DNA from: Dipteris shenzhenensis
Lineage: Eukaryota
Assembly (NCBI GenBank): GCA_047967505.1
Contig: CM106538.1
Direction: 5' to 3' (one strand)
Length of the DNA stretch: 64,000 nucleotides
This document shows, in pieces, positions 1 through 64,000 of this stretch. Position 1 is the first letter of the stretch. Each line of letters begins with the position of its first letter. A model generated the notes under the pieces. It saw only the letters and a list, made by a program, of their open reading frames with translations, was not told the origin of the DNA and ran no database searches. Made by a program: the position numbers and the translations under genes.

Positions 1-137
1 GCAGTGCTCACCGGTATCTAATTTGTCTGCATATGTGGCTCCTGAAACAACAACAGCTGGATGGGGTTCAGGAGTTGGTGCTGTTGCTTTTGATCCATCA
101 AAAGGAGGTTCAGTCTTGGTGCTCTTGATAACGGAGG
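1..137 (+). CDS. MED16: MED16 exon (5'-truncated by the window edge)
   Basis: Frame from nt 2 reads QCSPVSNLSAYVAPE...WGSGVGAVAFDPSKGGSVLVLLITEG, matching the plant MED16/SFR6 motif WGSGVTAVAFDPTRGGSV. Donor GTAGGT at 138, phase 1. Confidence 0.9.
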
Positions 138-580
138 GTAGGTCATTTGGTTTTTCCTTTCGTCTTTACCAAATCCTGAATTTCAGTATATTCAACCTTT
201 CCTAGTTTCACCTTAGCTATTTTTAAAAAAGCGTATAATATTTCTAACAGCATCCCAACAGCATATTTCTAAGCATGTATGCTGTTGTATCAAGAAAGGT
301 TTGCGCTCTTTTTTTGAAAAAAGTAGACTGGGCTGAAACTCTATGTTTTTTGATAAGCATCAGACAAGCCTTTGCAAATGGATTATATTTGCTTGTTGGA
401 AGAAAATCTAGTGAATGAGCAGATAGTTTGATCTTCTCATTATGTCATAACCGTCAGTTGACTTTCTGTATGTTGTGCTTGACGGTGCAATTTGCTTCGT
501 TCCGAATTTATAAAGATTTATTTTGTGCTTCTAACTGGTCCTCCAAGTATCTTATTAAAATGATTGCAAGCTGATTACAG

Positions 581-1172
581 GCCATTATTTTTCACCGACT
601 TATCCTGATGAGAGGTCTTCCATCACGGGATTTAGAGTGCAACGCTGGGAGAGTTCACAGCAAAAAGTGGCTATACATCCACTGTTTGAACCTGCTGCCA
701 CAAGCTATTCTGGTTCATCACCTCCCACAACAACAATGTGGAAGGCCACTGCAGAGAAATTCATCCCAGCTATTAAAAGTTTCACAGGGGAAGAAACAGC
801 TGCAGGCGATTCTGGTGCTAGTAACGAATCACGTTGGCAGTTGGCAGCAGATCGACCAAGCACTGTTAGACCTCGTTCAAAGCTGACGTTTTCAGCCCAT
901 GGAGCAGAATTGTCTGCAGCTACTCCTTTTGGAGATGTTCATATTTACTGTGGTTCTAGTCTTACTCCTATGGACAGCTATTGTATTAGAATGGGCCTTT
1001 TGTGTGCTGCTCCCGCCTTTTCACCAACTGGGTGCTGTTTGAGTACAGTTTGGCATGACCGTAAGAGGGATTGCAGTGCCTTGAAAATAATTCGGGTTAA
1101 TCCACCAGCAGTTCCTGGTGTGCAAGCAACCAGCACTTCTACTACAGCTTGGGAACGTGGCTTAGCTGATAG
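581..1172 (+). CDS. MED16: MED16 exon
   Basis: Acceptor TTACAG at 580. Reads GHYFSPTYPDERSSITGFRVQRWESS...FSAHGAELS...AFSPTGCCLSTVWHD...TAWERGLADR. Donor GTAGAC at 1173. The 592 nt length keeps phase (1 to 2). Confidence 0.93.
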
Positions 1173-1489
1173 GTAGACTCTTCACTTGCTTTCAATATTT
1201 AGTTATAGTTACAGAAGAATACTGATAACAAATTTGGGTTCAAAGCAAAGATGTGTTAATTGGAATTGAATCTGGAATGAATGCAATGGCAATATCCCTT
1301 TAAGATTTTCCAAGGGGTTAATGATTTATCATTTCTAAACCCCTTTAAGATTGTCGAAGGGGTTTCAAAGGGTTAATAATTAGTCATTTATGAACCCCAA
1401 AGTAACAAACGTCATCATTTGAACAAACAAGCATTTGGAGCATCCTCATGGTACAAGCTTTATGAGGTCTCAGGTCAAGGAGAGCCTAC

Positions 1490-1680
1490 ATTGGCTTGGT
1501 TTAGACCTGTTCCATCTTCGTCTTCAATGCTAGGGTTGGTTGCCTTGATTTGTGCTAGAGTCTCACTGTACGTATCCTCCTCATTTTGAGCTAGCCTTCA
1601 GGGAAGCCTCCTATTCTGATCTTCAATGGCTTTGTACTCCTTAATCTCAGACTGGATGTCCGTTTTTTGCAGCCCATAGC
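1490..1680 (-). mobile_element. Frameshifted LINE ORF1 fragment resembling the ORF1-only element at 38.5-39.8 kb
   Basis: Minus-strand pieces QKTDIQSEIKE and KPLKIRIGGFPEG resemble NKADLYMEVKE...MILRIGGL*DG at about 39.0 kb. Confidence 0.3.
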
Positions 1681-1786
1681 TGAAACTAACCCCTAGGGTC
1701 GTGCTGGGGGTGGGAAGAGACCGGGGACCTGAGTGGAGAGACTGCACAAGGACTTGAGCGGGGAATTAAGCTAGGCGGAGCTCGGG

Positions 1787-2090
1787 AGAAAGAAAGAAAG
1801 AAAGAAATTTTATTAGAGTCTTCGGAAGACCGATGGGTCTATGAGACTGAAAGAAAACCTGATACAAATCACAGTAAGGGTGGAGCTACTGAAGTCTGAA
1901 ATGAGCATCATCACCCGTGCTGAACCCTAAGTCTGATCATACATAATCAAATACATCTGGATGTAACCACCGTGACTCCCATGGGATGTATCCCGGCTCT
2001 AAACAATGACGGGAGGTCCCCCAGAGTGATTTGTGTCCCCCCTCGATGTCTTGTGTGTCGTGCTGCGGTCGTCGGGTTGGGGTCTGTGTC
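1787..2090 (-). mobile_element. RTEX-like LINE, 5'-truncated 3' end (subfamily A)
   Basis: Reverse complement of the 3' region at 7130-7515, including the GTCTCATAGACCCATCGGTCTTCCGAAGAC hairpin, AATAAA and (TTTC)n tail. Confidence 0.85.
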
Positions 2091-2941
2091 ACGGGGCTAA
2101 GCAGGGAAGAGGGGCTGAAAGGAGAGGCTAAGCGGGGAAGGGGGGGGGGGGGAGAGGCTCGGCCATGACCTGAGTGGGGCTGAGGGGGCAACATGAGTGA
2201 AGCAAGATGCAGCCTGCAACAGAGAAGATGTACTTGAAGAGGCGAAATCCACACATGAGGGTTTCGAAGCTGTATACTAGCAAAATTGACCCGTTCTTTG
2301 CAGTTGCAGTCTCCAAGAAGAAGCTTAGTAAATCTAGAGGCATTTGAAAGATTCTGTAGCAAAAAGGAGCGGGTGATTTCACACATAATCTGGAGCAGTT
2401 TTCATTAATTTGCAGATTTTTGCATTGTGTAAACAGCTTGGGGTTTAGATTGACCATTTATGCCAAAATCTGCTGAAGAAATGCACAGAAATGCTTTTGT
2501 ATGTCGGGATGGCTCAGATTTTACAGAAATTGCACTGCAGTGTTGAAATTTGGTGAAAATCAGGCTGGAATTGCTGATTTGGGTTTCCTTGTAGTGTTTG
2601 CTGGACAATGAAAGTTGCATAGAGCATATAATTTCTGTATTTCTGCAGGCGAAATTCATAGCATGCAATGTGCTTTTCTACCCCACTTTGCCACCCTTTG
2701 TGCTTTCATTTAGAGTGCAAATACTCGGACATCCCGTTCTCCATGACTAACAAGTTGTCTTGCACATTCCTGGAGTCCAGTCCGGGTTGCAAAACTCGGT
2801 CAAGTCTGCAGAAGTTTATAAAGTCTAATTTTGGGGTATTTGCGTTTATGCAGGGTATTGCACCTAATCTCAGCAAGAGATTGCCACCTAGTGCTGTGTG
2901 TTTAAGATTTCCAGGTTTGTGCCTTAGATTTGGAACATTAT

Positions 2942-3586
2942 TGTGATCAAATAGTGAAATTTTAACCACACCACAAACTCAACTTGTGGAACAAAACACA
3001 GCTGCTAGAGTCAATTCGCACCTTGGAAACAAGCCTGGAACTGGCTGGAAACATCAATCGCAGTACTCTGGAGCAAATCGCAGATGGGGTTAGACCTCGT
3101 ATGGAAGCTGGAAACTTCAGACCCCCCCCCTTCCCCAAATCCCCTGGCACAATATAGATATCTTGTAGAAAGCGAATCAGGTGGGAGTAGAGTCTGGGTA
3201 CAATTCTCAATAGAATTGAGAGCATAATGGCCCTTATTTTATAGACTAGGCCAACCACCTAGAGAGCATGTGCTTTCTAAAAGTTGGGCCTGCTTTTCTT
3301 GCGTAAATTAGGTGCTTTTCTTTAGAAAGTCGAGCTTTCTCCAAAATTTTGGGCTTTTCCCCGCAAGCAAGCGCTTTTCTCCATTGCTTTTGGCTCAATT
3401 GGGCCCTACGTTAATTGGGATGCCACTTGTCCTGTGCTTTTTCCGTTGAATAATGGGGGAATTCAGCACTCTCAAAAAACCTGCCCCTTGCACAAACAAT
3501 ATCCAACAGTTTAACCTATTAGACGTTAGCCAAATGCATGCATTCTAGTTCTTGGACGAACCTTGTCCCTTGTGGGCGTCCCCACA
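2942..3586 (-). mobile_element. Probable LTR remnant; 2160-2941 may belong to the same element
   Basis: TGTG...CACA termini and a minus-strand TATA (TTTTATAG at about 3237). No clean TSD or PBS seen. Confidence 0.35.
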
Positions 3587-3644
3587 TTGTTATTTAACCA
3601 ATGCAACACAAAGGAAAATAGAACTTGTAGGTTGTTGACCGGCA

Positions 3645-6600
3645 TCGTCGGGCTCCCACCCGTACCCCCTAGGGGGACGGGGCCTATGAGACTCAGGTTT
3701 CCGAAACCCTAGATTGCACCATTTGGAACTGTAATGGTACCTTATGGTCAGACCTAGTGAACTTCTCGGAGTCTTATACAGGACGAGACATAGTCTTTTA
3801 CACGGAGACACACCAGAGCCCAGAGCGTCCACTACCGATAGTCAGTGACTACACATGGGAGTCAGCCTTCAGGGATGAGACGAGGGATACAGGAGGAGTT
3901 CGAGGATGAGGCGAGGTCGCAGTATTGTATAGGTCTTCCCTCGCTGGAGCCATCTCCATTGAGAGGAAGGACGCACACTCCCGATTTATGTGGATCCGGA
4001 TCCGACGCACAAACACCCGTGACCTTTTCATAGCAATATGCTACTTCCCACTTTGCCAAAGTGGCACGAGAGGAGGGTGAGACATCGCCATATGCACCCT
4101 TACATCAGGATATCCTAGACATTTCAGCCCACGGGGAAGTTCTCCTTGTTGGGGACTTTAACGCCAGGACAAGCACGTGCCAGGCACCACTCTTGGACTT
4201 CCGAGACGACTCTATCATGCTACCAGACATGGACCTAGACGGAGCAGGTATGACCATGACCTCATCGGACCGACACGGGCCTGTTACACCATATGGACAC
4301 GCGCTCCTTGATCTGGGCAGGAGGATGCATGATCTCATCATCTACAATGGGCTTGACCTATGGCCCTCCTCAGGTGGCTTTACTTGCTTCCCACACGGGG
4401 GGGGGCACTAGTGTAGTAGATTACATCATGGGATCCCCTACCTTCACTTCATGTATCACCAACTTCACCGTAGCATCACTCCCTCTAGGAGCTGATCACA
4501 CATACCTATTCTTCACTATTGCCACCCCACGCTTAGCCACACCACACACACCATAGGAAGCACGACACCTACCACTACATACACTTTGATCACAGCCTCT
4601 CACTGGCCTACTCTGGACGCCTAAACAGACTCCTAACCTACATTGATCACATACCACTCATAGAGGACCGTGCTGCCCTGATTAGTCGCACACTCCACGA
4701 GGCTGTCCTCCAAATCTTTCCCCACACCACACGGTCCACTAGACCACCACCTCTTGGTTCTGTACCTTGCAACAATTGGTACGATGCGGAGTGCAAGGCT
4801 TATCGCCGACAGCTCCGACTTGAAACCAAATGTCACGTCTCGAACACACCAGAGACGGTACACAAGTACCGACGTCTCGTACGTCGGAAGAAGCAGGAAT
4901 TTCTTCGTCGAAATGAGGAGCTGTTGCACATCTTGTACAGCAACAACTCTAAGGATTTTTGGCAGAGATTCCTTGAGCGTAGGTCTCCATCACCCCTCAG
5001 CGACACGAGAGTCTAGCACACATATGCACACCATCTTTATGATGTTCCACACCAGCCTACTCCAGATCTCATACACACACTTCGTCCCACCACTTGCTCG
5101 TTGCTCACCAGAGGGGGAGTTAAGGACGCAACATTGAAACTGCACAATGGCCGAGCTAAGGATCACGAGGGGCTATGCACTGAGTTTATCGCATATGGGA
5201 TCGACATGTTAGCCCTGATTCTAGCAAAGCTATTCAATGACACTGTTTGCCTTGGCTTCCTCCGCACGTGGATACTCAACACCATCACCCCCATCCACAA
5301 GGCAGGGGATCCCATGGACCCGAGTAACTACAGGACTATCATGATTGGACATGTGATGTCCAAGATCTATACAGCTGTATTGGATGCGTCGGTCAGCCTG
5401 TTCGCAGGGATGAGAGGGCTCAGAGCAGAGGGTCAGGCCGGTTTAATGCGAGACCATGGGACTATGGATCACATACTCACACTCAGGAGTGTCATTGAGG
5501 AGGCCAAATCACGGAAGGAGAGGGTATATTGCTGCTTTGTGGATTTCCGCAAAGCCTTTGACACAGTACCTCGAGCTCGTCTCATCACACACCTACAGAC
5601 ACTAGGATTTGATCAGGAGATCATCTGGGCAGTCATGGCGCTATATGAGAGTGTCTCAGGTCGAGTTCGTACATGCGCAGGTTGGACCGATGAGATCTTG
5701 AGTACCATAGGAGTCAAATAGGGTTGTCCCTTATCACCGACCCTGTTTGGCCTCTACATCGATGAGCTTGAGACTTTCATGGGGGCTTTCAGAGGGACCG
5801 GTTGCTCACTTGTGGGGATCATCATCAGGATTCTTCTTTATGCAGATGACGTGGCACTCTTGTCGCCTACACCCGAGGGGCTCCAGTGACACCTGGATGC
5901 ACTGCAGGCTTTTTGTTTATCCCATGATTTGGAGGTCAACCTTGGCAAGACCAAGGTCATGATCTTTAACACCTCTCGAGCAAACATGCAACGGAAGCAG
6001 TTTACTTTTACTTTCGGTGGGTCACCAGTTGAGATCGTATCCTCATACACTTACTTAGGGGTCATCTTCTTCGGCCCGATCTTCACGATCAGACTAGCGA
6101 TGCAGGCCAGACTGAGGAGGGGATACGCCTCACTAGCTCGGCTAGATAGACAATGCTTCCACTCCCTTTTCCAGGACCCTCGAACCAAGGCTCTTCTCTT
6201 CGACTCCTTGGTCCGACCAGCCGGTATGTATGGCCGCCCTTGTTGGGGGCTTGACATGTTAGAGATAGAGTGGACACGCGTGGAGCGCCTGCAAATCCTC
6301 ATGCTCACACGGATGATCGGGGGGAAACCGTCTATACCACATCACATCATTCAGGCCGAGTTTGGTGCTTCTCCACTCCATCTAGATGCAGCCTTTCAGA
6401 CCATTATATATCTACACCGGGTTAGATCATATGGGGACTGCGCATTAGGGAGACAGAGGTTGCCATGGTTGGCTCTCGATTCCTCCATGAGGTTGGCAGC
6501 AGAGGGAGACGAGCGATGCTGGTATGCACGGACTCACAGATGGTTTGTGAGACTAGGGTTCCACATCGATAGGATACCTCCTTTTCAGTATAGTTTAGAT

Positions 6601-7515
6601 TACTGTCTTCATATTTCGGAGGAGGTTTTCATCACACCACCGGGGTACACTGAGCTTCATATGCCTCACTCACTACGGATCTCCATCGGACAGTTTCGGG
6701 TATCATCACACCGCCTCCGCATAGAGAGCAGCACAGCAGAGGGGATTCCTAGGGAGCATCTCTTATGCATATTGTGCGACTGTCGAGAGGTCAAGTCGGA
6801 GGAGCATTTTATTTTCAGGTGCCCAGTGTACTACGAGCTCCGAGGTCGCTACCACTGCTTCTTCAGAGACAGCTCTGGGCTCCTTCCCAGATTCCTCGCC
6901 TACCCAGATCAGAGATGCCTCACGGCCTTCATTCATGAGGGGGTCTGACACAGAGAGTACTTACTTAGGCGACGGGGCTTGGCCACATCATCAGACACCT
7001 CTCAGAGCAGGATCATAGAGTTCTTCCCATCGAGTGACATTGATCGTCCAGTCTCTAGCTGCAGACGTGACAGAGACCCCGACCCGACGACCGTAGCACG
7101 ACACACGAGACATCAAGGGGACACACAAATCACTCTGGGGGACCTCCCGTCATTGTTTAGACTCGGGATACGTCCCACGGGAGTCACGGTGGCTTTGGTC
7201 TTGCGTTGAGGCTCGTCTAGGAGACCAAGACGTACAACACCCCTTGACGGGCACCAGCGTCCCATCATTGGCTATGCACCAGCTAGGGCGACATGACATA
7301 TGGAGGATTCCGCTCCGCTCCAGGTCCTTTTCTTTTCATTGTTACATCCAGATGTATTTGATTTGATTATGTATGATTAGACTTAGGATTCAGCATGGGT
7401 GATGATGCTCGTTTCAGTAGCTCCATCCTTATTGTGATTTGTATCAGGTTTTCTTTCAGTCTCATAGACCCATCGGTCTTCCAAAGACTCTAATAAAATT
7501 TCTCTCTTTCTTTCT
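3645..7515 (+). mobile_element. RTEX-like LINE with near-complete decayed ORF2 (APE endonuclease, RT, CCHC, C-terminal extension)
   Basis: EN motifs IWNCNG, GDFNART, SVVDY. RT motifs NYRTI, FVDFRKAFDTV, GVK*GCPLSPTLF, LLYADD, YTYLG. C-terminal FRVSSHRLRIE...CX2CX9HX4C. 3' hairpin, AATAAA and TTTC tail. LINE identity is secure; the RTEX clade assignment is inferred. Confidence 0.88.
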
Positions 7516-8011
7516 AGTTAATCGAGGTCAACTTTCTTTGATTGAAGTAAATCTCAAAGATTTCTCTTTATTTCTTGGGAGAAGCTACAAACTTGTGACA
7601 ACTATTGGTAAGGAAACCGCTTGAGTGACCGAGGCGAGACTTGTCGTACGCGTTAGGGTTGCAGAGAGAATCACTTGATGGTTAAACAAAGTATGCTGAT
7701 AGTCTCTTGCAAACATTTAGAATGTTGGATTGCTTGAATAGCAAGCTAAGTAAGAATGACGCTATTGGAAAGTTCAATGGTGGTCTCTTATACAAATTTG
7801 ATGGGCAGCCTTATCTTTAATGTTAACCAGCTCGGACAATTCCTATTGTACAAATTGTCTAGCTAGTTTATGCACAGCCTGATGCTCACACAATCAAATG
7901 TAGCTAATGCAGTTTCTTTTGCATTATGCTAGAGTGCCTTTGGGATTCATAGGTTCACAGATTAATAGGAGATATAGATGCCCATGCGTGGCCAATCTTC
8001 ATCATTTGGCA

Positions 8012-8198
8012 TGGCATGCGTTTCATGGGTTAGTAAGAGACACTCATGGATCTCTCTTTCATCCAAAGAAGCTGAATATAAAGCTGCATATGGAGCCACT
8101 ATGGAATGCATGTGGTTAAGGACATTAATGTAGAAGGTTTGGATGGCATTCGTTTCATGGCTTAGTAAGAGACACTTATGGATCTCTTTTTCATCCAA
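8012..8198. repeat. Local direct duplication (about 55 bp unit, about 130 bp period)
   Basis: TGGCAT.CGTTTCATGG.TTAGTAAGAGACACT.ATGGATCTCT..TTCATCCAA occurs at about 8012 and 8143. Confidence 0.75.
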
Positions 8199-8746
8199 CC
8201 GGAGAGCAAGCTCAAATGCGGGACTACATCATGCTATGCATGAGGGGGGGGGGGGAAACAGCTCAAAAGCAACTAATAAAAAACCAAGGCGGAGGCTGAA
8301 AATGCCATCTCAACCTTAAGGGAGACTCAGAGAAGAAAGGAGATCCTCTCCAAACTCTGAGAAAAGCAAGTCTCTTGGCAGTGGCTGCTCTGGAGGATCC
8401 CTGCATGCTCGACCAGATGGGCATCAGAGTCTGTACTGTGCCGGTCCAAATACTACCCATAGCCTGGTAAGGGTGAACCTGGGTACCCTCCATCGATTGT
8501 GTACACCTGGCTCTCCAAATATGCCAAGCTGTAATGCTAGCTAGAATCTCCCATGATGTGTCTACTGAGGCATGAGCAGCTCTGAAAGGAGTGAAGGGAA
8601 CATCCTAGAGGGAACAAGACTCCACTGAGTGTCACGCTGGATTTGGATCATGTCCCTCGAAGAACACTTGAGGACCATTAAGAGATACTAGGTCATATAG
8701 AAAGGTGCTGTATGAAAGATAATGTAAATCCTAGCAACACCTTTTT

Positions 8747-8782
<36 letters not shown>

Positions 8783-8975
8783 AGAGGTAGGGAAGGGGGA
8801 GGTGAGAGGGAGGTAAGTAGGTAGAGGGGGAGAGGAGGTGGGGAGGGAGAGGTTGAGAGGGGGAGGCGGGGAATGGAGGCGGTGGAGGGGCTCTGAGGGC
8901 TGAGAGAGTGAGGGAAGGGCTGAGGGGGAGGGGCTGAAGGGAGAGGGCAGCTAGAGGGGGAGGAGCAGCAGCTGC
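8198..8975 (-). mobile_element. L1 3' fragment joined to a (TC)n / CT-rich leader
   Basis: 8198-8745 parallels 48375-48940 (LRWHFQP.PWF end of ORF2 and the 3'UTR). 8748-8975 is a purine-rich tract on the + strand. Confidence 0.8.
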
Positions 8976-10855
8976 TTCATTTGGTATGGGTTTCTATGTC
9001 CACATGGGATGAATTCGTGCACTTATGTACTCTTGAGACATTGCCTTGAGTACTTGAGCCCTACCATTGAGAGGAAAAATGAAGGGCACGATGCATGGTA
9101 ATGTGGTTAGTGAACTATGTTTTGGCCATTCAAAGCAATTTGAAGCCTTTTGGGAACACTTCATACGTTACTTGTAAAAAATCCCTAAAAACTTACTTAA
9201 TACCACTGCAACTCCTTTCGCCTAGCGTTCCACGACTCCTTTGATGCCTCACCTGTCTGAGCCCCTCTTGAGTCTCTGCCCTCTCTCTAACTCCCTACCT
9301 TGTCTTAGCCCTCTCTTAGCGCCCCTTGCCCTCCTAGCCCTCTCTCAACCCCTTGCTCTCTCTCAATTCTCCTTAACCCTCTGTTAGCCTTTTATGGATT
9401 GTGTGGAGGCAATGGACCAAAAAAACGAAGCAAGAGAGCCAAAAACGATCTGTAGGCTGTTATTGCAGCAGCACTTAAGTGCAAGTGAAAGTAGAACTGA
9501 AGTGATGGGACGTCACTTTGAGACTAACCCTAAAACCCTAGGCCGATCAACCCATTGGGCAAGATTAAGTTATAAGGGTTGACTTCATCCAATGAACTAA
9601 TGGTGCTAGTGTGCTAGCACATTAACTAACACTAGCTTACAAGGCCATACCAGGGGCTAACCTATCACCCTTGCCCTTTCTCAGCCTTATCTCATTCTCT
9701 TACAGCCCCCTCTTTATTCTCACATCCCTCCCACTCAGCCCTGTCTCATTTCCTTTTCCTCCTCTTTCTTAATCTTCTATCTCCCAAACCCTTATAGGCT
9801 CCTCTATCCTCTCAAACCCCATCTTAGGCTTATAAGTTCGTAGCCCACTTTCTCTATTTCAGTCTATGGTCCACTTGTTTCAAAATTCACCATGCCCAGA
9901 CCACCATGACTTTTTATGGTGGCATGTGGATATTTTAGGCCATCTATGTGTTTCCTATACTTCTCTACATGGAAATTGGAATGTCAGTATTTTCCCTCCC
10001 CCCTCCCCCTCCCCCATTTTTAAAGGGACAAAGAAAATGTAACCAATCTAATGCACATATTAAAATACAAAAAATGAAGTTGTTTCGAAGCTTACACCTA
10101 AGCGCCTCAAATGCTGTGCATCTAAAGACTTGTGCAACCATAGCCCATTCATCGTGAAACATACTCTTGTGTCTTGCATCTCCACTCTCTTGCTCCTCTA
10201 GTGCACTTTTAAATCTGACGTTTTCATTGTACATATTGTCAATGAATATGTTTCTCAGCTCATACCACTCAGCTTAATATATAATGGCTAGCCTGCAATC
10301 TTTGCTAGCTTGATAATGACACTTCTGTGCCCTTTGTAAGACCTTGTGCCGTTGAGGTCTTTATCTCTTATAGGTCCATCCACTTCTTGACCCTAGTTCA
10401 TTTTGATCTCGGGGTAACCTTGTTAAAGTCTTCGAAAAACTTAGGACTTGCCATATGACAAGTACCCCACCAAATCACGAGTTGATTTATAGATCATACA
10501 CCTAGTATGATAAAAAAACGTTTCCAAGTCATTTTGTTACTCAAGGGTGTCTACATGTGTGCGTACAATGCTTGTATCACACTTACTCCAAGAATATTTC
10601 TACATCTCTAAACTTGTGAGCATTTCTAAACGTTTTGCATTATTCTTTATATCATTCGTTTTTTTTTTTGGGGGGGGGGTTCAAAAGGAGCAACAAATGA
10701 CCTTCGAGTTGATAGAATAAACCATCTATCTATTTATTCTTTTTGGCTGCTTCTGCATACACTTACACGAATTCATGACCACTCAAAAATAATTGAATGA
10801 GTAAAGGTTTTTGGGCACAACTTTGTGGTTGATGTTGACTCTATTTGCGCTGTTT

Positions 10856-10917
10856 GTTATTGAGCATTATTTGTGATCTGATTAGAGTTATTGAGCATTA
10901 TTTGTGATCTAATTAGA
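10856..10917. repeat. 31-bp tandem duplication upstream of the exon
   Basis: GTTATTGAGCATTATTTGTGATCT(G/A)ATTAGA twice. Confidence 0.9.
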
Positions 10918-11013
10918 GTGTCCATGTCCTTTTGAGATTATCTTGGAAGATCTTTTATGGGGGGAGATGTGCTGCTAATTATGGGCTCTTTTGTTGTGTT
11001 GATGTTGTCCTAG

Positions 11014-11093
11014 GTTTTGGTGGAGCCTAATTTCAGAGGTGGACTGGTGGGATTCAATTGGTTGTACTCAAAGTGCAGTTGAAGATGGCCTTG
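11014..11093 (+). CDS. MED16: MED16 exon (80 nt, absent from the ORF track)
   Basis: Acceptor CCTAG. Reads (R)FWWSLISEVDWWDSIGCTQSAVEDGL, the MED16 FWWSL..VDWWD..GCTQSA.EDG motif. Donor GTGAGC. Phase 2 to 1. Confidence 0.93.
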
Positions 11094-13099
11094 GTGAGCT
11101 ATTTTAAGTCAACGTATTATTTCTTATTTTACCAAGTTGTGATCCCTACCATATGCTGAGATTAGCACCTTCACTACTGCACAAATAGCTTAACGTTTCC
11201 TTTCCAAAGGTATACATGAATGTATTTTTGTGCATGCAAATGTTTGCAGGCTCTGATTGTGGAGGTTCTTTAAGTTCTAGAGTCTTTGTTGTATTCCTCT
11301 GCCTTGCACTTTAGCGGAAGTGTGCATACAAGGAATGTTTGTTGAATTTGGTTTTTGCAATGATAACTTTACCCTGGCTTGGCATAAGCTGCTGTGAAGA
11401 TGTTTTCCCCAAATAAACTCAAAAAGTGTTGTTGTATAGTCCATAAAGTTGTTGAAGAGTTATCATGGACATGAAAGTGCCTTGTACATTTGAAATAAGG
11501 TCGCTGAATGGAGATAACTTATGTGTGTATATCACATGGTTAAACAACGTCCAATTCAGCCTCAAATAAAATAAAACAATGGAAAGTAGCATTTGTTGGA
11601 GCTATAATATAACTTAGATAAACTAAGAAAGAAGAGACTCCGTGGGTCTTTAGAAACCCAGTATAGCTGCTTATGCTTGGCAGCACTGATGACGACATAA
11701 GTGTTGCTTTGCTTGCTAAGTATGTCTTCCTTTTGTTTTTCATAAAATCTTTTGTTTACCTCTTTTTTCTTCTCTTTCATTTTCTCTTTTATTTTTTGTG
11801 TAGATTTTTGATCTTTAGAATCTAAATTTGTATGATTGGACTTATTCTACTCTTCCAAAGGTATATATAAGAAAGATGAGACAACTCAATAAAGTTGCGG
11901 ATGCTATTTGCAGTCGTGTGACAGGTAACATGCTAAAATGTTAGTTGACATGGCAAGCATGGTGTGACTCAACCATAGGTTGAGTTAGTAGGTGTGTGCG
12001 CTCTTAACGGTAGTTAATGGTCGAGTTAGGGTTTTATCTTGTTGACACCCTTTTCACACTCACTCCATTTTGAATTTGATGAGTTTTTCATCCAGCTACT
12101 TGCATTCTTGCTCGCATGCCTCCGTTCACTTTCAGCTCTGTTTGTCCATCTGATTCAGGATGATAAGATAACTCATGTTGAGCTTAGTGTCCAATTTCTT
12201 GAACACTAGACGCTTTTGGGATCCAGGTCACTAATGATCTCAACTGGTAACCCACTACCCACACGGCATCTTGCCCATGGCTGCATGGCAATCCAACAAT
12301 AAAGGCCATGGAGATACTTTCCCATTTCATATCTAGGATGTCAAATGGATGCAGCTAGCCACCTTTTCTCAACTATTTTGCCTTTTTGACTTGGCTTTGC
12401 TTCCATTCTTGGCCCTAACATTCTATATCAGTCCGCATGTGCGGCCAATAAAAATCTTGCTTGACTAAAGCCAACATCCGTTGAATACGAGGGTGTCCCA
12501 CACAAGGGGTGTTACGACATTCAAAAATGACTTTCTTCCTCATATCCTTGACATCTAACAAGCATACTAGCTTTTCGGAATAAGACATCATTCCGCATAG
12601 AATACTTATCTTAGATTTCTTTCCGCTCAGGCCATCTTGTCATTCAGCCACGTAGATCCGATGCATTATATAAGTAACCTAGTGATGTGCTGTCAACACA
12701 CTGCAATCTTGAAGCAATAAAGATAATGCCTCTATTTCTTTAAAGCATGCGCAAGGGCATAAAGCTCTTTCTCATGTGTAGGATACGTGACCTATACCAA
12801 AATCAGCTTTTGGCTTACAAAAGCTACAAGTCTTAGCTCCTTAAACAGTGCTGCTCCAATGGCACGATCACAAGCATCTATCTCAACCCCAAATGGCTTG
12901 CTCGGATCTACAAATAAGCAACATTGGCACAATGGTTACTGCAGATCCTCAAAGCATGGATCTAGATCATTTTTCCAGACCGTGGTCTCGTAATTAAACT
13001 TTCTTTTTTTTTAAATCTTTCAAAAAATAAGACTGGTACCATGATGACAACATGATGATAAACTTTCCAGATACGAACAAAAAATGGCATTCATCATTT

Positions 13100-13960
13100 G
13101 TTGGAAATTAGCAGGTATATTAGTGGGCTCAAAGGACAGCACCAAGAACTCATAATGGTTGTATCGTGTACAGAAACTTGTCTTAGCGACATCTTCCTCC
13201 CTAATGGGCCAAATTGAGGTATCGGTATGAGAGGGTGCACCACAAAATTATAATTGGTGTTGTGACGAAGGCAAGAGGGTCCCATAATGCACTCGACTAT
13301 ATTGTGACCAATTGAATGAGGGTAGCATGTTTCACTTTTTAAACCTGGCCATCTGTGTAGTTTGTTATAGAGGAGTAGGTCGTGATTGGTGCACATATCT
13401 AGCAGATGTCTCCTATACTTTGTGATGGGAATTTATGATGTGTGTCCTTTGATCTATGGTTGAATTGACGAGTTGTAGGTTGGATAGTTCTAAAACATCA
13501 ATGCATCTCTGATTCGGGCAATGAAGTCCCCCATGAATAGTACCTCCCCTAGTTGTCTATAGCTCTGGATGTTGTCATAAAGTACCAAGAAAGGTGAGAC
13601 TTGCCCTCTACCTAAGTTTATCCCGGCATAGTTATATGTGTGTCAGCATGCTACAACCTATACGTATGTGATTTGGTGTCTCATAAATTGGATCCATATA
13701 TATCGGTCATGTTTATCCATACTAGTTGACTATGATCTGTGTCTGTAAGTGGTATCAAAATAGAATTGCCACTCCTCGTGAGCCTTCCACACATCCATCT
13801 ATGCGAGCCTTTGACCTGAAAGTGGAGTGCAATGTATACCCTTGTACTATGGGTAATACTCTCTTTAGTCTTTCGTGTGTCTTAGTGATAATTATGAGAT
13901 CTTATCCCGAAAAGATTCATGGAGCAGCCCTATTATTACCATTTTACCTTGTTCTTTGTA
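13100..13960 (-). mobile_element. Old LINE endonuclease remnant
   Basis: Minus strand reads GEVLFMGDFIARI at about 13510-13550; the surrounding sequence has weak resemblance to the EN at 3.7-4.5 kb. Confidence 0.55.
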
Positions 13961-14359
13961 TAGCATAAATGTGACGGGCTGACCGCATTGAATCCAACAA
14001 TCTTCTCCTGTGAGACCGTACTGAATGTAACCTCTCTTCTATTCGTCTCACCATCTTCTGTATCCACTCAACCAAGAACTTAAGGATCTATTCTTGAGCA
14101 AGGGAAAAATAGCTTAATCAAATAATCCATGCATTATCCCAGACCATGACACAATTGATGGATCTTAACCAATGTGCCCCAAGGAAGAAAATCATTTAAA
14201 AAGCAAGAAGTAGGGGTAAATTAGCAAAGCCATCCTTTTCCCATCTATTTAAAATTGAGAGTTGACCATCTATGCATCACTCACAGTGTCCCATAACCAA
14301 GATTCAGTCTATCATCTAATGGCGGAGGACCTGTTGACTAGACTTGGCCGAGGACATGA

Positions 14360-15052
14360 CCGGTACCACAACATGACCGGACCTACTGTGGTACGGGACG
14401 GGACCAGGACCTCCTTTTGTGTGGGATTGGAGCACGACCTCATATGGTATAAGATTGGACCAAGTTACCTGTGGTACATGACAGAGAAGCGATGTGGACA
14501 TATCTAGCCCACCGCCAGCAATCATCTCGCCGTCCAGTCCCAAGGAGAGCACAACAGCCACAGCGCCGTCTAGCCCCAGGGAGAGGACAACATCCACCAA
14601 TACATCCAGGCCAAAGAGGTCCTCCTCCAGTGAAGAGGTATAGGTTTAAACCAGGCACCGTGGTACTTCAAGAGATACGGAAGCACCAAAAGTCTGTGGA
14701 GCTCCTCATCCCAAAGGCAAGCTTTGCAAGGGTAGTGCGCGAGGTCATATAGGACCTCAACCAAAGCGCAATGTCTAGGTGGTACAGGAGAGGGATAGTA
14801 AAGGCCCCTCGGCATATTTTGGTAGATGCCCGTCAAGGAGTCACTGCCGATGTAGAAGCCAAATTATCATAAGAGATATCGTGGGTGAGCGGTATCCTGG
14901 AGAGGGAGGACCATCCACCAATGGGGAGGGAGAAGTATCATAGCAGTCAATGGAGGGACTGCCAGAGATGAGAGACGGGAGGTATCATTGTGGTGATGCC
15001 TAATGGAATGTGGAGTGCTCTGAATGCAAGAGGATTTGTGACTAATATGTAA
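14360..15052 (+). pseudogene. Intronless, decayed CENH3-like / histone H3-fold ORF
   Basis: 14633-14782 reads [49 protein letters not shown]. It is preceded by an R/Q/P-rich tail. TATTTAAA at 14246, TAA at 15050-15052, AATAAA at 15075. In-frame stops are present. Confidence 0.75.
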
Positions 15053-15387
15053 TCCCTTTCAGTGTCTTCCAAGTAATAAAGAAATACCGAAGGCCAATCT
15101 GTGTCCTTGGTCTTGATCAAAAGCAATCTAGCTCCCAATTTGTATTTGAAATATTTGTTGAGTTTTATTAATGTGAAAGCATTGGGTGGTTAATTGTCTT
15201 TTCTTTACTACCCTCTTGTTGGCCTTGAGGCTAGTGTCACTCCATCTGTTCTTCTTGTAAGCTGTCGTGCCCTTCGAGGAGTATCTGGCTACTGTAGGCT
15301 GCCTCAGGCTGTTGGGCACTTTGTGGGGAGGCCTAAGGTGGCCCCTGAGTAAACGGCACTGTGGTCCAACTAATAGTGCCTTGAATA

Positions 15388-18300
15388 TGTTAGAATTATT
15401 ATTATATTCTAGCAGTGACCAATGCAATGTAATAAGTAGGTTAGGGACACTTTTCCCTCTTTAGAGGTTTTTTCCCTTGACCCCAGTTAGTTCACTAACT
15501 ACAGTTAGTGAAGGATAAGGTTTTGTCACCTAGACAAAACCTTTCCCTTGCTTTTGTATTACTTCATCTATTGCAACTTACGTTCAACACTCTCTTGCTC
15601 TCTCTCTTTTCCTTCATTTGGTATCAGAGCAGAGTCTGCTTGACCTTCTTCCTGCTCAACAGCCCCTTGCCTCCAGCTCTCATCCGTACAGCCCGTCCGT
15701 ACAATCTGTACGGATTGATTCCGTACAGCCGTATAGCAGCCCATGCTTCAGTTGTCAAGCTCAGGAAGCTCCTACTCCCGTACAGCCATGCATTCCATAC
15801 CTTGTCCGTATAGGTGCTGTGCATCGCCCGTACAGTTCGTCGTACAGTTGCGCCTTTAGTCCGTACTGCCGTACAGCTGCGCCAACAGAGTCGTGGCAGC
15901 CGTACAGCCGGCATTTCGTACATATGCTCCAGGACCGTACTGCGTTCCGTCGTACGAATCAGCGTCGTATTCCGTACATGCAGCTGGCCGTACAGTACCT
16001 GCACTAGCCCATACATATGCGCCTTCGTACATCCGTCGTACTGTTCCGTACATCTATTGTCAGCGCACGGTACAGGTATCCATACACTATACAGATTCCG
16101 TACACACTCTTGCATTCAGCACATTTGCAGGAGTCCGTACTTCCTTTGGTGCATTTACAGGTTTTCTGAGCAGGTATCTTTGTTTGCAGAGAAATTGGGA
16201 CCTCTGGATGATTTGCAGGCACATTGCAAGTTTGGGGCTTTTGTTCATTTTTTGGCACACATTGCAAGCAAATTGCAAAGATTGGCTAAGAAATTGGGGC
16301 TTTTGCACGAGATACTATTTGGGTGAAATTTGGCTCAATTTCAGCTCAAAATTTGGGGCTTTTAGTTTTGCACTACAATTTCTTGCGTCTTTGGGGCTTT
16401 TAGGCAATTTGCCCTCTTGTGGATGCAATTTCCCTGAAGAAATTGGGGCTTTTGGCATTCGGATGCAATTTGGCAGTGTAAAAGCATTTTGAGGGTTTTG
16501 CAGGCAGTTTTGGAGAGCATTTGCAGGATAGTTGAAGTGCACTTTGAGCCTTTGACAGGCTGTGACAATATTTGTCACTGTGGGCAGATTTGTCTTTGCA
16601 GATTTTACTTGTGCATTTTATATCCCAGGAAGGGATTTCACTTGATCAGTCTGCTGTTTTTTTTTGAGATTATGTGGTGAATATGGCTCAGAACAACTCC
16701 AATGAAGTGTTCGGGGTTCTCACATAGGAAGATAAGTTGGATGGCACCAACTACTCCTTGTGGAGTTTCATGGTTCGCAATATCTTGGTTGGCAGATATC
16801 TTTGGGATTATGTCAATGGAGATGAAGCAAGACTAGATACAACAACTACACCTGTCACTCCTACAGCTAGAGGCAGGGGTAGAGGAACAAATGCAGCACA
16901 AGTAGTTGGAGCAGCCGTTCCAGGAGCTCCCACAGTAGAGCAGAAAAGATGGGACTTTAGAGATGCACAAGCTCTTTCAGTAATTTCTCTTTCTGTCTAT
17001 ACCTCATATTCGGTCATGCAAGACATCTATGGCAGCTTGGGAGATACTAGAAAGTATGTTTGCAGCAAGAAATGATGCCAAGGTTTCCTTTCTGAAGCGA
17101 GAACTTTCCCATACGCATATGGAGGAGGAAAATTCCATGAATTCTCACCTCACAAGGCTTCAGGACCTTAGGGAACAATTGCTGAATATTGATGAAGTCA
17201 TTCCGGATTCAGAGATGATCACGACCACTCTGAACTCTCTTCTTGAGTCCTATCTCGGTTTCCACACCTCGCCGAATTTGTCATTGAGGGGGGGCAGCAA
17301 TCCTCTCTCCTTTCATGAGTTGGTAGGACTTCTGTTGCAGGAGGAACAAACTCGCAGAAATATGGCAACCCGGGCTGGCGAGCATGCTATGCTCTCCAAG
17401 TTCAAGTCCAAGGGTAAAGGGCAGTAAAAGCCACATGCCAATTAGCCCACACATCAGCATAAAGCTGATTTTGGACAGCCTTCTTATAAGGCAAAGGGTG
17501 ACACAAATAAGCAGAAAAAGAAGGGCATCTGTCATTATTGCAAGAAGCCAGGTCATTATATTGGAGAGTGCAAGAGGCACATAGCCAAAGAGAAGAAAAT
17601 GGATTCCGGTATGGCTGTGTCAAATGCATCAGTTCCACATTCTCATGATGGAGGAGATGTTGCAGCCAACTTTGTTGAAGAGCACTGTGCCTTTCTGTCT
17701 TACACTTCAGATTTTTCAGTGGGTAGTTCTGATATTATAGGCACTAATAATGATGACCCGTATGCTTTCTTGACTTGCAGTTATGATCCTTAAAAGGATG
17801 CATGCTCTTTTAGCGTTGATGAGACACTTCATACTTGGTATTTTGACAGTGGTGCTTCAAAGCACATCACTTCCAGAGTCTGTTTGTATCTTTGCATTCT
17901 CCACCCACAAAAAAGAAGGCAACTTGTGCGAATAATTCTTCTTATTTAGTGTGTGGAGTGGGAGACATTATTCAAAAATTGATGCCTTTCTAACCAGCAA
18001 GGGGCTGCACAATAGTCCAACTGAGAGCACCCTCTACATCAAGAAGGATGGGGGGGATATTTTGGTCATCATTCTTTATGTAGATGACATGCTGCTTACC
18101 GGATCAAATGAGGAAGTAATTGCAGATTTCAAAGTCCAATTGAAAGCTACATTTGATATGTCAAAGACTTGGGCTTGTTACATTTCTTTTTGGGGATCCA
18201 GTTTATTCAAGAGAAACATGGCATTGTTATGTCTCAGTCCAAGTATGTTCAAGAGCTCTTGGACAGATTCAACATGCATGATTGCAAGCCTATGTCTACT

Positions 18301-19120
18301 CCCATGGAGCCGGGGTTGAAGCTTACAATGCATGATGCAGGTGAATCAATTGATGTCACACTCTATAGCCAGGCTGTCGGATGCCTCATTTATCTCTGCA
18401 ATACACGACCTGATATTAAGTTTTCAGTTTCTCAGGTGAGTAGGTATATGCACAGCCCAAAGATTATGCATTGGCAGGCTGAAAAACGCATCGTCCGTTA
18501 CTTGCAAGGTACAAAGTCTTTTGGCTTGATGTTTCCTAGGGGGGGTGACTTGCAAATGCATGCTTACAGTGACTCAGATTGGGATGGAGACTATGATACT
18601 AGGCAGTCCACCAGTGGGAATTGTTTCTTTCTAGGACATGCTTGCATTTCTTGGTTGAGCAAGAAACAATCTACAGTGGTCGGAGGGTCCTTCTTCGATT
18701 CTCACTGATAGTCAGAGTGCTATAGCAGTGGCAAAGAATCTTGTGTTTCATGCTCGCACGAAGCACATTGAGGTTCACTATCACTATGTCAAAGAGAAGT
18801 TGCATGCAGGAGAGATCAGTATGATCTCTGTGTCAACACATGACAATGTATCATTTCCTTGAACATGACATTGGCACTGCAGGGGGGTGTTAGAATTATT
18901 ATTATATTCTAGCAGCGACCAATGCAATGTAATAAGTAGGTTAGGGGCACTTTTCCCTCTTTAGAGTTTTTTCCCCTTGACCCCAGTTAGTTCACTAACT
19001 AGGGTTAGTGAAGGATAAGGTTTTGTCACTTAGACAAAACCTTTCCCCTGCTTTTGTTTTATTTACTTCATCTATTGCAACTTACGTTCAACACTCTCTT
19101 GCTCTCTCTCTTTTCCTTCA
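15388..19120 (+). mobile_element. Ty1/Copia LTR retrotransposon, internally deleted (no integrase)
   Basis: LTRs 15388-15616 and 18888-19120 (TG..CA, about 96% identical by eye). TSD GAATA on both sides. PBS TGGTATCAGAGC at 15619, PPT GCAGGGGGG. gag LDGTNYSLW, CCHC CHYCKKPGHYIGEC, protease WYFDSGAS fused at about 17968 to RT YSKIDAFL...LYVDDML, RNase H AYSDSDW. Confidence 0.96.
15683..16140 (+). promoter_or_regulatory. Dense CGTAC(A) motif array in the Copia leader (putative SBP/SPL sites)
   Basis: About 20 CGTAC copies in about 460 bp, plus CATAC/CGTAT decay variants. The function is inferred. Confidence 0.5.
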
Positions 19121-19641
19121 GAATAGGCTGCTATTTCAGGAACTTAACGAAGGCAAGGGGCTAGGAGGAGAAGGGGCTGATTCGTGTTTTTTTTTTTCCC
19201 CGGGGGGGGGGGGGATGGAGTAAGGGGCGACTGAGGAAGTCTAAAGAGTCCCATAAGACTAAAACCCCGCATTGGGGAAGTAGAGGTGTCTAGCACCCCC
19301 CAAGGGGTCTAATGGAAACTAAACTGAAAAACACTTATATAGAATGTCTGCTGGTCTTGAAGGAATCGTGTCAATGATGCTAAATGAGGAAATGTGACTG
19401 TCCCACCATCTGCCATACGGAAATGAGCTCTTTGTGGGCCCAATTGGGGTCCCATTGGGAGTCTTGGTGTTGTATTGTTGGCATCGAATGCCATCATGAA
19501 CTCGCTTCGCACAGTGATGCTGCTATGAAGGTGCTGTGATGGGACGCGAGTTTGTAGGCTCTGTGCAAGTCTCTAGCAGGTTTGGAGCCTTTTGAGAATA
19601 TAGGACTAGCTTTGTCCTTTCTATGCACTGCTGTAAGCGCA

Positions 19642-22600
19642 TGTGATCCTGTCTACAATGGTAGAGGCCCTGTTCGTCCTCGTAATCTTTGACCAAAAAA
19701 TGAGTTGTAGCCTGAAAATGGTGTCATCTCATCAAGCGTGGAGCTTTGAGTCGAGAATAATTCGGGGGGTGTGTGCAAAATAAAGACGCAGCTCTTCGTG
19801 TTTGTTTCTCGGGAGAACTGACCTTGACAACAACCCTTGGTCTGGCAAGAAGGGCTCACATGGCAGCACCTTCAAACCCCACTTTGGTTAAGATTAAGCT
19901 CTCTCCACAAGACAAGCAGCAGGTCAAGTTTGAAGTAGAGCCTTTGAAACCGGCCTCTAATCACTCAGAGGGTAGTGGAACTAAACCTTTAATCACTTCA
20001 GCACTTATTTACAGCTCACAAAGCATATATCACAACCATTAACCATTGCATGATCACCATTTGGCATTTACACATTTGTTCACAAACAAAACCACTGAAA
20101 AAGGGATGGAGGCTAGAATGCCCCTGCTCAACAAACATAGACAAGTGCACCCGATTGGCCCCAAACACCGTGGCGCCCCTTTCGGAATTTTTTTATATTT
20201 CACAGTGAAATGATTACAATTTGCATCTGGGAGACCTTCCGTGCAACTGAGCACGCAGCCCCAATTCACTAAGCCTTCGCAAGGCTTTCAAGCATAGAAC
20301 ACCATCAGATAAGTGCACTTAACCCATAGGCTCAACCCAAAGGCATTCTCTTTTCTGAGTGCAATTCCATTGGCTATCCAGATGCAATCACACTGCACCC
20401 CAGCTGCACTCTCTTTGAGTGGTTTCCAGATGGCATTCACAAAGCTTTTCAAAGCTCCAAAATAAAATCAGCAAAGTACCCAACCAAAGAATGACTCATG
20501 TAGCACTGCTTGGGCACCTGTGAGCCAAGAAAGAGGCGGCATGCGAAACCAACCAATAGCTTATGGCAAAAAGAAATTGCAGCAGCAAAATCACAACTCA
20601 CCAAGTCCTGAAAACTCGAACTAAGTCCTCAATCGCCAAGAGGACGTAGTAGCCAATGCCTAATTGCATTCTCAGCCAAAGAGGAGTGCAAAGGCATGAA
20701 GAAAGAGCATTTACAAGAGCCGACCAGCAAGAATTCCACTGAAAAATGTGAAAAGAAGCACTTCTGTCGTGAAGAAGTGGGAGTTCTTGGGCTCAAAAGA
20801 AGCGTGCTTCAGAGAGGAATGCATTGAGAAGGTTTTGGAGAAGTTTCATCGCCGAAAAGTCCTCCAAAACTGAGAAAAACCAGTCAACCAGCGGGTGGGA
20901 CCACTCGAAATTCAACAGAAAGCTGTAGCTTTGCAAGAGGAGAGGCCCAGGAGGCGGTAGAAGCAAAAAGGTCCAGAAGAAGCCACTTTTGCAAATTCGA
21001 CCAGCAAAAGAAGTGCTCAGCTCTGCCCGTTCTACCAAACGCACGGAGGGAAAAGCATATCACTACGAACGGGAGGCAGAGGGGAAGCCATCGGGCTAAA
21101 CGGAAGTTGAGGAATCCAAATGGGTGAGGAGTTATCAAGAAAAACGGAATTCAGTTGAAGGAGGCTGAAAAACCAGTCCAAAAATCTCAACAAAGGGAGA
21201 AGATGAGAGAGAAAACCACACATGTGAAGTTTAGAAGGCCCAGGAAGGTCCAAGAATGGCAAAGGAGCATGTAGAAGGCACTAGAGCCACCTGGAACTCT
21301 AGGGGGGGCCACTGAAGGTACATGGCCCTCTAGGGGCCCATTAAAAATGCCACATCATCATTTTCCAACAACCACTCTTTTAATTCCTTGGAATGCCTTT
21401 GGGCCTAGGGATTAATTACGCTTATGTGCTAGGCACCATGCTGCGTTTAATTACACATTATTAAGCCCACGCTTGGACTTTTAAAACCAAAGTTGTCACG
21501 GTCTTGTAGTACATTAAAGTACTTAGAATTTCACCCCCCCGTGACATACCCCTCTCTTGAAACAACAAAGCACAGTTTGCTGCTCCAAAACACAGGAGTG
21601 AGCATGAAATATAGCATGAAAGAGTATACAAGAAATCCGCAGCTTTAGTATACAGAGACAGTGAAAATATGGCTAGGAGAGACACGCATCCCTCCATATA
21701 CACTGCTCAAAATCTATGTGATCCTCGACGATCAATAGTCAAGATGCATCAATATCATGTAGTCTCACTGCAGAAATACTGTCAGCTCAGAATCTCGGAT
21801 GAAACACACGGTGTCATCAAGCGATCTCATGAAATCACGGTGAGCCCGTCTGTACGGAGGGAGTGGAGGTGCTACCCCCCTCTCGAACACCAGGTAATGC
21901 TCCAGACGCTCTGCTGAACTACCTGTAGGAGCCCAGACCGCAGTCGGCTCTAATTGGAAAGCATCAAGGTAAAGCTGCAATATCCTAGGTGAATCTGCCA
22001 GTTCACCTTCCTCCATCCATTTCGCATCAAGTGATGGGTAATTTTGAAACTTTACCAAGTAGCGACGGATAATTTTACCCTTGAGCTTTCTATCTCTGTG
22101 TGCCAAAATCGGCTCTGGGACCAGAAGTTCATCCAGTTCTTTCACAGTGAAATGATTACAAGTTGCATCTGGGAGACCTTCCTTGCAATTGAGCACGCAA
22201 CCCCAATTCACTAAGCCTTCGCAAGGCTTTCAAGCATAGAACACCATCACATAAGTGCACCTAACCCATAGGGTCAACCCAAAGGCATTCTCTTTTTCGA
22301 GTGCAATTCCATTGGCTGTCCAGATGCAATCACACTGCACCCCAGCTGCACTCTCTTTGAGTGGTTTCTAGATGGCATTCACAAAGCTTTTCAAAGCTCC
22401 AAAGTAAAATCAGCAAAGCACCCAACCAAAGAATGACTCATGTAGCACTGCTTGGGCACCTGTGAGCCAAGAAAGAGGCGGCACATGGAGCCAACCAATA
22501 GCTTATGGCAAAAAGAAATTGCAGCAGCAAAATCACAACTCACCAAGCCCTGAAAACTCGAACTAAGTCCTCAATCGCCAAGAGGACGTAGTAGCCAATG

Positions 22601-23582
22601 CCTAATTGCATTCTCAGCCAAAGAGTGTAAAGACATGAAGAAAGAGCATTTACAAGAGCCGACCAGCAAGAATTCCATTGAAAAATGTGAAAAGAAGCAC
22701 TTCTGTGGCGAAGAAGTGGGAGTTCTTGGGCTCAAAAGAAGCGTGCTTCAGAGAGGAATGCATTGAGAAGGTTTTGGAGAAGTTTCATCGCCGGAAAGTC
22801 CTCCAAAACTGAGAAAAACCAGTCAACCAGCGCGTGGGACCACGTGAAATTCAACAGAAAGCTGTAGCTTTGTAAGTGGAGAGGCCCAGGAGGCGGTAGA
22901 AGTAGAAAGGTCCATAAAAAGCCACTTTTGCAAATTCGACCAGCAAAAGAAGTGCTCAGCTCTGCCCGTTCTACCAAACGCATGGAGGGAAAAGCATATC
23001 ACTGCGAAGGGGAGGCAGAGGGGCTAAACGGAAGTCGAGGAATCCAGATGGGTGAGGAGTTATGAAGAAAAACGGAATTCAGCTGAAGGAGGCTGAAAAA
23101 CCAGTCCAAAATCTCAACAAAGGGAGAAGACGAGAGAGAAAACCACACGTGAAGTTTAGAAGGCCCAAGAAGGTCCAGGAATGGCAAAGGAGCATGTAGA
23201 AGGCACTAGAGCCACCTAGAACTCTAGGGGGGGCCACTGAAAGTACATGGCCCTCTAGGGGGCCCTTTAAAAATGCCACATCATCATTTTCCAACAACTA
23301 CTCTTTTAATTCCTTGGAATGCCTTTGGGCCTAGGGGTTAATTATTATGTGCTAGGCACCATGCCGCGTTTAATTACACATTATTAAGCCCACACTTGGA
23401 CTTTTAAAACCAAAGTTGTTACTATCAGCCTCAATCCTTTCTTTTTGGCTCTTGAGCTTTTCGTGCATTGGATTATGTATCCCATATGGAGCTTGCTCTA
23501 ACGGTTTTTCTTTAATACTTAATAGAAGTTGTCATGGTCTTGTTGTACATTAAAGTACTTGGAATTTCACGCCCCCGTGACA
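19642..23582 (-). mobile_element. Chromovirus-type Ty3/Gypsy deletion derivative: partial 5' LTR, chromodomain, PPT, long 3' LTR
   Basis: 20198-21546 is duplicated at 22140-23582, both ending GTGACA. Minus-strand PPT AAGAGAGGGGTA abuts 21546. Chromodomain ILAHRDRK..RYLVKFQNYPSLDAKWMEE at about 21950-22140. The left end is ambiguous (19535 or 19642) and there is no clean 5-bp TSD. Confidence 0.85.
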
Positions 23583-26500
23583 TGCTTTGCAGGACAGGGC
23601 CTTGGTGGGTCGCATTGTTGGGCTCACCTCGTCAAGGAAATAGGTCAGGGATTGGCTTCAGGCGAGCTTAGCCCTAGGGTCTGTTGACCCCATCCAAGAG
23701 GTCATTATCTATGGGAGAGGAGTCTTCCTCATGCAGCTGAACTCCCTCGACACCATGGCCTCCCTTGTCGAGCAGAGCCCTATCCTACTAGGCCCTCATG
23801 TCGTCTATCTCCTTCCTTGGTACCATGGCTTCATAGTCGAGGACATGGATTCGACTCATCACGTGCCACGATTCCTAGTGACGCTCCGCTTTTCGGGGCC
23901 TTCGAAGGAGAAGAGATCTATTCTTCCTTCCATAGGGAATTGTTTGGGGGGGGGGGTCGCATCCCAGATGCATTGATGCAGGAGGAGGTGCAGCAGGTCA
24001 TATCGGAGATTTGACAGCAGCCATTGGACACCCCGAAGGGTGGCTGGGCATCCTAGACAGCCGAGGCGATTCAGAGGAGCAGTGAGGAGCTCTGCACCTA
24101 GGCTGTCCGCCGTCGTTTTTCCCTTCAGGAGAGAGAGAGAGAGATTTGAGGCGTGACTTAGCCTCCATTGAGCGTCTCAGGGAACAGGACACGGAGTCCT
24201 AGTGGCTTGCTGACAGAGATGAGTGTGCACATCTGGAGCTTCAGGACACGGAGTTGAGGAGGGCTGAGTATTCTTACCATTCCGCTCGTGTCCGTTGGGT
24301 ACAGCACGGGGATAGGATGAGCCGCCAGTTCTTTCAGGCCACAGGGCCTAGGTCGGCAGGTGCCCAGTTGCAGAAACTGAGAGACGCTAGCGGCAGGATG
24401 GTTTCGGACCCTCATGAGATTATGGAGTAGGCTTCGGATTTCTATCCACAGCTGTTTCAGGCTGAGGAGTCCCGCCAGGTGTGAGAGGCCCATGAGGTGG
24501 TATGGGAGCATGTCCCAGCTGTGGTCTCTCAGGGTATGAGCAGCTAGTTGGATTCTCCCTTCACAGATGAAGAGCTTCGGGAAGCTCTCAGGGCACTTCC
24601 GACTCAGAAGTGCCCAGGGGAGGATGGGCTGTCCCTGGTCTTCTTCAGAAGCTTTTGGACCTTTGTGCACCTCTCTTCGGCTGGCCTTTCAAGAGATCTT
24701 TGACTCAAGAGCACTCCCACTGTCCCTAAGCAGAGGCTGGATTTGTTTGATCCCGAAGGGAGGGGACCACTCGGACCTTCGACAGTGGAGACCGATCACT
24801 CTGCTAGACAGTGCATACAAGATCTTAGCCAAGGTCTTGAGTTTGCGGCTACGACCCCATCTAGTCGACATCATCCACGACTTGCAGACAGGTTTTGTGC
24901 AGGAGCGTAGCATCCTTGACAACATCTTTACCTTTTGGGGGGCGTTGGATTGAGGCAGGGACGAGGCGCAACCCCTTGCGCTCCTACTAGTGGATTTTGA
25001 GAAGGCCTACAATCGGGTAGAGTGGTCCTTCTTGGAGGGCACGATACAGAAATTAGGCTTCTCAGAGAGGTGGATCAGAGGGGTCTCCGGCTTGTATGCA
25101 GGGAGCTCCAGTCAGATGTTGATTGGTGGGTTCACTGGGGAGGCCTTCCCGCTCACCCGCTCCATGAAACAGGCCTCCCACTGGCTCCCTTCCTCTTTTT
25201 CTTTGTCGTGGAGGTGTTGGGCTATTTCATGAGGTCGCAGACGGTTGGCCTCAAAGGGATGAGGCTACCGATCAGACAGGAGGAGGAGCTTTTGGACTTG
25301 GAGTTCGTAGATGATATGGCCTTGTATGTGGAGGGTTCAGAGGAGAGCGTGGATGCGGTTAGGGGGCTCTTGAGGTTTATTGCACCGCCTTAGGGGCAAG
25401 GATCAACTGGGGCAAATGAGTCGGTTTTCTTTGAGTGATGACTGAGGAGTCCTAGGAGATTCTTCGGTGGGGTGCATTGGTAGGCTTTAGGTGGATTCCG
25501 AGTGGCCAGTCGACGAGGTAGTACTTGGGATGTCGTGTGGGCATTGACATCTCCGCAGAGCAGTAGATAACCCCGGTCCTTGAGAGCGTGAGGCACAAGC
25601 TTCTTTATTAGAGCTCTGCCAAACTCTCTTTGGCAGGCTGGGTCTTGGTGGCGAACCAGGTCCTGTTGGCCACAGTCTGGTATACAGCCTCTTGCTGGTG
25701 TTTTCACAGGGATTGCATGGGACAGTTGAGACGCTTGGTGTGTAACTTCCTTTGGGCAGGATCAGATGGCACTCGCAACACCAAAGCTAGAGTTGCGTGG
25801 CAGACAGTGATACTATCACAGGCACAGGGAGGCTTGGGTATTATAGATCCAGAGATGCAGACAGAGCCCTGTTGGGCAAGTTGATAGTTAGGGGTCTCAC
25901 TCCAAGCATGGAGCCTTGGAAACTTCTCCTGCAGCGCGGTCTCTTGAGCAACACCCCCCGCACAGGTGGTCAGTGGCAGCCGTCCCACAGGTGGATCTTT
26001 TCGGAGGCCCCTCTCATGGGGAAGGGCTCACCCCCGATGAGGAGTCTCTTGAGGGTCTGGTTGCGGATCTCAACAGGTCTCATCCGAGTTAGCCCCTGGT
26101 ACGCGGAGGAGTTTGCACGCTAGTCGCTTATCTCGCACCCGGAGGTCAAAGACGAGGATAGTTTGATGCTAGGGCAGCGGCTACACATTGGCTGGGCACA
26201 GTGGGACAGCAGCCCTGCTTGCTCCCTGCTGCGGACATGGTCTAGACTCCTTGCAAAGGCAGAGACACGATTGGAGGTCCTTTCTCATCTGAGAGGGGCC
26301 GGCCAGAGGATGGTGGAGATAGAGGCAGCTATTCCGGACTCTTGGAGGGTGGGACTGCAGGTTTTCACTCCGGCACACTGGCTAGGACAGCTCTCTAGGA
26401 CGGGTGTACCTCTGAGGATTCAGCTATGCCCACAGCCGCCAGCTCCCACGAGCGTGCAGTTCTATGATGTGGGACTGGGCAAAATACTGCAGCCTTGGAT

Positions 26501-27432
26501 CACAGGGGATCAGGAGATGAACGGAGTATTAGGCCAAGTGGGTTGGCAGAGGGTCAGAGTAGTGGGACGTTTGGGCAAGGAGTGGTTGATGGACCCTTCT
26601 TGCATCACAGACCTAGATGTCCCCCGCTGGAGACTATGGTTATGGGAAGGATGCCCTCTCAGCGAGATACAGTGGGAGCCCGGAGAGTGGTTATGGTCAG
26701 TCAGAGTTGGTCTCTCAGAGAGTACAGTCGGAGCTATGGAGACTATTCCTCACTGCTTATGGAGCTGCCTAGTAGCTCAGAGGATCTGGCTCGGAGCGCT
26801 TTGGATTGTGGCACAGCTTCAGAGCATGCAGAGAGATTTCACGTGGGGTATGGCAACTTGGCTTACAGAGGGGGGGCACGGTCTCGCCAGCTTACTGGAT
26901 ACAGGGTCGGAGCATTCATAGCATTGAACTTCACTTGGCTACTCCCCCCCCCCCCCCCTTCTCACCATCCCCCTCAGTGGGGAGAGAGGATAGTGTCTGG
27001 GAGACGGTGGCCAGCATCAGTGCTTGGAACATCTAGGTGGCCCGTTGCAGTTGGGTTATGGGCCAGCACCATGTTCCTCTGACGGCTATGCTGGTTGCCA
27101 TTTGGCAGGATATCATTTATTCGTTGTGGTCCATTTGGGAGCGCGGCGTTCCAGGTTCTCGAGCTACCGACGATAGCCGGGCACGTTTCTGCAAGGCTTG
27201 GCCTGCAGGTGTATTTTATGAGCTCATGCCGCGAGGGATTCGCTGGCTGTATAGTCCACCACAGTGGTTGTTAGCCCCTGTTACAGAGAATCCCTAGGCA
27301 ATGAGCTGGGATCTCTAGCAACATCAGCCCGTTTTTGTTTTTGGCCACGATTGGCACCTTTCCGGTTTTGCTAATTTGTATGGTCGGATTTTAAGCATTA
27401 ATAGAAGTTCCTTTTCTCTGTAAAAAATATAA
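23583..27432 (+). mobile_element. L1 LINE, decayed and with internal deletions; its 5' part probably lies left of the Gypsy insertion
   Basis: ORF1 DUF4283-like ALVGRIVG..VRDWL..GRGVFLMQ..LLPW. RT motifs WRPITLLDSAYKILAK, QTGFVQERSILDN, DFEKAYNRVEW, PLAPFLF, EFVDD; GGLGI; ETIPHCLWSC. A-rich tail at about 27422. Confidence 0.9.
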
Positions 27433-28125
27433 AGTGTATGACAAGTGTGCGAACTGAAATGCCCGTAGCAATAACTGCAGAGCTACTTCTGAAGGTGCAT
27501 TTACTGCTTCGATACCAGGTAAGATTCGGAGCTGAATGGGTATGCCTTGCTACGTTGATGGCCAAACAATTTGAGTTGCCACAAAGTTGATGCCACCCCA
27601 TAAAACATGATTCCTTATCTAGTAACCCACACTATAGTTATGGTATAAGGTTCATTGATGCAGCCGACACAGGTTTGGATCATTTTTACTACATCTGTGG
27701 GGATGACTGACATCTTTTGGCCCATATTTTAAAAAGATTTGTGTGTAAGTTAGATTCAGTGTAATAGGGTAGAACTGCAAAGGGGAGGTGGCTAGCGATG
27801 GCTGTTTAAGTGTTTGCGAGATTCCCCATGGCAAAATTCATGTTTTTTACCACAGAACGAGTAAAGGTCACGTGGAAGTGCAATGCATTTTGTGGAAATT
27901 GGACGTCACTAATGTGTTTGAATTTCAATGTAGTTGTTATTCATAAGGTTTACGGCTACAAAGAACTTGAACTTTACATGAATATATATGACATGAATTT
28001 GTGAGATAAGGAGTTTATCGTATCTGCTTGGTCCTACTATATGGCACTGAGTTATTTTATTGGAAATCTGTTGTTACTTGTTATTTTTTTAAAAATGTTA
28101 CTTTTGCCTTGGTTGTTTGCATCAG

Positions 28126-28208
28126 TTACATTCCAGAAGGTGATTGCAGTATTGGATGCAGATTTTCATTCATTGCCATCACTTGTACATCGACAGCATT
28201 ATGGTCCT
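28126..28208 (+). CDS. MED16: MED16 exon (83 nt)
   Basis: Acceptor CATCAG. Reads (V)TFQKVIAVLDADFHSLPSLVHRQHYGP. Donor GTATGT. Phase 1 to 0. Confidence 0.93.
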
Positions 28209-28380
28209 GTATGTGGATGCAATCTTCACTTGAAATGCTTGTGTTCCTAATGTTTGTGAAGTTTTGTGTGGAACAAAATAACAATCAGAAAAGAGCTCCT
28301 TTCATTCTTCCTTTGAAATAGGTTGGAACTTTTGAGAATGCGCTGGAGACATAGGTATTCCTTGAGAAGGGTTCTAGGTA

Positions 28381-28900
28381 CAAAAGGGTTTACGCTTATG
28401 CATGTCATCTTTTTTGCACGATTGGGAGCTATATATCTTGTACTGCTTCTAATCTGAGACCTTGGGACCTACATTTGGTTTACTGTTTGGTTTTACAATC
28501 ACACAACCAGTGATCCTTTTGATTTTCCTGAATTAGAAGGCCATTTAAAAGAAAAAATTAAGTCATACACTTTTGTGGTATGACCATATAATGGAGACGA
28601 CCTCCATACCCCTTACCTATACGTGGAAAGAGCATAAAATCTTAGTCACCAAAGGGTTTAAGGTTATGCATGCCATTGTTTGTGCATGATTGGGAGCATA
28701 TATCTTGTACTGCATCTATGCTGAGACCTTAGACCTACATTTCATAGAGTTTGATTTTAACCAGTATGATCCTTTTTTTTTTGGTGAATTAGGAAGGTCA
28801 TTTAAAGGGGGAAATGAAGTCTTTTACTTTTCTGCTATGTCCAACTAATGGAGATGACCTCCATATCGCTTATCTATACTTGGAAAGAGCGTTAAAATCA
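28381..28900. repeat. Diverged tandem duplication, about 270 bp unit
   Basis: Units start CAAA(A)GGGTTTA at 28381 and about 28650, and share ATATATCTTGTACTGC, GAGACCTT..GACCTACATTT and TAATGGAGA.GACCTCCATA. Confidence 0.85.
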
Positions 28901-29596
28901 TCTCTCTCCCCCCTTCCCTCCCCCTCCCCCTCTCCCCCTCCCAAAAAAAAGTGCCCCTTCTCATCAAGTTATGTACACACAGAAATGATAGATTTAGTTG
29001 GCAAAAGTTCCTGTGATGATTTGCTTCAGGATGTCTAAAGCTCTGAGGAAAGGCTCGACTAAGGAGTTGCAGCCAGAGAGCTACCAATAGCCTCCTGTCT
29101 GCCCAAGACCATAATGATACCTGAGGAGTAAGGTTTCTTACTGTGCAACCCTGTCCCATCTCTATAGAATCGCGGAAAGAATGTATGAGAATTGGTCTCT
29201 CTTCTTGATCTTGGATACCCTAAACCCAGTAGATGCCCATGTGTCCCTTGGGAAGATTCAATCACTCCCGCTCCCTTGAGTCTGGCATTTCTTTTCCACC
29301 TTTTGGAATCCTTCTAGCTCCATGAAGCTCTGTCCAAGGCTGGAGAACCCAAGGGAACTCTGCTTTGCATCCATCTAAAAGTGGTGATATCAGCTGTTAT
29401 GAGCCCTCCTCTCCCTGTGACTCTGATTGTGAACTAATGCCGATTGTTCCTAATCTTCCTTTGCTAGGTGTTTTAATCCTTGACCCTTGTCTTCCTCAAG
29501 GTGGACCGTTCTCTGTTCAATTGTTCCCCCCCACTCTCCACACCTACTTTTCTTCAGGATGACTTTATTTGATACAGTATCTAAACTTGTATGATT

Positions 29597-29830
29597 GTCT
29601 TCTATCCATCCACAGTGGCTGCACTGTGGGGCTGTCTTCTATCCATCCACAATGGCTGCACTGTGGGGCTTTCATGTTACCGTACCATCTCACCACCTTG
29701 GAAACAATTAATTGTTGGTGCCCTGACTACTTGATTTCTGGGTGCAGTGTGGGGCTTTCGTGTTACTGTACCATCTCACCACCTTGGAAACAGTTTATTG
29801 TTGCTGCACTGACTTCTTGATATCTGAGTG
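29597..29830. repeat. Nested short tandem duplications (about 37 bp and 90 bp)
   Basis: GTCTTCTATCCATCCACA.TGGCTGCACTGTGGGGCT twice, then TACCATCTCACCACCTTGGAAACA twice. Confidence 0.85.
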
Positions 29831-30203
29831 CAACACTTGGACTAGTGCCCAACCTACCTACACATAAAGCAAGCATGAGCAAAGTTAGTTGCATAAGGTA
29901 CTTGCGCCATATATATTGAATTGAATGAAACACATTTTGAAACAAAATTGTCGAAATCCCCTACCTATTAGAAAACTCTAGATAGGGCCCCGTTGAGTCT
30001 TGGACTCGAAATAGTTGGCTATAGTTTAGCTCCCCTTTGTCCCGTGCTTTTCCCTCTATCCTTTGACACCTCTCCATTCGGAGTGTGTATGTAAACACCT
30101 TTATACAAATGTTCTTTACCTTTCACATCGTTATCATGGGGATGCCAAAACCTCCAATCCCTAACCTTTGATGGAATGCTTTGTGGCGGCATGTGTCATG
30201 TGG

Positions 30204-30229
<26 letters not shown>

Positions 30230-30237
<8 letters not shown>

Positions 30238-30409
30238 CCCTGATGTTCTGGTGATGATAATGATGATGATGATGTTGATATTGATATGTAGTCGACCACC
30301 GACATGACTATGTTGTACTTAGTACTGCATTGGTGTGGATGCTCGTTTAGTAGCTCCACCCTCACAACTCATTTGTGCCTCCACCCATCCGTCTTCGGAA
30401 GACTTTAAT

Positions 30410-30464
<55 letters not shown>

Positions 30465-30802
30465 GGGGACCGCCAAAGCTAGAGACGAGGGATCACGATC
30501 GACGTAGCCGACGGGTACTGAGATCGAGGCGACCGCGGCCACCACCTAGACGCGAGATAGCCCGACAGTTATAGATTCGCGACATCTTCATGGCCCAGCG
30601 GAGAGACTTGACCTGGCTTGATCTGGACACTCCTAACTCTTGATTCAGATTCTGATTTTGTCTCTATTCTATTCTATTTAGACACTAGATTAGTACTTGG
30701 CAGGGGATTTAGCTCACCCCCTTGCCCCAGCCCATAGAGGCTTGTATGAGATCTTTTTTGTATCACTCTGTCCCATTGACCCACGAGGTCTTCCGAGGAC
30801 GT

Positions 30803-30847
<45 letters not shown>

Positions 30848-31685
30848 CGTGTGTGTGTGTGTGCATTGGCCTCTTTCTGCTTGAGATGCACCGACACAGG
30901 GAGACTCTACTATGATAGATTAGAGAGTAGCAGGAGGCGACCAGACCACAGAATACAGAGGTTGGCCGGGCACAGCAACGCGTCACAGACTTTTATGCAT
31001 TTGAGTCAGCTCCAAGACATAGTGGGGTGGAGGAGGAGGAACTAGCTGATGTGTGGGCAATTGGGATCACCGAGAGAAGGACGCAGAGACCACCCCTGAC
31101 ACGGAGAGCTACTACATCACACTCTTTTGAGATCCAACCTATCAGAGCTTTCCTCAAGGGAGACCGCCTGAGACGAGGGGTCACTTTGAACATAGCCCAG
31201 CGGGTTCAGATATCGAGGAGACCACGCCCTCCCCCGTCGCCTGAGTGTGAGACAACCCAATAGATGCAGATCCGAGATATTTTCGTCGTCAGCACGATCG
31301 GTTTTTGAGTCCAAACTCTGAGCCTACTTTAATTAGTATTTCGTAGTAGTAGTAGTAGTAGTATTTGGTTTATACTTGATTTTGCTCGAGCTAGTGAAGC
31401 GCGCCCTTTGCTCTAGCCCGTTGAGGCCTATATGAGTTTTCCTTTTCGGTGTACTTTGTACTTTGTCCCCTAGGCCCGTGAGGCCTCTCGGGGACGTTAG
31501 TACAACTTTTCTTTTTCTTTTTCTTCTCTCTCTCTCATATTACTCAGAAGAGGGCCTTAGCGAGCCCTCTACTTCAGCCCATAGTGGCTTGTATGGGTTA
31601 TCTTTGTGATTGTACTTTGTCTCATAGGCTCGTGAGGCCTCTCGAAGATGGTAATACATCTTTCTTTCTTTCTTTCTTTTCTCTT
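30230..31685 (+). mobile_element. Head-to-tail stack of four RTEX-like 3' ends
   Basis: Hairpin plus microsatellite tails end at about 30460, 30840, 31535 and 31685. Each unit starts in the previous unit's (TC)n tail. Confidence 0.8.
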
Positions 31686-31994
31686 AGACGAGCTCATCTT
31701 GTCTCTCCTTAGTCGTTGGATGGAGTTGGACCCACCGAGAAGAGAAATGGGTCCAGTCACTCAGATGGATACCTGATCGACTGGTAGATGACTAGGGGCT
31801 TTCCCTCGCACAACTACTACACCCATTGACGATGCGACCTTGATGGAAGCGTGTCCCAAAGCATGGGATTGCAGGCACGTTCCGCTTCCATCAGCTTCCA
31901 AGTCTCTTCTCTTTGACTCTTGTGGGTTTGTATGGCAGTCCTTGTTGTGGGCCTGACCTATCAGAGGAAGACCGGGTCCCAATAGAGGTATTTT

Positions 31995-32050
<56 letters not shown>

Positions 32051-32164
32051 GGGGGGGGGGAGGGAGGGAGGGAGACTTGAGAGTTAACCTTGGCAAGACC
32101 AAGGTTATTATCTTCAACACCTCATGAGCTGTACTCCATCGACACAGCCTCACTTATTGAGGAG

Positions 32165-35100
32165 AAAGAAAGAAAGAAATAAAGTTTATTAAAGGCTTCG
32201 AAAGACCGATGGGTCTATGAGACTGCGAAAAAACCTGAATACAATGAGCTGTGGTGGTGGAGCTACTAAACAAGCATCCACACCAATGCAGAATGCAATA
32301 AAATGCAAAATGGCAGTATTAAGTCCTGAGTACAACATAGTCATATCCCAACTATATATATATATATATATATATCTCAGCATCATCGTCATCAATAGGA
32401 CATCGGGATGGATGACGCTGTGGAAGCGGAGGTACGAGGTCAACAATAGAATGCCATCGCCCAATCAAGGGTGCAGTCCTGGTACGTCTCTTGGTCGTAG
32501 CTCTGCGTCTAACCAAGGCCACTGTGACCCCTGTCAGTCGGGCTCCGACCCTAAACAAAGAGGGGATGTCCCCAAGTGTGATCTGTGAGTCAACCCTCTG
32601 TCTGAACTGTCGGGTCACAGGCTCCGTGTCGCGGTCATGTCGAGGTCTCGCCTCATGGGGGTCTATGTGATTTGGCTGAAAGAACTTCGTGATAGAGCTC
32701 TGAGAGGTATCAGTCAAGGGAGAAGTCTGCTCCTGTCTCTATGCTCGGAGTATCCTATCTCGATGTCTGAGCATCTCATGAATGAAACCAGCCAAACATC
32801 GCTAGTCTGGGTAGGAGAGGACACGAGCCAATATCCCATAATTATCTCTGAAGAGGCAGTAGAAACGCCCTCAGATCTTATAGTAAATAGGATACCTAAA
32901 GATGAAATGCCCCTCTGTCTCAACCTCCTGCATGTCACACAGTGTGTATATGCGCCTCTCCCTAGGTAACCGCTCTGCTCGGCCGCTCTCGATACGAAGT
33001 CCGTGTGAAGAGACCCGGAATTGCCCAAGTGAGATCCTCAGCGAGTGGGGTAGGTGAATCTGCATGTATCCTGGTGGATCAATGAAACCCTCCGCTGTGA
33101 TATGTAAGAAGTGATCTCTGTAGAAGCCCAGCTTCAATGGAAGATCACTCGGGCCCAACCAAGTCCGGAATGTGTGTAGCTGTAGTAGATCCTCAGGGAT
33201 AACCTGGTTGACCTCGTGTGATAAGAGGGGAGAGAAAGGAGCCTCCATGCTGTACTGGAAAGGGGGTAGTCTGTCCATGTGGAGCCCTAGTCGTGCAAAC
33301 CATCTCTCTATGCGTGCATACCAACACCTCTGATCTCCCCCTGCTGCATGTGCCATAGAAGAGGACAGTGCTAGCCATGGTATCCTGCTACGCGCGGATG
33401 TGGAATCCCCATACTCCCTGACTCGGTACAGATATGTAATGACCTAAAATGCAGCATCTAGCTGTAATGGGGGTGACCCAAACTCTGCCCGAATGATCTG
33501 GTGCGGGACGGATGGCTTACCACGGATCATTTGTGATAACATGAGAACCTATAGCCGCTCCACCCTGGCCAACTTTGTATCCGACAAATCTGGCCCCCAA
33601 CATGGGCTGCCATGCATCCCTGTAGGGCGGACCAAGGAGTCAAAAAGCAACCCTTTGGTCCGTGGATCTTGAAAATGAGAGCAGAAGCACTGTCTCTCAA
33701 GTCTAGCCAATGAAGTGTATCCTCTGCTCAGTCGCGCCTACATCGTGGGTCTCATGGAGAAGGTGGGTCCAGAAAAGACGACCCCTTGATAAGTGTATGA
33801 TGAAACTACCTCGATAGGGGACTCCTCAAAAGTGAAATGCTCATTGCGGATGACGACTCTGGATGTATTGAACATCATAACCTTGGTTTTACCCAAGTTG
33901 ACCTTCAAATCATGAGACTCACAAAAGGACTGTAGTGCGTCAAGGTGTCTCTGAGCTCCTCTGCTGAGGATGACAAGAGAGCCACGTCATCTGCATAAAG
34001 TCATATCCGGATCAGCGTGTCTGCGAGAGAGCAACCTACCCCACCCTGTGCCTACATCATTGTCTCGAGCTCGTCGATGTAGAGGCCAAACAAAGTAGGT
34101 GATAATGGGCACCCTTGTTTGACCTTGATAGTGCTCATGATCTCGTCTGTCCATCTAGTCCGGACTCTGCGTGAAACTCGCTCATAAAGTGCCATGATAG
34201 CCCAAATGATCTCCTGGTCGTAACACAAATCCTATAGGCGTCGTAAGAGATGGGCTCTCAGAACGGTGTCAAATGCTTTGCGGAAGTCCACAAAGGCCAT
34301 CTATCAAGACCATTATAGATAATGAGATCATGCATCCTGCAGAGGTCTAATAGGGCCTGCCCATAGGATGTGAGCGGTCCTCGTTTGTCAGCCGAAACTT
34401 ATAGCATACCTGCCTCCTCAAGGTCAATGTCTGGCAGTAGAGTGGAATCATCCTTGAAGTCAAGGATTGGTACCTAACGAGTGCCTGTTCTTGTGTTGAA
34501 GTCCCCAAATAGGAGGACTTCCCCGCAGCCAGAGAAATCAACGATGGACTGATAAAGAGCAACAAATGGGGATGTCTCATCCTGCCCTCGAATATCTCTA
34601 GCAAAGCGGGAGGTCTCGGGGGGGAAATAGCAAACTGCAATAAACAGATCCCGGCTGTCCATGTGCCGAATCCGGATCCAGAGAAACTTGGAATGTGTAT
34701 CTCTCTGCTCCATTGAGATGGTTCCCAAAAGTGTGGATCTGTAAAGGACTATGACTCCTCCTGATCCTCGAACCCCTCCTGTATCCCTTGTCTCATCTTT
34801 GTAGGCAGACTCCCATGTATACCCGCTGACTGCTGGTAGTGGCGCTCTAGACTCTGATGTGTCTCTGTGTAAAAGAATGTCGTGACTTGTATAGGATTCT
34901 GAGAAGTTCCTTGGTTCTGACCATAAGGTACCATTACAGTTACAGATGGTACAAGATAGGGTCTCGGATGTCTGAGTCTCATAGGCCCCGCCTCCCTATA
35001 TGGGAGGAGAGGTGGGTGCCCGATGGGGGCTTGTAAGGAATTGTCCATCTCATACTACTGCCCACTTCCCGTCTTTGCGGACCTCATCCCGCAGCTGCAA

Positions 35101-37080
35101 CAAGAAACGCCTCTCCTCAACCTATAGTGGAGTGAGGTCCTCATCCATGGAGATCGTTGGTTGGTCTCGTAAGGCTGACCTACGACGTAAAGCCGAAAGT
35201 CGTGCCTAGGCATCATGGAACCGGATGATAAGGGGTTGCTCTCGGTTGGGGTCCCTCCCAACCCGCCATGCTCTCTCAATCCTGTGCTCAGTCACCCCTA
35301 GGGTAGTGGTCACAAAGACCTGTGGATCTGTCATCAGGGTAGCCTCAGTGCGGGGAATCCCACGTACTCTGATGTTGAGAGCCTTGCTGGCTCTCTGCTG
35401 CTGCTCTAGGAGGGTAGCGGAAACGGTTATCCTTGCAGACTCCCGTTTGGCTACGTCGGCCCATCTGGACGTCTCCTCGATGGCAGATTGCATGCTCGCA
35501 ATCCGTGCCTCCACGATTGGGGTGCTCCCTGGGACTATACGTACAGCAGTGACCTCCTGTCGGAGCTATGAGATCTCCTGTCTGAGCCCCTGAATAAGAT
35601 CCGGATAGCCTGAGACTGCTCCTGTATGAGTCGTGCTTGCTCCTGGGTGAAGCGTGTTTGCTCCTGAGCGAAGCGTAACAACTCCCTATCGCGCTCTTGG
35701 ATGCTCTGGACCTCCATCAGCAAATACTCCCAAGGCTCTGATGGGTCAGCTCGTCCGTGCTCTAACGGGTACTGATAGGACTGTGGCCTGAAAGTGTGAG
35801 GAAGAGACTGGAGGGTGGGTGATGACTGGGTAAGATGAATGTGGTATGGGGATGATGAGGCAATCCCAGCAGGGTGAGGGAGTGTGGGCTGACTAAGAGG
35901 CAGAGGGGAGAGAAAGGTTGAGTACTGCGGAACAGTGTACGACCCCTCCAAAGTAGGTGTCATAATCGGGGAGAGAACTGTAGCGGAGAAGAAGGGAGAG
36001 ATGGAAGAGATGGTGTCAGTGACAACCCCTCTATCCTAGGGGAGGATGGGGCAATCGATGTCATGGGTAGGGGTATATTAGAGCCAATAGCTGTAACAGT
36101 AGAGGCTATGGGCAGAAGTGGAGCTGGAACTGGAACTAGAACTGGAGCTGACACTGAGGCTGAGTATGAGGATGTAGCTGATGCAGCTGAAATCGAAGCT
36201 GAGACTTGAGCTGGAGCTGGAGATGAAGCTGAGGCTGTGGCTGAAGCTGAGGCGGAAGTGGGCCCCGCCTTTGCTTTGCTGTCCACTCCAAGTCCACTGT
36301 GGTTGTATCGTGTGTTCACATCTTCGAGTTTCAGCTGTGTCTGTTTTTTCTTGGCGGCTTTATCCTTATCCTTGCCACCTTTTCCCGTTTCGTTTTGATT
36401 GATCTGCGTTCGGTGCAGGTCTTGTTGCAAGAGCGGGAGCATGATGAGCTCCCTCCCCATGATGGGAGGTACCCCGAGGGGGGCTGAAAAGAGGCTGAGG
36501 GGTGGCGGGGGGGCTAGTAGGGAAGGGGGGGGTGGCTGAGTGGTAGAGGGAGTAGCTGAGGGGTCGCAAGGGGGGAGGGGTGGGTGAGGGATGGCAGGGA
36601 GCTGAGTGGTAGCGGGTGGCTGGAGTGGAGGAGGCGGGGTGGAAGGGGAGGAGGGGGCGCATAAGAGGGACCTGCAGCAGGCGGGAGGGAGCTGCAGCAG
36701 GCGGGGGGAGCAGCAGCAGGCGGCGGGTGGCTGAGTGGAGGAGGTGGAGTAGAAGGGGAGGAGGAGGCTGCGCAGAGGGAGCTGCAGCAGTCGGGGCAGC
36801 AGACGCGGAGCAGGAGGGGAGGAGGCGGCGCAGCGAGGAGGAAGAGGGCAGAGGAGGGAGCTGAGGGGAGGAGGCAGCGGGCGGAGGAGGGAGCTGCGTG
36901 GAGGGGGCTGGGTGGAGGGGGGAGCTGAGGGCGGAGGAGGGAGCTGCAGGGAGCTAGCAGTGTGGAGCTGCAGAGCGGAGCAGGGCGGAGCTGTAGAGCG
37001 GGAGGGGAGGCTAGCGGGTGGAGCTGCGAGGCAGGGCGGAGCAGCCAGGCAGCGGGAGGAGCAGGGGAAGAGAGGGTCGA
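32165..37080 (-). mobile_element. RTEX-like LINE with CT-rich leader, ORF1 and internally deleted ORF2
   Basis: ORF1 has a coiled-coil and RRM-type region: ALNIRVRGIP..ERAWRVGR..PLIIRF..MDEDLTPL..GKWAV (about 35050-35510). EN LFGDFNTRT. A deletion at about 34295 joins EN to VDFRKAFDTV. CCHC-like region and 3' tail at 32165. Confidence 0.88.
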
Positions 37081-38320
37081 GATAGTGCAATTATTTACCT
37101 ATCTAGAGGCAGTCTTCACAGGGCCATTTTTCACGATGACTCATGCAGCCAAAGTATGAATCACACGAGGGCAGGGAACATTGGCTCGGTTAGAAAGAAA
37201 TAAAGAAAGAAAAGTGTATTAACGTCTGCAGGAGGCCTGGTGGCCTATGGGACAAAGCACAAAAGGCTGAAGCATAGAGTGTGCTAGGGCCCTTACCGAG
37301 TGCTATGCTAAAACTAAGCTATATAGCTCAAAATGTCAAAACTGAAACTAGAAACTGGAGCTGAGAAAGTTGGGGCTCAGTATCCAAAACCCAGCACTAT
37401 GGTGGCTCTGCTGTGGTCTGTAAAGATATCTCAGATCTGCTTTTGTCGGGTTATCTCTCGTTGTGTGTTGGGGGGGGGGGAGAGGGAGGGCGTGTGGTCT
37501 CCTCGAGCTCTGTATCCGACAAGCTGGGGCTAAGTATCCGAAACCTGACATTGTGGTGGCTCTCCAGTGGGCTGCAAAGATATCCTGCATCTGCATCTGT
37601 CGGGCTGTATGTATGCGGCACCCTTTTGGGGGAGTGACCTATCATCGATCAAGTGGTGGAGATTCGAGAGGCCACAGGTGATTGCGAGATCTAGGATGAT
37701 TTGGAGTAAGCCCTCGGCTCCACATTAGATCATATAGGCAGAGTTTGCTATGATACTAGACATTGCATATCTCCACAAGGTGTGAGCCTTGCCTAGCTTG
37801 AGACTGGTGATGGTGGCACTTGAGTCATCTAGACAACTAGCTGAGAGCGGTGTTCGCATGCCCATTGTCTTGATATGCATGCATATCCAGATGGTTTGAT
37901 AGTTGGGGTATTCAGATGGACCGCCTAGCCCCCTTCCAGACAACTCTGATGCCCCATCCCTCCAAATCTCACGAGATGAGATCAATCGTATCATATGGTT
38001 AGACCTACTCTAGCTCTACACAATGCGGACTTGGGGAGGGGACCAGGAGTTTCTCGCGAAAATCTAATTTTACTGCAACCATTTTTTGAGAGCATAGAGG
38101 ATGGGGTGACTATCAGACCCCAATATGTGGAGGACATACGAGTCTCACACGCACCGAGGATTGCCATCGGATAGATGCGGGGTTGTCCCATGTATACATG
38201 ATCTTACTGTCCCTTCCCCCCTACTTGGATGTGACCAATCCTATTTGGCATTCAACATCTCGATTACCGTGCCAGCCATAGAACGAAAACCGGTTCCCAC
38301 CCATGTTTGGATACACTTTG
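37080..38320. mobile_element. Mixed RTEX-like fragments (+ 37080-37195; - 3' end 37195-37660; + 37660-38320)
   Basis: VEIVQLFTYLE; reverse-strand tail GTCCCATAGGCCACCAGGCCTCCTGCAGACGTTAATAC; IWSKPSAPH. 38190-38320 continues at 45863. Confidence 0.7.
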
Positions 38321-38460
38321 TGCAATGAAGGGGATAGGGCTGAATTGGTGAAAGGCCAGAGATGGCAGGAGAGGGTGAAGAGGAGAGGGAGAAGTAGAAA
38401 GAAGGGGTAGAGGGAGAGGAAGAGAGAGAGGTAGATTGAGGGGAAGAGAGAGATAGAGAA

Positions 38461-39788
38461 AGAAAGAAAGAAAGAAAGAAAGATATATTAACGTCCTTGG
38501 AAGACCTCACGGGTACATCTAGATACCCAGAGAGTTGAGGGAGCGCTCAAGGCAGCTCAGCCCCAATTATTTAGATGCATGACTAAATACTAATTGTATC
38601 TTAGAAAAATGCTTGAATAACATCAGTTTCAGATTGAGAGTCTTTGGGTTTAGATTTGAAATCTCGAATCGAAGCCTGTCCATTCCGGTAGACTGCCCAT
38701 TTACCTTCCTTGTGTGCTTCCTTCACTTTTGTGAGTTCGACGTGTCTTTGTTTGAGCTGGCTTGGAGTGAGCTCCTCAGATATCCAAATTCTTGTGCCCT
38801 TTAGCTTGCGTGTTTGTCTAAGAATCTTGATTCTTGCTACCCTCTCATTGAAGTGTACATGTGCTTGTGTTCCTTTTTGAGTAACATCGCTTATGTTGTC
38901 TTCATCTCAATCGATTTGTGATATTTCTTTCTTGAGGCATAATATCCTGTCTTCTATAAGACCCTCCTCACCACCTCCAATGCATCCATCTTACAACCCC
39001 CCGATGCGCAATATCATTTTATTTTGTACTCTGGTTTGCTGCTCTTTAACCTCCATGTATAAATCAGCTTTGTTGACTTTGTTATTGACATTTGTAGTCA
39101 TCTCCTGCTTGATAGAACTTTAGTTGTGATCAATTTCTTCACTGTGGATACCAGCAGAGGTTTTGGTGGAGATGAAGTCCATTTGTGCAACACTTCTTGA
39201 ATAAACACTTGCTTGCCTGTCCCTTCCATATCATTCCATATCATTGTTTTTCCTTTCTAGAGCTACAATTCTAAGCTTGAGCTCACGTATTTCCTGTTGT
39301 AAATAGTAGATGTGCTCTTGCGGGTTTGTCATGCTTACAAGCTTTCTGTGCTGCAAATATGTCTTTCCATATGGAGAGGGCGTCTTTGAGAAGATGTACG
39401 GGAGGGGAGATGAAGCTGCAATATCAGAATAGGAGGGCTTACTTGGGGTCGAAGCGAAGGTCTTCATCTTGGGGAACTCCATGTTGCTGGCCTGTGTAAG
39501 GTGAGAAGCCCCTTTGCTGATATTAACCCCCAGGCTGGGCCAGGGGTTCATCCCAGCGTGGAGTTGTCCTTCCCCCTAGGGACTCTGTAACCCCGGCAGC
39601 TAGGGTTACAATGGCAGGGTTGGCTAGGGATGGTGGCAGTGGCTGGTTAGGGTTGGCAAGGGATGGCGTTGGCAACGACGGAAGGCTACGACGGCATGTG
39701 CAGACCAAAGGCTACGATGTGATGTGCAGACAGGCTAGGACGAGAGGCGTGCAGACAGTCTATGACAGGAGAGAGCTATGATGGGACT
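38461..39788 (-). mobile_element. ORF1-only non-autonomous retroposon ('half-LINE') with an RTEX-type 3' tail
   Basis: Decayed ORF from 39551 to 38601: LQQEIRELKLRIVALE (coiled coil), MILRIGGL, VHFNERVARIKILRQTRKLKGTRIWISEELTPSQ..KEGKWAVYRNG..FF*. About 110 bp later comes CCCGTGAGGTCTTCCAAGGACGTTAATATATC(TTTC)n. No EN or RT is present. Confidence 0.7.
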
Positions 39789-41112
39789 AAACATCAAAGA
39801 CTAGGGTATGCTCATGTGCATCCCACAGGGCAATAACTTGTAAAGGAATGCTCGTCCTTGAGAATGCTCCCCACCAAGTAGACTCTGTGATCGGCATGTC
39901 ATCTGTGTCTATCGACTCTGCTAGAATGGCTGCCTCTATTTGTTGTATCTTGACTGCACTCCCTCTGAGGTGGCCAACTACTAAGAGTCTCTGATCCTCT
40001 GGAAGTCTCCTAAAGGCATGCTAGGCGCCTACTGTAGAAGCAGGTCCCCTCTCCCATCTAGACCACTGTATATAGTGCGACACTCCAAGTGGCCTGTCAT
40101 GGTCATCCAATATGGAGTCATTCCACATGACTGGTTTCCTGTGAATTTCTTCACGAGAGCTGGGTGGAACTCTGCGAAGAGTGTTTCTGAAGATGCACCA
40201 AGCTTTCAGAATAGCAGCCATGAGAGGGGAAGGGGGAGATTTGAGATGGGCTGAAGTAAAGATCCATCTGATGCTGTCCATCCAATCTCCCCCATGAGAT
40301 GGAGTACAGGCCTGCAAAGAGTGATGTCGAACTCTCTTGCTTTGCGTCTTTTTCAAGCTCATGTAACTCGTCTTTTAAGAAAATCACTGTTTTCGCGGCC
40401 GGTGGGAGTGGATGGAGATTGGTTGAAGGCAGAACCATCGCCAATCAAGGTGAGTGAGGCTGACTCGAACAAGAAGAAGTTCCTTCCGCACTAAGTTGCC
40501 CGGGAAGGAAGGAGGAGGGTGGGCTGAGGAGGAGGGGGGCTGAGGAGGAGAGGGAGGAGGGGGCCGAGGAGAGGAAGAGGAGGAAGAGAGGGAGGATGCT
40601 GAGAGGGAGGGCTGGCGGGAAGGAGGAGGCAGCCGAGAGGAGGCGGCGGGCGAGGGCTGCCGGGAGGAAGGAGGCAGCTGGGAGGAGGAGGCGGGGAGGG
40701 AGGAGGTGGGGAGGGGCTGCCGGGAGGAGAGACATCCGGGAGGAGGAGGCAGAGAGGAAGGAGGCGGAAGGGGGAGAGGAGGCGGGGAGGGAGGAGGTGG
40801 GGAGGGGCTGCCGGGAGGAGAGACATCCGGGAGGAGGAGGCAGAGAGGAAGGAGGCGGAAGGGGGAGAGGAGGCGGGGAGGGAGGAGGCGGAGAGGAGGG
40901 AGGAGGCGGAGAGGGGGGAGGCGGAGAGGAGGGAAACGGGAGGGAGGCGGGGGGAGGGGAGAGGAGGTGCGGAGGGAGAGGCCGGGAGAGGGAGGTGGGG
41001 AAGGGAGGCGGGGGAAGGGAGGGCTGAGAGAGGGAGGGGCTGAGGGGGAGGGGCTGACAGAGGGAGGGGTGGGACTGAGGGGAGAGGGCAGCTAGAGGGG
41101 AAGGAGCAGTAG
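39789..41112 (-). mobile_element. Internally deleted L1: CT-rich leader, ORF1 start and ORF2 C-terminal piece
   Basis: 40370-40490 parallels 53780-53890. 39789-40310 parallels 49500-49930 (WIFTSAHL..MAAILKAW..WERGPAS). Confidence 0.8.
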
Positions 41113-43344
41113 TGGTTTGCAACGGTCTTTTTGAGGGAGTGGTTCTTCCAAGTTTCACCCTGATTTGATGGTAACCAGACCTCATATCTATCTTCGTGAA
41201 AAACTGAGCACCCTTGAGTTCATCCAACAGGTCATCTAACGAGGGGATTGGAAACCTGTTCTTGTTAGTAGCCTGATGTTGATCCCTATAATCAATGCAC
41301 ATGCGGTACGATCCATCCTCCTTCACCAGAAGCACAGGGGAGGCAAAAGGAGAAGTGCTATGAGAGATGAAGTTCTTCTCAAGCAATTCCCGCACCTGTG
41401 CTGCCACTTCATCCTACTCAACCTTTGAGAGACAGTATGGGGCTTTGTTTATGGGCTCACTGCCAGGCTCTAGGACAATGGCATGATCCACAGCCCTCTT
41501 GGGAGGCCATTGGGATGGCATATCAGGAAATACATCAGCAAACTCCGATAGCAACTGCTGCATATCACAATCCTCAACATGGGGAATGCTAACCCCCCTG
41601 AGATACTGACACATTCAATGCGTAGAGGGCATGCTCCTTCCTGATCTCTCTGGCCAACTGCCTTGCTGAAATGACCTGCAATTTAGGAGTGGCAATGTTA
41701 TGCTTTGCTACAGTTCTACCCTTGGGCACAAAGCTGAGTGATAGGGCATTTAAATCCATGCTGATTTTACCCAAATATTTTAGCCAATCGCAGCCCAGGA
41801 CAGCATCTATTGGGCCCATATCCAGTGCCAAGAGATCCCCAGCAAATTCATAATCCTCAGAGAGCTTGATCCTTGCATCTTGGCAACAAAATTTACTGAC
41901 CAAATGCTATCCATTTGCCACGTCTACTCTCAGCCCATAATAAATCTCGGTAGCAATCAGTCCCACCTTTTGTAAGGTCTTAGAATTGATGAAACTATTA
42001 GTGCTACTGTCGTCCACATAAATTGTTTTCTGCGCATCCCAATGGATCTCCTCCTCGTCCACAAGAGCATTTCCATTTGCATCCTCTCACGCAAGGAAAG
42101 GCATAGCAACCTGATGCTCCACATGAAAGACTTTAGGTCAACAGCCTCGCATGTTACATGTGGGCTGAGTGCCATCGGATTGTATACCATGCATATTATG
42201 TTCATTAGCACCATCGGGATCAAAGGGAAAATCAGCCCCCTTTGTGGCTCTAACATCTAGAGCTTCTTCCACGACCTGTGCACCCTCTGAATCATCATGA
42301 GTGGCATCCAAAGTCTCAGAAGTATCCCATTAAATCCTCATCATATGATATCTCAATAATCATGCTGAGTTTTGCAGCACCACTATTACACGTTTTGCAA
42401 ACTTCCCAATGCTCAAGAGTCCACTTCTCACCACCCTTAAAGCATAAGTTTACCCGCTTTCTGCTGTCCATAATAGCCCTAGTGTGTTGTTTAAATTCTG
42501 TTTTTTCATTTCCAACACTTGGCTTAGCTTCTGGCTTAGGATCAATTGACCTGTATGGCTTAGCATATGGCATCTTGTTGTCTGGAATAGTGGGAAACCT
42601 CGGAAATGGTGCTGCTGCTGATTTTCTTCCATGCCAATCAGTCACCTTAGGCTTCTTCTCAGCCTCATTTGCATTCCCATATGCGCTGCCCGTTGTCATC
42701 TTATACTTACTGGCATATTTGGGCTCAAATACCTCTTTCAATTGGGCTGCACGCTCAATTGTTTGAGGGTTATGTGCCTTCACATCTGTAGCAAGAGAAG
42801 GACTCAATCCCTGGATGAAACGCAGCAACTTCCCTCTCTCAGATACGTCCTGTACAAACAAGGAAAGTCTCAAGAAATGCTGCAAGTACTCTTGGACAGT
42901 ACCAGCTTGAGAAAATGCATAGAATTCAGCCAGATATTGCTCAAGTGTGAGCGGGGATACAAATGTGGTGATCATCAACTCCTTGAACTCTTTCCATGTG
43001 GCTGTCCTCTGAGGCAAGTCCCTCATATAATGCCACCAAGTATGTACATAGTCCTGCATGTGCATACCCGAAAAGATTATGTGACCCTCATCTTGCTTTG
43101 GGTAGAAGCGGAAATAATCTTCCAACTTCGTAAGCCACTCCTCCAGCTCATTGGGTGTGCGAGTGTCCCGTTTGAACTTATGCATTGTGAGTTTGTCCTT
43201 GATATTCTTGGTTGCATAATTCTTGTGTGTGTAACCTCCGAAAGTGCGGGCATCATCACGCTTGAGGTTCACATAATCGGAGAAAGGACATCTCAAGTTT
43301 GATGGCCTTAGGTAGGGCCTTATATGAACGCAAAGAATCTGCCA

Positions 43345-43973
43345 CATGTTTGTTAAGACACTCGTGTCTTACGATAAGACACTTAAGATACTTAAGACAC
43401 GTGTCTTACCTTAAGACACCTTTAGACACTCTTGTTTTTTTAAGTGGGTTGGATGTAACAACAAACATTGAGTTTGACTTAACCATGCTATCATTGATGG
43501 TGACTTCGGATCCAGCAGTGGCAGTGACCTCGCAGATTCGGATTAGGATGAATCTTGAGAGTCAAAAGTTTCCTTTCAATTATATGTATCGAGATGCATA
43601 TTGCATTCATGTCACATGTGATTGACATAGTGTTGCCATGATATTTATGTGTATTGATTAATGATGTTGTTTAATCTTTAAAATTGTGAGTCATGACTTG
43701 CAAGCTCTTGAGTCGTGACTCTTAACTTGCAAGCTCTTGAGTAGTGAGTCTTGCATTGATACTTCTTGCATTGTTTAAGTGTAGCTTATTGTACTTCTAG
43801 ATTCAAGCAGCTAGCTATGCTAGCAAGTTGTACACTTGTATATTTGTACATATATTAATTAAATATTTATTATTACAATGACGTGTCTTACGTGTCTTAT
43901 CTTTAAGACACTTTAGACACTTGTGTCTGAAGCGCGTCTAACGTGTCGTGTCTTAATGTGTCTTACAACCATG
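43345..43973. mobile_element. hAT-superfamily MITE (629 bp) interrupting Gypsy gag
   Basis: Perfect 8-bp TSD ATCTGCCA (43337-43344 and 43974-43981). TIRs CATGTTTGTTAAGACAC and GTGTCTTACAACCATG. Many subterminal AAGACAC/GTGTCTT repeats and an AT-rich non-coding core. Confidence 0.93.
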
Positions 43974-45862
43974 ATCTGCCAGCATGTCATCAAAAATGGA
44001 TTGCTGCCCACTACTAACCCCCTGCTGCGTAGTAGTTGCTGCCATCTAATGCACTGACTACGTCTGGGTATATGTGCTCGCTGGCGGAGCGATAGGTGGA
44101 TGAACCCCCTGGCTGGATCTCTCTGCCAAATGCATCTCTCTGAAATGATGGGACACCAAAGGGCCGAGAAGAGGACTGGCCTCTCTCCCAAGGGTGTGGC
44201 TTGCTTTTTAAACCCAAGCCAGCTCCAGGCATACTTGATGGTGCGATGAAAGGAGCACTAATCGGATGCACACCAACAGGTTGGCCCAAAAGAGACGGCT
44301 CAGCCTCCATAGATGCAGAAAGCTATGAGCCAAAAGATGGCCTGACATCTTGCAAGAAGGTGCTTTGTGGCACAAAAAATGCATCATCTAGGTCCAGATA
44401 ATCCCCATGCTTGGGTACATGCAATGGTCTAGAAGACTGATGCTCATAGGCACGGCGGGCATCTGCCATAAAACCCCTACGTGGAGCAAACAACACATCT
44501 TGACTGTCTGAGTGGTCCCCTTGCTGGGGTGCGGGCTGCTTACCCTTATCCTGCATAGCAATGGCAGATGTGATCTGTTGACCAATCTGTTGTTCCAACT
44601 GGGCAAGAGCAGTATCCTACATAGCCATGGCTGTGATAAGCTGCTGGCTGAGCTCGTCCTATCTGGCAAAAAGCACCTTGGAGCATAGAGGAGAGAGCAT
44701 CCAAAAATTATGTTTGCGCTGCTTGCACTTCCCAGGATGCAGGAGAGAGAGGCTGAGTGGAAGGACCCTCTGTACCACTAGTGGATGCAACCACTGTGGC
44801 AGGCACTGCTCATAATGCCTCATCACTATCATGCAATATATCACGAGGGGCAATGCTTCGGTGGCATGGTGACTGGCCCTAGAGAGAGGAGCTCGAATGT
44901 AGGTAAGGAGAAATGAATAACAATTCCCTGCTGTAATGAGCACCTTAGATAGTGTGTGGAACCAAGAAAAGGTCATTGAAGAAGCTTCGAAACGGGGCTC
45001 GAATGAGCCTATGAAAAACGCCTAAAAGAGGCTTGAAAATTTTGAGTTTTTGCCTCTCTTTTTTTTTTTTGGGGGGGGGGGGCTAAGTCACCTAGGACAC
45101 TTAGGACTCCGAACCTAATATTGGTAAGACAGTTAGGACACTGACTTAGTCTAATCCAACCTAACCTACTAACTAAACCCTAGCTAGGTTAACCTAACTG
45201 ACCAACTAACCTAACCTAGCTAACCAGACCTAACCCAACCAACCTAACCTAACCATGGCTAACTTAATCTAGGAAAACATGAAGGCTAAGGTTTTTGGCA
45301 AGGCTAGAGGGGCGGCGGCGGCAGCGTGACGAGGGCGACGGGGCGGCGTTAGGGTTCGACATACGGCAACGTGGGCATGGCATGGCGACGACAAGACTGC
45401 GGCTCACTAAACAGGGGCTAACGGAATGGGAGCCATGAAGGCTCAAGGGCTGGGTCATAACGTTGGCGTTAGTGTAGCAGCTGCTGGGAATCTAAGTGAA
45501 GAGTGAAGTGGAGAAGCAAAGGTGCCAGGATCAGAGCTCTGATACCAAAGCAATGAAGCGGATAGGGCTGAATTGGTGAAGGCTAGAGATGGCAAGAGAG
45601 GGTGAAGAGGAGAGGGGAGAAGTAGAGGAAGGGGTAGAGGGAGAGGAAGAGAGAGGAAGAGAGAGAGGTAGAGTGAGGGGAAGAGAGAGATAGAGAGAGA
45701 TTGGGAGAGAGAGTAGGAAGCACGTAGGAGGAAGGAGGAGGGAGTAGATAGGATTATCAAAAGGTACATAGTAGGGGGTGGATGGGGACTTATATAGTCC
45801 CTCCACAATTGCCACCTAAAGGGCCTCTAACTTGGCCCTTTTCCCCCCTTCATTACACTTTG

Positions 45863-48330
45863 ACGATACTCTTGATGTTGTTTACATGAGCCACATGTAG
45901 CTCGCTTGGAGATGATGCAGATCTTACCCATGCCTCGGACTCTCTAGTGTCGGTGGTTCAGGATGCCGCCATCGGATCTTTCCCCACGACTCAACCCACA
46001 GCAGTCCCCTAGCTACGAAGATGCCCTAGAACCCATGGTTTGATGATGAGTGCCAAGAGATGAGAGTTTACCTCATCTGAGAGCAAGCCTTGCGACAGCT
46101 TATGACACTTGAGGCACATCGAATGTCATGTGGCCTGATAGTTGGAAGAGAGAGGCTTTCCTTTCACATAGGATGGATGAGGTGATCTGATGATTTTGTG
46201 GAGGGGATCTAACTTTGCATGAGGGATTGTCTCTGAGAGGAAGCTACCCATTTTTATCATAGATCCGGATGTCTAGCACACGTATGCGACGTTGCTTTAC
46301 GACGTTTGATCTAGGCACCATCCGATATTGTCTTCTTTGCCCATGCCCACCACATCCATCTTATTAGCCACATAGAATGTCTGAGCTGCTCTGCGATGGC
46401 CCCACAACCAGAAAGCTCAGTACCATGAGGGGTTGTGGACCAAGTACTTTGCACATGGGCAGAGGCTTTGGCTCCAAGCTTAGCACCGTATGAGAGCACG
46501 TATGGATTGAAGCAAGGATGCTCTCTCTCATCGATGCTTTTTGGGCTCTATTTTGATGAAATCGTGACTTTCATTGACCGCCTAGGAGGGGAGGGATCCT
46601 TGCTTGCTGATCTAATGATATAGATACTATTGTACACAGATGACATAGTCCTCATCTCCTCTTTGCAGCAGACCTGCAAAGACACTTAGAGGCCCTAGAG
46701 GTGATATGCAGGGAGAGAGACCTGACAGTCAACCTTGGCAAGGCCAAGGTTATGATCTTCAATGCCTCGCGGGCAATACTTCATCAATCCCGTTTCACTT
46801 ACCAAGGGAGGCAGTGGAGTCATACACCTATCTAGGGGCAATCCTCACGAGATTAGTGTTCACGATGACTCATGCAGCATGACACACACAAGAGTAGGGA
46901 GCTCTAGCTTGACTAGAATGACAGTGCTTTCAGACACACTTCCAAGGACCCTTGCTATTTGATACACTTTTACGGCCGACAACCATGTATGCAGCACCCT
47001 TCTGGAGGGAGCAGCTTATCGGTGATTGATTGGTGTAGATTTGAAAGGATACACATGACTGTGGGGCCTAGGATGATTGGGAGTAAGCCCTCGATCCCTC
47101 ATCAAATCATACATGCATAGTTCACGATGACATCACTTCAGATTGATGCCATCTTCCAAAGGGTGACATATCTCCATAGGGGGTGTACTGAGATTGGCAT
47201 TAAAGTCATCCAGATGACTAGCTGAGGGGTTAGCATAGTTTGGTATGCACACATATCCAGATGGTTTATATTCAGGCTTTTCAGATGGATGGCCTTCCCC
47301 CTTCCATGCCTTGTCCCTCCAAATCCGGCGAGATGAGATTAGCTGTATCATACAATTTGATCTACTCTAGCTCAATACATCACGGACGTTGGGGGGAGGG
47401 AGTGGGGGGCAGGAGCTCCCAAGATCCAGTTCTACCACGACCATTTCTTGAGAGTATCAGAGGATGGATTGATTACCATACCTCAGTTTCTGGAGGACAG
47501 ATGGGTCTTGCACGCATTGAGGATTGCCATCGGATAGATACGGATCTTGTCTCATCAGGCATACCTAGAGCGCAACGGGTTTACGGATTATGCGCACTAG
47601 CAAAAGTGGGGACAAAGGAGCACTTCCTATGTACTTGCTGTGCCTACTATGAGATCTAGGGACGGTATCATTGTTTTCAAGAAAGGAACGGTTTTGGGTC
47701 ACTCTCTCAGTTACTCCACTTCCATGACCAAGTTTGCATCAGCCTTTGTTTGATGGAGATGCGGTGACACAGAGAGGCCTGGAGGGGACACTATGCTACA
47801 CTAGACAAGAGAGCGACATGTCACATACTTCTATGCATTCGAGTTAGAGCCATGACATAGAGGAGTAGAAGGGTAGATAGCCGACATGAGGGCAGTATGG
47901 ATCAGTGGGAAGAGACGACGCGAAGCAGTAGAGCTAGAGACAGAGACCACACTCGATGCAAAGGTTTACCAAGGCACGCTTGATGGATGTCAATCCCCAT
48001 TGAGCTCTACTTAGAGGAGACCTGCCTGAGACGAGGTATTGCTCTTGATATTGCCTCTAGATACTGAGATCACGACAGAGCCCCCCCCCCCCCCCCCCGG
48101 GACGGTCTTGAGCCATAGCGAAAGGCAACTCTACAAACTTAGATAGGAGACATCTTCACGTTTCACCGAAGAGACACCTTGGTACCTAGAGATGTATTCC
48201 TAGCGCTAGTTTTGAGTACTTGAGTTTTTGAGTTTTTGAGTTTTTGAGATTATTAGCATAGCACTCGGCAAGGGCCTTAGCGCGCCCTTTGTCTCAGCCC
48301 AGAGTGGCTTGTATGAGTTACTTTGTATTC
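45863..48330 (+). mobile_element. RTEX-like LINE (subfamily B), heavily decayed
   Basis: YGLKQGCSLSSMLFGLYFD, LLYTDD, VNLGKAKVMIFN, LCALAKVGTKEHFLCTCCAYYEI. The 3'UTR motif GCAAGGGCCTTAGCGCGCCCTTTG is cut by the L1 poly(A). Confidence 0.85.
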
Positions 48331-51300
48331 TTTTTTTTTTTTCAAAAAAGAGACTTCTATTAAGTAAGAAAGAAACCCGCTAGAGCAAGCTCTGTGCGGA
48401 AATACACCATGCTAAGCATGTAATAAAAAACACCTCAGAGGAATGAGGTAGAAAGAAACCAAGGCTGAGGCTGAAAATGCCATCTCAACCCTGTAGAAGT
48501 CTCAGCAAAGAAGGGAGAGTCTCTCCAATCTCTGAGAAAAGTAACTCTACAGGAGGAGGCTGCTCGAGATGATCCCTGCATGGTCGCCCAAATGGCCATC
48601 AGAGTGTGTATCGTATCTGTCCAAGTACTGGCCAAGGTCTGAGAAGGGTGAACCTGAGAACCCTCCAAAGCCTCACTGCATCTGGCTCTCTAAATGTGCC
48701 ATGCTGCAATGATAGCTAGGATCTCCCATGGAGAGTCGACCGAGGAGTGAGCAGCCCTGAAAAGAGTGGCCGGAACATCCTCTAGAGAGTACGACTCCAC
48801 AAGGTGTCGTCGGATGTGAAGAGCCCAAGAGGAATCAAGTCTCTCAAAAAATACCTGGGGCCCTGAAAGAGTAAGCCAAGCCACTGATCCCCAGGTCATA
48901 TAGAAAGGTAGGCGAACAAAAGTGCTGAAAAGTCTTGCAATCCCCTTCCATATGATTCTCGCCTGTCTGCAATCCCAAAGGCAGTGCTGTATTGTCTCCA
49001 AAGCAGAAAGGAAGTGAGGGCAAGAAGGGTCAGCTCCGAACTTGGACCTCCAATGGTTCACTACTATCCCACCATGAATAGAAAGCCAAAAGAAGAGAGT
49101 GATTTTTCTATTCCGGTGGGATTTCCAGAGTCTCTGCCAAAAAAATTTCTGCAAGTCAGCAGGAATCTGAAAGTTCTCCCAATGATGAGCTCTGGTGGGC
49201 CTCCAACCCCTACAGCTGACCTGGAATTTCCTGGCATTACTGACGAAAGAAGGGGATGCCCTTCTCTCGGTGCCCTTCATCTATCCATTCCCATTTCCCA
49301 GGGTCCCACTGCAAAAACTTAATTGGGACACCTCCATAGAGCCACAGCCTCCATGAGCCAAGGGCGAGGAGAAGCGGGTCAGGATCCAAGTACCACTGTG
49401 AAAGAGAGCCATGCTCCATGAAGCCCACTATCCTGACTAGCTGAAACGGTACCTCCAACAAGATATCGTCTATGGATCTAGACAGCTTGCGCCCCGAAGA
49501 AACATCAAATACTAAGGCATCCTCATGTGGGTCAAGAAAAGCAATCACCTGTAAAGGAACTCCCAATCTGGAAAATGCCCCCATCCAGGTGGAGCAAGTA
49601 ATAGGCATGTCATATGTGTCCACCTAATCCAAGGGCAAGGCTGCATCAATCTGTTGGACTCTCCCTGCACTCCCTCTGAGATTAAGAACCATCTGGGCCT
49701 GTTGGTCTGCAGGAAGCTTCTTGAAGGCTTTCCATGCTCCCACTGTAGATGCAGGGCCCCTCTCCCATCTTGGCCACTGCATGTAAGGAGAAGCTCCAAG
49801 TGGTCTGCCAAGCTCTGGAGGAATCTTGCAAAGAGTACTCCTGAAGCTGGCCCATGCTTTCAGGATAGCAACCATAAGAGGGGAAGAGGGAGACCTGAGG
49901 TCGGCTGTGGTGAAAACCCATGTAGTACTGTGTCCAATCCTCTCCTGAAGTGGGCGTGCGAGACTGTATGCATCTGATAAAAAAATCCTTTCAAGGCTCT
50001 TGCCCTGGCATAAGCCCTCTCACAACGAACTTGCAGAGTAAAGCTCTGCATTGTAGATCTGGGTCGATGATATTCAAACCCCCTTCTCTTGTAGGAAGAA
50101 TCAAGGTCTCCCAAGCTACCCTGGCTGTAACATCAGTTGTGCCATCTAGACCACTCCATAAAAAGTTTCGTACAGGCCTCTTAAGCTGAGTGATACAATC
50201 CCTAGAGTGGCACCAACAAGAGCATACAAACCATGCTATGGCTAGAAGAACCTAGTTAACCACCACCCCCCTGGAGGCCAAGTCAAGTTTGGCTGAGCTC
50301 CAGAAAAGGAGCTTTCTTCTGATGCTTTCCAACACCGGAGCAAACTGTTGTGAAGGAGAGATGCCCACCCCAACCTGGCAGCCCAAATATTTGAAGGAGA
50401 CGCCCCTCTATACCCAAGTGAAGCCAATATCATTACCCCAATCCGGGGTGTCATCCTCGCAAATCCAAAAACCACTGGATTTATGCCAATTAATGTGTGC
50501 ACCTGCAGCCGTGCAAAACAAATCCAAGGCTGTCTGGAAGGAAGTGAGTGTCATGAGGGAGGCATCCAAAAAAACAGCCGACTATCCAGGAGCTCTTCTT
50601 CCCGGCGGATAGGAAGCCTCATCCCATAAATATCAGCTTGAGATCTAATGTAGATACTCAAAGCTTCCACCACAAACAGAAAAAGAAACGGGGCAAGAGG
50701 ACATCCCTGGCGGACGGATCTGGAAATCTGAAACCTGTCCCCTCTTACCTCCCCAATGAGCAAGTGGCTATGGGCTTATCTGTATAGAGAGGATACTCCT
50801 CTAATCCATGCATCTGAAAATCCAAAGCGAGATAGAGTACCCTCTAAAAAATCCCAGTCTAATCTGTCGTAAGCTTTCTCATAGTCCAAGAGTAGAATGG
50901 CCAATCTCTAGCGGCTCTGCATGGCCCATTCTGAGGCCTCCCAAAATGAGAAAATATTATAAAAAATACTTCTGCCATGCACAAACCCTGTCTGTGTGTC
51001 ATGAATCAAATCTGGAAGAAAAACCTGTAGCCGTAGACTAATGGATTTCGCCAGAATCTTGTAAAAAGTGCCCAATAGAGTGAGACCATCTGTAAGTGAG
51101 TCCGGCATCTCACCAGAGTCCCACACGCCGTGCAGGGCTGATGTAATGTGATCACCAATCTGCTCCCAAAAAGTAATAAAAAAGGAGGCGGTAAGTCCAT
51201 CTGAACCTGGGCACTTGCCCTTGTGAAGGGCAAGTAATGCAGTCTTGAATTCTGCATTGGTGAAAGGTGCATCCAAAGAAACATACATCTCATCCTTCAC

Positions 51301-54290
51301 CAATACAGGGATACACTGCCAAATAACCTATCTGGCATCATCAATGGCCTGTGTGCCTGGATCTGCAGTAGAAGGGATGCCAAAAATTCTGAAGCTACAC
51401 GTGTGACAGCATCAGGATCTGACTGTAAACACGCTGTCTGAGTCAACAAGCTGCGAAAACTATCTCTACTATGTCTGGGCCCATGAGTAGAGAAAAAGTG
51501 TTTGTTGACCCTGCCACCCATGTGAATCCAAAAGGATTCCCGTGCATGAAAGGCATATTCTGCTCTCTGATCCAACAATGTCTGCAAATGAGCCCTTGCT
51601 GCAGCAAGGTGCTCCTGAATTGAAGCATCTGTGGGCCTCTTCTGCTCTTCCCTGTGAAGGGACGCTAACTGCTGGCTTATACCAATCTCACATGTGAGAA
51701 TCTCACGTCTCCTAGAATCAGCGACTGTATGATAATAGTCACTAATTGCGGATAAGGCTGTAGCTACTTGAGATGGGTGGACAGCTCCACCCTGTATGTG
51801 AGAAACCCAAATCTGTAAAATATCCTCCGTGAGGCTCTCCTCTGTATAAAAACCATCCGGAATCTTGACATTGGCAGAGCGTCCTCACCGATGAGGCTCA
51901 AGAATCTGCAACACCACTGGAAAATGATCTGAGGTGGAAACCCCAGTAGAAATGCATACAGATCCTCCTCTGTCAAGCGCCCAATTGTCTACATAAAATC
52001 TGTCAATCCGTGCATGAATGGGCATGTGTATTCTCCTGTTCGACCATGAGTACAGGAGTGACTGTGGCATAATATGAAAGGCATCATCCAACCAAGTTTC
52101 CTTGCCACTGAATTGAAAGAGGAAGGCATCCTAGGCTGCCCTCTCCAAAGAATTAATTCCACCCTGTCTGCCTCACTTTTTGTCTGAAGGCAACTCTACC
52201 ATGTTGAAGTCGCCACCAATGATCCATGAATCTGCAAGGGGGGCCCAAGAGAGTAACTCCTTCCAAAAGGAGATCTGCTCCCCTTTGTTGTTGGGAGCAT
52301 AAAGATTGAGAAGACCAATCTTACGCCCTCCAATCAAAATAATGATCCATTGAGCTCTAGAAGGGGAGATAATACCATGACCAGCAGCCAAGGCGAGAAT
52401 AGAAAGAGAGACCGAAATGCAAGTATCTCCCCTTGTGCCCATGGCAGGCGACCAGAAGGTATGTCCTGAAAGCAGTTTGTCAGAAGGAATCCCAATGACC
52501 GGGATCCCTAAGGAGGAGGGCACAAACTCCTCATCATCCATGCAAGTCGCCGAATCTGCCAGTGCCGAAAAAGAATTCCTGATAAGCAAGTCTGGCCGAG
52601 GAGTGCGAAGAAGACCTGCACTCATGGAAGATGGAGGAGAAGGACCTGCCAGGCCTCTATCAACAGAACTGGAGCTGGGGGTTGAGGAGGCCTGTGGCTG
52701 GGGTGAAGAGGAATCAGGAGCCCTCATCTGCGCCTGCACTTTCTCGGTTGTCTTGACTATGGCAAGAACACTCTGCGGGGAAGAAGTACCTGTAGCCCCC
52801 TCGTGGCCAGAAACCAAAGTGACTGGGGCTGGTGGATCTAAAGGCCCCTCCTGATGTAGAATTGTAGTGTCTGGGGCTGGAGCAACATCCACCTTTGGAG
52901 TCTGGAAGGCGTCTGTCTGAACAGGATCAAAAGTATCCTCCTGAGGTAAGGGAGCCGCTCTGATAGCTCTCCATCGTGGTACTAGGTGTGCTGCGGGCAT
53001 TGGGCGCCCTGCTGCCCCTGGTGGGTCCTGGGGTGCGCGAAGCAGGGCACCCTATTGCTCTTGGTGGTCCTGGAGTGCGTGGTACAAGGTGCTGGGGAGG
53101 TGCAGTCGTGGTAGCACGTGGAGGAGCCACACCAGAAGACCTCTTGGGTCTTTTTCTCTTCCTTGGGCAGTCTCTAGCAAAGTGCCCAAGGGTCCTGCAA
53201 ATCCTGCACTGGTCCTGTCTACCTGAAATCTCGACTCTCTGTCGAAAGAGAGAGCAGTTTGGACGCTGAAGCATAATGTGGTCATCTGAGATGTTAGGGT
53301 CAGAGACAATGACCCTAACACGAGGCACCCTGTCTGCACTGACTGCCTCTGCTGAGGAAGAAGGCACGCCAGGAAGGGAGGGGATCTCAGTGACCACTCC
53401 AAATGTGGCTTCGATAGTGGCAAGCAGTTGATGGTAGGCCTGAGGAAGACCAGGAAATCTAATGAACAGTGATGTGACCTGCTTGTCCTCCTCGACGGGA
53501 TCGAAGCCCAAGGTGTAGGGTAAAAGAAAGATTCTCCTCAAACCCAAAGCCAAGGGATTAGCTTTGAGAACAAGGGCTGTGGACTCGTGGGAGTCGAAAA
53601 CCACTTGGAAGAGTCCACGTCCCAAAAGTTGAATATCCCTAAGGTGTGGGGCGAGGTCTCCTGGTAACGCCGCCAGCATCCAGTCTCTAGCTTGTGATTT
53701 GGAAGGGTGTGACCCAAAGATCTGGGCGAAAAGTGATGTGGAGCCCTCTAGTTCCACATCTTTCTTGAGCTGCTACAACTTGTCTTTTGAAAAAATGACG
53801 GTTCTCGCGGCCGGTGGAGGTGGACGAAGATTGGCTGAATGGGGATCCATTCGCCAATCGATGTGAAAAGGCCGATTCCAACACTGAAAAAGCTCCGTCC
53901 GTGAAACTACTGCCCAGGACGCCCTGAATGCGGGCGCAAGAAGAAGGAGAAAGAGAGGGTAGGAGATAGGGGAAGGGAAGGAGAGGATAGACTAAAGGGG
54001 GAGACGGAGGTAGGCTGAGGGGGAGGCATGGGGAGCTGAGTTAGGAAGGAAGGGGGCGGGGAAGGGAGGAGGTTTTTTTTTTAAATAATAATAAATAAAT
54101 TTTTTATTTTTATTTTTTTTTTGGGCGGGGGGGTGGGTCTCCTTGGGGGGGAGAGCAGCGGGGGGGGGGAGAGGGAGGGGGAGGGAGGGGAGCGGGGGGG
54201 CTGGCGGAGGAGAAGGGGGCAGCGGGGAGGGAGGAGGGGGAGAGTAGCGGGGGGGGAGAGGGAGGGCAAGGGAGGGGGGCGGGGGGCCAG
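48331..54290 (-). mobile_element. Near full-length L1 LINE (decayed)
   Basis: Poly(A) appears as a T-run at 48331. ORF1 52927-53757 has a DUF4283-like region and CRICRTLGHFARDC. EN LNLYAPN, WIIGGDFN, ARIDRFY, SDHFP. RT KCPGSDG, QTGFVHGRSI, VRQGCPLAPFLF. zf-RVT ETIQHCLWDC. CT-rich 5' leader. Confidence 0.93.
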
Positions 54291-54294
54291 GAGA

Positions 54295-55040
54295 TGTGCC
54301 AGGACCGCACCTCTGAGTGGCCGACAACACTCTATTGCTGACTTCATGCCTCCACTGCCTCATCCATCCTAATATCTTGCTATTGCCGATGACGATGCTA
54401 AGATTGATATACAGTCGACCATCGACATGACTATGTTGTACTTAGGACTTAGTACTGCCATTCTGCATTTTTGCATTTTGCATTGGTATGGATGCTTGTT
54501 TAGTAGCTCCACTACCACAGCTTGTTGTATCAGGATTTTCATAGTCTCATAGACCCATCGGTCTTCCGAAGACTTTAATAAACTTTCTTTCTCTCTTTAT
54601 AAATGTGATGAGATCAAGTTGGAGGAGCAGTTTGCTTTCAGGTGCTTTGTGTACTATGAGATTCAAGATTGTCATTACCATCTCTTCACAGATGGTTTCT
54701 GACCCCTCTCTAGCTTCCTTTCTTACCCAAATCAGAGATACCGCGCTGCCTTCAGCCATGAGATCATAGCGCACATAGATCACTTGCTCAGGAAACATAG
54801 ACAGGGTCGAGGCCCTCAGCCAAACTCTACTTAGAGCTTTGGCACTAACTTTTTGCAGCCAGATCATATGGTAGTCGTTGACGCCGAGATTTCTACAGCC
54901 AACAACACGATAGACTCAACAACGGATTGACGCACTGATCATACTTGGGGATGTTCTCTTATCTTTACTAGACTGGGGCCATGACCGATGGGGGTTGCGA
55001 TGGCTCTTGTCAGACACAAAGCCGCACAGAGACCATAGCT
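54295..55040 (+). mobile_element. RTEX-like 3' end (54295-54598) followed by another ORF2 C-terminal fragment
   Basis: RTAPLSGRQHSIADFMPP, then hairpin, AATAAA and TTTC tail. After it, EEQFAFRCFVYYEIQ (CCHC remnant). Confidence 0.8.
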
Positions 55041-57002
55041 TACCGCACACGTGAAGGGTGAATGTAAAATTCTTCTGGAGCCAAGCGACAAGGGGTTAGC
55101 CTTGAGCATAGTGCTCATGGCCTCAAGAGAATTGAAAGCCATCTGGCACAAGCCACGTCCCAATAATCAAACATCGGAAAGACGGGGTGCGAGGTCTTTA
55201 TGTACGGCCGCAAACATCCAGTCCTTGGCCTTGAAAAAGCGTGGTGGAGCTTTCAAGATCTACATCCTTTCTGAGCTGCTACAACTCCATCTTTTTAAAA
55301 ATAACAGTTTTGGCGGCTAGTGGAAGCGGTTGAGGATTGACTGTATTGGGATCCAGGTGGAAGGCTGACTCAAGCACTAATGAATCTCCATCCATCAAGG
55401 CCAAGGCTGAAAAGAGCAGGGTGAGATGAGACAGGTAGAGAAGGGGCTGAGGGAAGGATGAGGGAGCTTGAGGGTAGGTATGAGAGGGGAGAGAGGAGTT
55501 TGGGGGGGCTGAGAAGTGAGGGGGAAAGGCCTTTTACCGAATAGGAAAAGGGAGGTGAGAGGTGGGGGCAGAGGCAGGGGTAGCTGGGAGGGGGCAGCAG
55601 GGGGAGGGGAGACGGGGAGGAGCAGTAGCTTCGTTGCTTGTGTGGCCAAGTTTGGTGATTTCAAGAAAGCCTTTGATACAATATCTCACAAAAATTATGG
55701 TATAGGATAGAAGAGTTGCAAATACCTCAAGAACCGAGAGATGCCCCCAGTGGCAAAGCCATTGGTGATGTATGCTTGTTTTAATAAAAAACACCATATG
55801 CAATCTTGCCTTCTTTGCAGCTAGATGGTCCATGGTATGAACTCCTTTCACCTTTCTTGGGCTCTTAGGGCATTCATATAATGTCAGTCCTTATCTCTCC
55901 TACCCTAAATTTCACCCAGCTCGCTCTATTCTAATGAGTTCATCCTGCCTCATTAACCTTTAAGGCTAGCATTTTGATTGATAGAGATGTCTGTGCAGCT
56001 CGTACCCCAGCAATGGGGAACCAGATTGCAAGGCGGTGTCTAGGGACAATAACATCCACTCCTATCAATCTCAGTCGCTTGAAATAAGTGCTCTTGTAGC
56101 ATCAAATTGTCTACTTAATTGCCTATGGGGCTCTCCATAGCTCGTGCTGAAGAATCAAGGGCTGAGGCTATTGTGCGTATGTCGTGGATTCCATGTATGT
56201 TCCAGCTTGCTACTGTTTAAGCCATGATGAGATTGGGAGGTCATTGAACAAGTCCCTCCTAGAGTTGGAGGCTTGTGAGGAATGCTATGATCTTTTGGAT
56301 TTTTTGGGGGCAAGGCGAGTAGTCCCACATTGAAGATGTCTTCCACAATGTTGCAAAGTATAATCAAAACTTGTATAATATTGATACAAGATTAATGTAA
56401 GTTTCCTTGATGTAGACAGTAAATGGGTGATAAATAGGGTGCTTACTTATTTGCTGCATTGGCACTACTTTGTGTGTTCTGATGGGAATTGGATGCACAG
56501 CCCATTCAGTAGTGACCTGTAAGATGAGCTTATTGAGTATTAATTTATGTAGGTTTGGTTGATTCATAGTCAAGGGAAACCCATGAAATGTTTCAAGAAA
56601 AAAGATTACTAGGTGACTCGAAACATTTACTAGGTGACTCGAAACATTTTAATACCCATACATGCATTAAAACGAATTATTAATTACAAAAATTGTATCT
56701 GTTTGGGTAAACTGTCTCAAAAAGTGAAACTTGGAAGTGTTTACAGGGTGAAACATATCTTGAAAATGGCAGCGTGCCAATAGCTTCTTATGACTTTGAT
56801 GATTTTCATTGACTCTTGTATATCCATGCTTGTTTTGTTGTTGATTTGAAGAATATCCTGTATGAGGTTAGCTTTTACATTTAGTGGCTTTTGATAAGCA
56901 CTTAAATCCTTTACAAAAAGATATAAACATTTGCACTATGTTAAACTAATGTGAATTCAGGCTGAATCCTTACAGTGTCTGACTGCTCAAATTAAACTTC
57001 AG

Positions 57003-57239
57003 GCATTGGATCGTATCAAATGTCGAATGTTAGAGGGTGTGGATGGTTCAGATGTAAGAGCTGTTGTGCTTGACATGCAAGCCAGATTATTGCTCGAAAT
57101 GCTGGGTAAGGGAATCGAAGCAGCCCTTATTAATCCAGCAACATTTATCTCTGAGCCGTGGATGGCATCTAGTGAGACATTGACACAACTCGTACACGAT
57201 GCAATGGCTGTTGAACCTGCACTGAGAGAATATATACAG
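57003..57239 (+). CDS. MED16: MED16 exon (237 nt)
   Basis: Acceptor CTTCAG. Reads ALDRIKCRMLEG...VRAVVLDMQARLLLEMLGKGIEAALINP...AMAVEPALREYIQ. Donor GTGAGT. Phase 0. Confidence 0.95.
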
Positions 57240-57889
57240 GTGAGTGTTAATTATCTCCCTGAATAAGGCTTCAGTTGAATTATTTGATCATAGTTTGCCA
57301 TTTTTTTGGTAAAGAAAAAATTCAATTCAGTGCTTGCTAGCTGCTATCCAGTAAGATTTCTACATACCCGATTTTGTGTTCCCCAAGTCCTTTGTTTGTT
57401 TTTGGAAAGGACAACTTCCGTGTTGGAACTGCAGCTATCACAAACAAAACGTGAACTTCAGCAGATAGGTTCCCTAAACTATGTATGATCAGCATGTTCA
57501 ATCACACTCAACATGATCAAAGCTAGAATGAATCCCTCACTATAAAGTTATTGACTACAAAGCCTGGTTCAGAAGATCAATCTTATCTTGAGAGATCACT
57601 TTTTAAAATCCCACACTTGTTTTCCTTACTGCTTCTGTTGTTAAAGGCCAAGCATGAAAATTATAGATAAATCCTCCACTGCCATTGTCAAAGCGTTGAC
57701 TTGTTCTTTAATTCCACCTCACTCCACATTGTCCGCCCCACATTTGGGGATAACACAACAGGTATTTGCCTGGCCGTCACAAGGGGCATCTGTATTATTA
57801 AAAGAGAAGGTTTATGCCTTTTATATCAGGAAAGGTTTTTGTCTTCTGATTTTAAATAATGATGATTTGCCAGATATTTTGAAACACCG

Positions 57890-59175
57890 TGGTGGCGCTC
57901 GAGGTCCAGGCTATCTTAGCTCTCCTGACAGGAGACTGCCAGAGACACAAGGCGTCATTGACATAGCCCATCGGATACAGTGTTCAACGAGACCATATCC
58001 TCCGCCACACACAGCGAGAGATAGCTCGATAGATGCAGTTCCGATATATATTTGAAGCCCACTTGAGAGCCACCACGGTGCCGGGTTTTGGAGTTTGCGT
58101 TTCACTGTTCAGTTTTCAGTTTTGTTCGAGTTTTGTTTTGATCTCTTGAGCAAGGGCCCTAGCGCGCCCTTCGCTTCAGCCCATTGAGGCTTGTATGAGT
58201 TTCCTCTCTTGGTGTACTTTGTCCCATAGGCCCGCGAGGCCTCCCTAGGATGTTAAGCTCTCTCAGGGAGAGCAGCACGTATACCCAGAGAGCAGTGGAC
58301 CTGTGTGCTATGCACACTAGGAGAGATTGAGATAGAGGAGCACTTTCTCTGCACTTGCCGAGCCTACTACGAGATCTGGGAGCGATTCCACTGCCTCTAT
58401 CAGGATGAGAGTGGGTCCGGCCCTCTGTCACGATTGATCCACTTCCATGGCCAGGCCTATATTGGGCTCTATTTGCTTGAGATGCGCCGACACAGGGAGA
58501 CCCTGCTATGATAGATCAGGGAGCAGCAGGAGGTGATCAGACCGTAGGATACAGAGGTTCCCTAGACACAACGGCATGTCGTAGATTTTTATGCATTTGA
58601 GTCAGCTCCAGGACACAGTGGGGTGGAGGATGAGGAGCTAGCTGATATGCAAGCAATATTGATTGCTGAGAGAGGATTGCAGAGGCTAACCGTGACATAG
58701 AGAGCGACCAGAGCACACTTGATTGAGGTCTCACCTATCATAGCTTTCCTCAGAGGAGACCGCCCGAGACGAGGGGTCACTCTGAACATAGCTCAATGGG
58801 TTCAAAGATTGAGGAGACCATGTCCCCTCCGCCACCACCACATGAGACAGCCTGACAGATGCAGATCTGAGACATTTTTGCCGCTCATAGACGAGCCACC
58901 ACAGTGTTGAGTTTCGTATTCTGAGTTCCAGTTCCAAGTCTCATCCTACTTCAAATAGTACATGATGTGATATGATATGATACAACATGTTTTGTACTTG
59001 ATTTGGCTTGAGCTATTGATCTCTTTATTTCAGCATGGTTCTGAGCAAGGGCCTTAACGCGCCCTTTGCTCCAGCCCTTGTGGCTTGTATGAGTTTTTTC
59101 CCATTTTGGTGTATTCTGCACTTTGTCCCATAGGCCTGCGAGGCCTTCTGCGGACGTTAATATATCTCTATTTCC

Positions 59176-59220
<45 letters not shown>
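57890..59220 (+). mobile_element. Two stacked RTEX-like subfamily B 3' ends
   Basis: Tails end at about 58265 and 59220. The second copy carries LCVLCTLGEIEIEEHFLCTCRAYYEI and is homologous to 30860-31535. Confidence 0.85.
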
Positions 59221-59469
59221 GTGCCCCACAAGGGAGATAGAAGATGAGTAGCATGTATTCCTAAGATGCAGAGCTTACACACACATCAGAGAAATGAGGG
59301 CAGCATAAATAACTTCAAAAATCTGCTAGTGCAGCCAGGCAAAAATCTTGGAAGGTACTTGAAAGAGTTTCGTGGAACATCGCAACTACTAGGGCGAGCA
59401 CACAAGCTAGCCCAACAAGTATTCATTCTATAATGAGTTAGTAATGTTTTTTCTCAATGGCTCTTATGG

Positions 59470-59965
59470 ATCTTTGGAAAGACCAAGGTTATGATCTTTA
59501 ACACCTCACACCCAGTGCTTCACCGACATAGCTTCACTTACTGATGTGAGCCAGTGAAGATAGTGCAGTCCTACACATACTTGGGAGTAGTCTTCATGGT
59601 TCCCATCTTCATGATGACTCAGGCAGCCAAGGCATGACTCACATGGGGGCAGAGTGCTTTGGCCCGATTAGAGAGACAGTGCTTCTAGGCACACTTTCTG
59701 AATCCACCAACAAAGGGCTGGCTTTTTGACACTAGTGTGTGGCTGACCACCATATATGCAGCACCCCTTTGGGGGAGTGATCTTCCAATGACAGAGTGGA
59801 GGAGATTTGAGCGGCTACATGTGACTATGGGGTCTAGGATGATTCGGAGTAAGCCCTCAGTACCGCATGAGGTAGTATAGGAGAGTTTACCATGACACCT
59901 CTCTAGGTTGATGCCATCTTTCAAAGAGAGAGATTTATCCACAAAGTTTGGGACTTATCTCAATA
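59470..59965 (+). mobile_element. RTEX-like RT C-terminal fragment
   Basis: KTKVMIFNT, IVQSYTYLGVVF, ALARLERQCF, MIRSKPSVPH. Confidence 0.8.
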
Positions 59966-60499
59966 GATGAAACCAGACCAAAAACCCTAAAACAATTCTG
60001 TATTTAACTTTGAAACCCTAAAACGAATTGGTGATCAGCCTTGAAATGCTAAAACGAATTTGTAATCAGCCTTGAAACCCTAAAAAATGAATCACTCCTG
60101 GTAGAAAAGCAGCCTGGATCTTTGATTCACAGTAGATATTACCCTGATAGATTTCAAATTTCATAGAGTACAAGGGGAAACAACTTTTGATAGCTTCATT
60201 TGATGAGGAACAGCAGAGCAGATTTCTTTTGAGAATCAAAACGAACTGAGAGAGGGAAAGAAAGAACAGAGAACACACACACTAGGGCCCGGAAATAAGG
60301 GTTGGACCCCCTCGAAGGTCTTTATTGCAATAGAATAAACTTTGTACAACTAGCTCATAAAAAAGTATTAGGCTGAGTACAACTCTTGAATGATCTGGGA
60401 GCCCTGAGGCTCTTCTTTTATAGACTTGGGCTAGCAAAAAACTAGACTTGCTTTTAATAGCTACGTTTTACAAAAGTAGACTTTCTTGCTGTCACCAGA

Positions 60500-62900
60500 G
60501 CTGTTAGTGCAGAAAAATCATGGTTCATGGAGAATTTGCATTGACTATCGTGCATTGATTAAGATAAGCATCAAAAACTGATTCCCCATTCCAAGAATAG
60601 ATGATATCTTGGATAGATTAGAGTGATCAGCTGTCTCCATCCGTGTAAATCTTAAGAGTGAGTATCACCAAATATGCATTCGTCCAGAGGATGTGTCCAA
60701 GACAACTTTCAAGACGAGAGCTTTGGGTTGTATGAGTTCTTGGTTATGCCATTTGGGCTTACGCATGCTCCAACCACTTTTAACCGACAATGGCCAGAAT
60801 CTTTTGGGAGCACAGATCTTTTTGGGCACTTTGGTTGATGACATGATAGTGTACTCAAAAGATGAGACAAAGCATAAGCAGCATGTGGCACTAGTATTTG
60901 CAGAACTCACCAAACAAAGGCTGATCATAAATGCCAACAAGAGTGAATTCTTTATGCTTGAGATTCATTTTCTGGGACACATTGTCTCTAAAGATGGAGT
61001 GTGCATGGATCCCGCTAAGATTGAAGCAATTTGCAATTGGCCATAGTTGAAAATTTGGCATGAAGTACGAAGCTTCTTGGGCTTACGCTGGTATTACAAG
61101 CGGCTCACACGTCCCTTTGCTGAAATTGCTTCAACTCTCCATGCAATGCAGAAGAAGGAAGCATCTTTCATATGGGCTGAACATCAAATTGCAGCATTTG
61201 GGATGCTAAATGAAAAGCTTACTTTGGATCCAGTATTGATCCTACAAGATCTCCGAATAGCTTTTGCTGTCCAAGCAGATGCATGTGGAAAGAATGGCCT
61301 TGGAGCAGTCATTATGCAAGAAGGATGGGTAGTGGCTTATGAGAGTAGGATTTTCAGGATGATGAAAGCCATCTAGGCATTTATGAGAAAGAATTGCTGG
61401 CTGTAATGCATGCCCTTGCTACATGGAAGCACTATTTACTTGGGGCTGAATTCACAGTGCAGACATATCATCTTTCTTTGAGATATTTCCTCACTTAGAC
61501 AAAGTTATCTGAAAGCATGCGCTGGGCCAATTTCTTATCCATATTTCACTTTTAAATAGTGCATGTGGAGGGTATGATGCATGGTCGCCTTTGTGTCACA
61601 AAGTAGTTGAGGTCAAAGGTTATGATAGAAAGTATGCTCCACCATATGCACAGAGGCATTGATGCCACGGTGAAGGCAGTGGAGCACTTTTTCTATTGGC
61701 CAGCTTTGAGATGGGATGTGGATGCCTTTGCGAGAACATGCATCATCTGCCATAAGGTCAAGTTTGACCGGCAGAAAACAACCAGATTGTTGCAGCCATT
61801 GCCAATCCCAGATAGACCGTGGAAGAGCATATCCATGGATTTTATATTTGATCTTCCTAGGACACTTACGGGGAATGATGGCCTTTGGACTATTATATGT
61901 TGGTTCAGCAAGCAGGCGCATTTCATCCCGGTGAGTAAGAAAATTACAGCGGATCATATGGCAAGGTTGTTCATGCAAGACATCTTTAAATATCATGGGA
62001 GGCCTCAATCTATTATGAGTGACAAAGATCCACGCATGACGAGTCTGTTTTGGAGAGGGCTCTTTGAGAGTATGGGACTACATTAAAGTTATCATCTTCT
62101 TTTCATCCTCAAACGGATGGGCAGCTAATTCCACTATACTTGACTTGCTGAAATGTTATGTGTCTGAGCATAAGATACAATGGGAGCAGTATTTTCCCTT
62201 AGTGGAGTTTTCTTACAACAATATCGTGCATACTTCCACCGGGAAATCTCTATTTGAAATAGTAGAAAGAGGGAGGAAAGTCCCACCTATCTTGCATACT
62301 AAAGATAAGATTTTTGAGGCTGCTAAGTATGTTGAGAGTATGGATGTGGCATATTAGAAGGTGAAGCAAGCTCTCTACCATCGTGAACTAGTGTTTAAAG
62401 AAGGTCATTGGGTTCTTGAAGAGGCAAGGCTGAAAAAGAAGAGGGGCAAAGGCTGATTGTTCCCCAAGTTGAGTATGTGATACTAGGGGTCTTTTCAAAT
62501 TTCAGAAAAGATAAGCGATGTAGCTTTCAAATTGGAGCTACCAGAGAACTAGAGGATTCACAACGCTTTCCATGTGAGTCTCCTTAAGCCCTTCCAGGGG
62601 GATGTATGCCTTTTGAGATGAACCAGAGGTTGAGGAGCTGGATGAGATCCTAGTTCGAGCAGATTTGGACACATAAGGAAAGGAAGATCAGAGGAGAGTT
62701 TCCCATCGCTACATGGTGAGATTTTGGAATTATTCACCATTGCATGCAAAGTGGCTAGAAGAGGATGATCTTGCAGATAGACCTCAGTTGTTACAGCTCT
62801 ACTTTGAAGCATTTCAGCTTGAGCCAACTTTGGTTGTGGCCCCTTCAAGCTCAGCAGAGCATAGGTCTGGAGCATTACCTAATGCTCAAGAGGGGTAGGT
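60500..62900 (+). mobile_element. Ty3/Gypsy chromovirus pol remnant (RT, RNase H, integrase, chromodomain)
   Basis: FPIPRIDD, YHQICIRPEDV, LVDDMIVYSK, FLGHIVS, VQADACG, YEKELLAV; H..H..C..C zinc finger; PLPIPDRPWKSISMDFI, SDKDPRMTS; chromodomain YMVRFWNYSPLHAKWLEE. The same family as the piece at 21950-22140. 59970-60495 looks like an unrelated or opposite-strand LTR piece. Confidence 0.92.
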
Positions 62901-62944
62901 CCTGTGTTGCTTTTATATAGAGTGTAAACTTCCTCCACTCTCAT

Positions 62945-63550
62945 TTGCTCTCCCTCTCTCCCTCAATAGATACACTAGGGTGTTGCCGCTGCTGCTGCTC
63001 CCCGCTCCCTCCTGCTGCCCGCCTTGCTGCTCCCTCCCTCCCCTCCATGCTGCTTCCTCCCTCCCCCCTACCCTCGTCTCCCCTCCTCCTCTTCCGCTGC
63101 TGCAGCCCCCCCTGCGCGCTGCCTCCTCCCCCCTGCGCGCTGCCTCCCCCTTGCGCGCTACTGCCTCCCCTCTGCGCGCTGCCTCCTCCCTCCCCTCCCC
63201 CTTGCCTGCTGCTCCCCCCTGCAGCCTGCTGCAGCAAACCCCCCCCCCCCCCCGCCTCCCCCTTGCGTGCTACCTCCTCCCCCCTGCGCGCTGCCTCTTC
63301 CCTCCCCTCCCCCCTGCGCTGCTGCTCCCCCCTGCGCTGCTGCCAGCCCCCCCCTGCGCTGCTTCAGCCCCCCCTCGCTGCTGCCAGCCCCTTCCCCTCC
63401 CTCTCCTCCACTCCTCCTCTCCTCTTTCCTCCCCTCCTCTTCCTTCTTCCTCTCCCTTTGCTGCCCCCTCTTCTTCCTCTCCTCTACTTGCTGACTCCTC
63501 CTCTCCTTGCTCCTTCCTCTCTCTCTCTCCTTCCTTTCACCCTCTCCCCT
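62945..63550 (+). repeat. CT-rich low-complexity tract with CCTGCGCGCTGCCTCC-type repeats
   Basis: Same class as the purine-rich tracts at 8750, 36480, 40500, 53940 and 55400, but in the opposite orientation. Confidence 0.85.
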
Positions 63551-63792
63551 CATCTGGAGTACCCCTATTTTTGTTAGGGGTCTCCTGGGCTTCAGGAAAG
63601 CGGACGGAGTTCTTTTTTTGTAATGAATCTTTTTTTTTCTCTCTTAGATGCAAATGTATACACATGCACTTGCTAACATACATGCACGCCAATGGTTGCA
63701 AATTTATCACCATTTAGATATGTATGCTAAAAGTATCTCAATGTTTTCAGTCACTGATCACGTTTGACTGATTATATTTTTGCGAATTGCAG

Positions 63793-63973
63793 TTTCATGT
63801 TGATGCTGTCTTGGACCTTGCGTCGCACTTCCTCACTCGTCTCCGGCGTTATGCTAGTTTTTGTCGAACTCTAGCAACGCATGCTGCTGGCAATACACCT
63901 CCAAATGTTGCCAACACTCGGCTTCCAACTTCAACTTCAAGTGCAAGTGGATCAACCCCAGCTCCATCTCAAG
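63793..63973 (+). CDS. MED16: MED16 exon
   Basis: Acceptor TTGCAG. Reads FHVDAVLDLASHFLTRLRRYASFCRTLATHA...STPAPSQG. Probable donor GTAACT at 63974; the gene continues beyond the window. Confidence 0.9.
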
Positions 63974-64000
63974 GTAACTCCGATGCTCAAAGAATCGCCT

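Follow-up and report, generated by a model that had tools for sequence, protein, structure and literature searches.

A half histone H3 fold in a MED16 intron of Dipteris shenzhenensis, a likely truncated copy of a CENH3-like variant gene

The DNA analyzed here is a 64-kb (64,000-nucleotide) stretch of contig CM106538.1 from Dipteris shenzhenensis (assembly GCA_047967505.1), referred to below as the window. Among the transposable elements (TEs) in an intron of its MED16 gene lies a short piece of sequence that reads as part of a histone H3. The original prediction described this piece as an intronless gene for a CENH3-like histone fold and raised two possibilities, a retrocopy or the cargo of a mobile element. 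The locus therefore raises the question of what kind of H3 the piece was copied from, how much of the fold it contains, and by which route it reached the intron. The results presented here suggest that it is likely a dead, truncated copy of a CENH3-like variant H3 gene, and it is called the relic in the following.

The host gene was recognized from ORF 559-1176, which encodes MED16. The best named relatives of this ORF are from ferns, namely, Adiantum (51% and 50%) and Ceratopteris (48%), with angiosperm proteins at 45% or below, and three transcript-size proteins reach 60 to 67% to the MED16 of the window. Six plus-strand exons, located by tblastn of P0266, P0267, and P0270, occupy positions 2-160, 571-1173, 11012-11092, 28125-28211, 57003-57251, and 63787-63978. 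They correspond to residues ~396 to 836 of a relative of 1,198 amino acids and extend across the 64 kb, and the large introns between them (~10, 17, 29, and 6.5 kb) are filled with TEs. The relic is on the same strand as MED16, in the 17-kb intron at 11093-28124 between exons 11012-11092 and 28125-28211. The predicted location in a MED16 intron was thus correct, and the number given to it, intron 3, applies to the introns as visible in the window.

Several elements surround the relic in this intron. A gypsy integrase fragment is located on the minus strand at 12415-12639 (Integrase_H2C2, 1.2e-11). The left neighbor of the relic is a LINE endonuclease-domain fragment at 13304-13913, also on the minus strand, which was identified by tblastx to the LINE endonuclease regions at 3775-4408 and 34294-34587 and whose 5' end faces the relic. 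Two LINE copies elsewhere in the window, at 3648-6956 (plus strand) and 32758-35023 (minus strand), are ~70% identical, and each contains endonuclease and reverse transcriptase (RT) frames. The right neighbor is an internally deleted copia-type LTR element on the plus strand at 15388-19120 (Retrotran_gag_2, 1e-19; RVT_2, 2.3e-9). It has 233-bp LTRs that are 94.4% identical, TG..CA ends, and a 5-bp target duplication, GAATA, and it holds gag and the end of RT, with no complete pol. Farther downstream, a 1.3-kb direct repeat or LTR pair was found at 20198-21499 and 22140-23422 (94.4% identical, separated by only 640 bp). Between these repeats lies a minus-strand chromodomain ORF (21765-22229), which runs into the second copy, and the region 20198-23422 probably represents a chromovirus (gypsy) element with extensive deletions. 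Long low-complexity frames rich in proline, serine, and leucine are present at 35960-37098 (minus), 40384-41413 (minus), and 62899-63717 (plus), with several frames and both strands open, and at 40445-41413 one such frame continues from a gypsy RT-like stretch. These frames look like simple-repeat expansions inside TEs.

The relic occupies a single plus-strand frame at 14453-14872, in which an R/Q/P-rich tail leads into the alphaN, alpha1, and loop 1 segments of the H3 fold. The peptide quoted in the original prediction was found in this frame, within an ORF at 14453-14752 that has 99 open codons up to a TAG at 14750-14752, and its match to the H3 fold is far beyond chance. For comparison with Pfam and the PDB, the translation was read through with X at the stops. 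The Pfam Histone profile (PF00125) matched residues 38 to 109 with an E value of 6.2e-11 and 43.1 bits (cut-off, 26.4), covering profile positions 20 to 74 of 122, and PDB chains of H3 and of H3/CENP-A chimeras matched in the range of ~1e-11 to 1e-10 (best, 1.3e-11). The first word-index protein search with the relic fragment gave one match in 21 candidates, P0002, which is also the best single-fold row (68% identity over the matched stretch); in the reverse direction, tblastn of P0002 against the window hit the relic at 2e-16, with 62.5% over 56 amino acids. Pfam, the fold HMM, tblastn, and BLASTP place the homologous core, comprising alphaN, alpha1, and loop 1 with SRW as its last residues, at 14630-14782 on the plus strand, and this block is free of internal frameshifts.

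The frame had been described as extending beyond the fold on both sides and as being interrupted by stops, and this is the case: in-frame stops are located at 14450 (upstream), 14750 (TAG), 14870 (TAA), 14969, and 15050. The TAG at 14750-14752 falls within the fold and separates alpha1 from loop 1, at a site where relatives have E, D, or Q. Directly after it comes DLNQSAMSRW, the frame past the stop reading DLNQSAMSRWYRRGIV... Members of the H3 family have an uninterrupted frame; that of the relic is broken by this TAG inside the homologous block and by three later stops. The two motifs said to frame the gene, TATTTAAA at 14246-14253 and AATAAA at 15075-15080, are both present, but as short A/T motifs they carry no statistical weight.

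The relic contains the first half of the fold only. A full-fold HMM, built from 82 aligned folds, matched 14633-14797 (E = 1e-20) at HMM positions 3 to 57 of 103, which falls short of the complete alpha1-L1-alpha2-L2-alpha3 arrangement. The reported traces of alpha2 and alpha3 could not be recovered. When the region downstream of the relic was searched, after removal of the later copia insertion, with an HMM for alpha2-L2-alpha3, the C-terminal half, there was no match at E <= 1000. In six frames of the whole 64-kb window, neither helix was found with this HMM, whose best match had an i-E of 0.19. That match, at 38861-38917, lies 24 kb from the relic in a stop-filled frame and was dismissed as chance. 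No second half of the fold was detected in the window by tblastn of 14 full-length relatives either. Histone homology stops at SRW (14782), and no histone homology was detected in the downstream plus-strand stretch at 14783-15080, which contains the last three of the stops listed above and ends with the AATAAA.

P0002 and its relatives P0019/P0152, P0027, P0030, P0034, and P0094 form a small, unnamed family of H3 variants. The sole named member, P0034, is a hypothetical protein of Adiantum nelumboides (MCO5577324.1); the others come from transcript-size contigs of 0.9 to 4.4 kb and form clusters of one or two sequences. The signatures of this family are a proline run, then [KR]Y[KR]FKPGT, and then IPKA[SP]F.R, followed by a complete, divergent H3 fold whose details include IPKAPF, RVTL, and a loop 1 one residue longer than that of H3. 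Three long members have an E/R-rich tail of ~230 residues with shared motifs, F.(N/D)L..I ... RTP near the N terminus and KF(K/R)..PWER.PPPP just before the fold. Pfam detected histone-fold-type domains only in all five relatives compared and no TE domain, the exception being a chance-level SufBD_N match (E = 0.044) in P0027.

The relic carries the signatures of this fern family as KRYRFKPGT and IPKASFAR. Of the 151 rows collected, 11 have Y[KR]F[KR]P[GR]T and 14 have IPKA[SP]F, and family rows are present in both sets. The family and the relic share 62 to 73% identity over 40 to 56 residues (29/40 for P0094 by BLASTP) and have the signature after the proline run in common. A family HMM matched the window at 14552-14767 with an E value of 4.9e-24, but only at profile positions 234 to 301 of 362. 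Whereas the family has a complete fold and its full-length members have the long E/R tail with its N-terminal motif, the relic has neither, and tblastn with full-length members revealed no long N-terminal domain upstream of it. The end of loop 1 also differs, being TR[IV]Q or similar in the family and SRW in the relic. Judged by eye, PGQRGPPP of the relic may be a remnant of PWER.PPPP.

Additional searches were made with P0002 and with the family alignment. The word-index search with the alignment was dominated by fused canonical-H3 gene models and yielded no new member among the 120 matches listed, P0019, P0002, P0030, and P0027 being the query's own. In the ESM Atlas, the best scores with P0002 were 0.78, which is under the counting level. 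A metagenome scan with P0002 produced 295 pattern matches, none of them related, and the scan with the family alignment produced 80 loci with 42 to 62% identity that all looked like canonical H3 and were set aside.

FAR, RW, and LLIP, named in the original prediction as changes diagnostic of centromeric H3, are all present in the relic. Two named plant CENH3s, P0106 (XP_057515900.1, Amaranthus tricolor) and P0050 (Luzula elegans CENH3 variant 2), resemble the relic in having FKPGT, LL[IV]P, and F[AT]R, in a loop 1 that exceeds that of H3 in length, and in RW at the border of loop 1 and alpha2. SRW is found in P0106, and it is located at the end of loop 1 in 5 plant-CENH3-type rows of the 151, including this named Amaranthus CENH3. 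The alignment bore out a loop 1 longer by two residues than that of canonical H3, which is a feature of CENH3/CENP-A: counted on the alignment after REV through the position of the canonical Q, the loop 1 of the relic has 13 residues, that of canonical H3 has 11, and those of P0106 and P0050 have 12. In contrast, the CENH3/CENP-A targeting domain, which consists of loop 1 and alpha2, is incomplete; plant CENH3 has alpha2, the main part of this domain, and alpha2 is absent from the window. Unlike P0002, P0106 and P0050 each have the residue of the relic at only two of the six alpha1-region positions at which it departs from canonical H3 (author's count). On these sequence comparisons, placing the relic in a CENH3-like variant lineage is reasonable but unproven, and membership in CENH3 itself is a candidate reading.

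These six departures occur in a run of 16 residues in the alpha1 region. At all six positions where the relic differs from canonical H3 (ELLIRKLPFQRLVREI), it has the residue of P0002, to which it is identical over the whole run. Six P0002 residues out of six are not what a randomly decaying canonical H3 would yield, and the parent is therefore taken to be a variant resembling P0002. Over the aligned block, identity was 31/51 to P0002 versus 25/51 to canonical H3, and the sub-profile scores of the block were 81.5 bits for the fern family, 77.9 bits for the plant CENH3 group, and 74.5 bits for canonical H3. Together with FKPGT, LLIP, and SRW, which are found in named plant CENH3s, the six residues agree with the predicted identity of the relic as an H3 variant with CENH3-type residues, not a canonical H3.

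Rows for the trees were drawn from an exhaustive search with HMMER, in which 1.84 billion representatives were compared and 5,249 matches were obtained at E <= 0.001. The best 17 rows of this search were uninformative gene models in which multiple canonical H3 copies are joined; 25 of the 151 rows, each with at least two folds, were removed before the trees were built. No supported position was obtained for the relic in the 83-row tree, and its nearest rows by path length included canonical H3. That tree separated the fern family with a support of 92 and the plant CENH3 group with a support of 91, each as one side of a branch. In a second tree of 27 author-chosen rows, which were also used for the AU tests, the relic and the fern family formed one side of a branch with a support of 75. 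Holding the relic with plant CENH3 gave an lnL higher by 10.1 and a p-AU of 0.82, and holding it with canonical H3 gave a p-AU of 0.42. The AU tests thus rejected none of the CENH3, fern-family, and canonical-H3 positions. The tree comparison proposed in the original prediction gave no choice between these groups. What speaks against canonical H3 is the shared derived residues and the 7-bit difference in profile score.

The putative N-terminal tail (14492-14629, plus strand) starts at the in-frame ATG 14492. It is R/Q/P-rich and, as had been noted, Lys-poor, with one K among 48 residues. A 36-nt tandem duplication at 14528-14597 (plus strand; 1.9 copies, 85% matches) has produced two 12-residue repeats in it. 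Such repeat growth is typical of the fast-evolving tails of variants. Homology to the H3 tail, hinted at by the PDB alignment, was rejected on the basis of the shuffle control for the local alignment, which was not significant (z = 2.0; 16 of 300 shuffles equal). A tail unrelated to that of H3 is another feature of CENH3/CENP-A. Compared with 18 other tails, the tail of the relic had no clear match except to P0023 (z = 3.4; 4 of 300 shuffles).

An imperfect 17-nt direct repeat on the plus strand (14/17 identical) has its left copy at 14471-14487, just before ATG 14492, and its right copy at 14779-14795, exactly at the end of the histone homology. The 17-nt pattern had two matches in the window versus 0.10 expected, a biased control because the pattern was derived from these copies. 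The repeat may be a microhomology or junction trace of the copying event, or it may be due to chance. The 64-kb window has three exact TGTGGTAC sites, all of them in a 115-bp span (14363-14477) upstream of the relic, and the repeat copy at 14779-14795 is a 17-mer related to them; the count of sites alone is unremarkable, as 12 of 100 shuffles reached three matches.

The parent gene of the relic probably belonged to the CENH3-like lineage of P0002, P0019, P0027, P0030, P0034, and P0094, and of this gene only the tail, alphaN, alpha1, and loop 1 have survived or were ever copied. One route would be an RNA-derived copy, made by template switching or from cDNA that served as filler, followed by loss of the 3' part. 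The relic is contiguous over ~80 codons from the tail to loop 1. Angiosperm CENH3 genes consist of ~7 short exons. The length of the contiguous stretch compared with such multi-exon plant genes favors an RNA-derived copy, for which we consider the chances about even. A duplicate made at the DNA level from a single large exon is possible but is a weaker candidate. P0094 ends inside loop 1, and the Adiantum P0034 model begins just before the PWE-PPPP motif; these ends would fit such a single-exon duplicate equally well. Capture by a TE, as by Pack-MULE, CACTA, Helitron, or LTR elements, is doubtful, and an origin of some other kind is equally doubtful. The 99 open codons exceed the expectation for a very old relic, which may point to a young copy or to a recently acquired stop.

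Comparison with known pseudogenes bears on these routes. LINE-made processed pseudogenes, short ones included, are defined by a poly(A) tract together with target-site duplications, and they keep the 3' end (PMC2831318). They resemble the relic in that both are short, apparently intron-free, disabled, mRNA-like parts, and the relic adjoins LINE debris. The relic differs in that its 5' part was kept and its 3' part was lost, in the missing poly(A), and in having only the doubtful 14/17 direct repeat as a candidate target-site duplication. No A-run was found after the AATAAA at 15075-15080 through position 15387. The classic LINE route therefore fits badly. The cowpea CENH3 gene has 7 exons, and two partial pseudogenes have been described in this species, CENH3.3-pseudo and CENH3.4-pseudo, which comprise exons 2 to 4 and 5 to 7 of the known parent (PMC7738545). 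Like the relic, these contain part of the coding region only and are located near or inside other genes. Whereas the cowpea pseudogenes are exons of a known parent that is CENH3, the relic runs contiguously from tail to loop 1, and its CENH3 identity is not proven.

The second possibility raised at the outset, that the relic is TE cargo from a multi-copy family whose CENH3-fragment ORF encodes a centromere-targeting or chaperone-decoy protein, is improbable. The relic does sit in a TE nest, it is bracketed by the 17-nt direct repeat, and but for one TAG it would form a 126-codon ORF from ATG 14492 to TAA 14870. However, comparison of 13914-15387 with the rest of the 64-kb window gave no match and no second copy of the relic, and no TIR, LTR, or Helitron-type ends were found around it. 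Inverted repeats of at least 30 nt were not detected in 8000-22000 (best short pair, 21 nt, 76%), the nearby LTR pairs belong to other elements and none encloses the relic, and each adjoining TE is an element in its own right, with ends of its own. A Helitron end at the CTAG at ~15131, which is preceded by a weak A/T palindrome and followed by C instead of T, was considered and rejected by eye. None of the three ORFs overlapping the relic gave a Pfam family, TE or other, and no TE domain was present in the five relatives mentioned above. A high-copy TE protein would also give large clusters, whereas those of the relatives hold one or two sequences each, and the missing alpha2 leaves no CENP-A targeting domain. 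Half of the fold is missing and a stop breaks the rest, and nothing in the window supports the proposed mimic or decoy.

Even less probable is the reading of the relic as an exon of a functional H3-variant gene that lies inside the MED16 intron, with its remaining exons beyond the window or overlooked and the TAG due to an assembly error or a polymorphism. The MED16 introns of 10 to 29 kb make distant exons conceivable, the frame is open for 99 codons before the TAG, and GT dinucleotides occur at the end of the homology (AGGTGGTAC). This reading is opposed by the absence of alpha2 and alpha3 from any frame of the 49 kb downstream, by the position of the stop inside a conserved block, by the weakness of both candidate donor sites as judged by eye, and by the absence of the N-terminal domain of the fern family. 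We attach slightly less probability still to the idea that an undescribed fern-lineage H3 variant, possibly the fern centromeric H3, with a CENH3-like fold and a long E/R tail that bears a conserved N-terminal motif, has given rise to many dispersed RNA-derived copies, the relic among them, and that some of these copies would express a tail-plus-half-fold peptide that competes for the chaperone of the variant. The least probable reading, a decayed canonical H3.1 or H3.3 pseudogene whose random changes happen to resemble CENH3, has in its favor the p-AU value for the canonical clade and the path lengths in the 83-row tree, but it is contradicted by the six P0002 residues, by the match of FKPGT and SRW to variant rows, by the lower identity and profile score for canonical H3, and by the lack of frameshifts in the block, some of which would be expected after decay that deep.

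The relic, then, looks like an ordinary truncated gene-fragment pseudogene and not like a new mobile system. Gene-fragment pseudogenes are common in TE-rich introns. Pairing with H4 involves the alpha2-loop2-alpha3 half of the fold, and because this half is missing, the relic is predicted to have no H4 pairing and no targeting domain. It most likely does nothing and would be unable to make a histone. Partial CENH3 pseudogenes are already on record, and the fragment itself is of little weight. For annotation it serves as a warning, since half a histone fold with a 99-codon open frame could be called a gene. Beyond this, the relic points to an unnamed H3-variant family in ferns. This family is a candidate for the fern CENH3, or else for a variant not yet described; in the former case, a conserved tail of this length would be atypical of centromeric histones.
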